This document shows, one piece after another, positions 1 to 64,000 of a DNA stretch of 64,000 nt; positions within the stretch are counted from its first letter, which is position 1, and each line of letters starts with the position of its first letter. Below the pieces are notes generated by a model. It did no database searches, was not told the DNA's origin, and saw nothing but the letters and a program-made list of their open reading frames with translations. Origin of the DNA: Armatimonadota bacterium. GTDB taxonomy: Bacteria; Armatimonadota; UBA5829. The position numbers and the translations under genes were made by a program. The DNA is taken from positions 2,058-66,057 of the forward strand of contig JAAYKE010000071.1 in the NCBI GenBank assembly GCA_012522575.1. The letters are read 5' to 3'.

Positions 1-888
1 TTTATGGAAAGTCGGCTCGAAGTGGCATTTTCTGACAATGCAGCCACGCATCCACTCCGGCGCAAGGGCGGCCATTTTATTGACTATCAGGTCGTAATCG
101 ATATCCGGCGCGCCCATAATCTCAAGCGCGGTAGTAGTGCCGCGGCCTTCGGAGAGGGTAGTCCCTTCGAGCAGCACCGTTCCGGGAAAACAACGTGCCA
201 TATTGAGGCTGGAGGCGTTTGGGCTTGGATTGATCCAGCTCAACTCCAACACCGGCCAGCCGTATCCCGGGGCTGCATCCGGGTCGTAGCCTGTCATTTG
301 AATGACGTTCAAGTCAACATCGAGACGCTTCAGCGCGACCCACCATTTCGCGATCTCCCCCGGTGTCATCCCGTGACGCATCAGCATCGGCCCTGCGCCT
401 ACGAAACTCTCCCATCCCGGCTCCAGAATCGTGCCTTCGGCGGGTCTGCCGGCAGGGTTTGGCCGATCGAGCACCCAGATGCTCTTATTATGAGCGGCGC
501 AGGCCTCGATCATATAGGTCAGCGTGGTGATAAATGTGTAGATGCGGGTTCCTATGTCCTGCAAATCCACCAGCAGAACATCAAACGTCTCCATCATCTC
601 ATCAGTCGGCCTGCGGACATCGCCGTAGAGGCTGAAGACGGGAATGCCGTAGCGCGCATCGACGAAATCATCGGACTCGACCATATTGTCCTGTTTATCG
701 CCGAGCATGCCGTGCTGAGGGCCGAACGCCGAGGTTACTTTGATCCCCGGACAGGCCATCAACACGTCCAGTGTATGCAGACAATCCCGCGTCACCGAGG
801 CCGGATGCCCCAAAACCGCCGTCCGCCGACCTTCCAGGGCCTTCCGCGCAGCCGAATTACGCAACAGTTCATCTATTCCCAGGTTCAT
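1..888 (-). CDS. namZ: DUF1343 / exo-beta-N-acetylmuramidase NamZ-like protein, 3' end runs off the window
   Basis: My translation of the minus strand from ATG 888 is MNLGIDELLRN...HPASVT...AFGPQHGMLGDKQDNM...PVFSLYGDVRRPT...DLQDIGTRIYTFITT...VLDRPNPAG...RHGMTPGEIA...PSPNA...EGRGTT, which carries the hallmark DUF1343 motifs. It is absent from the ORF track because there is no stop in the window. Confidence 0.85.
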   Translation of the reverse strand, partial: MNLGIDELLRNSAARKALEGRRTAVLGHPASVTRDCLHTLDVLMACPGIKVTSAFGPQHGMLGDKQDNMVESDDFVDARYGIPVFSLYGDVRRPTDEMMETFDVLLVDLQDIGTRIYTFITTLTYMIEACAAHNKSIWVLDRPNPAGRPAEGTILEPGWESFVGAGPMLMRHGMTPGEIAKWWVALKRLDVDLNVIQMTGYDPDAAPGYGWPVLELSWINPSPNASSLNMARCFPGTVLLEGTTLSEGRGTTTALEIMGAPDIDYDLIVNKMAALAPEWMRGCIVRKCHFEPTFHK

Positions 889-976
889 ACTGCCAACTTA
901 ACTATGATAAACCCAGGTTCCTGCTTTTTTCGGTTGTCGGTTGACGGTTCACGGTTGCCGGTTCTTATAAATAGAT

Positions 977-2844
977 AGGCGGCAATCTCCGGAGAATGTC
1001 TATTTATTTTTTAAAAACAGGCATGAATTTCCAGTATTGGTGTCGAAGTAGCAAGTGTAAGTAAACATTGGTTATGAGGAGGCACTGATGAGATTTCGCG
1101 GGGAGCAGTTAAGTTTTGTGATGTCGGACGCCTACGACCGATATGTGCCGCAGAGTCACTTTCTTCGAAAGGTAAACGCTGCGTTTGACTTCAGTTTTAT
1201 TGACGAGATGTGTGCTCATAAATATAAGTCGCAGCATGGTGGTCCGGGCCGCCCTGCCGAGCCTCCTCAGCGGATGTTCAGGCAACTATTGCTGATGTTT
1301 TTGTATCAGATAAAGTTCGAGCGTGAGTTGGAGAGGCGCGTCAACGATTCTTTTGCTTTTCGTTGGTTTTGTGGTTATGGTCTGGACGAGCCTGTTTCCA
1401 GCCATAAGACTATGTGGGCTTTCAGGGAGCGGATCGGCATTGATTTGTTCGACGAGATATTTGCCAGGCTTATTCATAAGTGCATTGAGCGTGATTTGGT
1501 AAATAAAAAGCGCTGGCACGTGGATGCTACGAAACAAGACGCTGCCGCGACAACTTTTTCGCAGTGGGAAGTCGCTGTTGTTTTGACTAAAGCTATGATG
1601 GAGCGTTTATCAAGTATGCAGAATGTGGAGCACAACACCAACGGCGAGCCTCCTGTCGAGATGGATCCTGAGATGAAGATGCTCGTCGCCAAAGCAGCAG
1701 TCAATGTATCCAAGTTGAAGAACGTGAGTGCTGCTCGCGTTTTGGCAAAAGCTGAGGGTCGGGTTTACGAGCCTGATGCCGACGAGGTTGCGCCGCCAGA
1801 TGATGATTCTGAACCTGATGTAGAGCGCGACGATGCTCAAATCAAGCACTTGGAGGCAACGGCTCGAGCCATCTGGTCTAAACATCCGCACGCCAAAGGT
1901 GATGTCGACGCACGTATCGGCAAGACGTCGATGTCTAAGAGCTTCTGTGGTTATTTGTCGACGGCGGTAGTCGATGAGAAGTATGGTATCATACTTGGCT
2001 GCGAGACTGTTGCAGGTAATGTCGACCAGGCTAAAACGTTTATGCCTGCTTATAACAAGTCCAAGCAGTTGGCAGGTAGTCCTGCCGAATTAGCTGCTGA
2101 CCGTGCTTTCGACATTTTGGATATTCGTGAGAATCTGGAGTCGGATAATGTGGTTGCATATATACCGATGGTTCGTCCTCATCTCACTGGCAACGTGATA
2201 GGTTCAGAGCACTTTAAGGTTACAGCGGTAGGGGATAATTTCGAGGTGATATGCCCTGGCGGGCATTTGATGAAGCAGGTTAAATGTGGCGGCGACGGGC
2301 TTAGGGTCTATCGTGGGACAGCTTGTCACGGTTGCTCTTTGAGTAGTAAATGTACGACTGCGAAGGATGGTGTTCGTGCGTTTGAGTTTCGTCAGAGGTT
2401 GCGTAAGTTTCAAGAGCAGCATTTTGAGCAGAAGAAGACTGCTGAGTATAAGCACGCATTAAAACGTCGTATGTCGACTATAGATCCAATTTTCGGGCAC
2501 GGCAAGACGTTTCATAATCTGGGCCAATGTATATACCGGAGCCTGCCGATGAACAAAATCCACTCGATTATGTCGTTTTTCGCGATAAATCTGGAGAAGT
2601 TAGTAAGGTATGCTCCTCAAGGGACTTAACAATTCGGGCAGGTTGCCAAACCACGCGATTCGGGGTTGGATTCGGCTACCCGCGAAGCCGATATTCGGGT
2701 TAAAATGAAACTGAGCAAGCAATTAAAGCACTTTTTGAGTGCCTCGTCGACTCGACTTTTCGTTAAAAACCGAAAAAAACGAACCGAAATCTAACGGGCG
2801 GCTATCCGGAGCTTTTGATAGACAGGCTCTCCGAATTGCCGCCT
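977..2844 (+). mobile_element. IS1182-family insertion sequence with imperfect terminal inverted repeats
   Basis: Left end is AGGCGGCAATCTCCGGAGAATGTCTAT (977-1003); the reverse complement of the right end (2818-2844) is AGGCGGCAATTCGGAGAGCCTGTCTAT, 20 of 27 identical. The ends enclose a single transposase ORF. No target-site duplication is seen. Confidence 0.8.
1088..2629 (+). CDS. IS1182-family DDE transposase
   Basis: N-terminal DUF772-like segment (VPQSHFLRKV..FDFSFI..GRPAEPPQRMFRQLLLMFLY..ERELERRVNDSFAFRWFCG), DDE region (VDAT, ADRAF), C-terminal Cys cluster and YKHALKRRMSTIDPIFG. Confidence 0.9.
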   Translation: MRFRGEQLSFVMSDAYDRYVPQSHFLRKVNAAFDFSFIDEMCAHKYKSQHGGPGRPAEPPQRMFRQLLLMFLYQIKFERELERRVNDSFAFRWFCGYGLDEPVSSHKTMWAFRERIGIDLFDEIFARLIHKCIERDLVNKKRWHVDATKQDAAATTFSQWEVAVVLTKAMMERLSSMQNVEHNTNGEPPVEMDPEMKMLVAKAAVNVSKLKNVSAARVLAKAEGRVYEPDADEVAPPDDDSEPDVERDDAQIKHLEATARAIWSKHPHAKGDVDARIGKTSMSKSFCGYLSTAVVDEKYGIILGCETVAGNVDQAKTFMPAYNKSKQLAGSPAELAADRAFDILDIRENLESDNVVAYIPMVRPHLTGNVIGSEHFKVTAVGDNFEVICPGGHLMKQVKCGGDGLRVYRGTACHGCSLSSKCTTAKDGVRAFEFRQRLRKFQEQHFEQKKTAEYKHALKRRMSTIDPIFGHGKTFHNLGQCIYRSLPMNKIHSIMSFFAINLEKLVRYAPQGT

Positions 2845-2848
2845 CCCC

Positions 2849-2876
2849 AACCTCTAACCTCTAACTTCCAACCTCC
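2849..2876. repeat. Heptamer short tandem repeat, (AACCTCT)n-like
   Basis: AACCTCT-AACCTCT-AACTTCC-AACCTCC; the same unit occurs in reverse at 61016-61048. Confidence 0.7.
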
Positions 2877-2881
2877 ATTTT

Positions 2882-2995
2882 TGTCATTTCGAGCATCGCG
2901 AGAAATCTGCTTTTTCCCTTCCCTATTCCGGGTTTCGCTTCTTTCGGGCTTTCGCGATTTACAGAAAATTAGAGTTCTCACTACGTTCGAAATGA
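2882..2995. repeat. Inverted pair of TGTC/CGTC-type REP-like palindromes
   Basis: TGTCATTTCGAGCATCGCGAGAAATCTGCTTTT (2882-2914) and a partial inverted copy TTCTCACTACGTTCGAAATGA (~2975-2995). Confidence 0.8.
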
Positions 2996-3041
2996 TATAA
3001 TTTGTGTGGCCAGGCATTCAAATCCGGCCATCGCAATTTAT

Positions 3042-4121
3042 TCAGAACTCCCTGTTTATCATAAAATGCGCCCACGATTCCAGCAGGGATTTATATTTTG
3101 AATCCGGGATTGCATCGAGTTCGGGCAGAGCGCGATCAATCTGCTCAAGCGCGAGTTCGGTTGTCTTTTGCACTCCCCCTAACGATACCATCATATCCGC
3201 AGCCGCGACCACATCGGCGGCGCTGGCCTCCCGGTTGCCTAAGACAGATAACAGAAACTTTCGCTGCTCGGCGTCCGCAGCCTGCAGGGAATGGAATACT
3301 ATTGTGGTTTTTTTGCCTTCCCGCACATCAGAGCCTATGGGCTTGCCTAGCTGCGATTCCTTGCCAAGCAGCCCTAAAATATCATCCTGCAACTGAAATG
3401 CCGTGCCGCATCTGCTCGCAAATGTAGAAAGCGCGACAACATAAGGATGTTTCGGATCCGCGCTGTCAAGCCCGATCATCGCACCCGCAAGCGCAGAAAA
3501 CTTATAAAGAACCCCGGTCTTCATCCATAGCATAGAGACGATATCATCCACGCTGAGCTGCTCGATTGGAGTCAGAGAGTATTGCACATCGCGCGTCTCA
3601 CCTTCGATAAGCGTGTTTACCACATAGCTTTCGAGATGATAGATAATATCCAGAACCACCCTTGGGTCTACGCCGCGCTGAGTGGCGCATTCGCAAAACA
3701 GGCTCACTGTCCAGCCGTGCTGTGAATCACCGGTCAATATCGCTATATCCCTGCCGTATTCTTCACTTTGCTCGGCATTATAACCAAGCGTATTCGCTGC
3801 ATAATCCGCCGCCATTTTATGGATAGTCGGGCCGCCGCGACGCAGGTCATCGTTGTCTATCAGGTCATCGTGCACGAGGGTCCACGTGTGAAACATCTCC
3901 ACTCCGGCGGCTGCAGGCAAGGCATTCTCTTCATCCCCTCCCACCGCTCCGCAAGACCAACGCAGCACCGACGGACGAAGCCTCTTGCCTGCTCTGTCCA
4001 GATAAGCGAAGATGGCGTCCTTCAGGTGCTCCGGCTGAAACCAGGCCTTGAAGCGAGGCTGATTGAAATATTGTGTGATGAGCCGTTCGCGCGCGCTCAG
4101 TTCTTGCATAAGATCAGGCAA
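3042..4121 (-). CDS. Polyprenyl diphosphate synthase (GGPP/FPP synthase family)
   Basis: GKRLRP, FARM LVHDDLIDNDDLRRG, KTG, SARM FQLQDDILG. Probable TTG start at 4121, 7 nt after a GGAGG. Confidence 0.92.
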   Translation of the reverse strand: MPDLMQELSARERLITQYFNQPRFKAWFQPEHLKDAIFAYLDRAGKRLRPSVLRWSCGAVGGDEENALPAAAGVEMFHTWTLVHDDLIDNDDLRRGGPTIHKMAADYAANTLGYNAEQSEEYGRDIAILTGDSQHGWTVSLFCECATQRGVDPRVVLDIIYHLESYVVNTLIEGETRDVQYSLTPIEQLSVDDIVSMLWMKTGVLYKFSALAGAMIGLDSADPKHPYVVALSTFASRCGTAFQLQDDILGLLGKESQLGKPIGSDVREGKKTTIVFHSLQAADAEQRKFLLSVLGNREASAADVVAAADMMVSLGGVQKTTELALEQIDRALPELDAIPDSKYKSLLESWAHFMINREF

Positions 4122-4366
4122 CAAAAAACCTCCGTAAATGCATACGATGCGGACATATACCCAAGGCAAAATCATACTCAAGCGCTGTGTTGATGTCAAA
4201 TTAATTTGCACCGGCGCGAGGGCTGCAGCCTAGTAAAAACGCCGATTTTGCGCTCTATAAAGTCACATGTCGGGAATCGACGGTTGATCCGGGACGGTTG
4301 TAAAGATATACTTGGTTGGATGTATTAACGCAGGAGTTTCGCAGGCGTATGTATAATGGTGATGAG

Positions 4367-4792
4367 ATGAGTCACGAACATCGGTTCGAGTTAATTGAAC
4401 ATACGGCGGATGTCGGGGTGATAGGCAAGGGCGCAACAATGGCCGAGGCGTTCGAAAATGCCGCCTATGGCATGTTTTCTGTTATGGCCGAATTGGATCG
4501 CTATAAGCCAACCAGACAACAGTCATTTACTGTGGTCGGAGCATACGATGTTGCCCTGCTGGAGCGCTTTTTGTCGTCTTTGCTGCTGATTTTTGATGCC
4601 GACAACCTGCTGCCGCTCGAGTTCGAGATAACCGAGATATCCATGAACCGGCTGACCTGCTGGGTGAGCACGCGCCCGGCAGATGACGAGGTGGAGTGGT
4701 TAGGTCCTACGATCAAAGCGGTGACAATGCACGAAATGTCGGTGCAATGCAAGGGCGGGCAGTGGGCTGCCAAGGCGATATTCGATGTATAG
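4367..4792 (+). CDS. Archease (SHS2 domain) family protein
   Basis: FELIEHTADVGVIGKGATMAEAFENAAYGMF at the N-terminus and IKAVTMHEMSV...AIFDV at the C-terminus, which are typical archease signatures. Confidence 0.88.
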   Translation: MSHEHRFELIEHTADVGVIGKGATMAEAFENAAYGMFSVMAELDRYKPTRQQSFTVVGAYDVALLERFLSSLLLIFDADNLLPLEFEITEISMNRLTCWVSTRPADDEVEWLGPTIKAVTMHEMSVQCKGGQWAAKAIFDV

Positions 4793-4825
4793 ACCCGGCA
4801 GAAATCTCCAATGGAGCGATATGAT

Positions 4826-5476
4826 ATGGAAAAAAATCTCAGCCCTAGACAGAGGCAGATTCTTCAGTTCATCATAAAACACACCGAGGCGCAGGGCTAT
4901 CCGCCGACGGTTCGCGAGATCGGAGAAGCGGTCAATCTGTCGTCAAGCTCTACGGTGCACGGACACCTGAAGACGTTGGAGCAGACCGGCTGGATTTGTC
5001 GGGAGGCGGTGTTGACCCGTGCGATCAGGGTGGTCGCGCCGGATAGATTGGGTGAGTTCGCTCAGGCCGAGCCGGATGGATCTGCCCGGACACCCGATAA
5101 CACTCTCCATCTGCCGCTCGTCGGCTCCGTGGCTGCCGGCAATCCATCGTTGGCGTTCGAGGACATTGAGGACACAATGCCTGTTTCCGGGGATTTGCTT
5201 GCCGGGGCTGAGGGGTTTTTGCTGCGCGTCAAAGGTGAGAGTATGATAGATGACGGCATAAAAAGCGGAGACTATGTAATTGTCAGGAAGCAGGCCGTTG
5301 CCAATAATGGCGATACTGTGGTGGCTATGGTGGACGACGAAGCTACGGTTAAAAGGTTCTATAAGGATAACGGAAAAATACGACTCCAGCCTGCGAATCG
5401 GTCGATGAAGCCGATGTTTTTCAATAAAGTGGAGATAATCGGCAGGGTGGTGGGATTGTTCAGAAAGATGCTGTAA
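4826..5476 (+). CDS. lexA: LexA SOS repressor
   Basis: wHTH LSPRQRQIL..GYPPTVREIGEAVNLSSSSTVHGHL, Ala-Gly cleavage site VAAG, catalytic Ser (GESM) and Lys (TVKR). Confidence 0.95.
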   Translation: MEKNLSPRQRQILQFIIKHTEAQGYPPTVREIGEAVNLSSSSTVHGHLKTLEQTGWICREAVLTRAIRVVAPDRLGEFAQAEPDGSARTPDNTLHLPLVGSVAAGNPSLAFEDIEDTMPVSGDLLAGAEGFLLRVKGESMIDDGIKSGDYVIVRKQAVANNGDTVVAMVDDEATVKRFYKDNGKIRLQPANRSMKPMFFNKVEIIGRVVGLFRKML

Positions 5477-5505
5477 TTCACTATAAGGAATGAGTGGAGG
5501 TTTTT

Positions 5506-5955
5506 GTGGCGGTAGTTAATAGTTCGGTTGAGATAAATGGCCCTATTGAAAGCGTGTATGAGCTGGCAAAAAATGTGGAGTCGTTCCCGGAGTTTATGCC
5601 GGATGTAAAAAGCGTCAAGATTCTGGAGCGCAGCGAGGATGGGAATCGGACAATAAGCGAATGGGTTGGAACGGTCAAAGAGTTCAAGATGAATATCAAG
5701 TGGACCGAGCAGGATATCTGGGACGAAGAAGCTCGAAGCTGCACCTTTTCGCTTATTAAAGGGGACTATTCCAAGTATGGCGGCAAATGGCAATTTGTCG
5801 ACCTTGGAGGCAAAACCAGGTTCGATTCGGAGATAGAGGTCGAATATAATGTGCCGATGATCGGCGCGCTGATCAAAGGGCTGATCGCAAAGAAGATGAA
5901 AGAGAACGTGGATAATATGCTGGCTGCGATCAAAAAGAAGGTGGAGGAGGGATAG
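5506..5955 (+). CDS. SRPBCC / START-like (polyketide cyclase/CoQ10/RatA-like) protein
   Basis: SVEINGPIESVYELAKNVESFPEFMPDVKSVKIL pattern; GTG start 5 nt after GGAGG. Confidence 0.8.
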   Translation: MAVVNSSVEINGPIESVYELAKNVESFPEFMPDVKSVKILERSEDGNRTISEWVGTVKEFKMNIKWTEQDIWDEEARSCTFSLIKGDYSKYGGKWQFVDLGGKTRFDSEIEVEYNVPMIGALIKGLIAKKMKENVDNMLAAIKKKVEEG

Positions 5956-6018
5956 CAGCCGGGCATAATAATCCGCCTAAGCCCTCATCATAGTAAAATT
6001 TGGGGGCTAAATTTTACT

Positions 6019-6714
6019 TTGAGGTGTGCATGCAAAGAGAAATGCAAGGGACATATTTTCCAGTTGGGGAGGTTCTCGGCGGAGGTCATTGCATTGAATA
6101 GAAGTGCCAATATAGCGTTCCATAAGATGTTGTATGAACCTGACTACGATGATCAGATCATCAATGGTTTGGAAAAGATTGCCGCGCAGCGCGTCTGGTG
6201 GGCGGTATATAACGCGTTGTTTGATTTTGATTTGGACAGCAAAGAGAAAGTGCGGAAGGCTCTCAGTAAGGCTCTTCACTGGGCGCTGCACATCGCTCAA
6301 AGTATAACGCAATTTAGTAATGCCAGTGATAGATATAGCCGGGAAGATGCCCTGGACAGACTATATCACCGCCCGTTTATAATGTTCGACACATACGATG
6401 AATCACACAGCCTCGTTACATCCGGGAGTTGGATGTGCTATGAGCGACCTGTGCCGCCGCCGCCGACCTTGGAGCATTTCGATAAATTGGCGACTGTGAT
6501 AGCAACGGAAGAGGGCAACAATTCAGGACGACCGGGCATGTCAGATGCGGAACGTGCCTTGAGAAGAGATGCGGCTGTTTATATGTTCCTTATTGAGTGG
6601 CTGGTCTCATCCCGTGAAAGAAATAAGCTGAAAGTGCGCGACGCATTCCTGTTCATCTGTTCGCTGGCGCTGCATATGAGTGCGAATGCGGCCCTTGTGA
6701 TGTGGGAAGTATAG
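6019..6714 (+). CDS. Hypothetical protein (no recognised family)
   Basis: 231-aa ORF that fills the intergenic space; the start codon is uncertain. Confidence 0.55.
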   Translation: MRCACKEKCKGHIFQLGRFSAEVIALNRSANIAFHKMLYEPDYDDQIINGLEKIAAQRVWWAVYNALFDFDLDSKEKVRKALSKALHWALHIAQSITQFSNASDRYSREDALDRLYHRPFIMFDTYDESHSLVTSGSWMCYERPVPPPPTLEHFDKLATVIATEEGNNSGRPGMSDAERALRRDAAVYMFLIEWLVSSRERNKLKVRDAFLFICSLALHMSANAALVMWEV

Positions 6715-6975
6715 GTCGGAGCCGATACCTGGAGATTACCAAGTCTCGGTTTTTGCATTCCGTCGGCAATCCCAAAACTGCCGGATGCAAAAGCTATGGC
6801 TCAAGGTGCGCCACACTTCAAAAAAAGCCGGGATAGCAAATGAGGGGCTAATGATGCTTGGTGATGGCCAACTCCTGCGGATGGTTCGGTAAAATTTTAT
6901 CTGTCTGCTGTCTTTTGGCTGTGTGTTGACGTGTCCATTTGTGTCCACTCATCACTTATAGCCCTGTTTTTGCGT

Positions 6976-7006
6976 ACAAAAAATGGCGGAGAGGCCGGGA
7001 TTCGAA
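6976..7006 (-). repeat. att-like direct repeat duplicating the 3' end of tRNA-Ser
   Basis: ACAAAAAATGGCGGAGAGGCCGGGATTCGAA is identical at 6976-7006 and 7903-7933 (31 bp). Confidence 0.9.
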
Positions 7007-7075
7007 ACGCCAAATTAAGGCATTTGAGGCCGGGCAAAACCCATATAGCTGCCTTAGAAACAGAGCTTGAACGCG

Positions 7076-7747
7076 CTAGGGAAATGCCTCATACGGTTTG
7101 ATCGGCACTTCTGGGGCGGCGCTTTTCGGAATGAAGCCTCGGTACGATTCACCTATACATCCGATGTATACTCCGAGATGAGAAGCTATAGAACTCTCTA
7201 GCTTATGTGCTGGACGCCCGTCCACCTCCACGCTAACCGTCGGGTCACTTATCTTACCATGCTCATCCATGATGGGACCACTGCAGGAATATCCCGAGTA
7301 TTGCTTCCGCACTTCTCCAACATACACATCGCCTTGATAGCGAACTACGAGCAGCACAGTGCCGTGCTGAATGTCCAAGAGATACTCGAAAATTGGATCT
7401 ACGAGTCTGAGATAGGGTCCTCTGCCTTCTTTTACAGGATACCAGTATACATTGATTGGGCTGGCGCCGCCACCGTCATCGGGCATCAACATCTCTCTGC
7501 TTTTGATACCCTTGATCTCTATACACACTTTCCGATCCCACTCAGAGACTAAGATCTTATTCAGCCTGGCCATGTAAACGACCGAACCAGAACCATCTGG
7601 CAGCGGAATCGTGCACCGCCTCCAGGTGATGAAGTCAGAAACCACCCATCCCGCGAAGAGTACGAGCAAAGCAACGGAAACCATGCACCCACAGAAGCAG
7701 CACTGACGCCGGCGCGTGCTCTGGTTCTGTGATTGGGTTATTGACAT
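7076..7747 (-). CDS. Hypothetical membrane-anchored protein inside the tRNA islet
   Basis: ORF with GGAGG upstream of ATG 7747; an N-terminal CCFCGC is followed by one hydrophobic helix (MVSVALLVLFAGWVV). Confidence 0.65.
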   Translation of the reverse strand: MSITQSQNQSTRRRQCCFCGCMVSVALLVLFAGWVVSDFITWRRCTIPLPDGSGSVVYMARLNKILVSEWDRKVCIEIKGIKSREMLMPDDGGGASPINVYWYPVKEGRGPYLRLVDPIFEYLLDIQHGTVLLVVRYQGDVYVGEVRKQYSGYSCSGPIMDEHGKISDPTVSVEVDGRPAHKLESSIASHLGVYIGCIGESYRGFIPKSAAPEVPIKPYEAFP

Positions 7748-7910
7748 GCCCATCCTCCATTGATGAACTGCATATGAGAGCTCAAGCTGTCTACCTCTTG
7801 TTCCAGCCACCGATAAGAGTAGCTGAGGGGTGATGTGTGCAAAATGTGTGCAGCAGCCTCACCTGATGGTTAGGCGGGGCTAATTTTGATCTCAAAAAGT
7901 GCACAAAAAA

Positions 7911-8003
7911 TGGCGGAGAGGCCGGGATTCGAACCCGGGGCCCGGTTTATCACCGAGCAATCACTTAGCAGGCGATCGCTTTCGACCACTCAGCCACCTC
8001 TCC
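7911..8003 (-). tRNA. tRNA-Ser(GCT)
   Basis: GGAGAGGTGGCTGAGTGGTCGAAAGCG-ATCGC-CTGCTAA-GTGAT-long variable arm-GGTTCGAATCC..CCTCTCCGCCA; anticodon GCT, encoded CCA, class II variable arm. Confidence 0.97.
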
Positions 8004-8013
8004 GCGCAAACAT

Positions 8014-8043
8014 ATTCTACCATGTCGGAATCAAATTGGGCAA
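8014..8043 (-). promoter_or_regulatory. Sigma70-type promoter of tRNA-Ser
   Basis: TTGCCC-N18-TAGAAT with an extended TG, ending about 10 nt upstream of the tRNA 5' end. Confidence 0.6.
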
Positions 8044-8332
8044 GGCTGAACTTCATCAGGCTGAACTTCATCACTCCTCCCTGTTTAGTTTCGCAACTCC
8101 GACGATGTTAATTATTGATTACCAGTAGCAGCTGTTCAGTGAAACTGAGAGAACAATACCACTGTCTTACTCATATCCTATCGCAAAACCCTCATTTACA
8201 ACAGCGCGTCTTGTGGGGGAGACAGCATAAGTCACCGCTAGAATATTTATCACCAACTGATAGGCGTGTACATTTATCTACTGTAGAGCCTGACATTAGC
8301 TGCCAGCCAACCACTCGGAAATCTGTAGGATA

Positions 8333-10405
8333 TTAATCGGCAGTTACGGGCTTCGGCTTTGATAATTCAGCCAATCTCAATCCATCAGGATTCTTGGGAT
8401 TCAAATTCAGTAACTGGTCCAGAACCTTTGCTGCGTTTGGCTCCTCGCCTGAAACATGCAAGGCAAGTGCGTACGCAGCCAACACATGCTGCTGATCTGA
8501 AAATCGCGCAGCAGCCTTCTCAAGAATCGGCAATGCCACATTGGGCAGTCCAATCTCAACCAGAGACTTCCCAAGAGTAGCCGTAGACATCCAATCATCT
8601 TCGGGCTTGTCGAAGCTGTCAAAACAACTGAGGATAAGTAGAAGCGAGGACGCTTCAGCATAGGCATACCCCACAGCATAGCTGCTCAGTGGACCAGTAA
8701 ACACTTTGTACTGCTCAAGATGACCTGCCTCGTTTGGCAAACTGACTGGAGTCTGCGGATCGGAAATGTCCTGAGACTCGTTGCGTGCATCAGAAAGCGC
8801 CTGTGCAAAGAATTTGGCAGATGCATCACGTTGTCCGTTCTTCAGAAGAAGCCGACCATATAAGTAGTTCGGGTAGAATCCTCTAACCTTGTTTTGGCGC
8901 TGTTCAAACGCCTTACCATAGAGAGTAACGGCCTTGGCTTCGTCACCACGCCCCTGATAGTAGTTGGCCAGCGCCAATAAAGCATCAGGACCAACATTCT
9001 TGTCAGCAGCAATAGATTCAAGATATGCCACGGCTTCTTGATCCTTGCCCACGACAAACAGAGCAGATGCGGCATCAATCTTGTCTTGAGGCTTGGTAGC
9101 CTGGGGCATTGGCCGGATAGCATCCAGTGATTTCTGGAAGCCTGCTTTATCGTTGACGCTGTAGCCCTGTTTGATAGCCGAATTCAGGCTAGCATATGCT
9201 TTGAAATCTCCACTGTTCTTTGCAATCAGAGCTGCTGACTTGTATATCGTGAGTCGCGTATCGGCATCCAGATACTTCTCAATACTTGCGAATGGCTTCC
9301 ACGCATCTTGATATTTGCCCTGGATGAAATCGCTCTCGGCCTTGTCCCATACGTTTGGTTTATCATTCTTTGGAAACACAGCCAATATGGACTCGTAAAG
9401 GGCTTTGAAATCAGCATCCGATAGTTGAAGTGATCTATCGTTCAGTTTGCTGAGCGCCGCGGCGACTTCTGATTGCTTCGCGGTGTCTACACCAACTGCT
9501 ATAAGCTTGACCTGGCCGAGATGATACATCTGAGGCGTCGTCTTCCACTCGTCGTGCCGTACGAGACTCTCGAAATTGTTGCATTTCAGCCCGTACAGAC
9601 CCGGATCCAAATTTCGTTTCTTGTCGCGGAAGACGCCTAGTTCGGTATACAACATGGGCAGTTCGCCAGACAAGGTAGTAACGCGACCCTCGGTATTACC
9701 TTTAAGGCGCAAGCGCGTCCATCCGATACTGCACACTACGCCGATTGTTTCCTGAGGTTTTATAGGTAAATCCTTGCACGTCATCTTGATGCCCACCTTT
9801 TCACCAGGAGCAGGCGTTACATTTGAAAGCTCAATGCTCTCGATCTCTCCGAGGCCATTCGATAGGTCGCTGAATGATTGGTATTTCACGGTATTCGGCG
9901 CTAATTCGACGGGACAGAGCCAGGCGGTGAAATTATCGCCCTCAGCAGTAAAAACAAGAACGGGACCCTCGAATGGCTTAAAGCCTTCTCTTTGCACGCG
10001 CAAGTTCAGTTGGGTGACATTTATAAATTTCTCCACTTTCTTCGCCCCACCGAATAAAGCGGACATGATCGACAAATCCAGCAGGCGTTCGACAGCGAAA
10101 CTGGTTTTGACTGATCCAATTGGTGCCTTGATCTGATAAAAACCTTCTCTTGCTGTTGTAGCTGTTGTTCCCTTTATCGGCTCAACATCAGATGGTAGCA
10201 GGAGCTCGACCTGTGCACCATCGATGTATTCGCCAGTTTCGGCATCTACCACGAACCCGCACGCATCTCCAATGCCTCCAAGTTTCGTTAGCTTCGGCTG
10301 GTCTGCAATGACTATCCCAGTAAGCAAGAGCAAACAGGCGACGACAAGTGTTGCCGTGACCGCAATCACGCGTATCGTGTGCAAGCGAACACAGTGATAA
10401 ACCAT
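8333..10405 (-). CDS. Secreted protein with carboxypeptidase-regulatory-like N-terminal domain and C-terminal TPR repeats
   Basis: Signal peptide (VIAVTATLVVACLLLLTGIVIA), GFVVDAETGEYIDGAQVEL..TTAREGFYQI beta-sandwich motif, and TPR-like helices ending LNLNPKNPDG. GGAGG lies 8 nt before ATG 10405. Confidence 0.75.
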   Translation of the reverse strand: MVYHCVRLHTIRVIAVTATLVVACLLLLTGIVIADQPKLTKLGGIGDACGFVVDAETGEYIDGAQVELLLPSDVEPIKGTTATTAREGFYQIKAPIGSVKTSFAVERLLDLSIMSALFGGAKKVEKFINVTQLNLRVQREGFKPFEGPVLVFTAEGDNFTAWLCPVELAPNTVKYQSFSDLSNGLGEIESIELSNVTPAPGEKVGIKMTCKDLPIKPQETIGVVCSIGWTRLRLKGNTEGRVTTLSGELPMLYTELGVFRDKKRNLDPGLYGLKCNNFESLVRHDEWKTTPQMYHLGQVKLIAVGVDTAKQSEVAAALSKLNDRSLQLSDADFKALYESILAVFPKNDKPNVWDKAESDFIQGKYQDAWKPFASIEKYLDADTRLTIYKSAALIAKNSGDFKAYASLNSAIKQGYSVNDKAGFQKSLDAIRPMPQATKPQDKIDAASALFVVGKDQEAVAYLESIAADKNVGPDALLALANYYQGRGDEAKAVTLYGKAFEQRQNKVRGFYPNYLYGRLLLKNGQRDASAKFFAQALSDARNESQDISDPQTPVSLPNEAGHLEQYKVFTGPLSSYAVGYAYAEASSLLLILSCFDSFDKPEDDWMSTATLGKSLVEIGLPNVALPILEKAAARFSDQQHVLAAYALALHVSGEEPNAAKVLDQLLNLNPKNPDGLRLAELSKPKPVTAD

Positions 10406-10889
10406 TAGGTAATCCTCCTCTCGACAATGGCTCAAATAGACGCCCCTTTGTGCAGACGTGTCCATTGTAGGTGTTTGAAAGGATGCTCAGGTGAGTTGGT
10501 GCGTGGACAGAAACAATGTGGAAACTGGACTGGTTATAGTCTGCTTAAGATGGCCAAATAGGACGCCAACTCCTATTCTCTCGGCATCCCGCCGACGGCA
10601 AGCCAAGCGAGGTCGCGCAGCCACCCAGTCAAAACTTCCAAGTTGCACAATGTTCACACATGCCCTGGCAGTACTGCTCCAGACACGCGATCATCCAACC
10701 GTCTGCACTACACGGAGAAGCAAAAGCCCGGGGGTTTAGGCTGCAAACCTACCCATCAAGCATTCTGTTATCCATAAAGCAATATAGCCCATATCGCAAT
10801 ATAAAGTCAACCTCTGTTCGCAGTTCGACGGCTGAACCCATCAATCACGATTTAAGTTTTCTCAAATCCAATTCCGAACAAAGCGGGAC

Positions 10890-11783
10890 TTATGGCCCAA
10901 CGACTAGGCCATCATATCCGTCAAACGCCCGCCTGATTGCATCCAGCCCCGGATCACCGGATACCAGTAGAGCAGTCGCCAGAGCATCGGTATGAGTTGC
11001 ATCCGGTCCCCATATCGCCGCCAGGGCGGCCGTGCGGGCCGGTTGACCGGTGCGAGGGTCGATAACGTGGCCATAATCGCGGCTGTCGCTGATCAAATAT
11101 CTGCCGTGCGGAGCAGATACCGAGAGCGAGTTATCCTGCAACTCCACCGTGTGCAAACAATTATCCTGCGTTGACGGATCGCGAATACCAATGCTCCACG
11201 GATGACCATTGGGTCTGACACCGATGGCATAAATAGTGCTCGTCCCACCGTGAATAAGCGCGCTCTTTACGCCACTTTCACGCAGGCTTTCTACGGCTCG
11301 GTCGATGGCATATCCCTTCCCAATCGCGCCCAAATCGATCTGCACTCCCTGATGATCAAAGCTGATCGTGGAGTGCATTTTATCAAAGAAGATCAACTCA
11401 GCGCCCACCTGCTCGCGAGCCTCCCGCACTTCATCGTCAGTCGGAACACGTCCATCTTGCGCAGTCATTTTCCACAAATCCATCAGCGCAGCGACGGTGA
11501 TGTCAAAGGCTCCGGATGTCGCGCGCGTGATCTCAACTGCCAGTTGCAGCAGGCAAAACAGGCGCGCATCCACCTTGACAGGCTCGTGGGCGGCAAGAGC
11601 ATTGATGCGGCCGATATCGCTGTCCGTTCGATACCTGCTGAGCTGCTTTTCGAGGGCGGCGATCTCTGCCAGAGCGTCCTCGCCGGCGGCACGGAGCCGC
11701 GATGGCTCAGCTCCATACAACACTACCTCAAATCGGGTAGCCATCGCGTCAAGATAAAGAGTGGTCGGCTCAGAGGCAGTCAA
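10890..11783 (-). CDS. apbE: FAD:protein FMN transferase (ApbE family), no signal peptide
   Basis: AMATRFEV, SRYRTDSDIGRIN, GAFDITV, IDLGAIGKGYAID, YGHVIDPRTG, DALATAL. Confidence 0.93.
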   Translation of the reverse strand: MTASEPTTLYLDAMATRFEVVLYGAEPSRLRAAGEDALAEIAALEKQLSRYRTDSDIGRINALAAHEPVKVDARLFCLLQLAVEITRATSGAFDITVAALMDLWKMTAQDGRVPTDDEVREAREQVGAELIFFDKMHSTISFDHQGVQIDLGAIGKGYAIDRAVESLRESGVKSALIHGGTSTIYAIGVRPNGHPWSIGIRDPSTQDNCLHTVELQDNSLSVSAPHGRYLISDSRDYGHVIDPRTGQPARTAALAAIWGPDATHTDALATALLVSGDPGLDAIRRAFDGYDGLVVGP

Positions 11784-11867
11784 TAATATATAATCCGGGT
11801 CGGGAAATGCGCTCCCGACCCAATCACTAACAAGACGAGCAATCGTCGGATATGGTCAAGCTATCCG

Positions 11868-12308
11868 TTATATTCTGATGTCGACTATCGCGCTGACCCC
11901 AACGCCGAAAATTCTTTTGATGTTGCTGGTAGTTTTGGATCCTACCGGAATCAGGGCCTTGACACGAATGCTCTTGCCGAATATCGCATTACCTTAGACC
12001 TGCACCACGGCTTTGCACTATTCGACGTTCTCCTTTGCTCCAATTACCTGAACCGCGCCGATATACGATCCGCTGCCGATACTGATAATCGGCACAACCG
12101 CAGTGGCTTCCTCGCTGCCCAGATCCTTGTTTGCCGTCATTTTGTTGATGAAGTCATTGATCTGCGGGCCGAACTTGTCCACGACCACAGCAACGCCGCC
12201 AACCTTAATCAAATCGCCAAACAAAGCTGCGTGAGTGGCTGCAATCGTAGTCGCCATTGCCACCACTACGCAAACTGCAATTAAAGCTAGTTTTATCCTT
12301 GGATTCAT
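11868..12308 (-). pseudogene. Small secreted protein interrupted by two in-frame stops (TAG 12018-12020, TAA 11994-11996)
   Basis: After the signal peptide the frame continues ...AKENVE*CKAVVQV*GNAIFGKSIRVKALIPVGSKTTSNIKRIFGVGVSAIVDIRI* with no frameshift. Confidence 0.7.
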
Positions 12309-12558
12309 AGCCATTCCCCTTTCTAATCCGCCATTAACGGCGCATCATACCGCGCCATAATAGATTAAGACGCAGGCACAACCTGCTCCTTCACTGTCTA
12401 CCCTTCCACATCGAGATGGAACCTTCCTTGTTTATAATACGTAACAATTGTAGCACATGCACAAACAAGCCTCCTCCGAGTCTAGGGGAGCACAAGACCT
12501 CCTTGGGCAGACCCCGTGAATTTACGGTATTCGCGGGGTTTGCGACTGTGTGATGACC

Positions 12559-12588
12559 TTGACGATGCCACAGGCGCAATGGTATAAT
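12559..12588 (+). promoter_or_regulatory. Near-consensus sigma70 promoter upstream of cdaA
   Basis: TTGACG-N18-TATAAT with TGn extended -10. Confidence 0.7.
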
Positions 12589-12622
12589 TATGTAACGACA
12601 CACACAGCCGTAGGCCACCAAA

Positions 12623-13495
12623 TTGAGCTTCCTATCAGCCGTGCAGAGAGACCTCCAAAGCGCCGGGTGGACGACAGTAATCGCCACTGTAGCCGACGTT
12701 GCCCTGGTCACACTTGCCGTCTATTGGGTTATTATGCTGTCCAAACGCAGGCCGGCATGGCAGATTCTATGGGGATTGCTGGTGTTTCTGGGCCTGGTTT
12801 ACCTCACCGAGCGAACGCAGCTTCACACAATAAACTTCCTGCTGAGATCATTTTTGTATGTCCTGCCGGTAGCGGTGGTTATACTCTTTCAGCCGGAACT
12901 GCGTCAAATGTTGGAGAATATGGGCAGTGTGGCGGGTTGGGGACGCGGGCTGGCAATGGTGCCGACGGAACAGGTCACCTCGCTCATCCACATTGTATCC
13001 CACGCAGCGGCCAACATGTCCGAAAGAAGAATCGGAGCGCTGATCGTAATAGAGCGGGAAAGTCCGCTTGATGCCATCGCTGCCACGGGAACCCGGCTGA
13101 ACGCAACGATAAGCGAGGAGCTAATTGGCTCGATATTCTACCCGGGAGGGCCGCTGCACGACGGCGCAGTAATTATTCGCGGCAACAGGGTAGTCTCTGC
13201 CGGGTGCACTCTGCCGCTCAGTGAAAGCGCGCACGTCGGCACTATGGTGCATACGCGACACAAAGCCGCCCTGGGAGTGGCCGAGGAGAGCGACGCCGCT
13301 GTGGTGGTGGTCTCAGAGGAGACAGGCACGATCTCACTTGCGCTGGAAGGCAAACTGCATCGCGGATTGGATCAGGAATCACTGATGCAGTGGTTGAAGC
13401 TGATATGCGGCACGCACGATGACTCCGCTTCGAAGGTGAAATTTGCACGGACTGTCGATGATACTCTCAGAAAGGCCGGGTTGAGACGCCGATGA
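12623..13495 (+). CDS. cdaA: Membrane diadenylate cyclase CdaA/DacA
   Basis: Three N-terminal TM helices, VILFQPELRQML, IGALIVIER, DGA motif (PLHDGAVII) and GTRH-like HTRHKAALG. Confidence 0.95.
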   Translation: MSFLSAVQRDLQSAGWTTVIATVADVALVTLAVYWVIMLSKRRPAWQILWGLLVFLGLVYLTERTQLHTINFLLRSFLYVLPVAVVILFQPELRQMLENMGSVAGWGRGLAMVPTEQVTSLIHIVSHAAANMSERRIGALIVIERESPLDAIAATGTRLNATISEELIGSIFYPGGPLHDGAVIIRGNRVVSAGCTLPLSESAHVGTMVHTRHKAALGVAEESDAAVVVVSEETGTISLALEGKLHRGLDQESLMQWLKLICGTHDDSASKVKFARTVDDTLRKAGLRRR

Positions 13496-14439
13496 TCCGG
13501 CATAACTGGAAATATAAACTACTGGCGCTTTTGGTAGCTCTGATTCTATGGACTTACGTCAATTCGGAGCGCAACCCGCAATCGCGTCAGACCTTCAGAG
13601 TGCCGGTGGATGTAATAGAGGTCAAAAAAGGGCACGTGGCGCAGCTTGGCGTCACCAAAGTTGCCGTAACGGTGGTTGGCCTCAAGACCGCCGTCGAGGC
13701 TGTGGCAAAAGAGGATATAGAAGCTTTTGTAAACGTGCGCTCTATGCCTCAGGATAAAAGCGTCTCCGAGGCTCAAATCCCCGTTCAGGTGCGCTTGCCC
13801 CGCGCGATAGCCGCTGATCTCGAAGTAACCGCAAACCCGCGCACATTGCAGGTGCGCGTAGAAGCTCTGGGAGAAAAACAAATACCGGTGACGGTCGGTT
13901 TCTTTGCCGAACCGCCTCCGGGATACTCCTACGGCACTCCCATACTCTCCCCTGCTGCCGTGGTTGCCTCCGGACTAGTGACCCAACTCTCAAAAATCAA
14001 CTCCGCTTCCATTACCATATCGAGCGATTTGGCAAGTTCGCCCAATGGCGACTACTGCGAGGTATCGGCTCTCGATAAAGAGGGAAATTCGGTCAGCGGA
14101 GTAAGCGTGCGGCCGGAGAAAATACGTGTCAAGCTGGGGATGGTCGAGATGCCGGCGACTAAGACCGTTATCGTCAGCCCAATATTCAGCGGCCAGCCGA
14201 AATATCCCGCCAGGGTTCAAAAATATACCGTCGTACCATCGTCGGTGACTTTGGAGGGCAAACCGAGCAGGCTTTCGAGCATAAGCGCAATAGCGACGGA
14301 CGCGATTTCACTGGAAGGGGCCGAGGCTACCATTGTTCGCGACATTTCCCTTGAAGTCCCATCCGGGACCAGGCCGACCGGATCAAGAACGGTCAGGGTC
14401 ACCGTCCACATTGCCGCGCCGCATCAGCCGGCGGAGTAG
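13492..14439 (+). CDS. cdaR: CdaA regulator CdaR (YbbR-domain protein)
   Basis: NWKYKLLALLVALILWTYV anchor followed by repeated YbbR-like beta domains; 4-nt overlap with cdaA. Confidence 0.88.
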   Translation: MIRHNWKYKLLALLVALILWTYVNSERNPQSRQTFRVPVDVIEVKKGHVAQLGVTKVAVTVVGLKTAVEAVAKEDIEAFVNVRSMPQDKSVSEAQIPVQVRLPRAIAADLEVTANPRTLQVRVEALGEKQIPVTVGFFAEPPPGYSYGTPILSPAAVVASGLVTQLSKINSASITISSDLASSPNGDYCEVSALDKEGNSVSGVSVRPEKIRVKLGMVEMPATKTVIVSPIFSGQPKYPARVQKYTVVPSSVTLEGKPSRLSSISAIATDAISLEGAEATIVRDISLEVPSGTRPTGSRTVRVTVHIAAPHQPAE

Positions 14440-14497
14440 TAAGTGGCGTGTCGGAGCATCCTTCCTGTATTTCATGCTGTTAACAGGGTAGTATTGG

Positions 14498-15037
14498 CTA
14501 CGGTATATGCACATAAGCACTGAGTTTCGGCGCCAGCATCGGCACGCGCGACCTGTATTTCTTATATTCATCCCCAAATCGTATCAAAAGGCCGGCCTCT
14601 TCTGACTTGGCTACAAATAACCACACCACCCCGATAGCCGGCACTATGATAAACGCGGTCAGCGAGCCGCGCAGACACGCGATCCCGATCAACATAGACA
14701 GCAGTCCCAGCATCATCGGGTTGCGTGTGAAGGCATAAGGCCCGGTGGTGACCAGCGTCTGTGTGGGCTGAATCGCTCTGCCAAATAACTCCAGCGGAAG
14801 CCCGCGGCCAACAAAAAGCAGATATGCCCAGGCCCACAACACCCAGAATATGCCGAAGCCAATCCCCGCCGCTCCTGCAATAGCGGACCAGGGCGCGCCA
14901 AAGAGTCGGGACAGATTGAATGCCCTGTCCAACTCTGCAGTCACCAGCCAGAACGCGGCAGGAGCCACAAGGCCGACCAATATCACGCTTATGGCGGCTC
15001 CCACTACCCTTTTGTGAATCTGAATATCGTTTTCCAT
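14498..15037 (-). CDS. Isoprenylcysteine carboxyl methyltransferase / PEMT family membrane protein
   Basis: LVTTGPYAFTRNPMMLG...EEAGLLIRFGDEYKKYRSRVP. Confidence 0.85.
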   Translation of the reverse strand: MENDIQIHKRVVGAAISVILVGLVAPAAFWLVTAELDRAFNLSRLFGAPWSAIAGAAGIGFGIFWVLWAWAYLLFVGRGLPLELFGRAIQPTQTLVTTGPYAFTRNPMMLGLLSMLIGIACLRGSLTAFIIVPAIGVVWLFVAKSEEAGLLIRFGDEYKKYRSRVPMLAPKLSAYVHIP

Positions 15038-15279
15038 CTAACCGCTCCATATATCTATTACCCCTCGATTATGAGCTTAAATCATATCAATTGAAAGCAT
15101 ACGCAGTCGATCAAAAATCGCAATGCGTGACATTGTAAGTGTGTGGTGCTACACTATCTTTATCGCCAGGGTTACCGTCCTGGCGTCTCTTATTATTTTG
15201 TTTATTCTGTGAGATGCGGCTGTTTTTTGCGGCGTGTCCGGCGGATTAAACTCAGCTACATTTTTGACCGGGGGATCTT

Positions 15280-17109
15280 TTGTTTTCTATTATCAGAAGA
15301 ATGCTTTTTGGCAGACCGTTGGCCAGCGCGCGACAATCGCAGGAGCGGCTGAGCAACTTTCTCGCATTGCCTGTGTTTTCTTCCGACGCCGTGTCATCGG
15401 TAGCTTATGGGCCGGAGGAGATGCTGCTGGCGCTCATGGTTGCCGGCGCGATTGCGTGGACTGTGTCGCTGTATGTGGGCGGCGCGATTGCTTTGTTGAT
15501 CGTGATAGTGACGATCTCCTACCGCCAGACTATTTTTGCTTATCCGCAGGGCGGGGGCAGCTATACGGTCGCTACAGAGAACCTCGGAAGAAACTATGGG
15601 CTGGTTGCCGCTGCTGCTTTGCTTACTGATTATGTTCTTACCGTGGCGGTCAGCATCGCCTCCGGAGTATTTGCTTTTATATCGGCTTACCCGCAGTGGG
15701 CAGAATACCGAACGGAGATATGCGTTGTCTGCATTTTTATTGTTGCCCTGGCAAATTTGAGGGGACTTCGTGACTCCGGAGCCTTGTTTGTAGGGCCGAT
15801 GTATTTGTTCACGGGCAGCCTCTTTGTGATGTGCGCAGTGGGCATATATAAGGTTGTGACCGGGGCTCCTCTCAATTACGTTAACCCTCCGACCGAGCAA
15901 ATTCCGATCGCTCATTCGCTGGGGATGCTTCTAATCCTGCGCGCATTCTCAAACGGGTGTTCTGCAATGACCGGCATAGAATCGGTGGCGGTCGGAGTGC
16001 CGGCGTTCAAGCCGCCGGAGTCGAGGAACGCGGCCGCGGTAATGAGCATGATGGCGGTCATATTGATCAGCCTGGTTTTGGGAATTACATTTCTTGCACG
16101 CACCTACAGGGTCTTTCCATCTGCCGACGAGACCGTGATTTCACAGATGGCCAGAAGTATCCTCGGACGGGGAACGTTTTATCTTGTTATTCAGATATCC
16201 ACGTTTCTCGTGCTGGTATTGGCGGCCAACACCGCATTTCAGGGCTTCCCAAGGCTTGCATCCATGCTGGCGCGAGATCGATATGCCCCTCGGCAGCTTA
16301 CAAACATAGGGGACAAACTGGTTTTTTCTAACGGCATAGTATTGCTGGCGGCGGTGGCGGCAGGGCTTTTGATTAAGTTTCACGGAGACGTGCACTCGTT
16401 GATCCCGCTGTATGCGATTGGCGTATTCATATCCTTTACGCTGTCGCAGACGGGGATGGGTTTCAGACAGCTTCGTATGAAACACAAGGGCTGGCAACTG
16501 CATTCCGGAATCAGCTTCGCGGGCGCGACCATAACCTGCCTGGTCGCCATAGTAATAGGAGTAACCAAGTTTGTGGAGGGCGCATATATTGCATTGGCGC
16601 TGATTGCGGTCCTCATCTACGTGTTCCACAAGATTCATCAGCACTATGTCACCCTTGGCAATCAACTGCGATTGACGCCGGAGACATTCGAAGAACCACA
16701 GGAAGTGCGATCTACGGCGATTGTGTTGACTTCCAGCATACATAAGGGCATACTCCCGGCGTTGGAATACGCGCGCACGCTGTCTCACGACTGCCGTGCG
16801 TTGTTCATTGAAATAGACCCGATAGAAACGGCGATGATACGAGAGCGGTGGGATAAATACGGGCTGGGCGTGCCGCTGGTGATACTGGAATCTCCCTACA
16901 GGTCAATGATCGGGCCTATTTTGGCATACCTCAGGGAGGTTAAAAAAGAGAGGCCCAACCACGTGGTGACGGTGGTGCTGCCGGAGTTCGTGCCCAGAAA
17001 ATGGTGGCATAAACTGCTGCACAATCAGTCCGGCCTGTTCCTGAAGATAGCCCTGATGATGCAGCACGACATAGTGTTCACCAATGTTCGTTACTATATA
17101 GAGAGATAA
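15280..17109 (+). CDS. kimA: APC-family K+/H+ symporter, KimA/YdaO-like
   Basis: GRPLAS..ERL..LALPVFSSDAVSSVAYGPEE, QTIFAYPQGGGSY, AFSNGCSAMTGIESVAVGVPAFKPP, and a C-terminal PEFVPRKWWHKLLHNQS domain. Confidence 0.85.
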   Translation: MFSIIRRMLFGRPLASARQSQERLSNFLALPVFSSDAVSSVAYGPEEMLLALMVAGAIAWTVSLYVGGAIALLIVIVTISYRQTIFAYPQGGGSYTVATENLGRNYGLVAAAALLTDYVLTVAVSIASGVFAFISAYPQWAEYRTEICVVCIFIVALANLRGLRDSGALFVGPMYLFTGSLFVMCAVGIYKVVTGAPLNYVNPPTEQIPIAHSLGMLLILRAFSNGCSAMTGIESVAVGVPAFKPPESRNAAAVMSMMAVILISLVLGITFLARTYRVFPSADETVISQMARSILGRGTFYLVIQISTFLVLVLAANTAFQGFPRLASMLARDRYAPRQLTNIGDKLVFSNGIVLLAAVAAGLLIKFHGDVHSLIPLYAIGVFISFTLSQTGMGFRQLRMKHKGWQLHSGISFAGATITCLVAIVIGVTKFVEGAYIALALIAVLIYVFHKIHQHYVTLGNQLRLTPETFEEPQEVRSTAIVLTSSIHKGILPALEYARTLSHDCRALFIEIDPIETAMIRERWDKYGLGVPLVILESPYRSMIGPILAYLREVKKERPNHVVTVVLPEFVPRKWWHKLLHNQSGLFLKIALMMQHDIVFTNVRYYIER

Positions 17110-17110
17110 A

Positions 17111-18304
17111 ATGATAATCGAGGCTCGCGACGATACAATAACCCTGCGCGGGGAGGTGAAATCCAATTTATGGCCGGCGATCCAGGCGGCGGCGGCCCTG
17201 CTGTTGGAAAATCATCCCACCGGCATAATACTTGACGGATCAACCATAACAAAGATAACTCCCGAAGGCGCGGAGACGTTTTCAGACGCATTTGCGTTCA
17301 TTGCCGCGCATAATGCCCGGATTATGATGGTCGGCCTTACCGCCGAGGAGTTGGAAATCGGAAAAACCGTTCCCGGAGTGAGGTCACAACTGCCGATAGC
17401 GGCCACCATCGAAGAAGCGAGATATTCGCTGCAGCTTGGCGAGGCGACGCCGCACAGGGGCAAGGCGCAGACCGCCGGAGTGGTTCCCATGCTAGGCCAC
17501 TGGAAAAGAGCGGTCTATCTTGCCGACAAGCTCGCAATCGGGCTTAATTGTGAGATTCACCTGGTGGACCTTATAAAAGTTCCTCGGACATTGCCTCTCG
17601 GCAGCCCGCTGCCTGAGCGGGAGGAGGATGGACAGGCGCGGTTGAAAGAGGGGCAGGGACTGGTGCGCCAAACAGGTCTGACTAGCTTTACGCACGTCCA
17701 GCGCATTCGGTCAGGGGCTGAATTGGGCGAGTTTGCCGGGCGGCTCAATGCGGACTTTACGTTGATAAGCATCGATCACTGCCGGGACGATGGACTCAGA
17801 ATGGAGCAGTCTGAGGCTCTGGCGCTGCTCGAGGAGGCTCCCCTTGAGGTATCTATTATAAAAGGGTCCCCCGCGAATCCCGTTCAACCCCCTGTCAACG
17901 TTGTTGTTCCTGCTACGGGAGCGTGGAATCATGCGGTGCGCCACGCCTGCAAGCTTGTCGATGGAGAGCCGAACGCGCGGGTCACTCTGGTGTCTGTGAT
18001 CGCGATTCCTCGCAGCCAGCCTCTGGATACCCCTAAGCCCGATGCGGATGCGGCGGTGGCGGATTATGCGAAAGAGGCGGTTCGAATTGGCAAAAGGTAT
18101 GGAGTTGTTATAAACTCCGTTCTGGAAAGGGTTCGGGACCCCGTGCTGGGATTTCTGAAAATCGTAGAAGAAGGCAAGTTCGATCTGGCTGTTGTGGGAC
18201 TGAAACGAGAGACCCGCGGGGATTATCACATCTCCCATTCGATGGCCCTTATGCTTATCAACAAACTGCCCTGCGAGGTAATGTCTATCAGACAGGCGCG
18301 GTAA
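17111..18304 (+). CDS. STAS-like domain fused to two universal-stress (USP) domains
   Basis: The N-terminus (TITLRGEV..IILDGSTITKITPEG..IMMVGL..ATIEEA) fits a STAS pattern. Two USP-like repeats follow (IHLVDLIKVPRTLPL; VTLVSVIAIPRSQPL..FDLAVVG..LINKLPCEVM). Confidence 0.65.
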   Translation: MIIEARDDTITLRGEVKSNLWPAIQAAAALLLENHPTGIILDGSTITKITPEGAETFSDAFAFIAAHNARIMMVGLTAEELEIGKTVPGVRSQLPIAATIEEARYSLQLGEATPHRGKAQTAGVVPMLGHWKRAVYLADKLAIGLNCEIHLVDLIKVPRTLPLGSPLPEREEDGQARLKEGQGLVRQTGLTSFTHVQRIRSGAELGEFAGRLNADFTLISIDHCRDDGLRMEQSEALALLEEAPLEVSIIKGSPANPVQPPVNVVVPATGAWNHAVRHACKLVDGEPNARVTLVSVIAIPRSQPLDTPKPDADAAVADYAKEAVRIGKRYGVVINSVLERVRDPVLGFLKIVEEGKFDLAVVGLKRETRGDYHISHSMALMLINKLPCEVMSIRQAR

Positions 18305-18328
18305 ATCATAATTCACACTGGAGCGAAA

Positions 18329-19135
18329 GTGCAGGACAGAAATATCGACAAATCACGCATAAACGACGAGTATGAAGCTTTGGTCGAAACGGTTGCGCGT
18401 CTTCGTGCGCCCGATGGATGCCCGTGGGATCGCCAGCAGACGCATGCCTCTCTCAAAAAACACGCGGTAGAGGAGACCTACGAGGTGCTCGAAGCGATTG
18501 ACTCCGGCGATCCGGCGCGCCTTCAAGACGAACTCGGAGATATGCTGCTTCAAGTGCTGCTGCACGCTGAAATTGCAAGGGATGCCGGTCAATTTGATAT
18601 AGCCGACGTCTGCCGCACAATACGCAACAAACTGCACAGAAGACATCCCCATGTATTTGCCGATGTGCAGGTAGACGGGGTCGACGATGTTTTGCACAAC
18701 TGGGATCAGATTAAGCGCGCAGAACCGGAAAATCAGGATCGCAAATCAGCGCTCGATGGCGTCCCGAGAAACCTGCCCGCGCTTATGAGAGCGGCCAAAC
18801 TAAGCAAAAAGGCTGCCCAGACCGGCTTTGACTGGCCGGAAGTCTCCGCGATATTTGATAAACTGCGCGAGGAAACCATCGAGCTTGAACAGGCCATAGA
18901 GGATGCGGATAAGGATCAGGTGCGCTTTGAGATAGGGGATTTGTTGTTCACGATAGTAAACATCGCCAGACATCAGGACATAGACCCGGAGGACGCGCTT
19001 CGCGAAATGCTGGACAGGTTCGCGTTCAGGTTCGGGCGCATAGAACAACATGCGGCGGATTCAGGCAAAAATATATCCGATATGACTCTATCCGAAATGG
19101 ACGCCATCTGGGACAAGGCGAAAGATAGTCAATAG
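18329..19135 (+). CDS. mazG: Nucleoside triphosphate pyrophosphohydrolase MazG
   Basis: LRAPDGCPWDRQQTH, EETYEVLEAI, DELGDMLL, KLHRRHPHVF, GFDW, EIGDLLF. Confidence 0.95.
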   Translation: MQDRNIDKSRINDEYEALVETVARLRAPDGCPWDRQQTHASLKKHAVEETYEVLEAIDSGDPARLQDELGDMLLQVLLHAEIARDAGQFDIADVCRTIRNKLHRRHPHVFADVQVDGVDDVLHNWDQIKRAEPENQDRKSALDGVPRNLPALMRAAKLSKKAAQTGFDWPEVSAIFDKLREETIELEQAIEDADKDQVRFEIGDLLFTIVNIARHQDIDPEDALREMLDRFAFRFGRIEQHAADSGKNISDMTLSEMDAIWDKAKDSQ

Positions 19136-19207
19136 GCCGCGTTTCGAGCCAAACCTGCGCCGCAGCTTGCGCGGGAATTTGATTTGTGCGCAATGACACA
19201 ATATAGC

Positions 19208-19236
19208 TTGACTGTCGTAACGTCCGGTGTTACCAT
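19208..19236 (+). promoter_or_regulatory. Probable sigma70 promoter of the hdr-flx operon
   Basis: TTGACT-N17-TACCAT with TGn. Confidence 0.45.
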
Positions 19237-19291
19237 AAGATTGTGTGATACGTGAGAATGAAGTGTTCGGCAAGTTGTCGGGCAGTAATAC

Positions 19292-19876
19292 ATGGAGAGC
19301 ACGTTGAATCCTGATCCCAAAGAAACTACCTCCTCAATAAGCTCTATGAGCGCGTCGGTTGACTCCAACTTCAAACAAGAAATCCAGGCTATATGCGGTG
19401 AAAATGTGTTGAGCTGCTATCAATGCGGCGAATGCACCGCGGGCTGTCCGGTGGCTTTCAGTATGGATATCGCGCCTAACCAGGTCATTCGTATGGCGCA
19501 GTCCGGTTTGAAGGACGAAGTTTTGACAAGCTCCTCGATATGGTTGTGCGCCGGCTGTGAGACCTGCGCCACCCGTTGCCCTCGTGGAGTTGCTTTATCC
19601 AAAATTATGGATGCGTGCAGGCAGATTTCAGTTGCCCAGGACAAAGTCACTCCGGAGCAGAAAAATGTGCTCAAAATGCACGAGGAAATGCTGCGGCAGA
19701 TTAAAACATTTGGCCGGGTTCACGAGATCAGCATGATCGCAGCGTTCAAGATGCGCACCGGCAGGTTCTTCGACGATGTAATCTCCGGCATAAATATGTT
19801 TTTCAAGGGCAAACTGGGCCTGATTCCGGGGATTATCAAGGGCCGCAAGGAAGTTAAAGGGCTGTTTAGGAAGTAG
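19292..19876 (+). CDS. hdrC: Heterodisulfide reductase subunit C (2x[4Fe-4S])
   Basis: CYQCGECTAGCP and CAGCETCATRCP ferredoxin motifs, plus GRVHE. Confidence 0.92.
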   Translation: MESTLNPDPKETTSSISSMSASVDSNFKQEIQAICGENVLSCYQCGECTAGCPVAFSMDIAPNQVIRMAQSGLKDEVLTSSSIWLCAGCETCATRCPRGVALSKIMDACRQISVAQDKVTPEQKNVLKMHEEMLRQIKTFGRVHEISMIAAFKMRTGRFFDDVISGINMFFKGKLGLIPGIIKGRKEVKGLFRK

Positions 19877-19905
19877 GGCTTGTTATCGTCATTTGGGGTT
19901 TATAG

Positions 19906-20229
19906 GTGGCAACAAAAAAGCAGTTCTATGTGTATCTGTTGGCTAACAAATCCAGAACGCTTTATGTAGGCGTCACGAGCAATTTGACGAAACGTCTTTA
20001 CGAACACAAAAACAAGTTAATGCCCGGTTTTACCAGCAAATACTGTATAAATAGGCTAGTGTATTTTGAGGTGTGTGATTGGGCAGCAACTGCCATAGCT
20101 CGCGAAAAACAGATTAAGTCTTGGTCACGAGCAAAAAAGGTAGCTTTGATTGAGGAAAATAATCGTGTTTGGGCAGACCTCAGTGAGTATTGGTCGGAAA
20201 AAGCAGATTTCTCATTTCATTCGAAATGA
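19906..20229 (+). CDS. Small stand-alone GIY-YIG nuclease
   Basis: FYVYLLAN..TLYVGVTSNLTKRLYEHK..GFTSKY..RLVYFE..AIAREKQIKSWSRAKKVALIE. Confidence 0.92.
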   Translation: MATKKQFYVYLLANKSRTLYVGVTSNLTKRLYEHKNKLMPGFTSKYCINRLVYFEVCDWAATAIAREKQIKSWSRAKKVALIEENNRVWADLSEYWSEKADFSFHSK

Positions 20230-20323
20230 CGTTTTTGTTTGCTTTGAGGTCTATTAGGAGCTTGCTTATTGTCGATACGCGCTCACTTTTTGTCATTTCG
20301 AGCGTAGCGAGAAATCTGCTTTT
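20199..20323. repeat. Divergent pair of CGTC/TGTC REP-like palindromes next to the GIY-YIG gene
   Basis: The reverse complement of 20199-20231 is CGTCATTTCGAATGAAATGAGAAATCTGCTTTT; 20291-20323 is TGTCATTTCGAGCGTAGCGAGAAATCTGCTTTT. Confidence 0.88.
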
Positions 20324-20377
20324 GCGGCGTACAGCATTTTATATTGCTATTGACAACATATTACTAAGGACTGGCAA

Positions 20378-21265
20378 ATGAACTACGCATATTTCCCGGG
20401 CTGCAGCCTGGAGTCTACGGCTAAGGAGTTTCATCACTCCACTACTTTGGTAGCGAGTGCGCTGGGCATCGAGCTGCAGGAGATTCCGGACTGGAACTGC
20501 TGCGGGGCGACATCCGCGCATAATCTCGACCACGACCTGAGCATCTCCCTGCCGGCGCGTAATCTTGGGATCGCGGAGAGGATGAAGATGGATGTGGTGG
20601 CTCCGTGTGCGGCGTGTTACAATCGCATGCGTTCTGCCGAGGTCGAGCTTAAATCCAACGCGACTCTGCGCGATGATATCAACTCTAAACTGGAGAAAAA
20701 ATTCACCGGCCAGGTGACGGTGCTCTCCGCGCTGGAGGTGTTCACGCAGCCGGATGTGCTCCAAAAAGTGTCCGAAAACATACGCAAGCCGCTCAGCGGG
20801 CTAAAACCTGCGTGTTATTATGGTTGCCTGCTGGTTCGTCCGCCAAAAGTGATGGGATTTGACGACGCCGAGGAACCGATGAGCATGGATAAGGCTATGC
20901 AGACGGTTGGAGCGGAGCCGGTCGACTGGTTTTTTAAGAACGAATGCTGCGGGGCCAGCTTCGGCATATCCAAAAGCAGCATAGTTGCGGAATTGACCGG
21001 TAAGATCATATCCAACGCGAAGCAGCACGGCGCGAACTGCATAGTGACTGCCTGTCCGCTTTGTATGACCAACCTCGAAATGAGGCAGGCGGCGGCGGGC
21101 AAATTGCGCGGAGAAAATTTGACTATGCCGATTTTCTTCTTCACCGAACTGCTCGGTTTGGCGATGGAGGCTCCGGGCATAAAGAAGTGCTTTGCATCTC
21201 ATCTGGTCGATGTGAACCCGGCGCTGGATCTAATAGGCAGGGAGCCTGTCGAAGTAGAGAGCTGA
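20378..21265 (+). CDS. hdrB: Heterodisulfide reductase subunit B (CCG domains)
   Basis: YFPGCSL, DWNCCG, PCAACY, YYGCLL, ECCGAS, TACPLC. Confidence 0.93.
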   Translation: MNYAYFPGCSLESTAKEFHHSTTLVASALGIELQEIPDWNCCGATSAHNLDHDLSISLPARNLGIAERMKMDVVAPCAACYNRMRSAEVELKSNATLRDDINSKLEKKFTGQVTVLSALEVFTQPDVLQKVSENIRKPLSGLKPACYYGCLLVRPPKVMGFDDAEEPMSMDKAMQTVGAEPVDWFFKNECCGASFGISKSSIVAELTGKIISNAKQHGANCIVTACPLCMTNLEMRQAAAGKLRGENLTMPIFFFTELLGLAMEAPGIKKCFASHLVDVNPALDLIGREPVEVES

Positions 21266-21266
21266 G

Positions 21267-21488
21267 ATGCTGAATGGGATAAAACCTGAGAAAGCTATTC
21301 GAGCTTTTGAGAAAGCAGGGGGCGTAGTGAGGAAACGAGGTTCAGGAAGTCACGTAGTGATTAAAATGCCCAACGGGCAACTGATCTCGATTCCCGATCA
21401 CGGCGAAATAAAGTCGGGGTTGCTTCAGGCAGCGATTAGAAAAGCCGGTCTGACAACGGATGAATTTCTGAGTTTTCTCAGGAGCTAG
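21267..21488 (+). CDS. hicA: HicA-family toxin (mRNA interferase)
   Basis: 73 aa; AIRAFEKAG..RGSGSHV..ISIPDHGEIKSGLLQAAIRKAGL. Confidence 0.85.
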   Translation: MLNGIKPEKAIRAFEKAGGVVRKRGSGSHVVIKMPNGQLISIPDHGEIKSGLLQAAIRKAGLTTDEFLSFLRS

Positions 21489-21490
21489 CA

Positions 21491-21709
21491 ATGAACTACA
21501 CTATTTTGGTACATCCTGCTGAAGAAGGTGGCTACTGGACGGAGGTTCCCGGTTTGCCAGGCTGCTATTCGCAAGGGGAAACCGTTGAGCAAGCAATAGA
21601 ATATACGCGAGACGCAATAGAACTGATGCTGGAATGCCTGCGAGAAGATGGCGTGGAAGCAAAAGGGGACGATGGGCTGCTTATCGTAAGCGTTAATGTA
21701 GTGGCTTGA
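21491..21709 (+). CDS. hicB: Short HicB-family antitoxin
   Basis: YTILVHPAEEGGYWTEVPGLPGCYSQGETVEQAIEYTRDAI. Confidence 0.88.
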   Translation: MNYTILVHPAEEGGYWTEVPGLPGCYSQGETVEQAIEYTRDAIELMLECLREDGVEAKGDDGLLIVSVNVVA

Positions 21710-21769
21710 GAGCCTGAGTTTGACAGACAATACTGATAACTCCGGCGACAGTGTGTTGGAGGTACGGCC

Positions 21770-21985
21770 GTGAAATACACAGTGGTACTTGAACGTGAAG
21801 AAGATGGCGGTTACCATGCTTTTGCCCCGGCCTTGCAGGGGTGCCATAGCCAAGGGGATACTCTGGATGAGGTGAAAGCAAATATTCGAGAGGCGATTGA
21901 GCTATATTTGGAGAGCTTGAAAGCTGCCGGCGAGCCTTATCCTGATGATAACGTTCAAATATTGCCGGTTGAGGTAGCTGCGTGA
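21770..21985 (+). CDS. hicB: Short HicB-family antitoxin
   Basis: YTVVLEREEDGGYHAFAPALQGCHSQGDTLDEVKANIREAIELYL. Confidence 0.88.
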   Translation: MKYTVVLEREEDGGYHAFAPALQGCHSQGDTLDEVKANIREAIELYLESLKAAGEPYPDDNVQILPVEVAA

Positions 21986-22215
21986 GTCCGCGAATTCCGC
22001 GCGTGACCAGTGCTCAAGTCGAAACTGTCGCAAGAAGAGCAGGATTTCGACTCGATCGAACAAAAGGGGGACACGTCATCTATTTCCGCGATGCGGATAA
22101 GCGTCGTGTTGTAATCCCGGTACATAAAGGAAAAACCTTGAAACCGAAAACATTTGCAGGAATTGTTCGGGACATGGGCATTACGGTTGATGAGTTTAGA
22201 TCGCTGCTTAAGTAG
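21982..22215 (+). CDS. hicA: HicA-family toxin
   Basis: ARRAGFRLDRTKGGHVIY..RVVIPVHKGKTLKPKTFAGIVRDMG; 4-nt overlap with hicB. Confidence 0.87.
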   Translation: MSPRIPRVTSAQVETVARRAGFRLDRTKGGHVIYFRDADKRRVVIPVHKGKTLKPKTFAGIVRDMGITVDEFRSLLK

Positions 22216-22294
22216 TGTGAGAAACAATCCAGGCACTCTGCGCAATGGTGGCCGGGTGCTGCAATACTGATAACTAAGAAACAGAGAACTAACT

Positions 22295-24301
22295 ATGCGA
22301 ATTGGTGTTTTTGTTTGCTGGTGCGGGTCGAATATCGCTAAGACGGTCGATGTGGAGGCTGTTGCGGAAGCCGCAAGGAGCTTCCCGGGGGTCGTCTATG
22401 CGACGGACTACAAGTATATGTGCTCGGAACCGGGGCAGAATATGGTCGCGGAAGCTATTAAGGAGCACAACCTCGACCGCGTCGTTATCGCGTCGTGTTC
22501 GCCGAGGCTGCATGAGCCTACATTCCAGCGCTGCATCGGCGCGGCTGGACTGAACCCATATATGGTCGAGATGGCCAACATACGCGAGCAGTGCGCGTGG
22601 GTGCATGAGCGCACACCTGAGACCACCGAGAAAGCGATAGAGCTGACTCGAATGGCGGTGGCAAAGGTCGCTAAAAATGTGCCGCTGTTCCAAAACGATA
22701 TCGGCATCACCAAACGCGCATTGGTGATCGGCGGCGGCGTGGCGGGCATTCAGGCCGCTCTCGATATCGCCGACGCAGGCCATCCCGTGGTGCTGGTGGA
22801 GCGAACTCCATCCATCGGCGGAAGAATGGCTCAGTATGACAAAACATTCCCTACTCTGGACTGCGCTGCGTGTATTCTTACGCCCAAAATGGTCGACTGC
22901 GCCAGCCACCCGCTTATCGATATATGGGCTTACTCAGAGGTCGAAGAGGTCAACGGGTTCGTCGGCAACTTCGATGTCAAGATACGAAAAAAAGCCACCT
23001 GCGTCGATCCGAAGCTCTGCACGGGCTGCGGGCTGTGTTTGGAGAAGTGCATAGTCAAGAACGTGCCGAGCGAGTTTGACGAGGGCATGGGTCTGCGCCG
23101 GGCGATCTATCGTCCATTCCCGCAGGCGGTTCCGAATAAGCCCGTCATCGATCGCGAACACTGCCGGATATTCAACGGCGGCAAGTGCGGAGTCTGTCAG
23201 AAGGTATGTCCCACCGGTGCGATCAACTACGAGACCGTAGATGAAGTCGTCGAGGAGAAGTTCGGGGCGATAGTCGTCGCAACCGGCTTTGAGCTTTGGG
23301 ATCACTCTGCGATGGGCAACTACGGCTATGGAAAATATCCGGATGTGATCTCTGCGATACAGTTCGAGCGCATTATGAACGCATCCGGGCCGACCGATGG
23401 ACATATAACTCGACCATCCGACGGCAAGGTTCCAAAGTCGATCGCGTTTATTTCCTGCGTGGGCAGCCGAGATGAGGAGCACGGACACGCCTATTGCTCC
23501 AAGGTCTGCTGTATGTATAATGCAAAACAGGCTCTGCTGGTTAAAGATAAACTCCACGATGTTGAAACCCATGTTTTTTATATGGATATCAGGGCCAACG
23601 GCAAAGGCTACGAGGAGTTCGTCAAGCGCACCATTGAAGAGTATGGCGCAAATTATATCCGCGGTCGTGTGAGTAAGATTTACCCGGACGGGGATCAGTT
23701 GGTTGTCAAGGGCGCGGATACTCTGCTCGGCAGGCAGGTTGAAGTGCGCGTCGATCTGGTGGTGCTGGCCACGGCAATGCAGCCGCAGCGCGACGCCAAG
23801 GACCTCGCTCGAAAGCTCGGCATATCCACCGATGAATACAACTGGTTCAGCGAGGCGCACCCTAAGCTCAAGCCGGTCGAGGTGCTCACGGATGGGGTCT
23901 ACCTTGCCGGAGCCTGTCAGTATCCCAAGGATATCCCCGATACCGTCGCTCAGGCGTCAGGGGCGGCTTCCAAGGCAATTGGGCTGTTCAGCAAGGATCA
24001 TATCAAGAGCGAGCCTATGATAGCCAGCATCTACGAGGACACCTGCATCGGATGCGGCTTGTGCGTGGATGTATGTCCGTTCACTGCGATTGAGCTTGTC
24101 GAAGTAGTCGATAAAGAGCGCTCCACCCGCGATAATCAGGTCATGAAGACCGTCGCGAGGGTAAACGAGGGAATCTGCAAGGGCTGCGGAACCTGCTCGG
24201 CCGCGTGCCGATCGCTGTCGGCCAGGCTGCGTGGATTTGAAGGTTCAGGAATTCTGGCGCAGATCGATGCGCTGGCTGATATGGTGAAGGCGAAAAAGTA
24301 G
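22295..24301 (+). CDS. hdrA: Heterodisulfide reductase subunit A (bifurcating FAD/FeS protein)
   Basis: IGVFVCWCG, ASCSPRLHE, NIREQCAWVH, IGGGVAG, KTFPTLDCAAC, ISCVGSRD, CSKVCCMY, AGACQYPKDI, and a C-terminal ferredoxin. Confidence 0.96.
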   Translation: MRIGVFVCWCGSNIAKTVDVEAVAEAARSFPGVVYATDYKYMCSEPGQNMVAEAIKEHNLDRVVIASCSPRLHEPTFQRCIGAAGLNPYMVEMANIREQCAWVHERTPETTEKAIELTRMAVAKVAKNVPLFQNDIGITKRALVIGGGVAGIQAALDIADAGHPVVLVERTPSIGGRMAQYDKTFPTLDCAACILTPKMVDCASHPLIDIWAYSEVEEVNGFVGNFDVKIRKKATCVDPKLCTGCGLCLEKCIVKNVPSEFDEGMGLRRAIYRPFPQAVPNKPVIDREHCRIFNGGKCGVCQKVCPTGAINYETVDEVVEEKFGAIVVATGFELWDHSAMGNYGYGKYPDVISAIQFERIMNASGPTDGHITRPSDGKVPKSIAFISCVGSRDEEHGHAYCSKVCCMYNAKQALLVKDKLHDVETHVFYMDIRANGKGYEEFVKRTIEEYGANYIRGRVSKIYPDGDQLVVKGADTLLGRQVEVRVDLVVLATAMQPQRDAKDLARKLGISTDEYNWFSEAHPKLKPVEVLTDGVYLAGACQYPKDIPDTVAQASGAASKAIGLFSKDHIKSEPMIASIYEDTCIGCGLCVDVCPFTAIELVEVVDKERSTRDNQVMKTVARVNEGICKGCGTCSAACRSLSARLRGFEGSGILAQIDALADMVKAKK

Positions 24302-24345
24302 TATTGTCCAGCAAACGACGCCTGCCGGGCGTATGGGAGACAACT

Positions 24346-25176
24346 TTGACCAACAGAACGAGGATATTGGCGGCGACGATTGCGCTGGTAGCACTGGCGA
24401 TGCCGGCGATGGCAGCTTCAGATATTGTCCCCGCTGCCGCCGGCAATAAATGGACCTACGATTGCTACAAGTCTCTGATCGGGGCTATCATGTATCAGGG
24501 CAGGGTGATGACCTCCCTCAACGATATCAGCTTTGGCTCATCGGTCTATGAGGTTATTTCGTTGGATGAAAAGGCGAACCCGCCGACTTTCGAATATCGT
24601 GAATCCATAAACACGACCTCGTCGACCGGAGGAATGGGCAGTCAAAGCGTTATAGATATAAAATTTGCAAACACGCAACGTGGCCAGGAGATCGTCTCCA
24701 CCCGCCGCAGTTCCCCGACGTCCGATGACAGCGAACTGCAGGAATATGACCCGGCTCTGTTATACTATTTGCGTGATGTTGCGCCGGGCAAACAGTGGGC
24801 TGTAGGCACGATGAAAGATACTGATACCGAAGTGCCGATGAACGCGAAAGCAGTCGGCAAGGAAACCGTAACAGTGCCGGCGGGAACATTCAAAGACTGC
24901 CTCAAATTGGTCTATTTCAGCGACATAATCACGGGCAGCACCGAGATATGGGGAAAAGTTTTTAAGATGACCTCCGGACGCACGCGAGGGGTTTACTGGA
25001 TTGCCGACGGAGTGGGGATAGTCAAGGAACTGGAGATCGCGGAATCAATGGCGGAAACCGTCGGCCCCGACGGCAAAACGCCGATTCGGATAGAATCAGC
25101 TTCATGTGATGTCAGGGAGCTTAAACCGGGATTTGTCGTAAAGAGTGAGCGGTTGAAACCTGCCGCTGCAGACTGA
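24346..25176 (+). CDS. Hypothetical secreted protein (VTVPAGTF-motif type)
   Basis: Signal peptide ILAATIALVALAMPAMA; ETVTVPAGTFKDCLKL...YWIADGVGIVKE. Confidence 0.75.
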   Translation: MTNRTRILAATIALVALAMPAMAASDIVPAAAGNKWTYDCYKSLIGAIMYQGRVMTSLNDISFGSSVYEVISLDEKANPPTFEYRESINTTSSTGGMGSQSVIDIKFANTQRGQEIVSTRRSSPTSDDSELQEYDPALLYYLRDVAPGKQWAVGTMKDTDTEVPMNAKAVGKETVTVPAGTFKDCLKLVYFSDIITGSTEIWGKVFKMTSGRTRGVYWIADGVGIVKELEIAESMAETVGPDGKTPIRIESASCDVRELKPGFVVKSERLKPAAAD

Positions 25177-25184
25177 GGAACTAT

Positions 25185-25646
25185 ATGTCAGAAGAAACGA
25201 CCGTTTTAGCAGAAGAAAAGGATCAATCGGCAGAACCGCAAAAGTGGCAGCCGTCGATACTCGCCATATTGTGCAACTGGTGCAGCTATGCCGGGGCTGA
25301 CTTGGCCGGCAGCGCGCGCATGCAATACCCGGAAACGGTGCGCATAGTGCGAGTGCCGTGTTCGGGCAGAACCGACCCGATGTTTGTGCTCAAAGGCTTT
25401 CAGAGGGGTTTCGATGGCGTAATGGTGCTGGGCTGTCATCCCGGAGACTGCCACTATGCCAAAGGCAACTACTATGCGCGCCGAAGGATCGCCCTCACTC
25501 AGGATTTGCTGAAATCCCTCGGCATCGCTCCTGAGCGGTTCCATTTTGAGTGGGTATCGGCGTCGGAGGGAAATCGTTTCGCCGCGCTCATCAATGAGTT
25601 TACCCATAAGCTCGAAGAGCTTGGCCCGTTCGATGGCGTGGCCTGA
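25185..25646 (+). CDS. mvhD: MvhD/FlxD [2Fe-2S] subunit
   Basis: LCNWCSYAGAD, RVPCSGRTDP, DGVMVLGCHPGDCHY, EWVSASEG. Confidence 0.93.
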   Translation: MSEETTVLAEEKDQSAEPQKWQPSILAILCNWCSYAGADLAGSARMQYPETVRIVRVPCSGRTDPMFVLKGFQRGFDGVMVLGCHPGDCHYAKGNYYARRRIALTQDLLKSLGIAPERFHFEWVSASEGNRFAALINEFTHKLEELGPFDGVA

Positions 25647-25696
25647 AAATAATCAATGTCGATTTTTAACTATTAACATTAGTCGCGGGAAAATAT

Positions 25697-26644
25697 ATGG
25701 CTGAAATACAAGACAAGATTCGTGAAGAGGCAAAAAAGGCGCTCGAAAGCGGCGAGGTTGGCGTGGTGATCGGGTGGGGCGCAGGGAGCGTGCCATTTAA
25801 GACGACTCCGGTGTTCATAGACAAGCCGCAAGACGCCGACAAGCTCGTATGGAACCCGGCCTGCACAAACAACCTTGCGGTATATCTGACCAGGTGGGCC
25901 AGAGACGGCAAGGTTGGGATCGTGGCCAAGCCGTGCGATATCCGCAGCATAGTCACTCTCATACGCGAAAAACAGGTCAAGCGGGAGAACGTTTTCATCA
26001 TTGGGCTGGGCTGTGGCGGAGTTGTGGACACGGGGCTGATGGAGGCCGGAGACGTTCGGATGAGGGAGATCACCTCTCTGCAGTGGGATGGCGACGACCT
26101 GATGGTGACTACCGAGGCCGGCGCGGTAAAGGTTCCTGCGGCACAGGCGCTGCGCGAACAGTGCAAGGTATGTCATGATCGAAGTCCTGCCATCAGCGAC
26201 GTTAGCGTCGGCGATGCGGTTGCTCCATCGGAGGATCTCAAGATCGAGATACCCGGGCTTTCGGAGGATCGACAAAAGTATTGGCAGGAGCAGTTTGCCA
26301 AATGCATACGATGCTATGCGTGCAGGCAGGTCTGTCCGGCGTGCTATTGCGAAACTTGCTTCTGCGATAGAATCGAACCTAAATGGACCGCCAAGAAGGC
26401 AACAACCGACGAAGCCTGGATGTTCCACGCAACTCGTGCGATGCATTTGGTGGGGCGATGCATCGGATGCGGGGAATGCGAGCGCGTATGCCCGGTGGGG
26501 ATACCCGCCGTTGAGCTTGCAAGAGAGCTTAATGCGGTCGCTAAGGAGCGATACGACTTCGAGCCGGGCGATCCGGAAGCGGAAAAACCGCTGCTGGGCG
26601 CCTATAAAGAAAATGATGTAGACCCGGCTCATCACTCGGAGTAG
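25697..26644 (+). CDS. flxC: FlxC-like 4Fe-4S dicluster protein
   Basis: WNPACTNNL, KPCDIRS, CIRCYACRQVCPACYC..C, CIGCGECERVCP; position matches hdr-flx operons. Confidence 0.8.
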   Translation: MAEIQDKIREEAKKALESGEVGVVIGWGAGSVPFKTTPVFIDKPQDADKLVWNPACTNNLAVYLTRWARDGKVGIVAKPCDIRSIVTLIREKQVKRENVFIIGLGCGGVVDTGLMEAGDVRMREITSLQWDGDDLMVTTEAGAVKVPAAQALREQCKVCHDRSPAISDVSVGDAVAPSEDLKIEIPGLSEDRQKYWQEQFAKCIRCYACRQVCPACYCETCFCDRIEPKWTAKKATTDEAWMFHATRAMHLVGRCIGCGECERVCPVGIPAVELARELNAVAKERYDFEPGDPEAEKPLLGAYKENDVDPAHHSE

Positions 26645-26684
26645 ATGATATATACGATTCGCATCCGATACTGAAAGGTCTGGC

Positions 26685-27725
26685 ATGAAGGATAGAGTAT
26701 TATTAAAAGATAAGACGGGCGATTTTCTCGGTTTTCTTGCGGAGAGGTTCGAGATAGTCGCTCCTGTTGAGCGGGCGGACGCACCTGCGGAATTCAAGGA
26801 ATTGGCCGAATCTGATGTGCCGGCGCTTGACGGCAGCAAACCGATGATGACCCCGAAAGACTATCTGCTGCCGCGACACGAAGTGCTGGTGAAAATCGAC
26901 ATGGCCGGCGGAGAAACCAAAGTGGAGACTCCGCTGCCCGAAGAAAAACCCAGGGTCATGCTCTGTGCGTGGCTGGCAGATGCGCAGGCGATTCAGGTTT
27001 TGGACAGGGTGTTTTTGGACAGGAAATTCGTGGACCCCTACTACTCCTGCAGGCGTGAGAATCTCGTTTTGTTTGCGGTTATCCCGGCTGAGATGCGATG
27101 GAGTTGGTTCAGCGGGTCGGTAGATGATGTCGAGACCTGGAAATCCAGCGTGGACGGGTTGATGTATGATCTAGGGGATAGATTTTATATCGAATCGACC
27201 TCCGAAAAGGGCGCGGAACTGATCGCAAGCGCGCCCCTCAGCGAGGCAAGCGAAACGGATACCGCAGCTAAGAATAAACTCTGGGATGCGTTCAAAAACA
27301 CAGGACTGCAGCCGTTCGCGGGCAAGGCGCTTTATGAGAATCTGGCCTGGGACGATCCCATCTGGGAGGAAATGGCTCAGAAGTGCATCGCCTGCGGGAT
27401 GTGCAGCTTTATGTGTCCAAGCTGCAGTTGTTTCGATATTCAGGACGAAACCTGCGGCCATTGCGTCGAGAGATATCGCTGCCGGGATACCTGCCAGTTT
27501 GAGGACTTCACCCTTATGGGACACGGCCACAACCCGCGGGCAACCCAACTCCCGCGATCCCGGCAGAGACTGCTGCATAAGTTCAAATATCAGCACGAAC
27601 AGTTCGGTGTTGTCGGATGCACGGGATGCGGCAGATGCGTGGAACTGTGCCCGGTAAACATAGACATCCGCGAAGCGCTGAACCGAACCTGCGTCGAGCC
27701 AATGGAGCAAAAAGCGGAGGCATAG
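26685..27725 (+). CDS. flxB: FlxB-like (AsrA/sulfhydrogenase beta-like) FeS protein
   Basis: CIACGMCSFMCPSCSCF, RQRLLHKF, CTGCGRCVELCPVNIDI. Confidence 0.8.
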   Translation: MKDRVLLKDKTGDFLGFLAERFEIVAPVERADAPAEFKELAESDVPALDGSKPMMTPKDYLLPRHEVLVKIDMAGGETKVETPLPEEKPRVMLCAWLADAQAIQVLDRVFLDRKFVDPYYSCRRENLVLFAVIPAEMRWSWFSGSVDDVETWKSSVDGLMYDLGDRFYIESTSEKGAELIASAPLSEASETDTAAKNKLWDAFKNTGLQPFAGKALYENLAWDDPIWEEMAQKCIACGMCSFMCPSCSCFDIQDETCGHCVERYRCRDTCQFEDFTLMGHGHNPRATQLPRSRQRLLHKFKYQHEQFGVVGCTGCGRCVELCPVNIDIREALNRTCVEPMEQKAEA

Positions 27726-27766
27726 ACATATTTGCAGGCCGAACATATCACGATAGGTAGAGATAA

Positions 27767-28621
27767 ATGATAGATTCACAGACAACAAATAACCCAATAA
27801 CAACCCTCCCATATACGCCCATCCCGGCGACTCTTACCAAAATCGTAACGGAGAGTTGGGACACAAAGACATTTCACGCGGAGTTCAATGACGAAGCGCT
27901 GAAGGACAGCTTTACCTATGAGCCTGGACAGTTTCAGCAGGTATCGGTGTTCGGCGTCGGGGAGTGCACGTTCTGCCTGACATCGTCTCCCACTCGAAAG
28001 GGACACATAGAGTTTTCAGTCAAAAAAGTCGGCTCGGTCACCTCTGCGCTGCACGATATGAGCGAAGGCGATCTCGTTGGCATACGCGCGCCGCTGGGCA
28101 ATTTTTTCCCATATAACGAATGGAAAGGGAAGAATCTTCTGTTTGCCGGCGGCGGAATCGGAATGGCTCCTATGCGATCCCTGCTCAACTTTTGTCTGGA
28201 TAACCGGGATGACTACGGCGAGATAACCACAATCTACGGCGCACGGACTCCGGGAGACCTCTGCTTTGCTTACGAATTCGAAGAGTGGAACTCCAAAGGG
28301 AAGCTGCATCTCACCGTGGACGTCGGAGATGACGATTGGAAGGACCACGTCGGCCACGTGCCGGGATATCTCAAGGAACTTGCGCCCAGCCCGGATAATG
28401 CCATCGCCATCACCTGTGGCCCTCCTATTATGATCAAATTTATCTTGCCGGAGTTTGCCAGTCTCGGCTTCAAGCCCGAACAGATTTACACTACTCTGGA
28501 AATGAAGATGAAGTGCGGGGTCGGCAAATGCGGTCGATGCAATATAGGCTCCAAACTGGTATGCCTCGACGGCCCGGTGTTCTCTCTGGCGGAGATCGAC
28601 GAACTGCCTCCGGAGTTCTAA
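27767..28621 (+). CDS. flxA: FlxA-like (AsrB-like) FAD/NAD(P)H oxidoreductase
   Basis: PGQFQQVSVFGVGE, RAPLGN, AGGIGMAP, TCGPPIM, MKCGVGKCGRC..VCLDGPVF. Confidence 0.85.
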   Translation: MIDSQTTNNPITTLPYTPIPATLTKIVTESWDTKTFHAEFNDEALKDSFTYEPGQFQQVSVFGVGECTFCLTSSPTRKGHIEFSVKKVGSVTSALHDMSEGDLVGIRAPLGNFFPYNEWKGKNLLFAGGGIGMAPMRSLLNFCLDNRDDYGEITTIYGARTPGDLCFAYEFEEWNSKGKLHLTVDVGDDDWKDHVGHVPGYLKELAPSPDNAIAITCGPPIMIKFILPEFASLGFKPEQIYTTLEMKMKCGVGKCGRCNIGSKLVCLDGPVFSLAEIDELPPEF

Positions 28622-28774
28622 AATCCAGCGTGTGTGATCCGGCAGGGGACGTTACACGCGGTCGATGAGGTCGTCTTCGGGTAATAGTGGCAGGAATTTA
28701 TCGACTTATTTTATAATATAGAACAGTAACACACAGGAGCGCCGCAGCGGTTGCTCTTGTGGCAGGAGATTATT

Positions 28775-30061
28775 ATGACAGAAAGTGGTATCGATCGCCG
28801 CGATTTTCTAAAGGGAGCAGCGGCGACTGTGGCTCTCCTTATGGCTGCGGACGGGTTGGGAATGTCCCAGGTTCTGGCAGCCGACGCTGATGTTAAGCCG
28901 ATAGCCGGTCCCGCGGTCAAAATCGGGGTGATAGGGCTAGGGCAGTGGGGCAGAGACATAGTAACTGCTCTTTCCAAAATGCCCAGCGCCAAAGTCACCG
29001 CGATCTGTGATACGTATGAAGCATTCGTAACCAGAGCCGCTAAGACCGTGACCGACGCCAAGGCATATTCCGACTATAAGGAGCTGCTGGCCTCCCCGGA
29101 TGTCGAGGCCGTGATCATTGCAACGCCCACCCATCTGCACAAGGAAATCGCGCTGGCGGCTATTGCTGCAGACAAACACGTTTATTGCGAGGCGCCGCTG
29201 GCGTCGTCCATTGAGGATGCAAAAGCTATTGCAATCGCAGGAAACGGATCTAAAAAAGTCTTCCAGACCTGACTTCAGGGACGCAAGAACCCGCTTTATG
29301 AGCACGTGTCTTCGTTCGTGAAATCCGGATGTATGGGAACTCCCGCAGAAGCGAGAGCGCAGTCCAACAGAAGGCAGAGTTGGAAAAGAATGGCTCCGTC
29401 GGCGGATAGAGAAAAGGAGATGAACTGGCGTCTCTCGAAGGATACCTCGCTTGGGCTGGTTGGAGAACTCGGAATACACAGCATCGATTTGGTGAATCAA
29501 TATCTCAATGCGGTTCCGGTGGCTGTGACAGGATTCGGTTCGATAATGGCCTGGAAGGACGGACGCGATGTGCCGGATACGGTGCAGTGCGTAATGGAGT
29601 ATCCCAAAGATGTCCGTCTTACTTTTTCATCGACTATCGTAAGCTCGTTTGGCGGCGAGTATACCCTTATTCAGGGCAGCGAAAGCTCTCTTATGCTCAG
29701 AGAGGATCGCGGCTGGATGATCAAAGAGGCCGATTCGCCTCTTATCGGATGGGAGCCTTACGCTCGCAAGGAGCAGATATTCGAGGAGACGGGGATATGT
29801 ATGCTGGCAGATGCCAGTAAAATACTTGCAACGGGCGGGGAACCGGACAAGGATTCTCCCAAGGAGCAGACAAAGGAAGTGACAAGCGAGCCGCTGTATG
29901 TGGCTCTTGAGAGCTTTACGCGATGCATAAGAGAGGACTCTAAGCCGGCAGCCGGCGCGCTTGAGGGACTTCAGTCTGCTGTTACCGTTATCAAGGCCAA
30001 TGAGGCTATTATGTCAGGCAGCAAAATTGCTTATGCGCCTGATATGTTCGAGTTGAAATAG
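28775..30061 (+). pseudogene. Tat-exported Gfo/Idh/MocA oxidoreductase interrupted by an in-frame TGA (29270-29272)
   Basis: DRRDFLK Tat motif, IGLGQWG, HVYCEAP. The frame continues VFQT*LQGR..., and the neighbouring paralog reads LVQVGSQG here, so Gly is expected at the stop. Confidence 0.8.
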
Positions 30062-30088
30062 GCAACTTATAAAGGAGCGCAAACCAAA

Positions 30089-31447
30089 GTGGACAACAAA
30101 CAGGAAAAGACAGGGCTGAGTCGGCGCGAATTCATAAAAGCTGCCGGCATTACGGCAGCCGGTGTGATGGCAAGTTCGCTCGTGAGCGGCAGCGCTATTG
30201 GAGCTCCGGCCACAAAGACTACTATGGCATCCCCGAGAGCCGTCGGCGCTAATGACAGGCTCAATTATGCCCACATCGGCGTTGGAGGGATGGGTGGAGG
30301 CCACCTCAATTCCATCAAGGCTTTGGCCTCTGAGATGAACCTGCAGCAGGTCGCGGTGTGCGATGTTTGGTCTAAGAAAAATAACTGGGCCAAGGAAACC
30401 TCAGGCTGCGATGCCTCGCAGGTCTACACCGACTACCGAAAACTGCTCGAAAACAAGGACATCGACGTCGTTGTGATCGGCACTCCGGATCACTGGCACG
30501 CACCCATTGCCATTGCCGCAATGCAGGCCGGCAAGCACGTATATTGCGAAAAGCCGATGACCCGAACTCTCGACGAGGCATTCCTTATGCATAAGACGGC
30601 CAAAGAGACCGGCTGTCTGGTGCAGGTGGGAAGCCAGGGCTGCACAGATACGAAGTGGCACGTGGCGGGCAAGGCGGTCAAAGACGGCAAGATCGGCACC
30701 GCGCTTTGGGCGCAGGGTGGTTACTGCCGAAATAACCCGCACGGCGAATGGAACTATAACATCGACCCGGACCTGACCCCGGATAGCTGCGACTGGAAAA
30801 TGTGGCTCGGCAATGCGCCGAAGATTGCATTCAGCCCGGAAAGATTCTTCCGCTGGAGAAAGTATTGGGACTATGGCAACGGAATCATCGGCGACCTGTG
30901 GCCGCACAGGCTGCATCCTCTGATGATCGCGATGAATATGGGGCCGGATCCGGCGCTGATCCAGTTCCCAAGAAGAGTCGCCTGCCTGGGAGCCAATATA
31001 CTTGATACCGATGCCAATCACTCCGATCCGTCCAAGCCGTATGGCGACACGCGAGACGTTGCTGACACAACTCAGATGATTGCCGAGTTCCCCGGCGGAA
31101 CTATGATCTATCTGGCCGGCGCGACCACCAATGAGCGCGGCGTCGAGGATATGATCCGCGGCAACAAAGCCACGCTGTATTTCGGCGGCGGCAAGGTCAC
31201 CGTTGAGCCTCAGCGACCCTTCACCGACGAAGTCGAGCAGGAAGAACTGGCTGTAGTCGGCCCTGGTGAGGATACCAGAGAGCATCACAAAAACCTGATC
31301 CGATGCATCCGCGAGGGCGGAGTGCCGAACTGCAACATCGACCTCGGACTGGCAGTGCAAACCGTCGTCTCGATGGCTGAGATGTCATACCGGGAGAACA
31401 AGATGGCTATGTTCGATCCGGACAAAAAGAAACTGCTCAAGAGCTAA
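30089..31447 (+). CDS. Tat-exported Gfo/Idh/MocA oxidoreductase
   Basis: SRREFIK, IGVGGMG, GTPDHWHA, HVYCEKP, WRKYWDYGNG. Confidence 0.92.
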   Translation: MDNKQEKTGLSRREFIKAAGITAAGVMASSLVSGSAIGAPATKTTMASPRAVGANDRLNYAHIGVGGMGGGHLNSIKALASEMNLQQVAVCDVWSKKNNWAKETSGCDASQVYTDYRKLLENKDIDVVVIGTPDHWHAPIAIAAMQAGKHVYCEKPMTRTLDEAFLMHKTAKETGCLVQVGSQGCTDTKWHVAGKAVKDGKIGTALWAQGGYCRNNPHGEWNYNIDPDLTPDSCDWKMWLGNAPKIAFSPERFFRWRKYWDYGNGIIGDLWPHRLHPLMIAMNMGPDPALIQFPRRVACLGANILDTDANHSDPSKPYGDTRDVADTTQMIAEFPGGTMIYLAGATTNERGVEDMIRGNKATLYFGGGKVTVEPQRPFTDEVEQEELAVVGPGEDTREHHKNLIRCIREGGVPNCNIDLGLAVQTVVSMAEMSYRENKMAMFDPDKKKLLKS

Positions 31448-31470
31448 TTTTTCGAGAGCATCGTAATTTG

Positions 31471-31509
31471 CAGCAAGCAGCCCGCATCATCGGTTGCTTG
31501 CTGTTTTTT
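31471..31509 (+). terminator. Rho-independent terminator
   Basis: CAGCAAGCAGCC-loop-GGTTGCTTGCTG followed by TTTTTT. Confidence 0.8.
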
Positions 31510-31578
31510 CGTTGGGTTGAGACCAGAGTAAGGGTGGCTGCATCGAACAACGTCACGACGCAGCCACCATATAAATCT

Positions 31579-32616
31579 CTATTGCACCTTGTGTTGTGTC
31601 GTCAAGTTGGTTTTGAGGTCGAGCCAGACGTTATCCCAGGCGATTGAAACGCTCTTAGCCGTATTATTTATCGTGATTTTTGCATAGGGCTTCAGGTCGA
31701 TTTTTTCCGATCCTGCCGCGCCGGTCAAGCCGATCGGGCTGAGGTTTTCGATCTCGATTTTGCCCGCCCGGCTTTTCGCAACGACGCTGGATTGCAAAAT
31801 ATTGGTCAGCAGATCCTTGCGTCCCCAAAGCATTCCATTGAACCAGGCCGCCGTCCTTCTGGCTTTGATCGCGTCCATCACTCCTTTGTTTGTGCGTTCG
31901 GTCACCAAAAGCAGGGTAACCGGCGAGGTATCCGGCGCCCTGTTTGCGTGCACATCGGAGTTGCCAAAGATTGCAAGGTTATGTTTCAAGGCAAAATCCA
32001 CAGCTTCGGGATACCACCATGTGCCGTGGCTTTCCGTGGTGTTCCAGCCCTTGCCGACGACTCCATTTTTATATTCGATACCCTGAATGATTCCCTGCTC
32101 GATTCCCCAAATTACGGGTTCGCGGTAGCCGACGTGAGGGTGCGCATAGATGACTAACCCGCCCGCATCGGCGATTTTTTTCAACTCTTCCTGATAGAAC
32201 GCCTTTGCCTGCCCCGCACTCTCCGCCCAATGGTGGGCGTCGCGTATGGGATGATCGGCAGGCACATTTAACGCCACCAGATGTTCTTTGCCGGACAACC
32301 CTGTCTCAAAGCCGGGAATTATTATCATGCCCAGCGGTTCGCCGACATATCTGGCCACCCTGTAACCGTCCAACTTGCCATGATCGGTCACTGCGACGGC
32401 GTCATAGCCCCACCTGAAAGACTCCTCCACTCGTTCGCGCGTGGAGAGTTTGCCGTCGGAATGCTTGGTATGCATGTGAAAATCCCCGGTTATAACTTCA
32501 TAAGGACCTACCCGTGGAAAATCGTGTCGCACAGGCGTGGCGGACCCGCAGCACGACATTGCAGCCAGCATCATCATAACAGACATAATAATCACCAGAT
32601 TCAAAGAGTTTTTCAT
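31579..32616 (-). CDS. Secreted PHP-domain metallohydrolase (CehA/McbA-like)
   Basis: Signal peptide, GDFHMHTKHSDG, AVTDHG, YAHP, NSDVH. Confidence 0.85.
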   Translation of the reverse strand: MKNSLNLVIIMSVMMMLAAMSCCGSATPVRHDFPRVGPYEVITGDFHMHTKHSDGKLSTRERVEESFRWGYDAVAVTDHGKLDGYRVARYVGEPLGMIIIPGFETGLSGKEHLVALNVPADHPIRDAHHWAESAGQAKAFYQEELKKIADAGGLVIYAHPHVGYREPVIWGIEQGIIQGIEYKNGVVGKGWNTTESHGTWWYPEAVDFALKHNLAIFGNSDVHANRAPDTSPVTLLLVTERTNKGVMDAIKARRTAAWFNGMLWGRKDLLTNILQSSVVAKSRAGKIEIENLSPIGLTGAAGSEKIDLKPYAKITINNTAKSVSIAWDNVWLDLKTNLTTQHKVQ

Positions 32617-32725
32617 ATCCTGTCCCCTATGGGATTGTTCGCCAAGCTCTGCGTTGCCTCCTTCTGTCTGATCACGCTGAAGGAATTTTCGAATCACTTG
32701 CGAACCTATTGCTGTAACGGAGGTA

Positions 32726-33508
32726 ATGATGAAAGCATACATTCTATGCGACTATGAGGGAACCACAGGTGTTGTAGCCTGGGGAGACGAGGAGACTGCT
32801 CTTGGAGCAGAGGCTATGGCCGGGGATGTCAACGCCACCATAGAAGGGCTTAGGCAAGGCGGTTTTACTGAGTTTGTTGTGCGGGATTATCACGATCACG
32901 GCAAGACAATTCACCCTGCCTCAATCGACCCGCAGGCAACTCTGATTCGAGGCAAGTCGACGCCATTTCCCTATGGACTCAGCAAAGATTTCGACGCAAT
33001 GTGTTTTGTTGGCGCGCATTCGATGGCGGGCACTGCCACCGGCGTTATGTGCCACACGATGAACGGCCAACTGAATGCCGTGCACATTAACGGCAAACGC
33101 ATCGGTGAAATTGGCGGATTCGCATATCTGACCAGCCAATTAGGTGTGCCGTTGATCTTTGTAACCGGTGACAAGGCGGCCTGTGATGAGGCGGTTGCGC
33201 TGATAGGGGATGTTGAGACGGCTCCTACCAAATTCGGGCTGACGCGCAACTGTGCGGAGGTGCTGCATCCTACAGTATCGCGAAAAGGCATCACCGAAGC
33301 GGCTGCGCGCGCGGCAAAGAGGATAAAAGACTTCAAACTGCTCACACTCGATTTGCCGTGCACAGTTGATGTAACCTATCAAACCCCTGATATCGCCGAC
33401 CGCGTGCTCGATACGAGCAACGGAGAGCGAATAGACGGCTCCACGGTGCGCTTCACTGCCAAAACGGCTCTCGAAGCGTTCAAGAGGTTCGAACGAGGGT
33501 TCCAGTGA
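32726..33508 (+). CDS. dppA: D-aminopeptidase DppA (peptidase M55)
   Basis: ILCDYEG, DVNATIEG, RDYHDHG, VGAHSMAG, CHT, GEIG, VTGD. Confidence 0.85.
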   Translation: MMKAYILCDYEGTTGVVAWGDEETALGAEAMAGDVNATIEGLRQGGFTEFVVRDYHDHGKTIHPASIDPQATLIRGKSTPFPYGLSKDFDAMCFVGAHSMAGTATGVMCHTMNGQLNAVHINGKRIGEIGGFAYLTSQLGVPLIFVTGDKAACDEAVALIGDVETAPTKFGLTRNCAEVLHPTVSRKGITEAAARAAKRIKDFKLLTLDLPCTVDVTYQTPDIADRVLDTSNGERIDGSTVRFTAKTALEAFKRFERGFQ

Positions 33509-33545
33509 TATAAAACTGGATCAAAGTTGTAGGAAGCGCTCAGGG

Positions 33546-33574
33546 CAGGTGACGATTCAAATAACCGTCACCTG
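33546..33574. terminator. Hairpin between convergent genes
   Basis: CAGGTGACG-N11-CGTCACCTG. Confidence 0.5.
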
Positions 33575-33625
33575 TCCGATCCATTGCGAGAAAACGCCTG
33601 CTGAGTCGATTTGAGCTTACACGGC

Positions 33626-34312
33626 CTACGGAGCCACTTCGCGCTTGCAGTAGGCCTTAATTGCAGCTTTAATTATCTCCACCGCGTCATCGTTGGTGAA
33701 GTTATCCATCCACAGGCTCAGGTCGAAGATAGCCGCGTCAGCTCGTTCCCGACCGAATAGGCTGATTAGAAACTGTCGGCGGCTGCGGTCGGATTCCCGC
33801 AGTTTTCGGCGGGACTGCTCGGCGGTGAGACCCTCAAATTGAATCATATTCTGGATTCGCAGGTCGTCGGACTCGTCGATTCGAATCTTCAACGCATCGG
33901 GCAGTATGAGGTTTGCCCCTCGCCCAAGAATTATAGCGTTTCCGAGGCGGGCTATAGACTTCACCGCCTTTGCAAGATGCCTGGCATAGATAAATCCGGC
34001 CATCTGCTCATCCCCGAACAACCCACGCGCAAAAAGTTCGATTTCGGATATTGTATGCTCATCAAATGCATTTACAACCTTCTGCGACACCCGGGCATTC
34101 TGAGCCATGGAGTTGACCAGTTCCTTGTCCCACAGGCTCCAGCCGAGATCATCGGCGAGTTTTTGTGCAATAATGCGCGCTCCGCTACCCATCCGCCGTG
34201 AAATAGTAACCACATTACTTATACACGGCTTCTCAACAAACTGCTGGCTATGCTTGGCAAGCTCAGACTTACGCATCTGTTCGTTGACTAATTGCTCAAT
34301 GTGTCTCGCCAT
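33626..34312 (-). CDS. Cytidylate kinase-like family protein
   Basis: VVTISRRMGSGARIIAQKLADDLGWSLWDKELV..AIILGRGANLIL..IRI. Confidence 0.8.
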   Translation of the reverse strand: MARHIEQLVNEQMRKSELAKHSQQFVEKPCISNVVTISRRMGSGARIIAQKLADDLGWSLWDKELVNSMAQNARVSQKVVNAFDEHTISEIELFARGLFGDEQMAGFIYARHLAKAVKSIARLGNAIILGRGANLILPDALKIRIDESDDLRIQNMIQFEGLTAEQSRRKLRESDRSRRQFLISLFGRERADAAIFDLSLWMDNFTNDDAVEIIKAAIKAYCKREVAP

Positions 34313-34456
34313 ATCACCCACGACCTCCGTTTCATTGGTTTCCCTGCCCGCATTATACAACATTAAGTCAATCGCTACCTGAAAAGCGACTGAACGCGAG
34401 CAATTACAGCCGATTATGGGCGTTCGATGCGAGCAGAACACGCCATATATTCTAAA

Positions 34457-35800
34457 TTAGGCGGCTTTCTTGAGAGGCGCGGACTCGTCGAGCAGTTCCT
34501 CCATTTCCACTCCCATATCCTGACAGGCCTTTTGCAGCAGATCGCGATGGCTTTTGGCGTCGGCGGGATATTTGGCCGTGCCGATACGCGCCTGCGCGCC
34601 GATCTTGACGGTCTTGCGGCCCGACTCAATCTCTATTCCGCTTACTATGCCCGCCAGTCTTTCGGCCACAACTTTTGAATGGCCGGCGGTGTGTGGCAGA
34701 ATCAACGCGAAGCTGGTTGGCCCGAATCGGGCGACGATGTCCATCTTGCGCACCGAACTGCGTATTGTCTGCGCGGCGGCGTAGAGTATATCATCCAGCC
34801 TGACAAGGCGCAGATACTTCTCCGTATCCTCCGGCAGGCAGATGTCGACGAGCACCAACGCCAACTTGCAACGCGCCCTGCAGGCCCGGCTGACTTCCTC
34901 GTCGAGCCTCTTTTCAATATATAAGCGGTTATACAGGCCGGTGACACTGTCGATTACGGTGACGTCCTGCCTGGGCTGCACGTTTACCGCCGGACGCGCT
35001 GAGACCAGGGTGCGCTGGATTTGCGTATCGCGGATTTCCTCGGTGGCCAGTATCTTTTTGAGCTTCTTTGTTCCGTTTCGGAGTATATGGGAGACATAGT
35101 TGCAGCTTATGCCCAACATTTTCGCGATCTCGGTTTGATTGTGTCCCTTATAGTAGTGCTCCGAGATGACGTCCTGTTCGATGTCTTTGAGACGCTGCAT
35201 CGCAGTTTCGAGGACGATTTTATCCTCCAAAGGAAGCTGGAATGTGACGACTTTATCATCTTTTATCTTTTCAGGGTCGCGGCGATTGGGAGAATCGTCG
35301 TTGTCCCCGTCAAGAGAACTTACTTTGAAAACTTCGCGGGTGGTAAGCAGATCGGCGACAGCGCTCTCCGGCATCTGCATCACATCGCCGATTTCTTTCT
35401 CGGTGGGCTGCCTGTTAAGCTTATGACTCAGCGATTCGATCACGCGGGTCATTTTCTGGTTCAACTCCTGCAGCCAGGCAGGTTCTTTTATAATCTTGCC
35501 TTTATCTCGCAAGTAGTGCTTAATCTGCCCGATTATTAGATGGGTGGCGTAGGTGGAAAACTTGACGCCTTTCGAGGCATCATATCTGTCCACCGATGCA
35601 ATCAAGCCAATGTAACCTTCCTGGCAGAGATCCTCGATTGGCTCGCAAGCGCCGACGAACCTGCGTCCGATGCTTTCCACAAGATTGCCATACTGCAAAA
35701 CAATCTCATCCCTGATTTGAGGGTCCTGGCATTCCCCATACGCCGCAAGCCGCTGTTGAATCTCTTCTTCAGTTAGTTTCTTTACGCTTCCTACAAGCAT
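34457..35800 (-). CDS. SigB/SigF-type sigma factor fused to a degenerate GGDEF domain
   Basis: Residues ~25-255 carry sigma regions 2-4 (EDLCQEGYIGLI..DRYD..GVKFSTYA..GQIKHYLRD; QTEIAKMLGISCNYVSHIL). The C-terminal domain reads DSVTGLYNRLY..LDEEVSR..LALVLVDI..RKMD-IVARF-GPTSF-ALILP..AERL..IGTAKYP. Confidence 0.9.
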   Translation of the reverse strand: MLVGSVKKLTEEEIQQRLAAYGECQDPQIRDEIVLQYGNLVESIGRRFVGACEPIEDLCQEGYIGLIASVDRYDASKGVKFSTYATHLIIGQIKHYLRDKGKIIKEPAWLQELNQKMTRVIESLSHKLNRQPTEKEIGDVMQMPESAVADLLTTREVFKVSSLDGDNDDSPNRRDPEKIKDDKVVTFQLPLEDKIVLETAMQRLKDIEQDVISEHYYKGHNQTEIAKMLGISCNYVSHILRNGTKKLKKILATEEIRDTQIQRTLVSARPAVNVQPRQDVTVIDSVTGLYNRLYIEKRLDEEVSRACRARCKLALVLVDICLPEDTEKYLRLVRLDDILYAAAQTIRSSVRKMDIVARFGPTSFALILPHTAGHSKVVAERLAGIVSGIEIESGRKTVKIGAQARIGTAKYPADAKSHRDLLQKACQDMGVEMEELLDESAPLKKAA

Positions 35801-35882
35801 CTGCTTCCTCTCTGCATGCCGGTTTCATCTTGAACATGCCGGGTTATAAGTCGTCAACCATCCTGATCCTGGGCCGACGCCG

Positions 35883-37094
35883 TTAGTTGATATTGCTGAT
35901 CAGTTTGAATATAGGCGCCATAATCGACACCGCGATAAAGCCGACTATTCCTCCCATTGTGACTATCAGACAAGGTTCAATGAGAGAAGTCAGCGTCTTA
36001 ACCGCGTTTTCAACCTCTGAGTCATAGAAATCGGACACCTTGGCGAGCATCTCCGACAAACGTCCTGTCTCCTCGCCGATGTCGATCATGTGAGTTACCA
36101 TCCCCGGAAACAGGCTGCTTTGCGCAAGCGGAGTGCTGATCTTCTGTCCCTCGCGAATCGCGTTTCGCGCGTTCTCGATTGTTTGCGCTATAACTCTATT
36201 ACCGGACGTTTCTCCAACAATCTCCAGCGATCTCATCATAGGAACGCCGCTGGCGATGAGCGTGGCAAAGGTGCGGGAAAAACGCGAGATAGCCATTTTT
36301 TGCACCAATTCACCAACAATGGGCAGTTTCAATTTCAGCATATCGATCTGCCGGGCGCCGGTGTCGGTCTGGCTATACCATTTATAAAACATAAACCCGC
36401 CAAACGCTGCGCCAAAGCCGATATACCAGTAACGCTGGGCAAACCCGCTCAAACCAAATAGAAATCGCGTCGCAGCGGGCATTTCAACGTTCATCGAATC
36501 GAAAATCTCTTTGAACTTGGGCAGCACGAACAACAGAAGGGCCACCACCATCAGCAGCGCGAACACCAGCACCAAAATAGGGTAGATCATCGCGCCCTTG
36601 ATCTTGCCGCGAATCTCCTGTTCGTCTTCCAAAAATGTGGCCAGCCTGTCGAGGATTTTATCGAGAATACCGCCGGTCTCAGCCGCCTTGACCATGTTCA
36701 CATAGAGTCGAGAGAACACGTTTGGGTGCTTGCTGAAGGCATCGGTAAGGCTAAGCCCGCCTTTGACGTCTTTTTTGCAGGACGCGATAACCGGCTTGAG
36801 CGCAGGGTCCTTTGTCTGGCCCTCGAGGATATCAAGACACCTAACAATCGCTACGCCCGCGTCTATCATGGTTGCAAACTGGCGGCTGAACACGACCATC
36901 GAGGCCAGTTTTACCTTTTTTGACGAAGTGCCTTTGGCCGAGCTTTTGGCACGTGATTTGTCCTCAGAAACGCTAAGGACGTGGTAGCGCTGTTCGTGCA
37001 GTTTGGCCAGCACCAACTGTTCGTTTTCCGCCTCTATTCTCCCTTTGACAGACTTGCCGCCGGGATCGACTGCTGAATATGCATAAGTAGCCAT
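35883..37094 (-). CDS. pilC: Type IV pilus platform protein PilC
   Basis: FSRQFATMIDAGV, VNMVKAAETGG, KIKGAMIYP, IGEETGRL, SLIEP. Confidence 0.93.
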   Translation of the reverse strand: MATYAYSAVDPGGKSVKGRIEAENEQLVLAKLHEQRYHVLSVSEDKSRAKSSAKGTSSKKVKLASMVVFSRQFATMIDAGVAIVRCLDILEGQTKDPALKPVIASCKKDVKGGLSLTDAFSKHPNVFSRLYVNMVKAAETGGILDKILDRLATFLEDEQEIRGKIKGAMIYPILVLVFALLMVVALLLFVLPKFKEIFDSMNVEMPAATRFLFGLSGFAQRYWYIGFGAAFGGFMFYKWYSQTDTGARQIDMLKLKLPIVGELVQKMAISRFSRTFATLIASGVPMMRSLEIVGETSGNRVIAQTIENARNAIREGQKISTPLAQSSLFPGMVTHMIDIGEETGRLSEMLAKVSDFYDSEVENAVKTLTSLIEPCLIVTMGGIVGFIAVSIMAPIFKLISNIN

Positions 37095-37101
37095 TAGTCA
37101 A

Positions 37102-38274
37102 TTAACCTCCCTGGAGGAATCGCTTGTAGTTCTCCCTGTCGATTGCTCGCGCCATAGCCTCTTCATTGGTAATTCGACCAAATCGGTAGAGGTCTGCGAG
37201 CACTTTATCCATTGTCTGCATGCCGAACTGGGCGCCGGTTTCCAGCGCGCCGTATATCTGATAGGTTTTGCCCTCGCGGATCAGGTTTCTGATGGCGGAT
37301 GTGGCAACCATAATTTCGATCGCGGCAACTCGTCCGCCTCCCAGTTGCGGGCACAGTTGTTGAGCTACAACGGCCTCCAGACTGTTTGAAAGCTGCACTT
37401 TAATCTGGTCCTGCTGATGCGGCGGGAAGACGTCGATGACTCGGTCGACCGTCTGCGGAGCGTTGCGGGTATGCAGCGTGCCAAATACAAGGTGACCCGT
37501 CTCGGCAAGGGTAAGAGCGGCGGCGATTGTTTCAAGGTCTCGCATCTCACCGATGAGTATCACGTCCGGGTCCTCGCGCAGAACAGCTCTAAGCGCGTTC
37601 TCGAAGGAGTCCGTATCGGTGTTCAGTTCGCGCTGGTTGATCATTGCCCGTTTGTGCCGGTGCAGATACTCAATCGGGTCTTCGATGGTCATTATATGAA
37701 CCGGCATCTCATTGTTGATCGCGTCGATCATGCAGGCGATGGTGGTAGATTTGCCGCTTCCGGTAGGGCCGGTGACAAGGATCAGCCCGCTGTGCCTTTG
37801 GGTAAGCTCTCTTATCACCGGCGGCAGCCCCAACTGCTCAAAGCTGGGTATCTGATCGGGGATCGCTCGCAAAGCCGCTCCAACGCTTCCACGCTGGCGG
37901 TAGACATTGACCCTGAATCTCCCTACCGCGCTGACGCCATAGGAAAAGTCCAGTTCGCGGGTCTTTTCGAACCATTGAACCTGGTCTGAGCTTAAAATAT
38001 CATATATCAATCGCTGGCTGTCATTAGGCTGCAGGGGAGCATAGTCCAGATGTTGAAGAGAGCCGTCGATACGCACCACCGGGGGCAGTCCCACCGTGAG
38101 ATGCAGGTCAGATGAGCTTCTCTCACATGCGTCACGGAGAAGATCGTCGAGGTGAAGTTCGCCTATTGGTTTGACATTGCCCTGGGGTTGATAATCCCCG
38201 TTCAGCTCCTCCAACGGCATGCCTTGCATATTATGTCCTCCAGTCAAGGTTCGATTGTCGGTTGCCTTTGTCAT
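37102..38274 (-). CDS. pilT: Type IV pilus retraction ATPase PilT
   Basis: GPTGSGKSTT, TIEDPIE, GEMRD, AETGHL, and the AIRNLIRE motif. Confidence 0.95.
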   Translation of the reverse strand: MTKATDNRTLTGGHNMQGMPLEELNGDYQPQGNVKPIGELHLDDLLRDACERSSSDLHLTVGLPPVVRIDGSLQHLDYAPLQPNDSQRLIYDILSSDQVQWFEKTRELDFSYGVSAVGRFRVNVYRQRGSVGAALRAIPDQIPSFEQLGLPPVIRELTQRHSGLILVTGPTGSGKSTTIACMIDAINNEMPVHIMTIEDPIEYLHRHKRAMINQRELNTDTDSFENALRAVLREDPDVILIGEMRDLETIAAALTLAETGHLVFGTLHTRNAPQTVDRVIDVFPPHQQDQIKVQLSNSLEAVVAQQLCPQLGGGRVAAIEIMVATSAIRNLIREGKTYQIYGALETGAQFGMQTMDKVLADLYRFGRITNEEAMARAIDRENYKRFLQGG

Positions 38275-38325
38275 GTCGAGCGCGGCGCATAATGTGATTA
38301 TTCGCCTTTGCTGACCGGCATTTGT

Positions 38326-40056
38326 CTAACCGGCGTAAATAACTCTCAGACATTCTTCCAAAGTTGTCTGACCAAGCAGTATTTTGGCCACGGCATCATC
38401 TTTAAGGGTCTTCATGCCCGAATCCATTGCGGCCTCCCGCAGAACGTGGGCGGAAGACTTTTGCAGCACCAGGTCTCTTACTCGATCGGTCACGACCATC
38501 AGCTCGTAAACTCCCAGCCTGCCCTTATAACCGGTCCCGCGGCAAAAGTCGCAGCCTCTGCCACGATAGAATGTAATTTTTGTGTCGCTGTCCAGTTCAA
38601 TGCCGAGCCTGCCGACCGCATCTCTCGGCGGAGTATACTGTTCTTTGCACTTTGGACATACCACCCTCACCAGCCTCTGCGCCAGCACTCCGATCACGGA
38701 CGAGGCAATAAGAAACGGCTCAATGCCCATCTCCACAAGTCGGGTCATAGCCCCGGGCGCGTCGTTTGTATGCAGCGTCGAAAGAACCAGGTGACCGGTC
38801 AGCGCGGCCTCGGTTGCGATTATGGCGGTCTCGGCGTCGCGTATCTCACCCACCATCGCAATATCCGGGTCCTGGCGCAGCATAGTGCGCAGCCCGGCCG
38901 GGAACGTCAGCCCTGCGCGGTTGTTGATCTGCACCTGCGTAAGTCCCTCAAGCTCATACTCCACCGGGTCTTCAATTGTCAGGATGTTTTTCTCGCCGGA
39001 GTTCAGCTTGGAGAGCACGGAATACAGGGTAGTCGATTTTCCGCTTCCCGTCGGGCCGGTGACCAATATGATCCCGTAGGTGCGGGAAATCAGGCCTTCG
39101 AACTTCTCCATAGTTTCCGGCAGCATACCAAGTTTGTGCAGCCCAACCGAAACCGAGCTTTTATCCAATATTCTCAGGACGATCTTTTCCCCAAAGACCG
39201 ATGGCAGGGTGGATACTCGGAAGTCAAACTGCTTTCCGTCTATCACCGCTCCTATTCTGCCGTCCTGCGGAGAACGTTTTGTTGCGATGTCCATCTCCGC
39301 CATGATTTTGAATCGCGATACCAGAGAGGACTGGACTTTTTTGGGAACGCGCATTATCTCATTGAGAACTCCGTCAACTCGAAGCCGCACTCGCACATAG
39401 TCTTTGGCCGGCTCGATATGTATGTCACTGCCGCCGTCGCTTATTCCGCGGGAGACTATAAGATTTGCCAGCTTAATAACCGGGGCCTCTTCGCTAAGCT
39501 CCCTGAGTTGCTCAATGGAGATATCCTCATCATCTCCCTCATCCGATCCCGCGTCAAAGTCGATCTCCCCGGTGTCGAACTCCTTAATGACGCTGTCTAC
39601 CTGCTCAGAAACATTTATTTGAGTTCGATAGAGACGGGCAATAGCCGTTATTATCTCTTCTTCCAACGCAATGCCCGGCTCCACATCGGTCCCGGTCATC
39701 AACCGCACTTCGTCGATAGCGAAGATATCGAGCGGGTTTTTCATCGCGATGGTCAGTCTGCCGTTTTTTCTGGCAACAGGCAGCACTTTGAGCTTGCGCG
39801 CCACGCTCTCCGGCACGAGCTTGATGACCGCAGGGTCTATTTCCGCCTCCTGAAGGTCGACAAAGGGCACTCCCCACTGCTCTCCGAGACCCCTGACGCG
39901 GTCCTTCTCGGAGATAAACCCCATGCTCACAAGAACATCTCCCAATGCTTCCTGCCGTTTGAGGAGTTTTTGCCTCTCCAGAGCCTGATTGAGCTGATCG
40001 CGCTTGATCAGACCCAACCTCAAAAATATTTCTCCAATTGCTTCTGTTTTTTGCAT
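38326..40056 (-). CDS. pilB: Type IV pilus extension ATPase PilB with N-terminal MshEN-like domain
   Basis: SDIHIEP, PQDGRI, GPTGSGKSTT, LRQDPD, CPKC..GCDFC zinc knuckle, and tandem xLGxxLxxxGxI..L..L..Q motifs at the N-terminus. Confidence 0.93.
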   Translation of the reverse strand: MQKTEAIGEIFLRLGLIKRDQLNQALERQKLLKRQEALGDVLVSMGFISEKDRVRGLGEQWGVPFVDLQEAEIDPAVIKLVPESVARKLKVLPVARKNGRLTIAMKNPLDIFAIDEVRLMTGTDVEPGIALEEEIITAIARLYRTQINVSEQVDSVIKEFDTGEIDFDAGSDEGDDEDISIEQLRELSEEAPVIKLANLIVSRGISDGGSDIHIEPAKDYVRVRLRVDGVLNEIMRVPKKVQSSLVSRFKIMAEMDIATKRSPQDGRIGAVIDGKQFDFRVSTLPSVFGEKIVLRILDKSSVSVGLHKLGMLPETMEKFEGLISRTYGIILVTGPTGSGKSTTLYSVLSKLNSGEKNILTIEDPVEYELEGLTQVQINNRAGLTFPAGLRTMLRQDPDIAMVGEIRDAETAIIATEAALTGHLVLSTLHTNDAPGAMTRLVEMGIEPFLIASSVIGVLAQRLVRVVCPKCKEQYTPPRDAVGRLGIELDSDTKITFYRGRGCDFCRGTGYKGRLGVYELMVVTDRVRDLVLQKSSAHVLREAAMDSGMKTLKDDAVAKILLGQTTLEECLRVIYAG

Positions 40057-40257
40057 TTGTCGATTATCAGTTGATGGTTAATGCCTGTCGGTTATTGCCG
40101 GATGGTCGGTTGTCATTTTTGGCGAACTGAGATATCAGCTTTCGTCTATCCTGTTTTTCTACCGCTGCCCCGCCGACGTTTGCCAACGGGGCAGCACCAG
40201 GCGTTAGCTATGATCGCTCGCCCTGGTTACAAAGTATAGACAACCGGCGGTAAATCA

Positions 40258-43035
40258 TCAGTCTTCCACGATGGACGCTGTGATAAATACAACGACCTCA
40301 GAGCGTTCTTTTGTTTTGTCCCTGTGTCTGAACAAGTGGCCAAACAGGGGGATGTCTCCCAGAAGCGGGACCTTTCTCAGAGAATCCAGCTCGCTATCGA
40401 GAATCAATCCGCCAATGACTATCGTGTCCCCGTTGTTGACACGCACAACGTGGTCGGTGAACCTTCGGGTAATCACCGGCAGGGTGATTCCGGCCTCAGA
40501 CCTCATGCGTTCGTCGAGTTTGAGGGTGCTGACCTCAGGATGCAGGTTCAGGGTTATGTTGCCATCCTCAGACACGCTTCCGACAACCGAAAGCTGGACT
40601 CCAATATTTGCCGTATCTGTAGTCACAGTCGGCGCTCCATTGGTGGCGACGCTGATCTGTGTCACATACCGAATCTCATCGCCGACGAAGAACTGTCCCG
40701 GCTTTCCTTCAAGACAGATGAGGCTCGGAGATGCAAGCAGGGTTCCATCGCCGTTGCTGATCAAAGCATCCAGCGTTGCCCCGAAGTCGACGGGCTGTCG
40801 TCGCCATCGATTGCGAGACACCTCCACTTTGCTGAAATCTCCCCAGTTCCAATCCAGCCCGAGTTTCTTCTCCCCGGACTCTGAAAGCGCGGTAAACTTG
40901 GCCTCGATCTTGATCTGAGGGGATTTTACGTCCAGCATTTCGATAATGGATATCGCCTTCTGCACGTCATATTTGCGGCCAAATAGGATAATCAAACGAG
41001 AAAGACTGTCGACGGCCTGTGCATTCATGGCGGTCTGCTGCTTGACGTTGGTTTGATCCGTGCCGGCCTCTCGAAGCTCGCCATCTTTATTGGACCCTGC
41101 GCCACTGCCGGCAGGACTTGATCCGCTGCCGGTGTCGTCTTCATCCGGATCCATCCCGGCGCTCTCAATAACCACATTCGGTGTCAGCTTGCGGACCGTT
41201 GTGATTATATTTTTCAAGCCAACATATTTGAGCTTATAGGTTAGCAGGTGATTGTCTTCGGTTGGCAGGGGCACGTCGAACTGTGCGGCCAGGTCCATCG
41301 CCTTCTGAACGTCCTGGTCACGACCCATTATAATCAGCGCAAAACTGTGCGAATTTTTCTCCGTGTCGAACAGTCGGGTGGTGTTTTCCCCGCTGAATAC
41401 GTTAGCCGGTATCAGCTTCTGCCCGGCAGTCGAAGGCGCATTGAAATATGATGGAGCCAGCATCACCCTCACTCCCATCACGGCGGACATAAGGGTATTT
41501 GCCAGTTCTACAGTGTTTAAGTATTTGACATTGTAGAGGCTGATCTTCTTTTGCGATGCCTGATTGCTCATCTCGTCTTCGACTTGCGATATGAACTCTT
41601 TGGCAGCTTCGATGCGGTCCGGCGTGCCGGAAAGAATGATCATGTCACTCGACGGCGAATCGGTGGCCGCGGAGCTGCTCACAGTCTCTGTGGCTTTGAG
41701 GGCGCCGCTGCTTTTCGCGCTTGAAGTGCCTCTTGAGCTTGTCTGGTCTGCAGCCTGACTCCCTGCAGCCGCCTCCCCTTTTTCATCGGCAGAGGTTGGC
41801 GTATTTACCGGCCTGGCTTCGGAGCCATCATCGGTCTGCCCTTGAGTTTCTCCAGAGGAGCCTTTTTCATACTCCGTTTTAATGTCGTGCTTGCGAGCCT
41901 TGCTGGCGCGGACGCTTATTTTACTGGAATGCACTTGCGGGAAGCGTATTTTAAGCATTTCCAGCACGTCGTCGGCGCTCACGTAGTCAAGGGTGACGAT
42001 TTCGACCGTGCTCCCTGCCAGGCTTCCTAATGAGGTGAGCGAACCCACCAGATAGGTGTGTTTGTCTTTGACATAAGTATATCCACTGAGGCGGGTGACA
42101 TATTCCAGAGCTTCGTCGATCGTGACGCCATCAAGCGAAACGGTGACCTTGCCCGCGACATCGTTACCCACGACAATATTCTCTTTGCTCTGCACCGAGA
42201 TCGCCTTCAGCACATCTTCTATATCGGCCCCGAGGAAGTTGACGGATACCGACTTCCCGGCTCCGACAGATGCGGGCACGGAGGCGGGCTTGACAGCCTG
42301 CACAACCGGCTTGGCGGTCGGCTTGTTCACGTTTGATGGCTGGCGGCTGACCGCAATCGGCTGAACGGGCGCAGTCGGAGGCAGCGACACCGGCGGCGCA
42401 ATGGCCGTCGATTTGCCCGGCAGAGGCGTTATTTTTGCCGTAGGCTCCGCATATTGAGCGACCGGCAGGACTTCGCTTAGCGAACCGCTGCCGTTGATTT
42501 TTATGTTCTGTGTCGGTGCGGCAACGTTCACCGCAACGGCCTCGGTTGGAGGCGCGGCATTTGTCGGCTCGGACGACTTTACTGACGCAGCAGGGTTTGA
42601 TCCGAACTTCCACACCGAAATATCCACGCGGGTTTTTGTCTCATTCCACGACGTAGAATAGTTCAGGCGGCTGGCAGTATTGAACACTATCCTTGTGGTC
42701 GGCGGCTTTTCCTGGAATCGAGCATAGCGGACGTTGTGAATCTTTCCGCTGCGAATGGACACCATTCGACCCTGGGCGTTGAGTTGCCCGGCGAATTGAA
42801 ATGCGATGAATCGGCCTGTGCTTGATGAGATCACTCCCATTTTGAGCGGCGCGTCGCCCTGCACCGACACGATCACGCGATCGGCCTTGTCGGCAACGTT
42901 TACACCGGTGATGCTGACCGCTGCTGCCTGGCTGACAAGCAGCATAGCCAGGATCACAATCACTCCTCCACGCAGTGACATCAAGGCGCCGATTCGCCGA
43001 GTTCTGGATTTAGCGGCGAACACGTTAGCTGGCAT
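40258..43035 (-). CDS. pilQ: Type IV pilus secretin PilQ (AMIN + N-domains + secretin)
   Basis: AMIN-like N-terminus, SVNFLGADIEDVLKAIS, and the secretin signature GGLI..KVPLLGDIPLFGHLFR..VVFITASIV. Confidence 0.9.
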   Translation of the reverse strand: MPANVFAAKSRTRRIGALMSLRGGVIVILAMLLVSQAAAVSITGVNVADKADRVIVSVQGDAPLKMGVISSSTGRFIAFQFAGQLNAQGRMVSIRSGKIHNVRYARFQEKPPTTRIVFNTASRLNYSTSWNETKTRVDISVWKFGSNPAASVKSSEPTNAAPPTEAVAVNVAAPTQNIKINGSGSLSEVLPVAQYAEPTAKITPLPGKSTAIAPPVSLPPTAPVQPIAVSRQPSNVNKPTAKPVVQAVKPASVPASVGAGKSVSVNFLGADIEDVLKAISVQSKENIVVGNDVAGKVTVSLDGVTIDEALEYVTRLSGYTYVKDKHTYLVGSLTSLGSLAGSTVEIVTLDYVSADDVLEMLKIRFPQVHSSKISVRASKARKHDIKTEYEKGSSGETQGQTDDGSEARPVNTPTSADEKGEAAAGSQAADQTSSRGTSSAKSSGALKATETVSSSAATDSPSSDMIILSGTPDRIEAAKEFISQVEDEMSNQASQKKISLYNVKYLNTVELANTLMSAVMGVRVMLAPSYFNAPSTAGQKLIPANVFSGENTTRLFDTEKNSHSFALIIMGRDQDVQKAMDLAAQFDVPLPTEDNHLLTYKLKYVGLKNIITTVRKLTPNVVIESAGMDPDEDDTGSGSSPAGSGAGSNKDGELREAGTDQTNVKQQTAMNAQAVDSLSRLIILFGRKYDVQKAISIIEMLDVKSPQIKIEAKFTALSESGEKKLGLDWNWGDFSKVEVSRNRWRRQPVDFGATLDALISNGDGTLLASPSLICLEGKPGQFFVGDEIRYVTQISVATNGAPTVTTDTANIGVQLSVVGSVSEDGNITLNLHPEVSTLKLDERMRSEAGITLPVITRRFTDHVVRVNNGDTIVIGGLILDSELDSLRKVPLLGDIPLFGHLFRHRDKTKERSEVVVFITASIVED

Positions 43036-43651
43036 TTGGAACTCCTCCTAATTTGACGTGGATCCTACGATCTTTACAGGCCAAGACAACACCGTCCGAT
43101 GAAACGGAAAGCACTTTATAGCCCCCGTCGATGAACTGGCCTTTCTTTACAACATATTTAACTGAACCGTTGCGAATTATGGCGACGTTTTCCTCGCCAC
43201 ATATAATACCTGTGAGCACAAATTCCGGGTCTTCCGGCTCGTCGGAGAGCACTACACTGACCGATGGCGCCGCATCCGAACTGAAACTGCCGAACGGGAT
43301 CATCGGAGCCAGTTTGGTTGACTTAGCCGTCGAAAGCGGGCCGGACGGGGCAACCGATGGAGCAGGCGCAGCGCGATCCTCGCTTAGGACGCTTGCCAGT
43401 CTTTGCACAGTGAAAGGATCTCTGCGCGGAATTGGAGCGCTCAAGTTTGGATAGTCCGCCGTATTGGGCAGCGGTTTTGACTGCAACTGCATAACGGCTT
43501 TAGCGGCGATTGACCTGTCTATCTTGCTAACCGGAGGCGTCATTTCCGTCTCCGGCGGCTTGGTTATCGTAAACGTCACGTAGCCTATGCATATAAGCAC
43601 GAGCAAACCGAGCACAGCCAATTGTTGAGTCTGCTTTTTATCCTGCTTCAT
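43025..43651 (-). CDS. PilP-like / T2SS-C-like accessory protein
   Basis: N-terminal TM, RRDPF, and C-terminal FVLTGII..VAII..YVVKKGQ..YKVLSVS; it lies between pilO and pilQ. Confidence 0.65.
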   Translation of the reverse strand: MKQDKKQTQQLAVLGLLVLICIGYVTFTITKPPETEMTPPVSKIDRSIAAKAVMQLQSKPLPNTADYPNLSAPIPRRDPFTVQRLASVLSEDRAAPAPSVAPSGPLSTAKSTKLAPMIPFGSFSSDAAPSVSVVLSDEPEDPEFVLTGIICGEENVAIIRNGSVKYVVKKGQFIDGGYKVLSVSSDGVVLACKDRRIHVKLGGVPNAS

Positions 43652-44357
43652 TTTTGGCCTCCGCCGGAATCCCCGCGCTGTCATCGGATTGCTTTCGCTT
43701 GACAGGAGTGGCTTCCTTGAATACGAAAGCTGTTGCGTTGATCTTGATGCTAAGCTGCGGGTTGCCGGTCGCGTTTATGCCTGATGTAGGGCTCATTTCA
43801 ATTGAGTTCACGGCAATTATTTTCGGGAAAGTTGTGAGCTTATACAAAAAATCAAGCGCATTCATATACTGGCCTTCAAGCTCGAGATCTACCAGTAGAT
43901 CGTCGTATGGCTTGGGCGGCTCCGGTTTTTCCTCAGTTGCCGCGCCCGATGAACCTGAGTTCTCAGCCGAGGCCATCGCCGCCTGTTTTTCTGCCATTTT
44001 GGCGTTGGGATCGGGAGGCTGAGGGCGAACGCCCAGCACCTTGAGGCTCACTGCTCCTCCCAACTGCTCAAGCTGTTTCAACAGGGTCGGCACATACGCT
44101 TGAGTTGAGACCGATGATTCCAGACTGCGGATTTGCGCGCGTGTGTCGAGATATCGGTTCTCGGTGCTCATCTGGGTCTGCGCCACTTTCAGGCTGTCGC
44201 GAACATTTGCCTCGACCTGTTTTTTCTCCGCCTCGACAGACCTTACTTTTCCGACAGCGGCCAGGCAGGACAGCAGGCAGATCACGAATACCAGCCCGGC
44301 GGCAATCGCGAGCAATGCCACTCCCTTCTGGCTTGGCTTAAGATTGATTTGCGCCAC
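43638..44357 (-). CDS. pilO: Type IV pilus alignment protein PilO
   Basis: N-terminal TM, coiled coil, VPTLLKQL, LELEGQY..LDFLYKL..KIIAVNSIEM. Confidence 0.8.
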   Translation of the reverse strand: MAQINLKPSQKGVALLAIAAGLVFVICLLSCLAAVGKVRSVEAEKKQVEANVRDSLKVAQTQMSTENRYLDTRAQIRSLESSVSTQAYVPTLLKQLEQLGGAVSLKVLGVRPQPPDPNAKMAEKQAAMASAENSGSSGAATEEKPEPPKPYDDLLVDLELEGQYMNALDFLYKLTTFPKIIAVNSIEMSPTSGINATGNPQLSIKINATAFVFKEATPVKRKQSDDSAGIPAEAKNEAG

Positions 44358-44940
44358 TTGCCGTCACCTCTTTCTCCTTTTGCTCCAGGTTGAGCATAAC
44401 TGCGCCGATCTCAAACTCAATAGCCTCGGATTTGCCCTGGCTTGATTTTTGCGTATAATGCAGATCGACGCTCTTAAAATACGGGTTGGAGTGCAGCCTG
44501 AGCATGGTCTCTCCGACTCTGGCCTGCTCGTCGGTCATCCCCGCGATATTAAGTGTCATATCCTTGCTGCCCGCCGAGTTCGTGGTGGAAATCCGTGTCA
44601 GCCAGGCGGACTCAGGCACGCTCTGAGTAAGCCGATCCAGCGCGTTATACCAGCACATGGTCTTGGCCATTGCTTCGTTGAGCAGATCGACTTTTGGCTT
44701 TAACTCCGAAGTTTTGTTCTCTAGCGCCTGAATGGTTTTGATCTTTGGCGCCAGTGTCTGCAGTTGCGCATTAAACTCGGCGATTGTGGCGCGGGTGGTT
44801 ATGGTTTTGGTAAATACCCATCCTCCCAAAGCGACCACGAACACCAACTCCGCCAGGATCAACAGCGCCAGCCTGCGCATCGCATGTTCGAGCCGGCGTT
44901 TCTCTGCGCGCCGGGGAGCAATCATATTTATGGAAGGCAT
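44338..44940 (-). CDS. pilN: Type IV pilus alignment protein PilN
   Basis: MPSINMIAP, TM, coiled coil, LTQSVPESAWLTRI. Confidence 0.85.
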   Translation of the reverse strand: MPSINMIAPRRAEKRRLEHAMRRLALLILAELVFVVALGGWVFTKTITTRATIAEFNAQLQTLAPKIKTIQALENKTSELKPKVDLLNEAMAKTMCWYNALDRLTQSVPESAWLTRISTTNSAGSKDMTLNIAGMTDEQARVGETMLRLHSNPYFKSVDLHYTQKSSQGKSEAIEFEIGAVMLNLEQKEKEVTASGANQS

Positions 44941-44966
44941 CAGCGATACTCCTTTTGTCTGGGCGT

Positions 44967-46091
44967 CTAAGCGACCGCCTTCGACGTGTTCTCGGGGATT
45001 AGCTCCTTGAGCGCAAGCCCCGTGCTTACGGCGAGCACTGAACCATGTTCGTCGATAAAATCTTTGTTTACCGCCTCCGTTTTGATAGCTGTCTGCTCAA
45101 AAACGTGGGCAACTTCGACATTAATGCCGAGCTTGTTGGAAATATAAGTCCCCAATCCGGGAATGCGGGCAGTGCCTCCGGTGACAACGATCTTGTCGAC
45201 CCCTGCATCGGCGCTGCCTTCCGGGAACTGCGACTGATAGAAGTGGATTGAGCGCCGAATCTCGCGGATCAACTCGTCAAGCAGGGGTTGAACCACCCGC
45301 CAGCATTTGTTATCCCCGCCGACCGCGTTTAACTCGTCTATGGGATATTGGGCGGTCATCTCGCGCTTTGCCCGTTCGGCGTCGTCGAATCCGCCTCCCA
45401 GCAGCGATCTGATAGAGTTGGTAAAACTATCCCCGGCTATGGGAATGTTGCGCGTGAGGGCGAAGTCACCTTTGCTTACTATATCGACATTTGTATGGCT
45501 TGCGCCGATATCGATCAGGGCGATTGTGCTGTTGAGATATTCATCGGTGGCATTGAACTCAACAAGCGCTCGAATCAACGCAAAAGACTCTATGTCGATG
45601 ACCAAAGGCTCAAGCCCGGCGGATTCCAGCGTGGCTACGCGACTATCGATCATATCGCGCGGAGCCGCAACCAGCATAACATTCATCTGATTGGGGTCTT
45701 CGGCCTCGCCGAGTATCTCAAACTCGACTATGCTGTCCTCCATAGAAGAAGAAATGAATTTGCCGGCCTCATACTTGATGGATTTGCGCAGCATCGCCTC
45801 TGGCATCTTCGGGAACTGTACCTGGCGCACGATCACCTGCGAGCCTGATATCGCGCAGACTGCTCCGCCGGCCTTGATGTCGGCGTCACGCAGCATATTG
45901 CGGATCTCCTGGCTGACATCAACAATGTTGATTATGCAGCCATCCTTTATGGCTTCACTGGGAGTCGGCGCGACTGCGGCATTTACAACTGTCCAGCCGT
46001 TGGGGGTCGGCTCGATCTCGACCGCTTTTATCGATGAGCTGCCGATATCAATGCCAACCGTGACCTCTTTACCGAAAAATGAGCTGATCAC
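44967..46091 (-). CDS. pilM: Type IV pilus assembly protein PilM (FtsA/actin-like)
   Basis: VGIDIGSSSIKAVE, IDIGASHTNV, TGGTARIPGL, STGLAL. Probable GTG start at 46091 with GGAGG upstream. Confidence 0.92.
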   Translation of the reverse strand: MISSFFGKEVTVGIDIGSSSIKAVEIEPTPNGWTVVNAAVAPTPSEAIKDGCIINIVDVSQEIRNMLRDADIKAGGAVCAISGSQVIVRQVQFPKMPEAMLRKSIKYEAGKFISSSMEDSIVEFEILGEAEDPNQMNVMLVAAPRDMIDSRVATLESAGLEPLVIDIESFALIRALVEFNATDEYLNSTIALIDIGASHTNVDIVSKGDFALTRNIPIAGDSFTNSIRSLLGGGFDDAERAKREMTAQYPIDELNAVGGDNKCWRVVQPLLDELIREIRRSIHFYQSQFPEGSADAGVDKIVVTGGTARIPGLGTYISNKLGINVEVAHVFEQTAIKTEAVNKDFIDEHGSVLAVSTGLALKELIPENTSKAVA

Positions 46092-46302
46092 GAGCCTGTA
46101 ACCTCCTCGCATTGGCGAGCGAATCAAAACAATAAACCTATCCTCATAAAGGATTATCGTCATTTATCCGCCCAACTGTAGTTCTGTTTGGAGATACATC
46201 GACATTACAGTAAAAATTACCGGCAATATGGAATGAGCGCAGGGCAGGCGACGGATGATGTGGAAGTAGAATGTGCAGGCAGACAGGGCAAAGGAAGCAA
46301 GA

Positions 46303-46998
46303 TTGATTTACCAGGCAGTTATATTCGATCTGTTCGGCACACTTGTAGACAGCGCAAATTCCGCTCATCTTATCAAGCTTTTTCGTGAACCGGTGGCGTC
46401 TCTGGATTGCGACGCCGATGAGTTTATGACCGCGTGGCTTGGGATTTATCAGGACAGGGCGACCGGACGGCTCGGCAGCGTGGCAAATGAGATAAAATAT
46501 CTCTGCGATCGAATGGGGGTTCAAGCTACTCCCGATCAACTGCAAACGGTGCTCGATCTCAGGCTCGATGCGTTTCGCCGGCAATGCGAGCCGCGCACAA
46601 GCGTACCCGACACCCTGAGGAAATTGAAACAAATGGGTCTGAAGGTCGGCCTGATCTCAGATTGCGGCTCAGAAATTCCTGATATATGGCCTGATCTCGC
46701 GCTTTCTACTCTAATTGATGAGGCTGTCTTTTCCTGCAGTGAGGGAACTACCAAGCCTGACCCGACTCTTTACCGCATCGCATGCGAGAGGCTGGAAGTC
46801 GAACCGTCCCGATGCATCTATGTTGGAGATGGCGGCAGTCGCGAGCTTTCCGGCGCGTCGGCAGCGGGGATGGAGCCGGTTCTGATTCGCGTTGACTACG
46901 AACATTTTTTCGATGCAAACAGGGCGGACATTCGCAACTGGACAGGCAAAGTCATATCCGACATCAGCGAAGTGTTGGATATCGTCGCTTATCAATAA
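46303..46998 (+). CDS. HAD-family hydrolase
   Basis: IFDLFGTL, LISDC, TKPDP..Y, YVGDGGSRELSGA. Confidence 0.9.
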   Translation: MIYQAVIFDLFGTLVDSANSAHLIKLFREPVASLDCDADEFMTAWLGIYQDRATGRLGSVANEIKYLCDRMGVQATPDQLQTVLDLRLDAFRRQCEPRTSVPDTLRKLKQMGLKVGLISDCGSEIPDIWPDLALSTLIDEAVFSCSEGTTKPDPTLYRIACERLEVEPSRCIYVGDGGSRELSGASAAGMEPVLIRVDYEHFFDANRADIRNWTGKVISDISEVLDIVAYQ

Positions 46999-47017
46999 TC
47001 ATTCCAACCTATAAAGC

Positions 47018-47367
47018 GTAGTGGCCGTGCCTCTGCCCCGGCCATAACAACAAACTATGTCATTTCGAACGAAGTGAGAAATCTGCTTTTTTCGATGTCC
47101 GAGGTCAGATGTTCGAAGTCCGATCAAGCCTTCTTAGGATACCCCTATTACGATACCATATAGTTATTTCCGGCTTTCGCTTCTTTCGCGTTTTCGCGTT
47201 TTCCTAAAAAATACAAGAAATCTGCTTTTTTCGATGTCCGATATCCGAGGTTCGAAGTCCGATCAAGCCTTCTTAGGCTACCTCTATTACGATACCATAT
47301 AGTTATTTCCGGCTTTCGCTTCTTTCGCGCTTTCGCGTTTCCCCAAAAATACAAGAAATCTGCTTTT
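47018..47367. repeat. Composite GTAG-REP + TGTC-REP followed by two ~138-bp tandem units
   Basis: GTAGTGGCCGTGCCTCTGCCCCGGCCA (47018-47044), TGTCATTTCG..AGAAATCTGCTTTT (47058-47090). AGAAATCTGCTTTT recurs at 47077, 47216 and 47354 with near-identical sequence in between. Confidence 0.88.
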
Positions 47368-47406
47368 ACGGAAAACGCAAAATCCTCTCAATAAAATATA
47401 TATTTA

Positions 47407-48822
47407 TCAGGAGGAAACGCTGACAAGCTGCTCCTCATCCTCCGGTTTTGGATCATCGGGTTCATTTCTACACGGCCTGAGAGACCACGTAAACGCCAGC
47501 AGAATAGCCGCCATCAACGTGCACGCCAATATCGTTACAATTATAATATTCCAGGCGACGTGTTTGTCGTATAGCTTTGTGTAATGATCCTGCATCCAGC
47601 CGAACGCCCACGATTCTATGACCTTGCCCGCATATCCAACCAGTCCGATAAACCCTGCCACAGTGCCAATCGCCTTCTTTGATGTCAAGTCCAGGCTCTG
47701 CACTACGATCAGGTTGATGACGGGATAAACGAAGAACCCGACCAGCCCAAGCATAGTGAAGTCCAGCCAAAGCATTCCTTTAGGAGTCACCAGTATTGCG
47801 ATGAACGCACCCAGAATGGGGATCATACACAACGTAGAGACCATTCCTCTGCGGCCACCGAGCTTGTCGGAGAGCCAGCCAAGCAAAATCGTGGATGGGA
47901 CTCCTCCAAATTCCGTTATCACAACCGCCAGGCCGCCTGCCGTGATGCTTGCCCCTTTGATCTCCCGCAGATACGTCGGCCCCCAGTCCAGCATGCTGTA
48001 ACGGGACACATAAGCGAAGAAGTTTGCGAACGCCAAAAGCCAGACATACTTATTCAGCAGCACGTGATCGACAAACAGTTCTTTGAAGCTAAGCTCTCGC
48101 TCAGGGGAGTCTCCATCTTTGACCTGTGCGGGACAGTCATCATTATATACTTCAATAGGAGGCAGCCCCACCGATTGAGGGGTGTCAACTAATCTGGCAA
48201 AAATATAGATCGCCCCGGCCAGCGCCATAACTCCGGGTATGTAAAACGCATACTGCCATCCGCCGAAATGGATAACTGCCCAGGCGGCGATGTATCCGCA
48301 GACCCCGCCACCAACATTGTGCGAGGTGTTCCATATACTGAAAGTAAGCCCGCGCTCGCGTTCGCTGAACCAGTGTCCCATCGATCTTCCGCAGGGCGGC
48401 CATCCCATCCCCTGCACAAGTCCGTTGAGCGCCCACAGCAGCAGATGCAGATTAAAGTTGCCTGCTGCGCCAAATGCAAAGTTGCAAAGCGCGGTCAAAA
48501 GCAAACCCAGCGACATAAACTTGCGGGCATCGCTGCGATCCGACCAGGCTCCCATAAAGAACTTTCCAATGCCATAGGTCGCCGCGGTGACAGCCATCAA
48601 CATGCCTATGTCGGATTTCGTGTAGTGCAGGGTATCCTGGATGTCTTTGGCGACTACGGAGAGGTTATTACTGCGCAGCAGATAATAGGTGGCATAGCCG
48701 AGAAACGTAGCTTCCATCACCCGCCATCGATATTTGGGGTAACGGCGCCGGACTTCATCATCCGGCAACTGCTTAATATGCGGGGCAGCCGCAAGGGGAT
48801 TCTTGAATCGAAAGAATGCCAT
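47407..48822 (-). CDS. MFS organophosphate:Pi antiporter (GlpT/PgtP/UhpT family)
   Basis: FLGYATYYLLR, YGIGKFFMG, QGMGWPPC, WNTSHNVGG, DTPQSVGLP, DWGPTYL. Confidence 0.9.
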   Translation of the reverse strand: MAFFRFKNPLAAAPHIKQLPDDEVRRRYPKYRWRVMEATFLGYATYYLLRSNNLSVVAKDIQDTLHYTKSDIGMLMAVTAATYGIGKFFMGAWSDRSDARKFMSLGLLLTALCNFAFGAAGNFNLHLLLWALNGLVQGMGWPPCGRSMGHWFSERERGLTFSIWNTSHNVGGGVCGYIAAWAVIHFGGWQYAFYIPGVMALAGAIYIFARLVDTPQSVGLPPIEVYNDDCPAQVKDGDSPERELSFKELFVDHVLLNKYVWLLAFANFFAYVSRYSMLDWGPTYLREIKGASITAGGLAVVITEFGGVPSTILLGWLSDKLGGRRGMVSTLCMIPILGAFIAILVTPKGMLWLDFTMLGLVGFFVYPVINLIVVQSLDLTSKKAIGTVAGFIGLVGYAGKVIESWAFGWMQDHYTKLYDKHVAWNIIIVTILACTLMAAILLAFTWSLRPCRNEPDDPKPEDEEQLVSVSS

Positions 48823-48932
48823 ACTACCTCCTATGCCCGGGCATCTTTTGATTCAAGATCTGCCGGTTAAGCTCATGTTAATCAAGCCGATCCATAAATC
48901 CTCCATACATAGCAGCATTATCAACCGCCGAC

Positions 48933-49886
48933 CTACGAATAATTGCCCTCTTTTCGCCAAACATCGAGCATCAGCTCGTATCTTTCCAGCCGCATTCCCG
49001 TATAAATGCAGTTACTGGTAGAAAAAATATATCCTCCGCCCGGCATTCCGTGTCTCAGGCAATAACGAACAGAGTCGATCACTTCCTCATCTGTGCCGGT
49101 ATCGAGCACGCCGCAGTTTACGTTGCCGATAAGGCAGATTCTGTCTCCGTAAAGACGTTTGACTTCCGCTATGTCAACGCCCGCTTGCGGGTCTATCGAG
49201 TGCAGCGCGTGAGGCTCGGCCTGCACCAACTGATCCAGAATCGGCATAATATTGCCGTCGGTGTGTTTGATAGTATAAAAACCCATATCCCGGTATCCGG
49301 CAATCAGTCTGGCAAGATATGGAGTCACAAACTCCGAAAACTGGTTTGGGCTGAGAAACGGGCCTGTGTTGAGACAATAATCCGCACACAAGGCAAATCC
49401 GTCAAGCTCGCCGTGCCGTCTAATCATTTCAGCGCCTTTCAGCGCATTATCGACCATCGCATCCGCCTGCCTTTTGACGCCCTCCGGATCATCCGCCAGC
49501 CGGTAGCTGAAATCCACCATACTATTTCCGTCGGGAATCGAATAGGTGGCGTCGCCGTGGATCATCAGGAAATATTTATCCGCCGTCTTGTCCCGAATAA
49601 TATCTATCAGCCGAAACAGTTCTTCGTGACCGCCGGGGTTAGGATGCAAAAATATGGCGCTGTGCTCGAATCGCTCGGCGGTTTCAATGAACATATCCGC
49701 CATATCGTTGCGATGAAGCCGGCGTTCCTTTTCCTCCATCTGCTGCCACTGTCCATAGCTGCGCTGAGAAGTATGCAGCTTCCCGAACGCCTCCATCGTC
49801 AAGAAAAAAACAAGCTCAAAATGCGGCGTTCGGCCGGTGATGGGCTGGCGGGTCAATGCGGAGATAAATTTCTGTTTTGGAGTCAT
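48933..49886 (-). CDS. Uroporphyrinogen decarboxylase / cobamide methyltransferase superfamily protein
   Basis: CADY..GPFLSP..F, KHTDGNI, LIGNVNC, GGGYIFSTSNCI. Confidence 0.85.
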   Translation of the reverse strand: MTPKQKFISALTRQPITGRTPHFELVFFLTMEAFGKLHTSQRSYGQWQQMEEKERRLHRNDMADMFIETAERFEHSAIFLHPNPGGHEELFRLIDIIRDKTADKYFLMIHGDATYSIPDGNSMVDFSYRLADDPEGVKRQADAMVDNALKGAEMIRRHGELDGFALCADYCLNTGPFLSPNQFSEFVTPYLARLIAGYRDMGFYTIKHTDGNIMPILDQLVQAEPHALHSIDPQAGVDIAEVKRLYGDRICLIGNVNCGVLDTGTDEEVIDSVRYCLRHGMPGGGYIFSTSNCIYTGMRLERYELMLDVWRKEGNYS

Positions 49887-49977
49887 ATTTACCTCGATCC
49901 GGTCGAGAGATTGGCAATTATCAGGATGGCGACCTCGAATGCCGCCACCCATCAACTATCATTTAACGTAATTCAAT

Positions 49978-50946
49978 CTACCAGGCAAATTCTTCCGGAG
50001 CCGTTTTATAGCCCGGGAAAATCTCGTTCAGCGCATCCAGCGTCTCCACAGACAGTTGTATGTCAAGCGCTCTGAGCAGCTCGTCAATCTGCTGCGTGGT
50101 TCGCGGCCCAACTATCGGCGCGGTAACCGCAGGGTTTGCCAGCAGCCAGGCCAGCGCAACGTTGGCCGGTTTCTCCCCCAGTTCATCGCACAGAGCTTCA
50201 TATTTTTCCAGCTTATCCCGGTTCTGTTCGATTTTCTCCAGTACGCCTCCCTCGGAGCGTCTGCCCTCGGATGCTTTCTTGAGCGCGCCGCCGAGAATGC
50301 CGCTACCAAGAGGACTCCAGGGGATAACGCCAAGGCCATAGTCCCTGCAGGCAGGCAGCAATTCCATTTCCACTTTTCGCTCGGTTAGATTATACAGACA
50401 CTGCTCGGCGACCAGTCCCATAAAATTGCGCCGTTTTGCCGCCTCATTGGCCTTTACGATATGCCACCCTGCAAAGTTGCTCGACCCAACATACATCACC
50501 TTGCCCTGGGCCACCAGCGTCTCCATTGCCTGCCATATCTCTTCCCACGGGCATGCGCGATCTACATGGTGCATCTGATAAAGATCGATATAATCCGTTT
50601 GCAGTCGCCGCAGGCTCGCTTCGCACTGCCGGATAATCGACAGCGCGGACAGCTTTTCCTCGTTCGGCCAATTACCCATTTTGCAGAAAACTTTGGTGGC
50701 GAGGACTGTTTTTTCACGCCGTCCGCCCCCTTGCGCGAACCAGCGTCCCACTATTTTTTCTGTTATCCCTTCGCCGAGTTGCCATCCGTAGTTATTGGCT
50801 GTATCAAAAAAATTAATCCCGTGTTCGTGGGCGCGATCCATAATCGCGTGGCTGTCAGGCTCATTGGTCTGCGGGCCGAAGTTCATAGTGCCGAGGCAAA
50901 ACCTGCTTACGACCAACCCTGTGCGTCCGAGATGAGTATACTGCAT
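49978..50946 (-). CDS. Aldo/keto reductase
   Basis: LGTMNFG, FFDTANNYG, LATK, SLRRLQTDYIDLYQMH, IPWSPLGSG. Confidence 0.95.
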   Translation of the reverse strand: MQYTHLGRTGLVVSRFCLGTMNFGPQTNEPDSHAIMDRAHEHGINFFDTANNYGWQLGEGITEKIVGRWFAQGGGRREKTVLATKVFCKMGNWPNEEKLSALSIIRQCEASLRRLQTDYIDLYQMHHVDRACPWEEIWQAMETLVAQGKVMYVGSSNFAGWHIVKANEAAKRRNFMGLVAEQCLYNLTERKVEMELLPACRDYGLGVIPWSPLGSGILGGALKKASEGRRSEGGVLEKIEQNRDKLEKYEALCDELGEKPANVALAWLLANPAVTAPIVGPRTTQQIDELLRALDIQLSVETLDALNEIFPGYKTAPEEFAW

Positions 50947-51149
50947 AATGACCTCCTTGGATGAATGCCAGTCTGCTCATTATGATGCCCGACGCCGTCT
51001 TATGTCAAACAGATATTAGAAAAGACAACTGCCCGCACTCACCGAAAAAACTATTGCGATAATATGGCAGCAATCCGGGCTGTCGGCATTTGACAACCAT
51101 CGAAGCTGGTGTTAGATTGTGTGCAAGACTGGTTCAGGAGATGGTTTCA

Positions 51150-52022
51150 ATGATCATAGACGCCCATAATCACCCTGATTGGCACGGACACAACCTGGAG
51201 CGATTTCTAAAGAACACCGCAGACAACAACATCGATGTCACCTGGTTGTTATCATGGGAATGTCCGCCGGATGAAGCCGATCCCTCGTTCAATTCGGCAA
51301 TGATGTCGTTTGGGCAGAACTGCCCGATCCCGTTCAGCAACTGCGTCTCATACGACCAGCGCGCGCCCGGAAAGTTCGTGTTGGGCTATGCGCCGGACCC
51401 CAGAAGACCGGAGGCCATCGATCAACTCGATGCCGCTGTGAGCATATACAAAGTGAAAGTCTGCGGCGAACTCAAACTGCGGATGATGTACGACAACTTC
51501 GATGCTTTGCGAATGTATCGATTCTGCGCGGAAAAGAAACTTCCGGTTATAGTGCATATAGACTACGAATTCAACTCCGGCCGCAAATATCCGCGTCCCA
51601 ACTACTGGTATGGGGGTGGAATAGAGGCGTTCGAAAGGGCAATACAGGCATGTCCTGAGACGATTTTCCTCGGTCACGCACCCGGCTTCTGGGCGCATAT
51701 CTCCGGCGATGACCAATATAACAAAGCGTCATACCCAAAAGGCCCGACGCTGCCCGGAGGCAAAGTCGTTCAGATGCTCAGAGACTATCCCAATCTCTAC
51801 TGCGACCTCTCCGCCGGGTCCGGATTCAACGCCTTGAACAGGGATCATGCCTTCGCCCGCGACTTCCTGCTTGAGTTCAAGGACAGGGTTCTTTATGCTC
51901 GCGACTATTTCGACAGCCAGCATCAGGAACTGCTCAATTCACTGGATTTGCCCGCTGATGTTCTCGAACAGATCTACTCCGGCAATGCGCTGCGGTTAGC
52001 GCCGTTGGAAAATCAACCATAG
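51150..52022 (+). CDS. Amidohydrolase_2 family protein (paralog 1)
   Basis: IIDAHNH, GELK, PVIVH, FLGHA, YCDLS..G, LYARDY, IYSGNALRL. Confidence 0.88.
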   Translation: MIIDAHNHPDWHGHNLERFLKNTADNNIDVTWLLSWECPPDEADPSFNSAMMSFGQNCPIPFSNCVSYDQRAPGKFVLGYAPDPRRPEAIDQLDAAVSIYKVKVCGELKLRMMYDNFDALRMYRFCAEKKLPVIVHIDYEFNSGRKYPRPNYWYGGGIEAFERAIQACPETIFLGHAPGFWAHISGDDQYNKASYPKGPTLPGGKVVQMLRDYPNLYCDLSAGSGFNALNRDHAFARDFLLEFKDRVLYARDYFDSQHQELLNSLDLPADVLEQIYSGNALRLAPLENQP

Positions 52023-52036
52023 GTACAGGTATAAAA

Positions 52037-52903
52037 ATGATAATCGATGCCCATAACCATCCGTTTTGCCACAAGCACAACGTTGATCAATTCCTGGAAA
52101 TTGCGAGATCATACAATATAGATGTAACATGGATGCTGAGTTGCGAGTATCCGCCGGACGAGGCTGACCCTTCTTTTTACTCACGCAGGGTGATGTTTGA
52201 TCAGTTCTACTCTCTGCCATTCAGCAAATGTCTTGAGTGGTATCAACACGCGCCGACCGAGTTTGTGTTGGGCTATGCGCCGGATCCGCGAAAACCCGAA
52301 GCCATCGATCAACTGGACGCCGCCATCAGTCTGTATAATGTGAAAGTATATGGCGAGCTGAAGCTGAGAATGATGTATGACAACCCCGATGCGCTGAGAA
52401 TGTACCGGTTTTGCGGGGAGAAAAAACTGCCTGTAATCGCGCATTTGGACTACGAATTCGATCGAGGCATCAAATATCCGCGTCCCAACTACTGGTATGG
52501 AGGGGGCATCGAGCCGTTTGAGAGGGCTGTTCAAGCGTGCCCTGATACTATCTTCATTGGGCATGCACCGGCATTCTGGGCGCATATCTCAGGGGACGGT
52601 CAACACGATAAAGTTCCATATCCCAAAGGTCCCGTGGTCCCCGGAGGCAAGCTGATTCAGATGCTGAAAGACTATCCGAACCTCTACTGCGACCTATCGG
52701 CAGGCTCCGGCCACAATGCGCTGAATAGAGACCTGGAATATGCGCGCGATTTCTTGCTGGAGTTCAAGGACAGAATGCTATACGCTCGCGATTACACCGA
52801 CAACAAGCACCAGGAACTGTTGAATTCTCTGGATTTGCCAGCCGATGTTCTCGAGCTGATCTACTCCGGCAACGCCCTGCGCCTGGTTCCGTTGGAATCG
52901 TAG
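52037..52903 (+). CDS. Amidohydrolase_2 family protein (paralog 2, tandem duplicate)
   Basis: Same motifs, with long identical stretches shared with paralog 1. Confidence 0.88.
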   Translation: MIIDAHNHPFCHKHNVDQFLEIARSYNIDVTWMLSCEYPPDEADPSFYSRRVMFDQFYSLPFSKCLEWYQHAPTEFVLGYAPDPRKPEAIDQLDAAISLYNVKVYGELKLRMMYDNPDALRMYRFCGEKKLPVIAHLDYEFDRGIKYPRPNYWYGGGIEPFERAVQACPDTIFIGHAPAFWAHISGDGQHDKVPYPKGPVVPGGKLIQMLKDYPNLYCDLSAGSGHNALNRDLEYARDFLLEFKDRMLYARDYTDNKHQELLNSLDLPADVLELIYSGNALRLVPLES

Positions 52904-53012
52904 GGCCGGTTTCCATCCCGGCCTATCTTTAGACCTGATTCGTAGAGGCCGGTTTCTATCCCGGCCTATCTTTAGACCTGATTCGTAGAGGCCGGTTTCC
53001 ATCCCGGCCTAT
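52900..53012. repeat. Tandem array of ~2.6 x 42-43-bp GTAG-tagged palindromic units
   Basis: Unit GTAG(A)GGCCGGTTTC(C/T)ATCCCGGCCTATCTTTAGACCTGATTC; the TAG of each unit falls at 52901, 52943 and 52986. Confidence 0.88.
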
Positions 53013-53035
53013 CCCGGCTCGTTCCGGTGACACGC

Positions 53036-53965
53036 TCATTTTGGCGCCAGTTGAATCAGCTTGTGGTAGTTTTCGACTATCGGCTGTCCCACTTCGTCGC
53101 AGGTCGCCACGTCGTGGATATGCGTCTCATACATCAGCGGCCCTGTGTAGCCGACATCCGCCAGCGCCTGCAGCACCGCGCTCCAGTCCAGATCTCCCCT
53201 AAACGGCAGCCAATGCCGCTCCTGACCATCCTGATCCGATATATGAATGCTCAGCAAATGCGATCCCACTTGTCGTATCATATCGGGGATACGCTCCGGC
53301 GGAAACTGATGGTTGACGTCGAAATTGACTCCCACGTTGGGACGGTCGACGCGCTCGATGATTTCCAGCAATTCCTCTACGGTGTTGCCGATTTCTTCTT
53401 TCGGCAGCGGCTCAAGGGCCAGGCTTACGCCACGCTGTCCCGCAAAGTCCGCTATTCGCCGCAAAGGGTCTATGGCAAGCTCGATCATAGTTTTACGAGG
53501 TCCTTTAGGGCCAGCATTCACCCCGGGATGCGACACAACGACCTTTGCTCCGATCTGTTCGGCAACCTCGATAGCGTCGCAATATCCCGCAACCGCGCCT
53601 TCTCTTGCCCTTTGCAACGGAGAGGAAGGGTTGCAATACATGCCATAAGGCGCATGCACAGACCAAAACTCTACATTGGCGGAGTCCAGCACGGCCTCGG
53701 TTACCGGGTCGCGCTCCCACGCGGTGGAATGGTAGCACTCCATAGCCTTTATCTCGTCCATAGAGTTGACGGTGCTCATCATCTCACGGACAAAGTTGAC
53801 CATCATTGCGTTCAATCGGTCGTCGAACCCCGTGAGGGTGCCCTGCACCGCAGCAGCATAGGCGGCAAGGCGAACCTCCTCGGGCATAACAAAAATAAAG
53901 CAGCTTCCGGATACCCCAAGACGCAAAGGGGTGCGGGGCGTGCAATTCGGATCAGCACAATTCAA
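53036..53965 (-). CDS. Sugar phosphate isomerase/epimerase (AP-endonuclease-2 TIM barrel)
   Basis: SVHAP, VVSHPG, LALEP, FDVNH, IHISDQDG..HWLPF.G..W..GYTGPLMYE. Confidence 0.85.
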   Translation of the reverse strand: MNCADPNCTPRTPLRLGVSGSCFIFVMPEEVRLAAYAAAVQGTLTGFDDRLNAMMVNFVREMMSTVNSMDEIKAMECYHSTAWERDPVTEAVLDSANVEFWSVHAPYGMYCNPSSPLQRAREGAVAGYCDAIEVAEQIGAKVVVSHPGVNAGPKGPRKTMIELAIDPLRRIADFAGQRGVSLALEPLPKEEIGNTVEELLEIIERVDRPNVGVNFDVNHQFPPERIPDMIRQVGSHLLSIHISDQDGQERHWLPFRGDLDWSAVLQALADVGYTGPLMYETHIHDVATCDEVGQPIVENYHKLIQLAPK

Positions 53966-53969
53966 TGGT

Positions 53970-54839
53970 TTACCTCAATCTCGCGCTCAAGGCGGCGATG
54001 TGCGCGGGAGTTGTGCCGCAGCATCCGCCGATAAGACCGGCTCCGGCCTTAGTGCATTGCAGCGCTCCTTCCGCAAATTCTTCAGGTGACAGCTTGAACA
54101 CAACCTCGTTGGCGACAAGCTCAGGTTTGCCCGCATTGGGCATCGCAATAAGGATGATATCGGTGTAAGACCTCATCTCAGCCATAAGCCGACTCATTTC
54201 AAAGGGATCGATCGTGCCGCAGTTTGAGCCTATCACATCCGCGCCCGCGCCCGTCAATTCGCTTACGGCCTTTTCCACCGTATCGCCCATCATCGTGCGG
54301 AAGCTCTCCCCGACAGGGTCAAATGATATGCTGGCAACGACCGGCAGTCCTGTGGTTTGTTTGGCCGCGCGAACGGCGATGGCGCACTCACGGACATCTG
54401 TCATCGTCTCAATCAGAATCAAGTCCACTCCATTATCCGCCAGAATCTTCGCCTGCTCCGCCGCATTATCAAAAAACTGCTGTTCCGTATAATCTCCAAG
54501 CGGCTCCATAAACTGTCCCGTCGTTGACATATCCCCGGCCACATATCCATTGTCCCCTGCCGCTTCCCTGCACAGTTTCGCTCCGAGGGTGTTGATCTGC
54601 TCGAATTTATCCTCCATAGATGCGTGTTCGAGGGATATTCTGTTTGCGGTAAAGGTGTTGGCGATTACGATGTCTGCTCCGGCGGCTTTGTAGTCCGCGT
54701 GCACCGATTTGACTACGTCCGGGCATTCGATATTAGTTAATGGGCCTGTAGAACCGCATCGTGCGGCCAGTTGAGTGCCGGTCGCGCCGTCGAAGATGAG
54801 TATTTTGCCGCTTTTCAAAGCATCGGCGAAAGAAATCAT
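53970..54839 (-). CDS. Homocysteine S-methyltransferase domain protein (MetH N-terminal module)
   Basis: FDGATGTQL, AGADI..NTF, ETM, GSNC, MPNAG, GGCCGTTPAHI. Confidence 0.9.
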   Translation of the reverse strand: MISFADALKSGKILIFDGATGTQLAARCGSTGPLTNIECPDVVKSVHADYKAAGADIVIANTFTANRISLEHASMEDKFEQINTLGAKLCREAAGDNGYVAGDMSTTGQFMEPLGDYTEQQFFDNAAEQAKILADNGVDLILIETMTDVRECAIAVRAAKQTTGLPVVASISFDPVGESFRTMMGDTVEKAVSELTGAGADVIGSNCGTIDPFEMSRLMAEMRSYTDIILIAMPNAGKPELVANEVVFKLSPEEFAEGALQCTKAGAGLIGGCCGTTPAHIAALSARLR

Positions 54840-54850
54840 AATAAGCCTCC

Positions 54851-55091
54851 GGTTTGGGAGTTGGAATATGGAAGCTGGAGGTCAGGACGGAAAAGCAGAT
54901 TTCTCGTTTCACTCGAAATGACGGGAAAGTTTATATCCAACGACCAGCTTCCAATTGATATCTTCTCCACAGTGTCGCTTCTAACCTTCGGTTTGGGAGT
55001 TGGAATATGGAAGTTGGGAAGGAAAAGCAGATTTCTCGCTGCGCTCGAAATGACATAATTTGTGTGGCCGGGACAGAGGCACGGCCACTAC
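54851..55091. repeat. Duplicated purine-rich block + TGTC-REP units ending in a GTAG-REP (inverted relative to the 47-kb element)
   Basis: GGTTTGGGAGTTGGAATATGGAAG at 54851 and 54990; REP copies at 54891-54922 and 55023-55055; the reverse complement of 55065-55091 is GTAGTGGCCGTGCCTCTGTCCCGGCCA. Confidence 0.85.
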
Positions 55092-55122
55092 ATTTCACCA
55101 AGGCATTTCCATCCTCATCCCT

Positions 55123-56457
55123 TCAAAACGATACATAATCCGGCGCTGATTCCCCTGCTGTGCCCTCGAAGCCGGGCTTGCCGAGCATTTTGAACATAAT
55201 TTTCTTGTATGCCTCCACTCCGGGCTGGTCGAACGGGTTGACTCCCATCATCAGGCCGCTTATTGCGCAGGCATACTCGAAGAAGTAAATCAGCGCGCCC
55301 AGCGATTCCTCGTCCAGCCTCTTCAACAGAACCGACATATTCGGCACCCCGCCCTCGCGATGCGCCTGCGCGGTGGCTTTGTATGCTACCGCGTTGACCT
55401 TGTCGACGCTGTTGAACTCACCCTCGACGAGATAGTTCAGGCCGTCTGAATTGTCGTCCCATTTCGGTATATTGACCTGCGGTTCGCCGTCTTCGACGAT
55501 CAAAAAAGTCTCCGCAAGTATCCTTCTGCCCGACTGGATATACTGCCCCATCGAGTGCAGATCGGTTGTGAAATCCACCGACGCCGGGAACAGCGCCATA
55601 TTCTCCTTGCCCTCGCTCTCGCCGTAAAGCTGTTTCCACCATTCAGAGACAAAATGCAGCCTTGGCTCGAAGTTGGCCAGCATTTCTATGGCATAGCCCT
55701 GAGAATATAAAATATTTCTCGCTATCGCATAATACAGCGCAGGGTTTTGATTCGGGTCCGCATTGGCGCACAAATCCGCGCAGGCTACCGCGCCCATCAC
55801 GAGCTTGTCGACATCGACTCCCGCATAGGCAATGGGCAGCAATCCGACCGCCGACAGCACGGAATATCGACCGCCGATGGCATCTGGCACGACGAAGCGC
55901 TCGATGCCTTCCTTTTCAGTAAGCTGCAGCAGCGCTCCCCTGTTCGCGTCAGTGGTAGCCACGATATACTCTGCGGCATCCGCTCCGCGGACAATGTCTC
56001 GCATAACCCGAAAAGCCAGCGCAGGCTCCGTGGTGGTGCCGGATTTTGATATCACGTTGATGGCGACGCGCTTGCCCATAAGCTGATCGCGCAGCCTCTT
56101 AATATAATGTGCCGAGATGTTTTGACCCGCATATACGACGCTGTCCGGTTTATCCGCCAGAGCCTCGATGACCGACCTCGCGCCAAGATAGGAGCCGCCT
56201 ATCCCGATAACCAGCAGCACATCGGTCCGCTCGCGCAGCTTCTCAGCACAAGCTTTTATTGCGGCAAACTCATCGGCAGTGAGTATCTCCCCCGGTTTGA
56301 GCCAGCCGGTGAAATCCGCGCCCTGACAAGTCCCCGCACGCAGGCTTTTGTGCGCAAGCTCGGCTGCTTTATTTCTGTTGTTGACCATATCGCGGGTAAC
56401 ATTCGGCGATAAATTGGCTATATCCAATGCGATTGGCAGTTTTTTGAATTGATGCAA
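55123..56457 (-). CDS. pgi: Glucose-6-phosphate isomerase
   Basis: IGIGGSYLG, SKSGTTTEP, GGRYSVLS, QLYGESEGK, NPFDQPGVEAYK. Confidence 0.96.
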   Translation of the reverse strand: MHQFKKLPIALDIANLSPNVTRDMVNNRNKAAELAHKSLRAGTCQGADFTGWLKPGEILTADEFAAIKACAEKLRERTDVLLVIGIGGSYLGARSVIEALADKPDSVVYAGQNISAHYIKRLRDQLMGKRVAINVISKSGTTTEPALAFRVMRDIVRGADAAEYIVATTDANRGALLQLTEKEGIERFVVPDAIGGRYSVLSAVGLLPIAYAGVDVDKLVMGAVACADLCANADPNQNPALYYAIARNILYSQGYAIEMLANFEPRLHFVSEWWKQLYGESEGKENMALFPASVDFTTDLHSMGQYIQSGRRILAETFLIVEDGEPQVNIPKWDDNSDGLNYLVEGEFNSVDKVNAVAYKATAQAHREGGVPNMSVLLKRLDEESLGALIYFFEYACAISGLMMGVNPFDQPGVEAYKKIMFKMLGKPGFEGTAGESAPDYVSF

Positions 56458-56530
56458 TTGTATCCTCCGTTGATTGACAGACCGATTGAATTTTACAACA
56501 TAATTCTTCTTTTGGGTTGGTAATCTGGAC

Positions 56531-58477
56531 TCAATTTAAAAACCTGAACATGTGCATCTTCAGGGTGATGCCGAGCAGGCTCCAGATAGCTCCCATCATA
56601 AGGTCGCCAAGCACCAATCCCATAAAAAACGGCAGGGCAATGCGATAGAGCCGCAGGCCGCCGTAGCGCATGATAATCAATTTTATCAGCCATCCCACCA
56701 GCACTGAAGTCGAATACCACGTCGCGTTCCACGGGCTTAACGACAGCGCATAACCCGCAGGATGCAACGGACACCACGGAAGACGAAACCGCAGCGCCAT
56801 CAGGCCAAAGGTCACCGCGCCGCCTGTCAGCATCGCCGTAATCCCGGCTCCATCCGGCCCGCGCGGATTTGCTCCCCAGCCAGCCAGCCGATCATAAAAC
56901 CATCGACACTGCGCCTGCTCCCCCCAGACTGCCGCGCCATATTTATAACAAAAATAGAAGTGCGCCCACGCCGAAGATATAGTGCCGACTATAACCGCAA
57001 GCACAATTCCAAAAAGCAGCCTGCGCGCGGACAGCCCGCGCCTGAAAAACATTACAAAGCCTTCGAGCATACTCGGCATGGGGTGCGCGCGATAGGCTCG
57101 ATTAAGAGAGTTCGCCAACATAAGCACCGTCAGAGCCGGCATTCTAATCCCCGAAGAACCCGCCACCGCAGTCATCATCAGAACCGGGTCGCTGAGAAAA
57201 TCGTGTGACGGCGGCCCAAGCTCGGCACGGATTCTTGCCATGCCAACCCCGATCGCGTAGACCAAAATCAGAAATATTGCGCTGACCAGCGGCGGAACCC
57301 CTACCATTCTACCCATCGTGATAAGCAGCATCGTGCCGAATATCAGACCCATCACCGCGGTTCTTGGCGCAAGCACATCGGATGCGGTTCGTTTGTCGCC
57401 CATCATAGCGCGTCTGAACTGATCTTTGAGGGCAAATCGGCTGGCCCATAATGCAACTATGACAAGCCCTATCCACGCACCGGCGGACTGCTCTATTGGA
57501 TATGGGAACCTCGGATTGGCGGTGAATCCCGCCACATCTCCGGCAACCCGACTCAGTTTGGTCACTAAATAGAAAAACCACAGCGAAAAGGATAAATCCA
57601 GCGGGATAAAAAATGACATCCCAACCGCAAACGGGAATACCGCAACGGGAGTGTAGCCGATCGCGCTCCAGGGTCGAGATCGAACCATCGCACCTAGGTC
57701 CAGAAATGCGCCTCCTGATCCCGGCAGGTTAGGGTAGAGCAAGTGCAGGCCGTTCATCAGGTTCATTCCCGCCGCAATCGCCAGCCCAACCCACATCAGT
57801 CGATTCTTGAACAGCGCGCCGCCCTCTTCGAGCATAGCAACCGGAAGCTGGATGTTGGGATATGCCTACTTCTCCTGCCGCGTCCAGCGGTCGGCAAGAA
57901 GGGCGAGAATGCACAGCATAACCAGCGTCATCGTGACGATTATCACCGTCCACAGCAGCACCGGTATCAGCCAAATCGAGATATGCTCCCAGGTGTAGAT
58001 CGTCGAATTGCCGAGGAAATATGTCTTGAGCAGGTTCTTATCCTGAACGGTCAAAGAACTCGGCATATACGAGGTGAATTTGTCCCATTGATTGCCCGGG
58101 GACGCAAACCACGCAGTATATGCCAGCATCGGCCAGAGCAACTGAGTCGAGTCGTGACCCGCCATCACGCTGCCGATGGTCAGCAAAACATAAAGGACGA
58201 TAAGTTCAGATGATGTGAATGCCAGCTTCGGCAAGGCTCGCTTCAGAAACGCGTTGATGATCAACATCACGACCATGCAGAAAATGACGTTGTAGAACAG
58301 CGAAATAATCGTCGCGAAGCTCTGGCTGGAGTCGTATCCTGAGACGCCCCAGTTTGCGAAAAGCCAAAAGGCGTTCAGGATAATCAGCGGCACAGAGAGG
58401 ACAACAACCCGCGCCCGAATCCCTTTTTGACCGGATTTCCTGTCCGCATCCTCCGTGTTTTTGCGCTCTTTGCCCAT
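56531..58477 (-). pseudogene. Large polytopic membrane protein (DUF6785-like) interrupted by an in-frame TAG (57866-57868)
   Basis: Two track ORFs are in the same frame and join as RWTRQEK*AYPNIQLPVAMLE. There are many TM helices, RIRAELG, and WCPLHPAGY. Confidence 0.75.
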
Positions 58478-58490
58478 TTATCGCTGCCGC

Positions 58491-59051
58491 CTATTCTTCC
58501 GCTCGGTTGTAGTTGTTCATGGCGGCCTCGATGCCTTCTTCGAGGATCATCTCCAGCGCATCGGCGGCTTGTTGGAGGGTGACATCTATTATCTGCCGGT
58601 CTTTGCGGTTAAATCTCCTCAGGACATGGTCTATCGCTTCGCCACTGCGGCCAATGCCGATGCGCATACGCGGGAAGTCGTCTGAGTGCAGATGCGATAT
58701 TATCGATCTCATTCCCTTGTGGCCGCCGGATGACCCGTGCGCCCGAATCCGTATTTTGCCCAGTGGCAGGTCCAAATCGTCGTATATAACCAATACATCG
58801 TCGGCTTCGAGGTTATGCTTGCGCACCAGCGTACCGATTGCCTGGCCGCTTTCGTTCATGAATGTTTGGGGTTTGACCAGCAGAATCTGCTCGCCATAGA
58901 AATCCAGACTGCCGACGAGAGCTTTGGCCTGTCGGCTGGAGAATCGCACGCCTCGTTTTTTTGCGAAAATATCGAGTATATCGAAGCCGACATTGTGGCG
59001 CGTATGCGCGTATGCTCTGCCGGGATTGCCCAGACCGACTATGATTCTCAC
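58491..59051 (-). CDS. pth: Peptidyl-tRNA hydrolase
   Basis: IVGLGNPG..TRHNVG, KPQTFMN.SG, IYDDLDL, GSSGGHKG, RMRIGIG. Confidence 0.96.
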   Translation of the reverse strand: MRIIVGLGNPGRAYAHTRHNVGFDILDIFAKKRGVRFSSRQAKALVGSLDFYGEQILLVKPQTFMNESGQAIGTLVRKHNLEADDVLVIYDDLDLPLGKIRIRAHGSSGGHKGMRSIISHLHSDDFPRMRIGIGRSGEAIDHVLRRFNRKDRQIIDVTLQQAADALEMILEEGIEAAMNNYNRAEE

Positions 59052-60004
59052 GATCTGGCCTTCCACACTTTGTCGAAGATCTCGCTTATGCTGCACTCCG
59101 AGTGAATGCGGCCAATCGCATCGGCCAGCAGTCCCGCAACCGAAACGACAGCTATTTTGCCGTCGCCGCCCTGCGGCATTGGAATGGTGTCGGTGACGAT
59201 CAATTTCTTGATCGCGCTTACTGCCAGTCGCTGAATCGCATCCCCTGAGAGCAGGCCGTGGGTGCAGGCGGCATATACCTCGCTGGCCCCGCGCTCCAGC
59301 AGCGCATCGGCTCCTCCGATAATCGAGCCGCCGGTGTCGATCAGGTCGTCGAACATAATGGCGGTTTTCCCGGATACGTCCCCGATGAGTTCTATCACCT
59401 CGGCCTTGTTAGGCTCCGGCCTGCGTTTGACAATGATCGCAATCGGAGTCCCCAGCACCTCAGCCAACGCCCTGGCTCGGGTTACTCCCCCCACATCCGG
59501 GGATACAACTACGGCATTATCCAGAGGAATATTATTTTTTATATGATCCGCAATGATCGGCCCGGAGTACAGGTGATCTACGGGGATGTCGAAAAATCCC
59601 ATAATCTGGCCGGAGTGCAGGTCCATAGTAAGCACGCGATTAGCTCCGGCTGTGGTCAGCAGATTGGCGACGAGTTTGGCGGTGACAGGCTCACGCGGCT
59701 TGAGTTTTTTGTCCTGTCTCGAATAGCAGAAGTAGGGCATCACTACGGTCACTCGCCGCACTGATGCTCTGCGAAATGAGTCGATGATAACAAGCAGCTC
59801 CATCAAGTGTTCGTTAACCGGCGTCTGACAGCTTTGCACAATGAACGCATCGCATCCCCTGACGCTTTGGCCGGCCCTGGCGTGGACTTCTCCATCTGAG
59901 AAGCGTCGAATCGTCAGTTCTCCGACTTCGACTCCCAGTTTATCGGCGATTTTCTGTGCTAATTCGGGGTTCGCCGTGCCCGAAAAGAGCTTCAGCTCGT
60001 TCAT
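59048..60004 (-). CDS. prs: Ribose-phosphate pyrophosphokinase
   Basis: FSDGE, YSRQDKK, DLHSGQI, VSPDVGG, FDDLIDTGG. Confidence 0.97.
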   Translation of the reverse strand: MNELKLFSGTANPELAQKIADKLGVEVGELTIRRFSDGEVHARAGQSVRGCDAFIVQSCQTPVNEHLMELLVIIDSFRRASVRRVTVVMPYFCYSRQDKKLKPREPVTAKLVANLLTTAGANRVLTMDLHSGQIMGFFDIPVDHLYSGPIIADHIKNNIPLDNAVVVSPDVGGVTRARALAEVLGTPIAIIVKRRPEPNKAEVIELIGDVSGKTAIMFDDLIDTGGSIIGGADALLERGASEVYAACTHGLLSGDAIQRLAVSAIKKLIVTDTIPMPQGGDGKIAVVSVAGLLADAIGRIHSECSISEIFDKVWKARS

Positions 60005-60013
60005 TTCTGACCT

Positions 60014-60952
60014 CTATCGCGCAGTGTTATCTGCAATCGTTACTCCTGCAAGGCGGGCAAACGGCCCTACCTCGCAGTTTGATCCTATCCTGCTGCCGGA
60101 TTCGATTATCGTGCAGGGATGGACAATCGTATCGGGACCGATCTCGACATTGCAGTCAATATAAGTCGTCTCAGGGTCGACGATGGTGACCCCGGAGAGC
60201 ATAAGTTTGTCTAAAATGCGCCGGCGCATCACCGCAGCGGCCTCGGCGAGTTCGACTCGGTTGTTTATCCCCAGGGCATCGGAGGAATTGTCCGCCACCA
60301 CTGCTCCCACGCGATGGCCGGCTTTGTTGAGCAGTTCTATTATGTCGGTCAAATAATACTCACCCTGTGCGTTGTCCGTTTTCAGCAGGGCAAGATTTTT
60401 CGACAGCAGGTCAGCATCGAAACAGTAAATTGAAGTGTTGATCTCACGGATAGCCAGCGTGGCTTCGTCAGCGTCTTTTGCTTCTCTAATATAGAGCACC
60501 GACCCATCGGCGTCGCGCACCACTCGACCATAGCTCGCCGCATCCTCAAGCTCTGCGCTAAGCAGGGTGGCGGCGTTTGATTCGGAGATGTGAGCATAAA
60601 TTAAGCTCTTCAGGGCTTGCGTTGTAATCAGCGGAGTATCGGCGGGCAGGACTACAACCGCCCGGGTTTTGTCGGGTATGTGGGGCATTGCCTGACTTAC
60701 CGCGTGTCCTGTCCCCAGTTGCTGGGACTGCAGCGCATATATTATGTCTTCTCCGAGAGCCTCTCGAACTTTCCCGGCCTCATGTCCGACCACGCAAATA
60801 ATGTTGTCGATTCCCGCATCTGCGCAGGCGTCTATGATATGTCGCGCCATCGGCTTGCCGCATATATTATGCGCAGCTTTCGGCAGCGCCGATTTCATTC
60901 GCGTGCTTTTGCCGGCGGCCATAATCAGAGCCGCAATTTCAATCTCCACCAC
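60014..60952 (-). CDS. glmU: GlmU-like UDP-GlcNAc pyrophosphorylase with only ~2-3 hexapeptide turns (short GlmU)
   Basis: MAAGKSTRMKS, QLGTGHAV, YGRVVR, EINT, NAQGEYYLTD, GVTIVDP; it stops at residue 312. Confidence 0.88.
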   Translation of the reverse strand: MVEIEIAALIMAAGKSTRMKSALPKAAHNICGKPMARHIIDACADAGIDNIICVVGHEAGKVREALGEDIIYALQSQQLGTGHAVSQAMPHIPDKTRAVVVLPADTPLITTQALKSLIYAHISESNAATLLSAELEDAASYGRVVRDADGSVLYIREAKDADEATLAIREINTSIYCFDADLLSKNLALLKTDNAQGEYYLTDIIELLNKAGHRVGAVVADNSSDALGINNRVELAEAAAVMRRRILDKLMLSGVTIVDPETTYIDCNVEIGPDTIVHPCTIIESGSRIGSNCEVGPFARLAGVTIADNTAR

Positions 60953-61015
60953 TCACCCTCCGCATTCGTTATCGTCCTATTATAGCAGAATGGCGGCAAA
61001 CGGTTGTGATACCAT

Positions 61016-61048
61016 TTAGAGGTTAGAAGTTAGAGGTTAGAGGTTAGA
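61016..61048. repeat. Heptamer tandem repeat (TTAGAGG)n
   Basis: TTAGAGG TTAGAAG TTAGAGG TTAGAGG TTAGA. Confidence 0.75.
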
Positions 61049-61206
61049 CAAGACGGTATCTCACTCCGTTCGAGGCATAGCTATCCAACTTGATCCGCGC
61101 TTTCTTTTTCATTTTGGCAGGGAAATTAAGGGGATATGTACAAACATTCTTAAGAAGCTATCACGATGAAGTTACGTAAAACCAGCGCTGATTTATAGAG
61201 GGTCTT

Positions 61207-62271
61207 ATGGACATATCAGATATTCGCAAACAAATCGACACGATCGACAAACAGCTTGTTGAGATGATCAATAAGCGTGCTGACTGCGCTATCGAGATCG
61301 GCAAGATGAAAACCGAGGGTTCAAAGAGCATTTTTGCTCCGGAGCGTGAGGTTCAGGTGCTCGGCGGCGTGCTGCGCAACAACAAAGGCCCGCTTGCCGA
61401 CAAAGCAATCAGCGCGATATTTCGAGAGGTGATATCCGCATGCAGGGCGCTCGAAAAACCGATATCAGTGGCGTATTTTGGCCCTGCGGGGAGCCATACA
61501 CACATGGCAAGCATCCTGAAGTTCGGAGATTCCACCGATTTTGTGGACAGCAACACAATTCCAGATGTCTTCAGCTCGGTCGAGCGTCGGGATACTAACT
61601 ATGGCGTAGTCCCAGTCGAGAACTCCACCGAGGGAGTGATCAACCACACGCTGGATATGTTCCTGCTTTCGGATTTGCGCATCTGCGCGGAGATCAACGC
61701 GCCGATATCCCACAACCTTCTCTCCAGCGGGGAAGATATTTCGCAGATCAAAAGGGTATATTCCATAGGCACGGCGATCGCACAGTGTCGCGACTGGCTT
61801 GCGAGTCATCTGCACGGAGTCGAGGTGCTCGAGGTATCCAGCACTTCGAAGGCTGCCAAGATGTGCGAAGGCTATCCAAGCTCGGCGGCAATCGCCAGCG
61901 CACTTGCCGCAAAAGAATATAATCTCAACGTGCTTGAGGCGGGTATCGAGGACAATCCGCACAACAAAACCAGGTTTCTGGTAATAGGCTATTCCAAGCC
62001 ACAGCCGAGTGGCAAAGATAAGACCTCGGTAGTCTATGCCGTTCCTCACAAAGCCGGCTCTCTTTATAACTCGTTGAGAGTATTCGATAAGCACGGAGTC
62101 AACCTGACCATGATCGAGTCGCGCCCCACCAAGCAGATGCCCTGGGAATATATATTCTTTGTGGACTGCCAGGGTCACGAGGCCGATGAGTCGATGAGCG
62201 CCGCCCTGGCTGAGTTGGAGCAGATGGCGTTATTTGTGAGGGTGTTGGGGAGCTATCCGGAAGCGGATTGA
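61207..62271 (+). CDS. pheA: Chorismate mutase / prephenate dehydratase
   Basis: N-terminal CM (IRKQIDTID..REVQV), VVPVENSTEG, NKTRFLV, and an ACT domain with NLTMIESRP. Confidence 0.95.
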   Translation: MDISDIRKQIDTIDKQLVEMINKRADCAIEIGKMKTEGSKSIFAPEREVQVLGGVLRNNKGPLADKAISAIFREVISACRALEKPISVAYFGPAGSHTHMASILKFGDSTDFVDSNTIPDVFSSVERRDTNYGVVPVENSTEGVINHTLDMFLLSDLRICAEINAPISHNLLSSGEDISQIKRVYSIGTAIAQCRDWLASHLHGVEVLEVSSTSKAAKMCEGYPSSAAIASALAAKEYNLNVLEAGIEDNPHNKTRFLVIGYSKPQPSGKDKTSVVYAVPHKAGSLYNSLRVFDKHGVNLTMIESRPTKQMPWEYIFFVDCQGHEADESMSAALAELEQMALFVRVLGSYPEAD

Positions 62272-62442
62272 TGCTGCCACGGACAAGTTTAATACCGTAT
62301 TACGAGCGCGACCGGAAATGTCAGCGGGCGTACGCAGTCAATATATTATTGACGGAGATACTGAGGTGGACTATAATGGCCTCAGCCTCTAGCCCGCACG
62401 TTTCATAGATCGTTGGCGCTCGAACAGCTCAGGAGGAGTACG

Positions 62443-63951
62443 TTGCGAACACGAATTTTACTTGCCTCTATATTGCTTGTCGCATTCCTTTCAGTGTGCT
62501 CAATTTCGGCAGTGTGCGCACAAGCCGCCACAACCGAAAACGCACCTGCCGTCGAAGCAAAACCGGAGCCTGAGGTACAAGCCCCAGACCAGGCGGCCAA
62601 ACCTGCCCAGGATGCTAAACCCGCTGAACCGGCTCCTGCGAAGGAGGCCAAGCCCGCAGAGTTGGCCCCTGCTAAACCTACGGCTCTGTCGGCGCCCGAC
62701 ACTGCTCCGGTGATAACCGCCACCACTGAGGTCAAAATTGAACCCGCAGCGGTCACCGAACTGACGCCGGACACGGACGTATTCCGCCGAAGCCCGAAAA
62801 TCGACGGGGTGATAAACGATGGCGAATGGGATGCGTATTATAGCTTCAGCACAGGCGATCTTGAGCTGACTACCTACGTCAACTGGGATGCGGGCAACCT
62901 GTATTTCGCCGCAAAAGCCAACAAACCAATCGATCTGCTGGCCTACCTTGATGCTAATTGCGACGGATGGTATAACGGCGAGGATAATTTCGAGTTCAGG
63001 ACACTTCGAGGCGCGGAAGGCGCAGATTCGCTGGTCGTAAACCGTTACGATTCACGCCACGCCAAAAGCCCGACTGCTGCCCCGGTCGCGCCCGAAGAGG
63101 CCGCGCTTGTTGAGATGAAGAGCGGCGTAATGGATGGAAAGACCAGCATAGAATTGCGCGTTCCAACATCTCTTATCCGAAGCTTCAAGGCTGTAGACGG
63201 CCGCAGGATAGGATTGCTCCTCACAGCCAGGACAGGCTCGTGGATCGGGTCAGGATCGCCGGGTGACACGAAAGAACTGACCCTGATAAGCAAAAAAATG
63301 GCATCTCTGGATCCTATTAAATTGGGTTTTGATATACGAGATGTCAAGATCGCGCTTGGAGATGAGTTGGTAGCCAAGCTCCACATAACCAACACAGGGC
63401 CGGACAGACTTGATGTGCGCAGCTATGTGATAGCAGGGGAAGGCAAGGCCGGGGACTATTTGAGCAGCCAGATGATTCGACTGGATGGCCTGCCGGCTAA
63501 AAAGCATATTTCCAGAGAAATACGATCGATTATCCCGCAGGATATGCCCCTTGGCAGTTGGGCGCTTGGAGCGGAGGTTATGACGGCGGACAGCAAGCTC
63601 GGAGGCGCTCTTTTGAGCTTCGAGGTAGTCGAGCCGTTCGAAGTAGCCATAAAACTGCCCATCGAACCGGTGAAGCCGACCGTTAAGGACGTGTCGGTTG
63701 GCGTGGTCGTCTCCAATAATAAAAGAAGCAGGGTGCGCGGCGAAGTAGTCTTAACGATGCCTGAAGGATGGGAAGTCTGGAAGGACGAGAACAAACGCGC
63801 CTTTGTTGCACCGAGCAAGGGATTCGGAAAGGTCACATTTAAGGTGAAGCCGCCTCTTGGGATCGTCGGACAGGTTCCGGTAAAGATGGATATAACGATT
63901 GGCGACAAGTCCCTTGAGACCAGCGGGAACTTTACAATGGCGAGTCAGTAG
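62443..63951 (+). CDS. Secreted protein: Pro/Ala-rich linker, DOMON/CBM9-like domain and Ig-like domains
   Basis: Signal peptide, AKPA/EPA repeats, PKIDGVINDGEWD..YVNWDAGNLYFAA; AGGAGG upstream of TTG 62443. Confidence 0.7.
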   Translation: MRTRILLASILLVAFLSVCSISAVCAQAATTENAPAVEAKPEPEVQAPDQAAKPAQDAKPAEPAPAKEAKPAELAPAKPTALSAPDTAPVITATTEVKIEPAAVTELTPDTDVFRRSPKIDGVINDGEWDAYYSFSTGDLELTTYVNWDAGNLYFAAKANKPIDLLAYLDANCDGWYNGEDNFEFRTLRGAEGADSLVVNRYDSRHAKSPTAAPVAPEEAALVEMKSGVMDGKTSIELRVPTSLIRSFKAVDGRRIGLLLTARTGSWIGSGSPGDTKELTLISKKMASLDPIKLGFDIRDVKIALGDELVAKLHITNTGPDRLDVRSYVIAGEGKAGDYLSSQMIRLDGLPAKKHISREIRSIIPQDMPLGSWALGAEVMTADSKLGGALLSFEVVEPFEVAIKLPIEPVKPTVKDVSVGVVVSNNKRSRVRGEVVLTMPEGWEVWKDENKRAFVAPSKGFGKVTFKVKPPLGIVGQVPVKMDITIGDKSLETSGNFTMASQ

Positions 63952-64000
63952 AGTCTTCTCAACTGATTATTGGAAGCAAGCGTCGGGGTAAGCTCCGGCG

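Follow-up and report, generated by a model that had tools for sequence, protein, structure and literature searches.

A STAS-USP protein encoded beside kimA in Armatimonadota as a candidate regulatory partner of the potassium symporter KimA

In the genome of an Armatimonadota bacterium, a gene situated between kimA, which encodes a potassium symporter, and mazG encodes an N-terminal STAS domain followed by two domains that resemble universal stress proteins (USPs), and the question raised by this locus is what such a protein does there. KimA is known to be controlled by c-di-AMP, which acts on the protein and, in Firmicutes, via the ydaO riboswitch. A preliminary description, made from the sequence alone, proposed that the STAS-USP-USP protein acts on K+ uptake as a new receptor of c-di-AMP or another nucleotide, and that it might be linked to a SigB-like sigma factor encoded in the window, i.e., the whole stretch of 64,000 nucleotides that was analysed. 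Our literature search found no paper linking a STAS-USP protein to KimA, and the literature found reports no accessory protein for KimA-type K+ importers.

Our favoured reading, to which we give a probability of about 0.55, is that the STAS-USP-USP protein is soluble and cytoplasmic, regulates the K+/H+ symporter KimA as its partner and is made with it from one transcript. It draws on the domain architecture, the strict co-occurrence with KimA, the same-strand adjacency of the two genes and the absence of canonical nucleotide motifs. If it is true, K+ uptake in a poorly studied phylum would have a second mode of control, exerted by a conserved partner from the same operon, and a STAS-USP architecture whose annotation in databases is generic only ('universal stress protein') would for the first time become open to functional study. 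The family is also present in Capsulimonas MAGs, such that cultured relatives may allow tests.

Table 1. Features of the locus and of the encoded protein, in positions of the window
Feature	Position	Strand	Evidence or remark
cdaA (diadenylate cyclase) and cdaR (YbbR)	12623..14439	+	0.8 kb 5' of kimA; context only
kimA, K+/H+ symporter of KUP/APC type, 609 aa	15280..17109	+	full-length match to B. subtilis KimA, PDB 6s3k/8b70, E 1e-146
STAS-USP-USP protein gene, 397 aa	17111..18304	+	open reading frame present in the sequence
STAS domain, residues 1-112	17111..17446	+	family profile against PDB, PF01740 matches of relatives, AF2 model and Foldseek
TPEG, residues 50-53, at the β3-α2 junction of the STAS domain	17258..17269	+	HMM alignment to SpoIIAA D-S(P)-S-G
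USP-like domain 1, residues 121-251	17471..17863	+	hhalign to domain 2, fold, motif conservation
USP-like domain 2, residues 263-394	17897..18292	+	Pfam Usp, E 1.4e-11, residues 273-393
mazG, nucleoside triphosphate pyrophosphohydrolase	18329..19135	+	
Terminator-like hairpin with T-rich tail, 3' of mazG	19154..19175	+	consensus scan only

The features of the locus are collected in Table 1, and both junctions of the gene are as first described. A single spacer base (17110) separates the TAA stop codon of kimA (17107-17109) from the ATG of the STAS-USP-USP gene, with a purine-rich GAGAGA 6-11 nt 5' of this ATG. The gene itself ends in TAA, and the GTG start codon of mazG follows 24 nt on, with GGAG ahead of it. 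Probably kimA, the STAS-USP-USP gene and mazG form one transcription unit, with mazG as its last gene, and the hairpin that a consensus scan placed behind mazG is likely the operon end. Upstream, a PEMT/ICMT gene on the minus strand lies between cdaA-cdaR and kimA, and no riboswitch was found 5' of kimA with Rfam (whole window at gathering thresholds; 14900-15400 at E ≤ 1).

The domain order proposed from the sequence, a STAS fold and then two USP-like domains, was confirmed by profiles and by two confident AlphaFold models. For the STAS domain, the 397-aa sequence itself gave no Pfam match (below threshold) and a single-sequence PDB search returned noise only. PF01740 is matched by 27/31 members of the STAS-USP family, and the family profile, when compared with the PDB, matches SpoIIAA-type anti-sigma antagonists, SulP STAS domains, RsbS and MlaB (4hyl, 3e-7; 1sbo; 1th8; 8tnw). 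The AF2 model of residues 1-112 (pLDDT 92.7) has the topology β1-β2-α1-β3-α2-β4-α3-α4, in keeping with the four- to five-stranded β-sheet of the STAS fold, and its top Foldseek matches are SpoIIAA, RsbS, anti-sigma antagonists and SLC26 STAS domains (TM 0.70-0.77). This domain is also the most conserved region of the family (helix α1, WPAIQAAAALLL). The TPEG noted in place of the DS(S/A)G of anti-anti-sigma factors was found aligned to the SpoIIAA phospho-site, with Pro51 at the phospho-Ser position, where the family is variable, mostly P, A or E. At the preceding position, T50, 155 of 165 family members have T or S and none has D, which would suit a displaced phospho-site as well as a helix N-cap; T, S and N are classic helix N-cap residues.

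The second USP-like domain scores 45.6 bits against Pfam Usp (PF00582, cut-off 24), and hhalign shows the first to be its homologue (99.7%, E 2e-26). The repeats that had drawn attention in the preliminary description, VPRTLPL and IPRSQPL, lie at residues 157-163 (17579-17599) and 299-305 (18005-18025) of the first and second domain, respectively, the former within the family motif VPRxLPLxxPLPExE (157-171), which is followed in the same domain by HxxRxR (195-200). Tandem USPs, i.e., Rv2623, UspE and TTHA0350, are the best Foldseek matches of the full-length model (pLDDT 91.4, pTM 0.85), at E 1e-8 to 1e-10 and 14-19% identity. The model also matches the cytosolic domains of cation-chloride cotransporters (e.g., 6vwa and 6m22; E 1e-7 to 1e-5), at 9-13% identity. 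Judged by length distribution, USP-like domain 2 occurs in the window's family and a few other lineages and is missing from the forms of ~260 aa which prevail in most other families. The conserved core of the family is STAS plus one USP-like domain (~260 aa), and domain 2 is a lineage-specific duplicate of domain 1. Given this duplication, the two USP-like domains probably pair within one chain as a pseudo-dimer, as in Rv2623 or UspE.

Only 171 clusters among 1.84 billion representatives matched at E ≤ 1e-3, and 112 close homologues share the length of ~397 aa. From 53 loci in named genomes, 52 fit Armatimonadota, most being titled so and some 'uncultured bacterium'. The sole other locus looks like a case of mis-binning, and that locus apart, no family member was found outside Armatimonadota. 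Co-occurrence with KimA was assessed in 301 genomes of the phylum, a homologue being counted if it contained a STAS domain. Both proteins are encoded in 132 genomes, KimA alone in 86 and neither in 83, and no genome encodes the STAS-USP protein without KimA (Fisher p 9e-27, uncorrected for phylogeny). The 86 genomes with KimA alone indicate that the STAS-USP protein is dispensable for KimA.

The order kimA then STAS-USP gene on the same strand was found in 47 of the 85 genomes for which both positions are listed, i.e., in at least 47 genomes from many families, and kimA is directly upstream at 34 of 66 unique loci. The gaps are 3-30 nt, or the genes overlap, in several families and at protein identities down to 35-45%, and further kimA-adjacent cases exist, including one in reversed order (L018). 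Because it recurs across the phylum, the arrangement is not due to chance. The STAS-USP gene lies apart from kimA at roughly every second unique locus, including entire lineages (sample families f18, f29, f6 and f11), and its neighbours there encode unrelated proteins (serpins, a HAD hydrolase, a beta-lactamase-family protein, PHP, Bmp) or a PP2C phosphatase. The last of these, a PP2C/SpoIIE-family gene, is directly upstream of the short form at eight loci in Capsulimonadaceae and Armatimonadales, two of which apparently have no T or S at position 50, and is upstream at none of the 34 kimA-linked loci. The order kimA-gene-mazG is held by most members of the window's family, and mazG adjacency is confined to that one GTDB family; the proximity of cdaA to kimA is kept only within the genus. 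Conserved at these levels only, the adjacency of cdaA and that of mazG were both rejected as functional links.

How a regulatory partner of KimA might work can be outlined from these features. The 1-nt gap, the Shine-Dalgarno-like GAGAGA within the 3' end of kimA and the probable operon would allow KimA and the STAS-USP-USP protein to be made together, and the ancestral unit would have been a STAS domain fused to one non-canonical USP-like domain. That the two proteins bind each other, which way the regulation runs and what kind of signal drives it are inferred. The STAS domain, or the conserved proline-rich loop of a USP-like domain, may dock on the KimA dimer at its cytosolic side, and docking would alter transport activity on a cellular signal. 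This signal would be sensed either by the USP-like domains, on binding of a ligand other than canonically bound ATP, or by modification of the STAS domain. When compared with an alignment of KimA cytosolic domains, no domain of the STAS-USP-USP protein showed similarity to it (hhalign probability ≤ 3%), such that hetero-dimerisation via homologous folds is unsupported by sequence.

A bolder version of this reading, which we put forward tentatively and regard as possible rather than probable, is that STAS-USP proteins gate K+ transporters of the KUP/KimA type as a subunit acting in trans, docked on the KimA dimer as a detached bacterial counterpart of the USP-like domains of SLC12 transporters. 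Such a subunit would act as a second control above KimA's own c-di-AMP site. Its input would be an unusual ligand, bound in a USP pocket that lacks the known motifs, or a phospho-switch at T50 of the STAS domain, operated by a kinase and a PP2C, and this switch would link K+ uptake to a partner-switching stress pathway. In SLC12 transporters (KCC, NKCC, NCC), two USP-like lobes likewise form the cytosolic regulator of an APC/LeuT-fold ion transporter. There, however, the module is covalent and eukaryotic, the resemblance is structural only, and KimA has a PPAT-like cytosolic domain of its own.

Other known systems share one or other element of the proposed partnership. STAS domains are a regulatory module in SLC26/SulP transporters, and MlaB is the STAS subunit of an ABC transporter. 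The N-terminal domain described here shares its fold with both; STAS serves there as a cytosolic transporter module, and MlaB is a separate polypeptide, as is the STAS-USP-USP protein. What sets the present case apart from SLC26/SulP and Mla is a K+ symporter of KUP/APC type as the transporter and a STAS domain that is joined to USP-like domains on a chain encoded in trans; in sequence this domain is nearer to SpoIIAA-type domains than to those of SulP. GlnK-AmtB and SbtB-SbtA are pairs in which a small soluble sensor, encoded beside the transporter, binds and gates it, and TeaD is a single ATP-binding USP encoded in the teaABCD operon of an ectoine transporter. These share the proposed principle of an operon-encoded cytoplasmic sensor controlling the neighbouring transporter, but the folds of GlnK and SbtB are of the unrelated PII type, and KimA takes part in none of these pairings. 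Two USP α/β domains per chain are found in M. tuberculosis Rv2623, E. coli/Salmonella UspE/YdaA and T. thermophilus TTHA0350. The STAS-USP-USP protein differs from Rv2623, UspE and TTHA0350 in having an N-terminal STAS domain, and from Rv2623 and TTHA0350, which bind ATP via G-x2-G-x9-G-(S/T), in lacking this motif. Rv2623 acts as a regulator of the transporter Rv1747, to which it binds (PMC5549992), and in E. coli UspC binds the USP domain of KdpD (PMC2714519).

Among the alternatives, the one that fares best is that the protein is a general stress-type USP which is co-expressed with kimA, e.g., under K+ limitation, acid or osmotic stress, and acts on other targets without binding KimA. USPs often lack a defined partner, several lineages have the gene away from kimA, and the 86 genomes with KimA alone fit this explanation as well. 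We nevertheless consider it rather unlikely, as KimA accompanies the STAS-USP protein in 132 of 132 genomes, the very short or overlapping junctions with kimA persist over deep divergence, and the part of the family under the strongest conservation is a STAS domain, a protein-interaction module.

The receptor function first proposed, in which the USP-like domains would bind c-di-AMP, ATP or (p)ppGpp and relay this to KimA, was plausible on several grounds: nucleotide binding is common among USP domains, and the KdpD USP domain of S. aureus binds c-di-AMP (PMC4686210, PMC8214093). In the window, furthermore, cdaA-cdaR lies just upstream of kimA and a nucleotide pyrophosphohydrolase gene is next downstream. 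However, neither the motif G-x2-G-x9-G-(S/T), found in the β4-α4 region of ATP-binding USPs (UspFG/MJ0577 class), nor the KdpD-type c-di-AMP motifs, (A/G/C)-x-S-x-S-x2-N-(Y/F) and SxS-x20-FTAxY, all defined in PMC8214093, occur in any of 168 members (109 long and 59 short), and the β1-α1 loop of both USP-like domains reads VPxxGxW where ATP-binding USPs have a conserved Asp. The KdpD USP domain and UspC-KdpD do provide a precedent for USP-type domains tied to K+ uptake (PMC8214093, PMC4686210, PMC2714519), but the KdpD systems act on transcription via a histidine kinase and the KdpD-USP c-di-AMP consensus is absent here. A diadenylate cyclase (DAC) is encoded in nearly all genomes with the STAS-USP protein, but also in 290 of the 301 genomes overall, and its near-universal presence makes this co-occurrence uninformative. 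Moreover, one 97%-complete genome (G085) encodes the STAS-USP protein and KimA without a DAC match, and the proximity of cdaA and the adjacency of mazG are confined to genus and family.

KimA, for its part, retains its own c-di-AMP site. The contacts in B. subtilis KimA are Arg337 and His579-Asn-Gln-Ser582 (PMC10284832), and the window's KimA, whose match to 6s3k spans residues 1-608, has R338 (equivalent to R337) and, in its C-terminal cytosolic domain, HNQS at 581-584, which leaves a separate receptor unneeded; the equivalent of Pro479 is missing. HNQS or near variants are present in 32 of 32 unique Armatimonadota KimA C-terminal domains, mostly from kimA genes adjoining a STAS-USP gene. We therefore judge a nucleotide receptor improbable. 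From the preliminary description, the action on K+ uptake has been strengthened by the strict co-occurrence and adjacency with KimA, and the part concerning c-di-AMP or another nucleotide has gained no positive evidence.

A phosphorylation-controlled partner switch is a further alternative, in which the STAS domain would be an anti-anti-sigma factor for a SigB/F-type sigma factor, or its phospho-state would set the binding to KimA. In its best sequence and fold matches the N-terminal domain is indeed closest to SpoIIAA- and RsbV-type antagonists, the conserved T/S at T50 lies beside the residue aligned with the phospho-site, where helix α2 begins, a PP2C neighbour occurs at the eight short-form loci, and the genome encodes at least six RsbW-like kinases. 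Partner switches with non-sigma outputs are also known (PMC8256260). Against this, the aligned phospho-Ser is Pro here, the USP fusion and a transporter as the conserved partner gene set the protein apart from SpoIIAA and RsbV, and T50 may also be a helix N-cap and is apparently replaced at two of the PP2C-linked loci. No RsbW/SpoIIAB-type kinase, PP2C or sigma gene adjoins the gene in the window, where its neighbours are kimA and mazG, and kimA-linked loci have no kinase or phosphatase neighbour (0/34). The window's contig has no RsbW-type kinase: all eight HATPase_c_2 matches are on other contigs, three of them beside STAS matches, and canonical STAS genes, several paired with an adjacent RsbW-type kinase, are likewise found on other contigs. 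The sigma factor to which a link had been suggested is a sigma-GGDEF fusion encoded 16 kb away in a pilus cluster, and the suggestion found no support. We regard a partner switch as very unlikely.

That the protein regulates the pyrophosphohydrolase activity of MazG rather than K+ transport would suit the 24-nt gap and the kimA-gene-mazG synteny across most of the window's family, but is extremely improbable, as beyond that family kimA is adjacent and mazG is not (loci L003/L004 and L018-L034).

Returning to the partnership with KimA, the symporter sequences were compared for residues that go with it. The best candidate, position 334, is Arg where kimA adjoins a STAS-USP gene and Gly elsewhere, and several charged positions at 551-558 also split the two groups. 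Both were rejected as co-varying with the STAS-USP protein, since paralogue and lineage controls showed that they follow the KimA clade, and no KimA residue was found to co-vary with its presence. Genomes that have no STAS form often carry behind kimA the gene of a single-domain USP whose loop is similar (VPLxxPLP; 5/20) or of a TrkA_N/RCK protein (3/20). Pairing with a soluble regulator therefore seems to be a habit of the Armatimonadota, and the loci at which kimA is paired instead with a single USP or with an RCK protein can naturally be set beside the STAS-USP loci to ask how soluble sensor domains are recruited to APC-fold transporters.

The STAS-USP-USP gene directly follows kimA, which encodes a K+/H+ symporter. 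The upstream protein aligns over its full length with B. subtilis KimA (PDB 6s3k/8b70, E 1e-146), GAGAGA stands 6-11 nt ahead of the STAS-USP-USP start codon (ATG, 17111), and the downstream product was identified as MazG. The preliminary description had the open reading frame beginning 1 nt past the kimA stop and mazG 24 nt past its end, and the junction sequences, with a single base between kimA stop and ATG, bear out both spacings. These junctions, together with the hairpin past mazG, point to a predicted transcription unit that likely comprises kimA, the STAS-USP-USP gene and mazG.

Features of the kimA region, in nucleotide positions of the window
Feature	Position	Strand	Remarks
cdaA (DAC domain) and cdaR (YbbR)	12623-14439		Pfam
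PEMT/ICMT gene	between cdaA-cdaR and kimA	-	
kimA	15280-17109	+	TAA stop at 17107-17109; end-to-end alignment with B. subtilis KimA
STAS-USP-USP gene	17111-18304	+	ORF of 397 aa; stop ends at 18304
mazG	GTG start at 18329		24 nt past STAS-USP-USP ORF end; GGAG ahead of start
Terminator-like hairpin	19154-19175		past mazG

Pfam applied to the sequence itself returned a single Usp domain (residues 273-393, 45.6 bits, cut-off 24), while AlphaFold2, given 45 homologues, confidently modelled the full length with three a/b domains (pLDDT 91.4, pTM 0.85). In residues 1-112 the structural elements follow the STAS order; modelled separately (pLDDT 92.7), this N-terminal part matched SpoIIAA, RsbS and further anti-sigma antagonists as well as SLC26 STAS domains (TM 0.70-0.77). 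By sequence, a profile of 31 family N-terminal domains found 4hyl (E 3e-7), TM1442, SpoIIAA, SulP STAS, RsbS and MlaB in the PDB, and 27 of the 31 individually passed PF01740. The full-length model matches the tandem USPs Rv2623, UspE/YdaA and TTHA0350 (E 1e-8 to 1e-10) and, more weakly, the two-lobed cytosolic domains of cation-chloride cotransporters. Comparison with hhalign shows the middle domain, missed by Pfam, to be a homologue of the C-terminal domain (99.7%, E 2e-26, 132 columns), so that the STAS-USP-USP assignment of the preliminary description is correct by profile search, model and hhalign; its motifs TPEG, VPRTLPL and IPRSQPL lie at residues 50-53, 157-163 and 299-305. The STAS domain is the best-conserved part of the family, with a nearly invariant helix a1, WPAIQAAAALLL. 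Family features of the USP-like domain are a proline-rich loop past strand b2 (VPRxLPLxxPLPExE) and an HxERxR strand.

Among 5.8 billion clustered proteins, 112 relatives were found, nearly all of 395-402 aa; the named ones come from Armatimonadota and are labelled 'universal stress protein' or 'STAS domain-containing protein'. Exhaustive HMMER over 1.84 billion representatives yielded no more than 171 clusters at E<=1e-3, the majority ~260 aa long and matching residues 1-250 only; therefore the ancestral unit is STAS plus one USP-like domain (the short form), and the second, which the window's family shares with a few others, arose by duplication. Of 53 confirmed loci in a genome collection with organism names, 52 are consistent with Armatimonadota, and Capsulimonas and Capsulimonadaceae are among them; most carry such a title, some just 'uncultured bacterium'. 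The lone exception is a 3118 bp contig (JBPBQB010000263.1) binned as Janthinobacterium lividum; its short STAS-USP gene is of Armatimonadota type (37% identity), and its placement is probably a binning error. One close relative (CAVQDB010000002.1, 59-70% identity) was called as 262 aa matching residues 72-211 only. For that identity, tblastn gave a weak match over residues 1-396, and a frameshift or other break may have damaged this copy, which adjoins kimA.

We searched one sample of 301 Armatimonadota genomes with both proteins, counting STAS-containing homologues at E<=1e-18. Homologue and KimA occurred together in 132 genomes, KimA only in 86 and neither in 83, and no genome held the homologue without KimA (Fisher p 9e-27, not corrected for phylogeny); one apparent absence, in G189 from the window's genus, reflects an assembly break inside kimA. 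The STAS-USP gene directly follows kimA on the same strand in 47 of the 85 genomes with both positions listed, and kimA is immediately upstream in 34/66 unique STAS-USP loci, with further adjacent cases elsewhere, one in reversed order. The gaps are a few nucleotides, or an overlap, in several families, and the arrangement is kept at 35-45% protein identity. By comparison, mazG lies downstream only inside the window's family and cdaA near kimA only at genus level. The tie to K+ uptake proposed earlier is strengthened by the 132/132 co-occurrence and by adjacency across families.

In 20 sampled genomes with KimA and no STAS form, the gene after kimA was inspected. In five it encodes a single-domain USP (143-166 aa) with a VPLxxPLP loop, starting 47-64 nt past kimA on the same strand (loci L098, L099, L100, L101 and L104) and matching the C-terminal domain of the STAS-USP-USP protein (hhalign 97%); in three it encodes a TrkA_N/RCK protein of 153 aa, also on the same strand (L109, L110, L113). 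Both look like alternative soluble partners of KimA, and pairing KimA with a soluble protein of regulatory type looks like a habit of Armatimonadota.

The best-supported reading, to which we give a probability slightly above one half (about 0.55), is that the STAS-USP-USP protein serves KimA as a soluble regulatory partner and is produced in step with it. Through its STAS domain, or else through the conserved proline-rich loop of the USP part, the protein would dock on the KimA dimer from the cytosolic side, and the USP-like part would supply the input. USP domains usually homodimerise; short forms would probably do so and thereby match the KimA dimer, and the long form would bring its own USP pseudo-dimer. 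STAS is a protein-interaction module: SLC26/SulP transporters have it as their cytosolic regulatory domain, and in an ABC transporter it forms the subunit MlaB. TeaD, paired with TeaABC, is a precedent for the proposed role, as are the operon-encoded sensors GlnK (with AmtB) and SbtB (with SbtA). The tandem USP Rv2623 binds the transporter Rv1747 (PMC5549992), and UspC binds the USP domain of KdpD (PMC2714519). However, the gene is unlinked from kimA in whole lineages, among unrelated neighbours, KimA often occurs without the STAS-USP protein, and no KimA residue was found to co-vary with STAS-USP presence beyond clade structure. A functional link to KimA is well supported for this real, conserved and uncharacterised family, which is found only in Armatimonadota and joins the known USP- and STAS-type transporter regulators in altered form. 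In full-text literature searches, neither the STAS-USP architecture nor an accessory protein of KimA was the subject of any paper. The family would gain in interest if it were shown to gate KimA directly or to carry a phospho-switch.

Such a phospho-switch on the STAS domain is a minor possibility. In the HMM alignment T50-P51-E52-G53 stands opposite the D-S-S-G of SpoIIAA, thus the phospho-Ser position is Pro in the window protein, and across the family it is mostly P, A or E. T50, one residue earlier at the N-terminus of helix a2, is T/S in 155/165 members and never Asp, although T, S and N are also usual helix N-cap residues. In Capsulimonadaceae and Armatimonadales the short form does not adjoin kimA; in eight loci there (L040:7702-8352 (-), L065, L077, L079, L082, L083, L085 and L091) the gene immediately upstream of it encodes a PP2C/SpoIIE-family phosphatase (216 aa, DGQGG and VSDGV motifs, PF07228 at 27.7 bits) and is itself often preceded by a HAD hydrolase. 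This gene order hints at phospho-regulation in that lineage, but two of these loci seemingly lack T/S at the T50 position.

The suggestion of a c-di-AMP or nucleotide receptor found no support. A structural study of KdpD's USP domain names G-x2-G-x9-G-(S/T) as the motif for ATP and (A/G/C)-x-S-x-S-x2-N-(Y/F) as that for c-di-AMP (PMC8214093); both, and the older SxS-x20-FTAxY, are absent from all 168 members (109 long, 59 short), and the b1-a1 loops of both USP-like domains read VPxxGxW in place of the conserved Asp of ATP-binding USPs. The protein may still have a ligand site of non-canonical type, though no evidence indicates c-di-AMP. B. subtilis KimA contacts c-di-AMP through Arg337 and His-Asn-Gln-Ser 579-582 (PMC10284832). 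The window KimA keeps the Arg337 equivalent and HNQS, and HNQS or a close variant occurs in 32/32 unique Armatimonadota KimA C-terminal domains examined; on these residues, the transporter can presumably sense c-di-AMP by itself. Co-occurrence with diadenylate cyclase is uninformative because the cyclase is present in 290/301 genomes. The proposed link to a SigB-type sigma factor is likewise unsupported, given the Pro at the phospho-Ser position and the placement on other contigs of all eight HATPase_c_2 (RsbW-type) and seven STAS matches of the genome (six kinase and six STAS matches pass the Pfam cut-off, and three kinase matches directly adjoin a STAS match).

KimA residue 334 (window nt ~16279-16281) belongs to the loop between TM8 and TM9, with the c-di-AMP-binding Arg four residues further on. 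Position 334 is Arg in 31/32 KimAs encoded adjoining a STAS-USP gene and Gly in most others; it was rejected as a partner-linked position, since the split tracks KimA clade and not partner presence. The kimA leader (window 15127-15200) has a promoter-like sequence, GTGACA-17-TACACT, with a TG upstream. Directly past it, ~95 nt ahead of the TTG start codon of kimA, come a strong 9-pair hairpin (15164-15185) and a T-rich run. Rfam matched no family to the hairpin region and found no ydaO riboswitch ahead of kimA; the hairpin could be a terminator, an attenuator or a chance match. The reversed order, with the STAS-USP gene ahead of kimA on the same strand, occurs in G085:C109 (L018), from a 97%-complete genome with no DAC match at E<=1e-10. 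Two tandem kimA copies lie immediately upstream of the STAS-USP gene in several genomes (G034:C18:2071-5894, G020:C39:101736-105528, G282:C161:2640-6882 and G073:C1:628579-632611), and others (G007) carry three in tandem, with the STAS-USP gene elsewhere.

Follow-up and report, generated by a model that had tools for sequence, protein, structure and literature searches.

A short stretch of DNA between an hdrC-like and an hdrB-like gene of an Armatimonadota bacterium carries a small gene for a GIY-YIG nuclease, and this gene runs into a palindromic repeat that recurs elsewhere on the same DNA. The question raised by this locus is what the nuclease and the repeat have to do with each other. The whole stretch analyzed, 64,000 nucleotides long, is called the window, and coordinates refer to it. 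A preliminary description had reported a 107-aa GIY-YIG gene with its last codons supplied by the repeat, an inverted copy about 60 bp downstream, and dispersal of the repeat over the window. The observation is confirmed; its interpretation as a REPtron-like GIY-YIG system, essentially uncharacterised, is partly supported and has been overtaken by a paper of 2025, since the hairpin(+)-gene-hairpin(-) layout holds but the corresponding enzymes (Ssn) and motifs (SRM) have been published (PMC11893778). The features of the locus were as follows.

19292 to 19876, plus strand: hdrC-like gene, 194 aa (Pfam Fer4_8, Fer4_9 and Fer4_17), whose stop forms the left edge of a variable spacer.
19887 to 19894, plus strand: CGTCATTT, just upstream of ssn (direct reading of the sequence).
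19906 to 20229, plus strand: ssn, a single-domain GIY-YIG nuclease of 107 aa, assigned to the Ssn family from Pfam, the Neisseria match and invariant residues.
20199 to 20231, minus strand: hairpin copy that on the opposite strand encodes the last codons and the TGA of ssn (pattern match).
20291 to 20323, plus strand: second hairpin, in inverted orientation to the first, 59 nt further downstream (pattern match).
20378 to 21265, plus strand: hdrB-like gene (two Pfam CCG domains).

The ssn ORF starts with GTG 29 nt past the hdrC stop and ends 148 nt ahead of hdrB. Its product contains the GIY-YIG domain PF01541 at residues 7-78 (E 1.2e-15) and no second Pfam domain. NCBIfam and PADLOC profiles gave only sub-threshold matches (18.9 bits for TIGR01453, where 56 is the cut-off). 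In a large protein collection its homologs numbered more than 6,800, and Y10, Y20, G22, R30, H34, and E67 were invariant in 45 homologs. A tblastn search of a plasmid collection returned matches in two Neisseria gonorrhoeae chromosomes filed there as plasmids. The protein was 50% identical over 88 aa (90 bits, E 4e-30) to an N. gonorrhoeae ORF of 94 aa that carries Y6, Y17, and E64, to which Y10, Y20, and E67 of the window protein align, and 16 matches to the NTS core (GTCATTCCC...GGGAAT) ring this ORF in its 3.3-kb locus. We infer that it is the SsnA ortholog from its length, these three residues and the NTS flanks, and not from direct comparison with the N. meningitidis protein. Proteins of the UPF0213/YhbQ/bacterial Slx1-like type resemble the window protein in consisting of a minimal GIY-YIG domain with nothing added, but are distant matches only: the solved representatives 1zg2 and 1ywl gave profile E values of 3e-7 and 4e-4, and 1zg2 scored 33 bits, far below the Neisseria match. 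We know of no hairpin repeats for proteins of this type. GIY-YIG homing endonucleases such as I-TevI and Seg join the nuclease to a sequence-specific DNA-binding domain and reside in an intron or a phage genome; unlike them, the window protein is single-domain and its setting chromosomal and intergenic.

The Ssn family comprises hairpin-guided GIY-YIG endonucleases specific for ssDNA, as shown biochemically (Chenal et al. 2025, Nat Commun 16:2388, PMC11893778). Its type member, SsnA of N. meningitidis (NMV_0044, cd10448), is a single-domain protein of 94 aa that binds the NTS hairpin (CGTCATTCCCGCGMAVGCGGGAATCYRG) exclusively when it is single-stranded and cleaves a few nucleotides upstream of it; cutting requires Y6, Y17, and E64, and the strongest determinants were the C right after the palindrome for binding and the three nucleotides before the palindrome for cutting (PMC11893778). 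Such motifs were found near 71% of homolog genes, and on both sides in 42%; of the genomes in which motifs number more than 200, 81% encode a homolog. The NTS-ssnA-NTS arrangement was likened to IS elements and RAYT/REP systems, with mobility and domestication raised as hypotheses only (PMC11893778). Apart from that paper, nothing relevant was found in the literature on GIY-YIG proteins with REP or MITE repeats, and a 2006 survey of GIY-YIG proteins does not mention repeats. The window resembles the described system in several respects. Its GIY-YIG protein consists of one domain, is about 100 aa long and shares the Y/Y/E active site, and the gene has multi-copy intergenic hairpins at its flanks. 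It differs in its host, an uncultured Armatimonadota bacterium from anaerobic digesters, and in having the stop codon inside the hairpin tag and the cassette within an hdrCBA operon.

The repeat unit reads YGTC-ATTTC-GA-NN-GNA-NN-GA-GAAAT-CTGCTTTT; its stem of 5 bp is topped by a tandem G·A/A·G mismatch, two more pairs, and a loop of 3 nt. The two further pairs varied from copy to copy in a compensatory way (GC/GC, AT/AT, AC/GT, and GT/AC). The pattern YGTCATTTCGA-N8-AGAAATCTGCTTTT occurred six times in the window with no mismatch (2882+, 20199-, 20291+, 47058+, 54891-, and 55023-) and in none of 100 dinucleotide shuffles, the expectation being about zero. With a looser scan included, the window held seven copies in 64 kb as compared with about 0-2 in shuffles. 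Copies and fragments away from ssn were the following.

2882 to 2914, plus strand: solo hairpin, intergenic between convergent genes (pattern match).
2970 to 2996, minus strand: degenerate hairpin with an ATC tag and a single mismatch in the stem, in convergent orientation to the copy at 2882 (looser scan).
47058 to 47090, plus strand: solo hairpin adjoining a GTAG-type REP (pattern match).
47215 to 47229 and 47353 to 47367: two 3' half-copies (looser scan).
54891 to 54923, minus strand: solo hairpin, intergenic (pattern match).
55023 to 55055, minus strand: solo hairpin, direct repeat of the copy at 54891, adjoining a GTAG-type REP (pattern match).

All solo copies in the window were intergenic. 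The YGTC tag and the C after the stem were present in all six exact-pattern copies, the degenerate seventh having ATC. GTAG-tagged palindromes resembling REPs were also seen at 47018-47057 and 55056-55091. At the ssn locus, the copy at 20199-20231 overlaps the tail KADFSFHSK and the TGA of the gene, so that the last nine codons and the stop are hairpin repeat sequence and about ten C-terminal amino acids are encoded by the hairpin; the TGA stop is the complement of the tag (TGAC/GTCA). The short CGTCATTT ahead of the gene is possibly a remnant of an upstream hairpin in sense orientation, as judged from its sequence; in two relatives with ssn in the same spacer (L200 and L201) the gene is preceded by a full hairpin (TGTCATTTCGAGCGCAGCGAGAAATCTGCTTTT). 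A search of the window with the perfect-palindrome pattern GTCATTTCGA...TCGAAATGAC gave no matches because the stem is not a perfect palindrome.

Like SRM/NTS motifs, the window hairpins have a (Y)GTC tag, a stem of nine positions that begins with AT, a loop of 3 nt, and a C directly after the stem. Unlike SRM, they contain a conserved tandem G·A mismatch at stem positions 6-7 and a GNA loop. The published SRM pattern, HGTCWYN(0-2)YYVSBRHN(0-5)WNVSBRGN(0-2)RNCYNB, matched none of the seven window hairpins on account of this tandem G·A pair in the stem; in the control locus from N. gonorrhoeae it matched nine times. An identical 5' tag ahead of a palindrome, together with a wide taxonomic spread, is reportedly a trait of the CGTC/TGTC-tagged REP superfamily of Di Nocera et al. 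(2013), which is said to be a description of repeats only; in contrast, both the Ssn paper and the present analysis identify a partner enzyme.

Whether the repeat truly forms a hairpin was judged by covariation. Folding energies calculated for ssDNA were not better than those of shuffled sequences (z +0.15 to +0.74 for five copies and -1.66 for the copy overlapping the gene), but the nearest-neighbor model scores tandem G·A as a destabilizing internal loop, and covariation was therefore used instead. Instances were collected from other genomes by scanning for GTCATTTCGA-N7-GAGAAATCTG with the loop region left free and one genome taken per species, which yielded at least 139 instances at at least 117 loci. 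Both top pairs were Watson-Crick in 110 of the 139 matches listed, against a mean of 37 and a maximum of 52 in partner-shuffled controls. Among the matches listed, the outer top pair was CG in 54, GC in 40, and AT in 30, and about three quarters had a GNA loop. The lower stem covaried as well (ATTTC/GAAAT, ATTCT/AGAAT, ATCCT/AGGAT, ATCCC/GGGAT, and others). The hairpin, read from sequence, is thus supported by covariation and not by folding energy. The exact 27-nt hairpin occurred under more than 15 phylum-level record labels among the matches listed, including Bacteroidota, Armatimonadota, Acidobacteriota, Nitrospirota, Pseudomonadota, Ignavibacteriota, Planctomycetota, Chloroflexota, Spirochaetota, and a Bathyarchaeota bin, with contamination of metagenome-assembled genomes being possible in single cases.

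A hairpin of this kind could act in RNA, as a terminator or an mRNA-stabilizing stem-loop, which would explain its place at the ends of genes, as at the 3' end of ssn. The CTGCTTTT tail that follows the stem in all copies of this lineage and the position of solo copies at the 3' ends of convergent or tandem genes are in line with such a role. We nevertheless consider it very unlikely. A terminator scan of 19200-20450 found nothing, and a permissive Rfam scan of 19800-20450 returned only chance-level matches to eukaryotic families; the ssn mRNA strand would have pyrimidine-pyrimidine (U·C) mismatches instead of G·A; and near-identity across many phyla, together with the strictly conserved unpaired GTC and C, points to recognition by a protein. 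SsnA of Neisseria, for its part, did not bind RNA (PMC11893778). A reading of the GA motifs as a hammerhead or k-turn was also rejected, as the sequence has neither a CUGANGA core nor a 3-nt bulge.

The association between nuclease and hairpin was examined in 80 metagenome loci encoding homologs with 47-66% identity to the window protein. A G·A-type hairpin lay within 250 nt of the gene in 67 of the 80 loci, and one of the canonical type, as matched by the published SRM pattern, in only one of the 80. Repeat enrichment near GIY-YIG homologs, which the preliminary description had proposed as a check, was borne out: 50 of the 69 loci with enough flank had a sense-oriented hairpin no more than 200 nt upstream of the gene and 44 of 76 an antisense hairpin at its 3' end, whereas the background was 0.27 hairpins per kb at more than 600 nt from the gene and 0.12 per kb in shuffles. 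The commonest arrangement was hairpin(+)-gene-hairpin(-) (23 of 62 loci). Of 101 G·A-type hairpins near homolog genes, 94 had GTC immediately 5' of the stem and 96 had C immediately 3' of it, although the search left both free. Many homologs end in KADSSLRSE-stop, DPSLRSG-stop or IPRCTRND, that is, the hairpin is read in the same register, with compensatory changes in the stem. A GIY-YIG gene was present within 8 kb in 4 of the 117 hairpin loci listed from other genomes and at the hairpin itself in none; most hairpin copies are therefore solo, as is the case for REPs and RAYT, which makes the adjacency of solo copies to GIY-YIG genes a poor test.

The type of hairpin varied with the nuclease. 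Planktothrix, the closest named relative (61% identity), had G·A-type hairpins, and Azospirillum, Shinella, Aeromonas, and Neisseria (48-50% identity) had canonical motifs with perfect stems; a short-topped G·A form was found in Spirosoma and other variants in S. meliloti and Novosphingobium. On a protein tree of 108 sequences, which is poorly resolved and on which common descent alone would also yield clustering, the canonical and G·A types required 2 changes as compared with a shuffled mean of 5.9, and stem type 26 changes as compared with 33.3, none of 300 shuffles being as low in either case. The link between nuclease and repeat is real and conserved.

The layout recalls that of a REPtron, in which the gene of a RAYT (an IS200/IS605-like Y1 transposase) is flanked by inverted REP hairpins. 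As in a REPtron, a small nuclease gene is placed between inverted copies of a genome-dispersed hairpin, the repeats form mosaic, BIME-like clusters, and recognition of the hairpin in ssDNA would, by analogy, be expected of the window enzyme. Unlike a REPtron, the window gene encodes a hydrolytic GIY-YIG nuclease and not a Y1/HUH tyrosine transposase. HUH/Y1 transposases form a covalent DNA intermediate; GIY-YIG enzymes hydrolyze DNA, and to our knowledge they have no strand-joining step. It could be argued that the hairpins are ordinary REPs of a RAYT (Y1/HUH) transposase encoded elsewhere in the genome, with the GIY-YIG gene merely lying among them. The GTAG-tagged palindromes directly adjoining two of the copies suggest that the genome probably also has a classical REP family. 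However, the GIY-YIG link holds across phyla in a fixed register with the stop codon within the tag, the hairpin type follows the nuclease clade, and a published Ssn enzyme binds and cuts such hairpins directly (PMC11893778), so that this origin of the repeats appears extremely improbable.

The gene probably encodes an Ssn-family, ssDNA-specific and site-specific endonuclease, and the dispersed hairpins are probably its cognate recognition repeats (SRM). This reading is backed by the match to the Neisseria ORF, the invariant active-site residues, the arrangement of gene and hairpins, the conservation of GTC and of the 3' C, the covariation, the clustering of hairpin type by clade, and the published work on the family. 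What speaks against it is that the window hairpins escape the published SRM pattern, that calculated folding energies do not favor the hairpin, and that most hairpin copies are solo. To judge from its sequence, the window protein is a new and otherwise ordinary member with a variant hairpin, and its activity is a prediction.

The surroundings of the cassette varied among relatives. In the window, hdrB is followed by two hicAB pairs and then hdrA. The contents of the hdrC-hdrB spacer in related contigs were the following.

L200 and L201: HdrB 82% identical to that of the window; spacer with ssn and a 128-aa ORF.
L203: contig ending in hdrB; ssn ahead of hdrB, the place of hdrC being taken by a DUF4838 gene.
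L204 and L205: HdrB 92% identical; spacer with hicAB.
L208: HdrB 82% identical; spacer with a called hicB gene after an uncalled hicA-like stretch.
L206: HdrB 84% identical; spacer with a 129-aa ORF.
L207: HdrB 81% identical; spacer empty (68 nt).

The hdrC-hdrB spacer is thus a variable slot in this Armatimonadota clade. The preliminary description had the cassette splitting a normally contiguous hdrCB pair; ssn does lie in the spacer, and that of L207 is empty, but the spacer holds hicAB, an ORF, ssn or nothing, depending on the relative. It had also proposed to look for the empty site in relatives. In a sister strain from public digester and wastewater runs, about 98% identical in hdrC and hdrB, 93 other bases replaced 19877-20377, as confirmed by contigs L213-L216, and the presence of the cassette is accordingly polymorphic; the sister strain offers no precise empty site, as its 93-nt spacer is unrelated to the cassette and showed no hairpin, target duplication, footprint or transposition scars. 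In this respect the cassette differs from an insertion sequence or MITE, for which a target-site duplication and a precise empty site would be typical. In blastn blocks, identity with the sister strain ran through the TAG stop of hdrC and resumed about 15 nt before the ATG of hdrB, and parts of the 93 nt (18 nt, E 0.011; 21 nt, E 2e-4) were weakly similar to the termini of the hicAB cassette in L204. As the whole spacer differs (501 vs. 93 nt) with neither duplication nor footprint, the difference resembles allelic replacement via flanking homology rather than transposition.

These observations bear on a further reading, compatible with the Ssn assignment, which adds mobility to it: the hairpin-ssn-hairpin cassette would be an autonomous selfish mobile element, and solo hairpins and pairs its gene-less derivatives. 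The enzyme would nick beside a hairpin, and the gene or the hairpin would then be copied or pasted there, through an IS200/IS605-like single-strand route or homing-like repair. An inverted pair bracketing the gene is the commonest layout in the relatives, and in L198 and L203 the gene lies between direct repeats of one hairpin unit, inside 109-nt arrays, with its 5' boundary about 16-38 nt from the upstream hairpin, on the side of the predicted cut. Close homologs (73-80% identity) occupy differing contexts (hdrC-hdrB, Memo/PMT_2, and DUF4838/hdrB), a 75%-identical ssn having Memo and PMT_2 genes as neighbors and lying within tandem 109-nt arrays made up of hairpin pairs; other operons are similarly interrupted, as by sufB-ssn-sufC in Azospirillum; and the absence of the cassette from the sister strain and the spread of the exact 27-nt hairpin over the phylum-level labels mentioned above would fit as well. 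On the other hand, the sole strain-level polymorphism seen is a difference of the whole spacer, the breaks being located at the hdrC stop and at the leader of hdrB. In the 82%-identical relatives, moreover, ssn is found in this spacer too and has diverged about as far as HdrB (79% vs. 82%), which fits long vertical residence. The lack of a known strand-joining step in GIY-YIG enzymes argues in the same direction, as does the rarity of the family in viral contigs (about 17 good matches in 2.9 million contigs). On balance, an autonomous mobile element is a possible but rather doubtful reading. Mobilization of its repeats by the nuclease may occur, and is a hypothesis here as it is in PMC11893778.

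Under the preferred reading, as a recognition repeat of an Ssn enzyme, YGTC-ATTTC-GA-NN-GNA-NN-GA-GAAAT-C would fold when single-stranded into the 5-bp stem, the tandem G·A, 2 bp, and the GNA loop. Single strands would come from replication, transformation, conjugation or repair. By analogy with the Neisseria enzyme, the protein of about 100 aa would bind the hairpin with the C just past the stem as the key contact and cut a few nucleotides upstream of the GTC tag, and would leave duplex DNA, RNA, and the complementary strand untouched. The cuts predicted for the two gene-side copies both fall in the 59-nt spacer at 20232-20290, on opposite strands. The enzyme would thereby restrict or process ssDNA that bears the hairpin, and clusters of hairpins would become prone to recombination, which would fit the strain-level replacement seen at the hdrC-hdrB spacer. 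In Neisseria, Ssn reportedly lowers transformation by NTS-flanked DNA, and a role of the window Ssn in the handling of incoming ssDNA is conceivable.

With respect to the family as a whole, the G·A hairpin (GTC-N5-GA-stem/GNA loop-GA-N5'-C) could represent a distinct and very widespread subclass of Ssn motif with a large nuclease clade of its own, its cassettes being replaceable units in operon spacers (hdrC-hdrB and sufB-sufC), a proposal that we make tentatively. If it is true, current counts of Ssn hairpins are large underestimates, as the published SRM pattern misses the G·A class. The tandem-G·A class dominates the 80 metagenome loci of the closest relatives examined while a search with the published motif is blind to it, and surveys of the abundance of Ssn repeats might be redone with a structure-aware model. 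For annotation, a "GIY-YIG family protein plus unexplained repeats" would become a named pair of enzyme and substrate with a testable specificity, and new pairs of enzyme and sequence may be of use as ssDNA tools. The hdrC-hdrB spacer offers a clear case of strain-level turnover of a cassette inside a conserved redox operon, and if the enzyme also drives the spread of its repeat, the system would be a hydrolytic-nuclease analog of the RAYT/REP system.

The solo copies of the dispersed hairpin in the window were found embedded in mosaic clusters (2850-3040, 47017-47250 and 54851-55095), which were BIME-like in their overall look and in which the following repeat modules lay beside the hairpins:

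GTAG-tagged palindrome, GGCCG...CGGCC
heptamer arrays of the GGTTGGA/GGTTAGA type
CCGGNTTTCGCTTCTTTCG module

The copy overlapping the ssn gene (20199-20231) could adopt an alternative perfect 7-bp hairpin, TCATTTC-GAAT-GAAATGA (-5 kcal/mol, as DNA), a fold that was impossible for the remaining copies in the window.

In the relative carrying ssn between Memo and PMT_2 (L198), a 75%-identical ssn was located within a tandem array of 109-nt units (3886-4560), each combining a hairpin(+) whose stem is ATTTC with a hairpin(-) whose stem is ATTCC; the same hairpin(-) unit of ~52 nt was directly repeated on either side of the gene body. Among the matches listed, the exact 27-nt bacterial hairpin was present in a Candidatus Bathyarchaeota MAG, an archaeal bin (L019), as well as in Patescibacteria and Omnitrophota bins, which reflects either horizontal spread on a very wide scale or contamination of the bins.

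Hairpin-flanked Ssn homologs were also found interrupting other gene sets. On Azospirillum lipoferum 4B plasmid AZO_p3 (L219) the homolog splits sufB from sufC, and on Planktothrix agardhii plasmid p1 (L217) it lies between an MmeI-type restriction-modification gene and the DISARM gene drmA. The sequence of the SsnA ortholog was taken from NZ_CP119140.1 / NZ_CP119142.1, 2.17-Mb N. gonorrhoeae records of the plasmid collection that are evidently whole chromosomes and not plasmids.

The hdr spacers of the window were compared with those of relatives (loci L200 and L204-L208) and of the 98%-identical sister strain (L213). The window spacers were:

19877-20377, hdrC-hdrB spacer, accessory-gene slot
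21267-22215, hdrB-hdrA spacer, accessory-gene slot

Spacer contents varied by relative and comprised ssn, hicAB pairs, a 129-aa membrane-like ORF, a methyltransferase, NUDIX and DUF4160/DUF2442; among the loci compared, only L207 presented a bare hdrC-hdrB spacer (68 nt). The first hicA (21267-21491) was likewise replaced in the sister strain (run X5), by 232 different bases with a 55-aa ORF, between flanks displaying 98-99.6% identity to the window. In this Armatimonadota clade, each of the two spacers within the hdrC-hdrB-hdrA operon is a slot for small accessory genes.

What the first reader, a model, noticed from the sequence alone, without database searches (positions are those of the whole stretch)
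34457..35800. SigB/F-type sigma factor fused to a catalytically dead GGDEF domain with an intact c-di-GMP I-site, at the end of a type IV pilus operon
Seen in sequence: one continuous 447-aa ORF carries complete sigma regions 2-4 and then a GGDEF-fold domain. The active-site motif is GPTSF (34709-34723) instead of GG(D/E)EF, while RKMD (34739-34750) sits exactly five residues upstream, where the RxxD I-site lies. The gene follows pilC on the same strand after an ~80-bp gap. Established: degenerate GGDEF domains that keep RxxD act as c-di-GMP receptors (PelD, PopA), and c-di-GMP controls Streptomyces sigma-WhiG indirectly through the anti-sigma RsiG. Inference: this may be a one-component sigma factor gated directly by c-di-GMP that couples pilus motility or sessility to transcription. 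I do not know of a characterised example of this fusion.
Basis: partly seen in the sequence, partly recalled or inferred. Interest (0 to 1): 0.88.

Follow-up and report, generated by a model that had tools for sequence, protein, structure and literature searches.

The report
Sigma factor with built-in c-di-GMP sensor
The last gene of a type IV pilus cluster encodes a transcription sigma factor fused to a dead cyclase domain that keeps every residue needed to bind the messenger c-di-GMP; the fusion is conserved across the phylum Armatimonadota and no study of it was found in the papers searched.

Summary
ORF 34457-35800 (minus strand, 447 aa) carries sigma-70 regions 2, 3 and 4 followed by a GGDEF domain. 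It lies 82 nt after pilC, at the end of a pilMNOPQ-pilB-pilT-pilC cluster.

It is not an assembly artefact. Relatives were found in 267 species-level genomes and more than 1000 protein clusters. Every relative examined in detail has both domains in one ORF, and nearly all named ones are Armatimonadota.

The active-site motif is never GG(D/E)EF in any member and drifts freely. The metal and GTP contact residues are also lost. In contrast, all five positions equivalent to published c-di-GMP inhibitory-site contacts are invariant (P = 8e-7).

Three features were not in the original finding:
- A near-invariant C-terminal Ala-Ala, which may be a ClpXP-type degron.
- pilB-pilT-pilC-sigma synteny, kept down to 44% identity.
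- A CTAAAG-N15-G(G/C)C(A/G)ATAAT promoter upstream of the gene where it stands alone, with the same -10 motif enriched upstream of pilB where it is in the operon.

The best reading is a self-contained, probably autoregulated, c-di-GMP-gated sigma factor for pilus genes. Ligand binding and the direction of control are untested. I found no published example, so I rate it a new variant of known kinds.

The parts
34457..35800 (-). Whole gene: 447-aa sigma factor fused to a degenerate GGDEF domain
   Evidence: ORF; domains. It is 100% identical to public cluster P0001, and more than 1000 fused relatives exist.
35495..35701 (-). Sigma region 2 (residues 34-102). Contains the motif KFSTYATHLIIGQIKHYLRD, which resembles sigma-B/F (comparison from memory).
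   Evidence: Pfam PF04542, 64 bits. Most columns are invariant in alignment A2.
35294..35467 (-). Sigma region 3 (residues 112-169), followed by a disordered 3.2-type linker (residues 155-183)
   Evidence: Pfam PF04539, 33 bits. pLDDT is below 50 for residues 155-183.
35054..35203 (-). Sigma region 4 (residues 200-249), with the invariant helix-turn-helix ISCNYVSHILRN
   Evidence: Pfam PF04545, 52 bits; invariant columns.
34958..35053 (-). Linker (residues 250-281). The region 4.2 helix continues unbroken to about residue 268 and carries the conserved motif TEEIRDxQ(I/M)QR.
   Evidence: The AlphaFold model has one helix from 233 to 268. T253, E255 and Q260 are invariant. Foldseek matches coiled-coil-plus-GGDEF structures 3i5c and 6ttr.
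34514..34957 (-). GGDEF-fold domain (residues 282-429), catalytically degenerate
   Evidence: Pfam PF00990, 68 bits. Foldseek TM-score 0.75-0.83 to solved GGDEF domains. pLDDT is about 84-92.
34877..34909 (-). First GGDEF helix, with an invariant stripe R298, E301, E302, R305, R308. R305 corresponds to PleD R313 and R308 to WspR R198, the secondary inhibitory-site arginines.
   Evidence: Residue mapping; invariance. Roles of the residues come from PMC7288161 and PMC2270323.
34739..34750 (-). RKMD: the primary inhibitory-site RxxD motif (R351, D354)
   Evidence: Aligned to RxxD of solved cyclases and to PleD R359/D362. Invariant.
34709..34723 (-). GPTSF, at the position of the catalytic GG(D/E)EF motif
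   Evidence: Aligned to GGDEF/GGEEF. More than 50 different pentapeptides occur across the family and none is canonical.
34658..34660 (-). R381 (in AERL), equivalent to PleD R390, the third residue of the primary inhibitory site
   Evidence: Mapping; invariant in A2.
34460..34465 (-). C-terminal Ala-Ala on a disordered tail; candidate ClpX-type degron
   Evidence: AA in 115 of 117 clusters and in nearly all complete locus proteins (3 exceptions end in VA). The tail is otherwise poorly conserved and has pLDDT below 50.
35853..35878 (-). Small hairpin in the pilC-sigma spacer with two GGA motifs in its loop (GUCGGCC-CAGGAUCAGGAU-GGUUGAC)
   Evidence: Read from the sequence. Similar GGA-loop hairpins occur in L001, L004 and L011. 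Function not tested.
35883..40056 (-). pilB-like (38326-40056), pilT-like (37102-38274) and pilC-like (35883-37094) genes. These are probably co-transcribed with the sigma gene.
   Evidence: Pfam hits. Synteny in about 38 of 80 loci. The pilC-sigma spacer is 0-43 nt in six loci.
40092..40099 (-). GGCAATAA, a candidate -10 element 35 nt upstream of the pilB ATG
   Evidence: The same octamer class occurs in 9 of 21 pilQ-pilB spacers, 10 hits against 0.62 expected.
46153..46181 (-). CTACAG-N14-GACGATAAT, a candidate promoter upstream of pilM
   Evidence: It is one of the two best matrix hits in the whole window; coordinates. Its score is not above shuffled controls.
40258..46091 (-). pilM, pilN, pilO, pilP-like and pilQ (secretin) genes of the same cluster
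   Evidence: Pfam hits. The pilM start was revised to the GTG at 46091, which has an AGGAGG ribosome-binding site.

Best explanation
The gene encodes a group-3 alternative sigma factor. By sequence it is closest to SigB/SigF. Fused to its C-terminus is a GGDEF domain that has lost catalysis but keeps the complete c-di-GMP inhibitory site.

Shown here:
- The fusion is real, ancient and under purifying selection across Armatimonadota.
- Every catalytic determinant is gone.
- The four-residue inhibitory site of PleD, plus the WspR-type arginine, is invariant.
- In several orders the gene is the last gene of a pilB-pilT-pilC unit.
- Where the gene stands alone it carries its own CTAAAG-N15-GGCAATAAT promoter. 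The same -10 motif is enriched in front of pilB where the gene sits in the operon.

Inferred:
- The sigma factor reads that promoter class. It therefore drives its own gene and the pilus machinery genes.
- An intercalated c-di-GMP dimer binds R351/D354/R381 of one molecule and R305/R308 of a second. This is how it cross-links GGDEF domains in PleD and WspR.
- The GGDEF domain hangs on a rigid helix that continues directly from the -35-reading helix of region 4.2. Cross-linking would therefore dimerise or immobilise region 4 and change the factor's ability to join core polymerase or read promoters.
- By analogy with RsiG-WhiG, the likeliest outcome is that high c-di-GMP switches the factor off. 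The sign is not determined.
- The invariant C-terminal Ala-Ala on a disordered tail suggests turnover by a ClpXP-type protease. Ligand-induced dimerisation could expose or hide that tail.
For: - Architecture and coordinates.
- Family size and taxonomy: 120 of 120 best hits are fused. Relatives occur in 267 species genomes, and nearly all those with a phylum-level name are Armatimonadota. Fifty-six distant 50%-identity clusters are fused. Named members are Armatimonadota.
- Residue mapping to PleD and WspR. The published roles of those residues come from PMC7288161 and PMC2270323.
- Invariance: 11 of 149 GGDEF columns are invariant, and these include all five I-site equivalents (hypergeometric P = 8e-7).
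- Active site: never canonical. The equivalents of PleD D327, N335, K442 and R446 are not conserved or are absent.
- Fold: the GGDEF fold and a continuous helix 233-268 appear in the model. Foldseek matches stalk-plus-GGDEF structures.
- Synteny.
- Promoter: GGCAATAAT occurs upstream of 28 of 45 solitary genes against 0.64 expected, and the full bipartite motif was found at 32 of the 45. The -10 class is enriched in pilQ-pilB spacers (P = 1.3e-9, no hits on the opposite strand). The two best window hits precede pilB and pilM.
- Precedents: c-di-GMP controls a sigma factor for type IV pili through RsiG in Rubrobacter, using TAAA/GCCGATAA promoters (PMC8325347). Cyanobacterial group-3 SigF directly drives pilA1 and its own gene (PMC2758279). 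PopA is a degenerate-GGDEF receptor that binds c-di-GMP through RxxD (PMC12564702).
Against: - No binding, transcription or expression data exist, and no RNA runs hold the gene.
- The AlphaFold inter-domain arrangement is not confident (pTM 0.39), so the coupling between the GGDEF domain and region 4 is a structural argument only.
- The window's own promoter-like sites score no higher than the best hits in shuffled sequence.
- In syntenic loci the full bipartite matrix ranks the pilB spacer first in only 2 of 21 (P = 0.018). The promoter motif is absent from about half of those spacers.
- The promoter resembles the flagellar sigma-28 consensus. The protein itself scores only 103 bits on the FliA/WhiG model and 51-62 bits on solved FliA and WhiG.
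- No pilin gene lies in the window.
- The C-terminal Ala-Ala is lost in the most distant members, and protease recognition is inferred from general knowledge only.
Confidence: 0.6

Rival explanations
1. The GGDEF domain is a ligand-independent dimerisation, scaffold or partner-binding module. It could be a fused anti-sigma-like or localisation domain, and c-di-GMP plays no part.
For: Some degenerate GGDEF domains have no nucleotide role (general knowledge). The domain sits on a stalk-like helix, as in dimeric cyclases. No diguanylate cyclase or phosphodiesterase gene was found nearby.
Against: The most conserved positions of the domain are exactly the five c-di-GMP contact equivalents (P = 8e-7). 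The rest of the domain, including the former active site, drifts. A pure scaffold would not be expected to keep RxxD, the R390 equivalent and the R313/R198 equivalents.
Confidence: 0.13
2. The conserved inhibitory-site pocket binds a different nucleotide, for example another cyclic dinucleotide or (p)ppGpp. The sigma factor would then report a signal other than c-di-GMP.
For: Solved PleD structures with both c-di-GMP and (p)ppGpp exist (entries 9g85 and 9g86, listed). The window also encodes a c-di-AMP synthase pair.
Against: The RxxD plus two-arginine constellation is the documented c-di-GMP dimer site. No evidence was found that it prefers another ligand.
Confidence: 0.08
3. The sigma-GGDEF protein is not autoregulated and does not read the CTAAAG/GGCAATAAT promoters. 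A separate FliA/WhiG-type sigma factor transcribes it and the pil genes, and its own regulon is something else.
For: The promoter is close to the flagellar consensus TAAA-N15-GCCGATAA. The protein is closer to SigB/SigF than to FliA/WhiG. The Fimbriimonas genome paper lists one 'fliA' gene, whose identity was not checked.
Against: The motif follows the gene into two different genomic contexts: directly upstream when solitary, and upstream of pilB when in the operon. That pattern is the signature of autoregulation, as shown for cyanobacterial SigF. From memory, the -10 GGCAATAAT also fits the Bacillus sigma-F pattern GGnnAnAHTR. No second group-3 sigma gene was seen in the neighbourhoods examined.
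Confidence: 0.25
4. The domain is still an active diguanylate cyclase with an unusual motif, so the protein couples transcription to local c-di-GMP synthesis.
For: Rare cyclases with altered motifs such as AGDEF retain activity (PMC3974145, title and abstract).
Against: The pentapeptide varies without constraint: GPTSF, SDTCF, QDNVF, DKDIF and more than 50 other forms. The equivalents of the metal-binding Asp, the guanine-binding Asn and the phosphate-binding Lys/Arg are absent or unconserved.
Confidence: 0.02
5. The fusion is an assembly or annotation artefact, or a decaying pseudogene.
For: The window comes from a metagenome-derived organism. A few long-read loci (L024, L053) show broken matches.
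Against: The same single ORF is found in hundreds of independent assemblies from many studies, with conserved length of about 445 aa. Column conservation is strong in both halves.
Confidence: 0.01

Closest known systems
(RsiG)2-(c-di-GMP)2-WhiG switch of Rubrobacter and Streptomyces (PMC8325347, PMC7005675)
   Same: A group-3 sigma factor is placed under c-di-GMP control. In Rubrobacter its targets are type IV pilus operons, read through TAAA/GCCGATAA-type promoters. The promoter found here, CTAAAG-N15-G(G/C)C(A/G)ATAAT, is of that style.
   Different: In that system the sensor is a separate anti-sigma coiled-coil protein (RsiG), limited to Actinobacteria. Here the candidate sensor is a GGDEF domain fused covalently to the sigma factor, and no RsiG-like gene is adjacent. 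The sigma part is closer to SigB/SigF than to WhiG.
Degenerate-GGDEF c-di-GMP receptors PopA (Caulobacter) and PelD (Pseudomonas)
   Same: The active site is dead and the RxxD inhibitory site is retained as the ligand-binding site. PopA also links c-di-GMP to ClpXP proteolysis.
   Different: PopA is a receiver-receiver-GGDEF adaptor and PelD is a membrane GAF-GGDEF protein. Neither is a transcription initiation factor. Here the output domain is a complete sigma factor, and the putative degron sits on the receptor itself.
Product-inhibited diguanylate cyclases PleD and WspR
   Same: The same fold and the same inhibitory-site residues are present: PleD R359, D362, R390, R313 and WspR R198. A helical stalk precedes the domain. 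The proposed cross-linking by an intercalated c-di-GMP dimer copies their mechanism.
   Different: Those are active enzymes in which cross-linking stops catalysis. Here there is no catalysis to stop, so the same contact would be used as the signal output.
Cyanobacterial group-3 SigF (PMC2758279)
   Same: It is an autoregulated group-3 sigma factor dedicated to type IV pili and motility. The second-best NCBIfam model for this protein is the SigF model PRK07408, at 157 bits.
   Different: SigF has no C-terminal sensor domain. It recognises TAGGC/GGTAA promoters, which are not found here.
ECF sigma factors with fused C-terminal regulatory extensions (ECF41/42-type; sigma-J with a SnoaL_2 domain, PMC5766207)
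   Same: They follow the same 'one-component sigma factor' logic: a regulatory domain is fused after region 4.
   Different: Those are group-4 factors without region 3, and their extensions are SnoaL-like, TPR or Cys-rich domains. None is a GGDEF domain or a second-messenger sensor.

Membership tests
Sigma-70 family, group 3 (SigB/SigF/SigG-like) | Regions 2, 3 and 4 are all present in order | tested here: met
   Pfam r2, r3 and r4 all score above their cut-offs.
Sigma-70 family, group 3 (SigB/SigF/SigG-like) | Scores above the curated cut-off of the SigB/F/G subfamily model TIGR02980 | tested here: not met
   168.9 bits against a cut-off of 234.35. It is the best model, but the protein is an outlier. 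The nearest solved relatives are sigma-F (103 bits) and SigB (96 bits).
Sigma-70 family, group 3 (SigB/SigF/SigG-like) | Partner-switching regulators (anti-sigma kinase, STAS antagonist) encoded next to the gene | tested here: not met
   No conserved neighbour of that kind was found in 80 loci. The search covered only about 8 kb on each side.
Sigma-70 family, group 3 (SigB/SigF/SigG-like) | Binds core RNA polymerase and directs promoter-specific initiation | not testable with these tools
   Only the conservation of regions 2.2-2.4 and 4.2 supports it.
FliA/WhiG (sigma-28) class | Scores above the cut-off of model TIGR02479 | tested here: not met
   103.4 bits against a cut-off of 189.6. WhiG scores 62 bits and FliA 51 bits among solved chains.
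FliA/WhiG (sigma-28) class | Cognate promoters of the TAAA-N15-GCCGATAA type at target genes | tested here: inconclusive
   Such promoters lie upstream of the gene itself (32 of 45 solitary loci) and of pilB (9 of 21). Which sigma factor reads them is not shown.
Diguanylate cyclase (active GGDEF enzyme) | GGDEF fold | tested here: met
   PF00990, 68 bits. Foldseek TM-score 0.75-0.83.
Diguanylate cyclase (active GGDEF enzyme) | GG(D/E)EF catalytic motif | tested here: not met
   The window has GPTSF. No canonical motif occurs in 117 close clusters, about 77 locus proteins or 56 distant clusters.
Diguanylate cyclase (active GGDEF enzyme) | Metal- and GTP-binding residues (equivalents of PleD D327, N335, K442, R446) | tested here: not met
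   The D319 equivalent is only 46% conserved. There is no Asn equivalent. The 'QAKxxGRN' motif is replaced by QKACQDMGVEM.
Degenerate-GGDEF c-di-GMP receptors (PopA/PelD type) | RxxD motif five residues before the former active-site motif | tested here: met
   R351-K-M-D354, then 5 residues, then G360. Invariant across the family.
Degenerate-GGDEF c-di-GMP receptors (PopA/PelD type) | Additional inhibitory-site arginines (equivalents of PleD R390 and R313, WspR R198) | tested here: met
   R381, R305 and R308 are invariant.
Degenerate-GGDEF c-di-GMP receptors (PopA/PelD type) | Measured, specific c-di-GMP binding | not testable with these tools
   This needs biochemistry.
Sigma factors with fused C-terminal regulatory extension (ECF41/42-like) | Group-4 (ECF) core lacking region 3 | tested here: not met
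   Region 3 is present. The protein resembles these factors only in design logic.

The most novel reading that the evidence does not exclude
This would be the first one-component sigma factor that senses a second messenger directly. An intercalated c-di-GMP dimer would cross-link the fused GGDEF domains of two sigma molecules. That would switch off (or on) an autoregulated sigma factor acting as master regulator of type IV pilus machinery across Armatimonadota. A C-terminal Ala-Ala degron would make the switch irreversible through ClpXP-type proteolysis. A GGA-loop RNA hairpin would add translational control.
Probability: 0.4. Interest if true: 0.88.

Novelty: new variant of a known kind. Interest (0 to 1): 0.77.

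Why it matters
Known routes from c-di-GMP to transcription use riboswitches, classical transcription factors such as FleQ, BldD and VpsT, or an anti-sigma factor (RsiG). A sigma factor carrying its own c-di-GMP receptor would be a fourth and more direct route. It would also show how an enzyme's product-inhibition site can be reused as a signalling input after catalysis is lost.

The case is experimentally tractable. The protein is soluble and about 50 kDa. Point mutants can be defined from the mapping (R351A, D354A, R381A, R305A, AA to DD). A candidate promoter is in hand.

It would also give a first handle on gene regulation and surface behaviour in Armatimonadota. This phylum is widespread in soils, hot springs, bioreactors and wastewater but is almost unstudied genetically.

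Tried and rejected
- Rfam scans of the window and of nine related loci found only one tRNA and no riboswitch.
- A search for RNA sequencing runs that hold the gene found none, so co-transcription with pilC could not be checked.
- A search for pilin genes in the window found no prepilin-type FTLIE-like motif.
- A search for conserved downstream or upstream partner genes (anti-sigma, STAS, cyclase, phosphodiesterase) found none. The cytidylate-kinase-like gene downstream is shared only with the closest relatives.
- The bipartite promoter matrix applied to the window gave top hits at pilB and pilM, but their scores are within the range of shuffled sequence. I therefore treat these as suggestive only. 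Applied to syntenic loci, it supports the pilB spacer only weakly.
- I looked for the cyanobacterial SigF promoter (TAGGC/GGTAA) in the pilC-sigma spacer and did not find it.
- The AlphaFold model gives good domains but no reliable inter-domain packing (pTM 0.39). It therefore cannot say whether the GGDEF domain docks on sigma regions 2 or 4.
- An attempt to show the gene in a cultured type strain was inconclusive. A MAG labelled Chthonomonas calidirosea carries it (L070), but no hit named as strain T49 appeared.
- Ten literature searches found no description of a sigma-GGDEF fusion. The library lacks most subscription journals, so absence is not proof.
Full report
**1. The observation**

One search lists one uninterrupted ORF at 34457..35800 on the minus strand (447 aa). 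It starts with ATG, preceded by GAGAGGAAG at the right distance for a ribosome-binding site.

Pfam finds Sigma70_r2 (residues 34-102), Sigma70_r3 (112-169), Sigma70_r4 (200-249) and GGDEF (282-429, 68 bits, E 8.6e-19). All are above their curated cut-offs.

NCBIfam ranks the SigB/F/G subfamily model first at 168.9 bits, below its 234 cut-off. A SigF model follows at 157 bits, and FliA/WhiG scores 103 bits.

Alignments to solved cyclases place RKMD on the RxxD inhibitory site and GPTSF on GGDEF/GGEEF.

Upstream on the same strand lie these genes:
- pilC-like, 35883-37094, 82 nt away.
- pilT-like, 37102-38274.
- pilB-like with an MshEN domain, 38326-40056.
- a secretin, 40258-43035.
- pilP-, pilO- and pilN-like genes.
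- pilM.

**2. Is the fusion real?**

All 120 best hits in the 5.8-billion-protein collection are about 445 aa, cover 77-100% of the query (95% or more for all but four shorter or truncated entries) and carry both sigma and GGDEF Pfam domains. Identity runs down to 56%. Every hit that carries a taxon name is Armatimonadota, apart from one labelled only 'bacterium'.

A scan of one genome per species (GTDB) found 267 genomes with a relative. The 80 loci kept are MAGs labelled Armatimonadota, Chthonomonadales, Chthonomonadaceae or Fimbriimonadales, or left unclassified ('uncultured bacterium'). One is labelled Chthonomonas calidirosea.

A profile search of 1.84 billion representatives found 56 clusters at the 50%-identity level with both domains among the best 150 hits. 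Named members of these distant clusters are again Armatimonadota.

A second search seeded from the Chthonomonas-type protein gave 965 further hits at E <= 1e-30, and all 120 listed are fused. One is labelled Chloroherpetonaceae, possibly a binning error.

The fusion is therefore an old, phylum-wide gene and not an artefact.

**3. What is conserved in the GGDEF half?**

I checked the mapping to Caulobacter PleD against PDB sequences. For WspR I used the register of chain 3bre. The correspondences are:
- Window D284 = PleD D292.
- R305 = PleD R313.
- R308 = WspR R198.
- R351/D354 = PleD R359/D362.
- G360-F364 = PleD G368-F372.
- R381 = PleD R390.

The literature states that the c-di-GMP inhibitory site is formed by R359, D362 and R390 of one domain plus R313 of the neighbouring domain. 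It binds an intercalated c-di-GMP dimer that cross-links the two domains (PMC7288161). In WspR, R242 and R198 from a symmetry mate play these roles (PMC2270323).

In the 117-sequence alignment A2, only 11 of 149 GGDEF columns are invariant: D284, R298, E301, E302, R305, R308, R351, D354, P369, R381 and Y411. All five inhibitory-site equivalents are among them (hypergeometric P = 8e-7).

Across 77 complete proteins from species genomes, down to 43% identity, RxxD is always present. In the 56 distant clusters, RxxD is kept in 51, R305 in 54 and R381 in 51.

The former active site behaves in the opposite way. More than 50 different pentapeptides occur, among them GETSF, SDTCF, QDNVF and DKDIF. 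None is GG(D/E)EF in any member. The equivalent of the metal-binding Asp is only 46% conserved. The guanine-binding Asn has no counterpart. The phosphate-binding 'QAKxxGRN' motif is replaced.

The AlphaFold model folds the domain confidently (pLDDT 84-92), and it matches solved GGDEF domains at TM-score 0.75-0.83.

The domain is thus a catalytically dead GGDEF fold in which selection acts on both halves of the c-di-GMP cross-linking site.

**4. Other features of the protein**

(a) The helix of region 4.2 runs on without a break to about residue 268. It carries the conserved motif TEEIRDxQ(I/M)QR. Foldseek also matches stalk-plus-GGDEF structures such as GCN4-WspR and DgcB. The sensor is therefore mechanically close to the -35-reading module.

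(b) The last two residues are Ala-Ala in 115 of 117 close clusters and in all but three of the complete locus proteins; the exceptions end in Val-Ala. The rest of the tail is the least conserved part of the protein and is predicted to be disordered. From general knowledge, ClpX recognises disordered C-termini ending in Ala-Ala, as in the ssrA tag and CtrA. C-terminal poly-Ala tails are ClpXP degrons (PMC8138137). I read the tail as a likely degron. It is lost in the most distant members.

**5. Genomic context**

tblastn of the window's proteins against the 80 loci shows pilB-pilT-pilC-sigma in that order in about 38 loci. These extend down to 44% identity and include Fimbriimonadales.

The pilC-sigma spacer is 0-43 nt in six loci, so co-transcription is likely. 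Genes downstream are not conserved.

In Chthonomonadales-type loci the gene stands alone with no conserved neighbours and no anti-sigma or STAS gene. This fits the 'seemingly disorganized genome' reported for Chthonomonas (PMC4959169, abstract).

The window has no other GGDEF domain and no pilin gene.

**6. A promoter that travels with the gene**

Upstream of the solitary genes, k-mer enrichment found GGCAATAAT in 28 of 45 loci against 0.64 expected.

Aligned on that motif, 32 loci show the bipartite element CCTAAAG-N15-G(G/C)C(A/G)ATAAT, 65-226 nt before the start codon. Four of them have a textbook GTAAA-N15/16-GCCGATAA.

This is the flagellar sigma-28 style. It is the same consensus that was used to find WhiG-dependent type IV pilus promoters in Rubrobacter (PMC8325347). 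From memory, the -10 element also fits the Bacillus sigma-F pattern.

In loci where the gene is in the pil operon, the pilC-sigma spacer shows no enrichment. The pilQ-pilB spacer, however, holds the -10 octamer class in 9 of 21 loci: 10 hits against 0.62 expected (P = 1.3e-9), with none on the opposite strand.

In the window, the two best matrix hits over both strands precede two pil operons:
- GGCAATAA at 40092-40099, 35 nt before the pilB ATG.
- CTACAG-N14-GACGATAAT at 46153-46181, before pilM.

Three caveats apply. The window scores are no higher than shuffled maxima. The full matrix ranks the pilB spacer first in only 2 of 21 loci. The identity of the sigma factor that reads the motif is not shown.

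The simplest reading is positive autoregulation with the pilus machinery in the regulon, as for cyanobacterial SigF, which drives pilA1 and its own gene (PMC2758279).

**7. Mechanism proposed**

The protein would be a group-3 sigma factor that transcribes its own operon and the pilus genes. An intercalated c-di-GMP dimer would bind R351/D354/R381 of one molecule and R305/R308 of another, cross-linking two GGDEF domains as in PleD and WspR.

Through the rigid helix, this would constrain region 4 and alter holoenzyme formation or promoter use. The Ala-Ala tail would give ClpXP-type turnover, possibly conditional on ligand.

The sign of the effect is open. In RsiG-WhiG, c-di-GMP inhibits the sigma factor. 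In other systems, c-di-GMP promotes pilus assembly.

Rivals are listed separately. The strongest is that another sigma-28-type factor reads the promoter.

**8. Comparison and novelty**

The closest known systems are:
- RsiG-(c-di-GMP)-WhiG, which has the same logic and the same target organelle but uses a separate anti-sigma sensor.
- PopA and PelD, which have the same kind of receptor domain but different outputs.
- PleD and WspR, which have the same site but are active enzymes.
- Cyanobacterial SigF, which has the same biological role but no sensor.
- ECF sigma factors with C-terminal extensions, which share the fusion logic but belong to a different sigma group and carry different domains.

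Ten full-text searches and a 2025 review of c-di-GMP effectors (PMC12564702) gave no example of a sigma factor fused to a GGDEF domain.

I classify the finding as a new variant of known kinds.

**9. Verdict**

It is extended by four results:
- the secondary inhibitory site;
- the degron-like tail;
- the conserved synteny;
- the promoter that travels with the gene.

Ligand binding, its effect on transcription and the regulon remain to be shown experimentally.

The organism occurs in anaerobic digester, bioreactor and wastewater metagenomes.

Noticed in passing
L034, L036, L042, L043, L045, L048, L050-L052, L054, L064, L073 and others: 5'UTR of the solitary sigma-GGDEF genes, about 20-40 nt before the start codon: A conserved RNA hairpin. 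The outer stem varies and covaries. The core is nearly invariant: CG(U)ACGAUGGGAACG(AAGG). This places a GGA in the apical loop, and a GGAG Shine-Dalgarno sequence follows. The layout resembles a CsrA-type translational control site. fold_alignment gave 8 pairs, 5 of them with compensatory changes. There was no Rfam match.
   Followed up: partly
window 35853-35878 (-): The pilC-sigma spacer forms a small hairpin whose loop carries two GGA motifs (CAGGAUCAGGAU). Similar GGA-loop hairpins occur in the same spacer of L001, L004 and L011.
   Followed up: no
window 35815-35842 (-): A direct repeat CCGGCATG x2, 20 nt apart, lies just before the sigma gene's ribosome-binding site. It is conserved in the closest relatives L001-L003 but not beyond. 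Its function is unknown.
   Followed up: no
window 40164-40226 (-): Two adjacent GC-rich hairpins lie right after the pilQ stop codon: CCAGGGCG...CGCCTGG and GCTGCCCCG...CGGGGCAGC. Their sequence is conserved in L002, L005, L008, L011 and L014, with compensatory changes in the inner stem of the second hairpin. No U-tract follows and there is no Rfam match. They may be a U-less terminator or attenuator, or an mRNA 3'-end element between pilQ and pilB.
   Followed up: partly
window 40057-40130 (-); also L002, L003, L008: Short repeats of the type (A)ACCGACA / CTGATAA lie between the candidate -10 element and the pilB start codon. L003 has about six tandem copies. pilB has no obvious Shine-Dalgarno sequence here. 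Copy-number variation of these repeats could tune expression.
   Followed up: no
window 38326-40056 (-): The pilB-like ATPase has an N-terminal MshEN domain (PF05157). From memory, this module binds c-di-GMP in other species. Its two motif copies (AIGEIFLRLGLIKRDQLNQALERQ and ALGDVLVSMGFISEKDRVRGLGEQ) have Ala where the leading Arg of the RLGxx motif is expected. Binding is therefore uncertain.
   Followed up: no
window 44967-46163 (-) and 33626-34441 (-): The mechanical ORF starts are probably too far upstream. pilM more likely starts at the GTG at 46091, behind an AGGAGG ribosome-binding site. The cytidylate-kinase-like gene more likely starts at the ATG at 34312 (MARHIEQL), as in L002. That would leave about 145 nt after the sigma stop codon.
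   Followed up: partly
PDB PleD chains: Caulobacter PleD itself ends in ...VVGKAA. This is the same Lys-Ala-Ala ending as most members of this family (LKKAA in the window). It may be coincidence or a shared tail feature; I did not examine it further.
   Followed up: no
window 12623-14439 (+): A DAC-domain protein followed by a YbbR-domain protein. This looks like a CdaA/CdaR-type c-di-AMP synthase pair, so the organism probably uses c-di-AMP signalling as well.
   Followed up: no
window 56531-58477 (-): Two adjacent ORFs each match a different part of DUF6785: profile positions 2-178 and 198-498. This may be one gene split by a frameshift, or a genuine two-gene arrangement.
   Followed up: no
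window 1088-2629 (+) and 4811-5476 (+): An IS-type transposase (DUF772 plus a DDE domain) and a LexA repressor lie at the left end of the window. This is ordinary chromosomal context.
   Followed up: no
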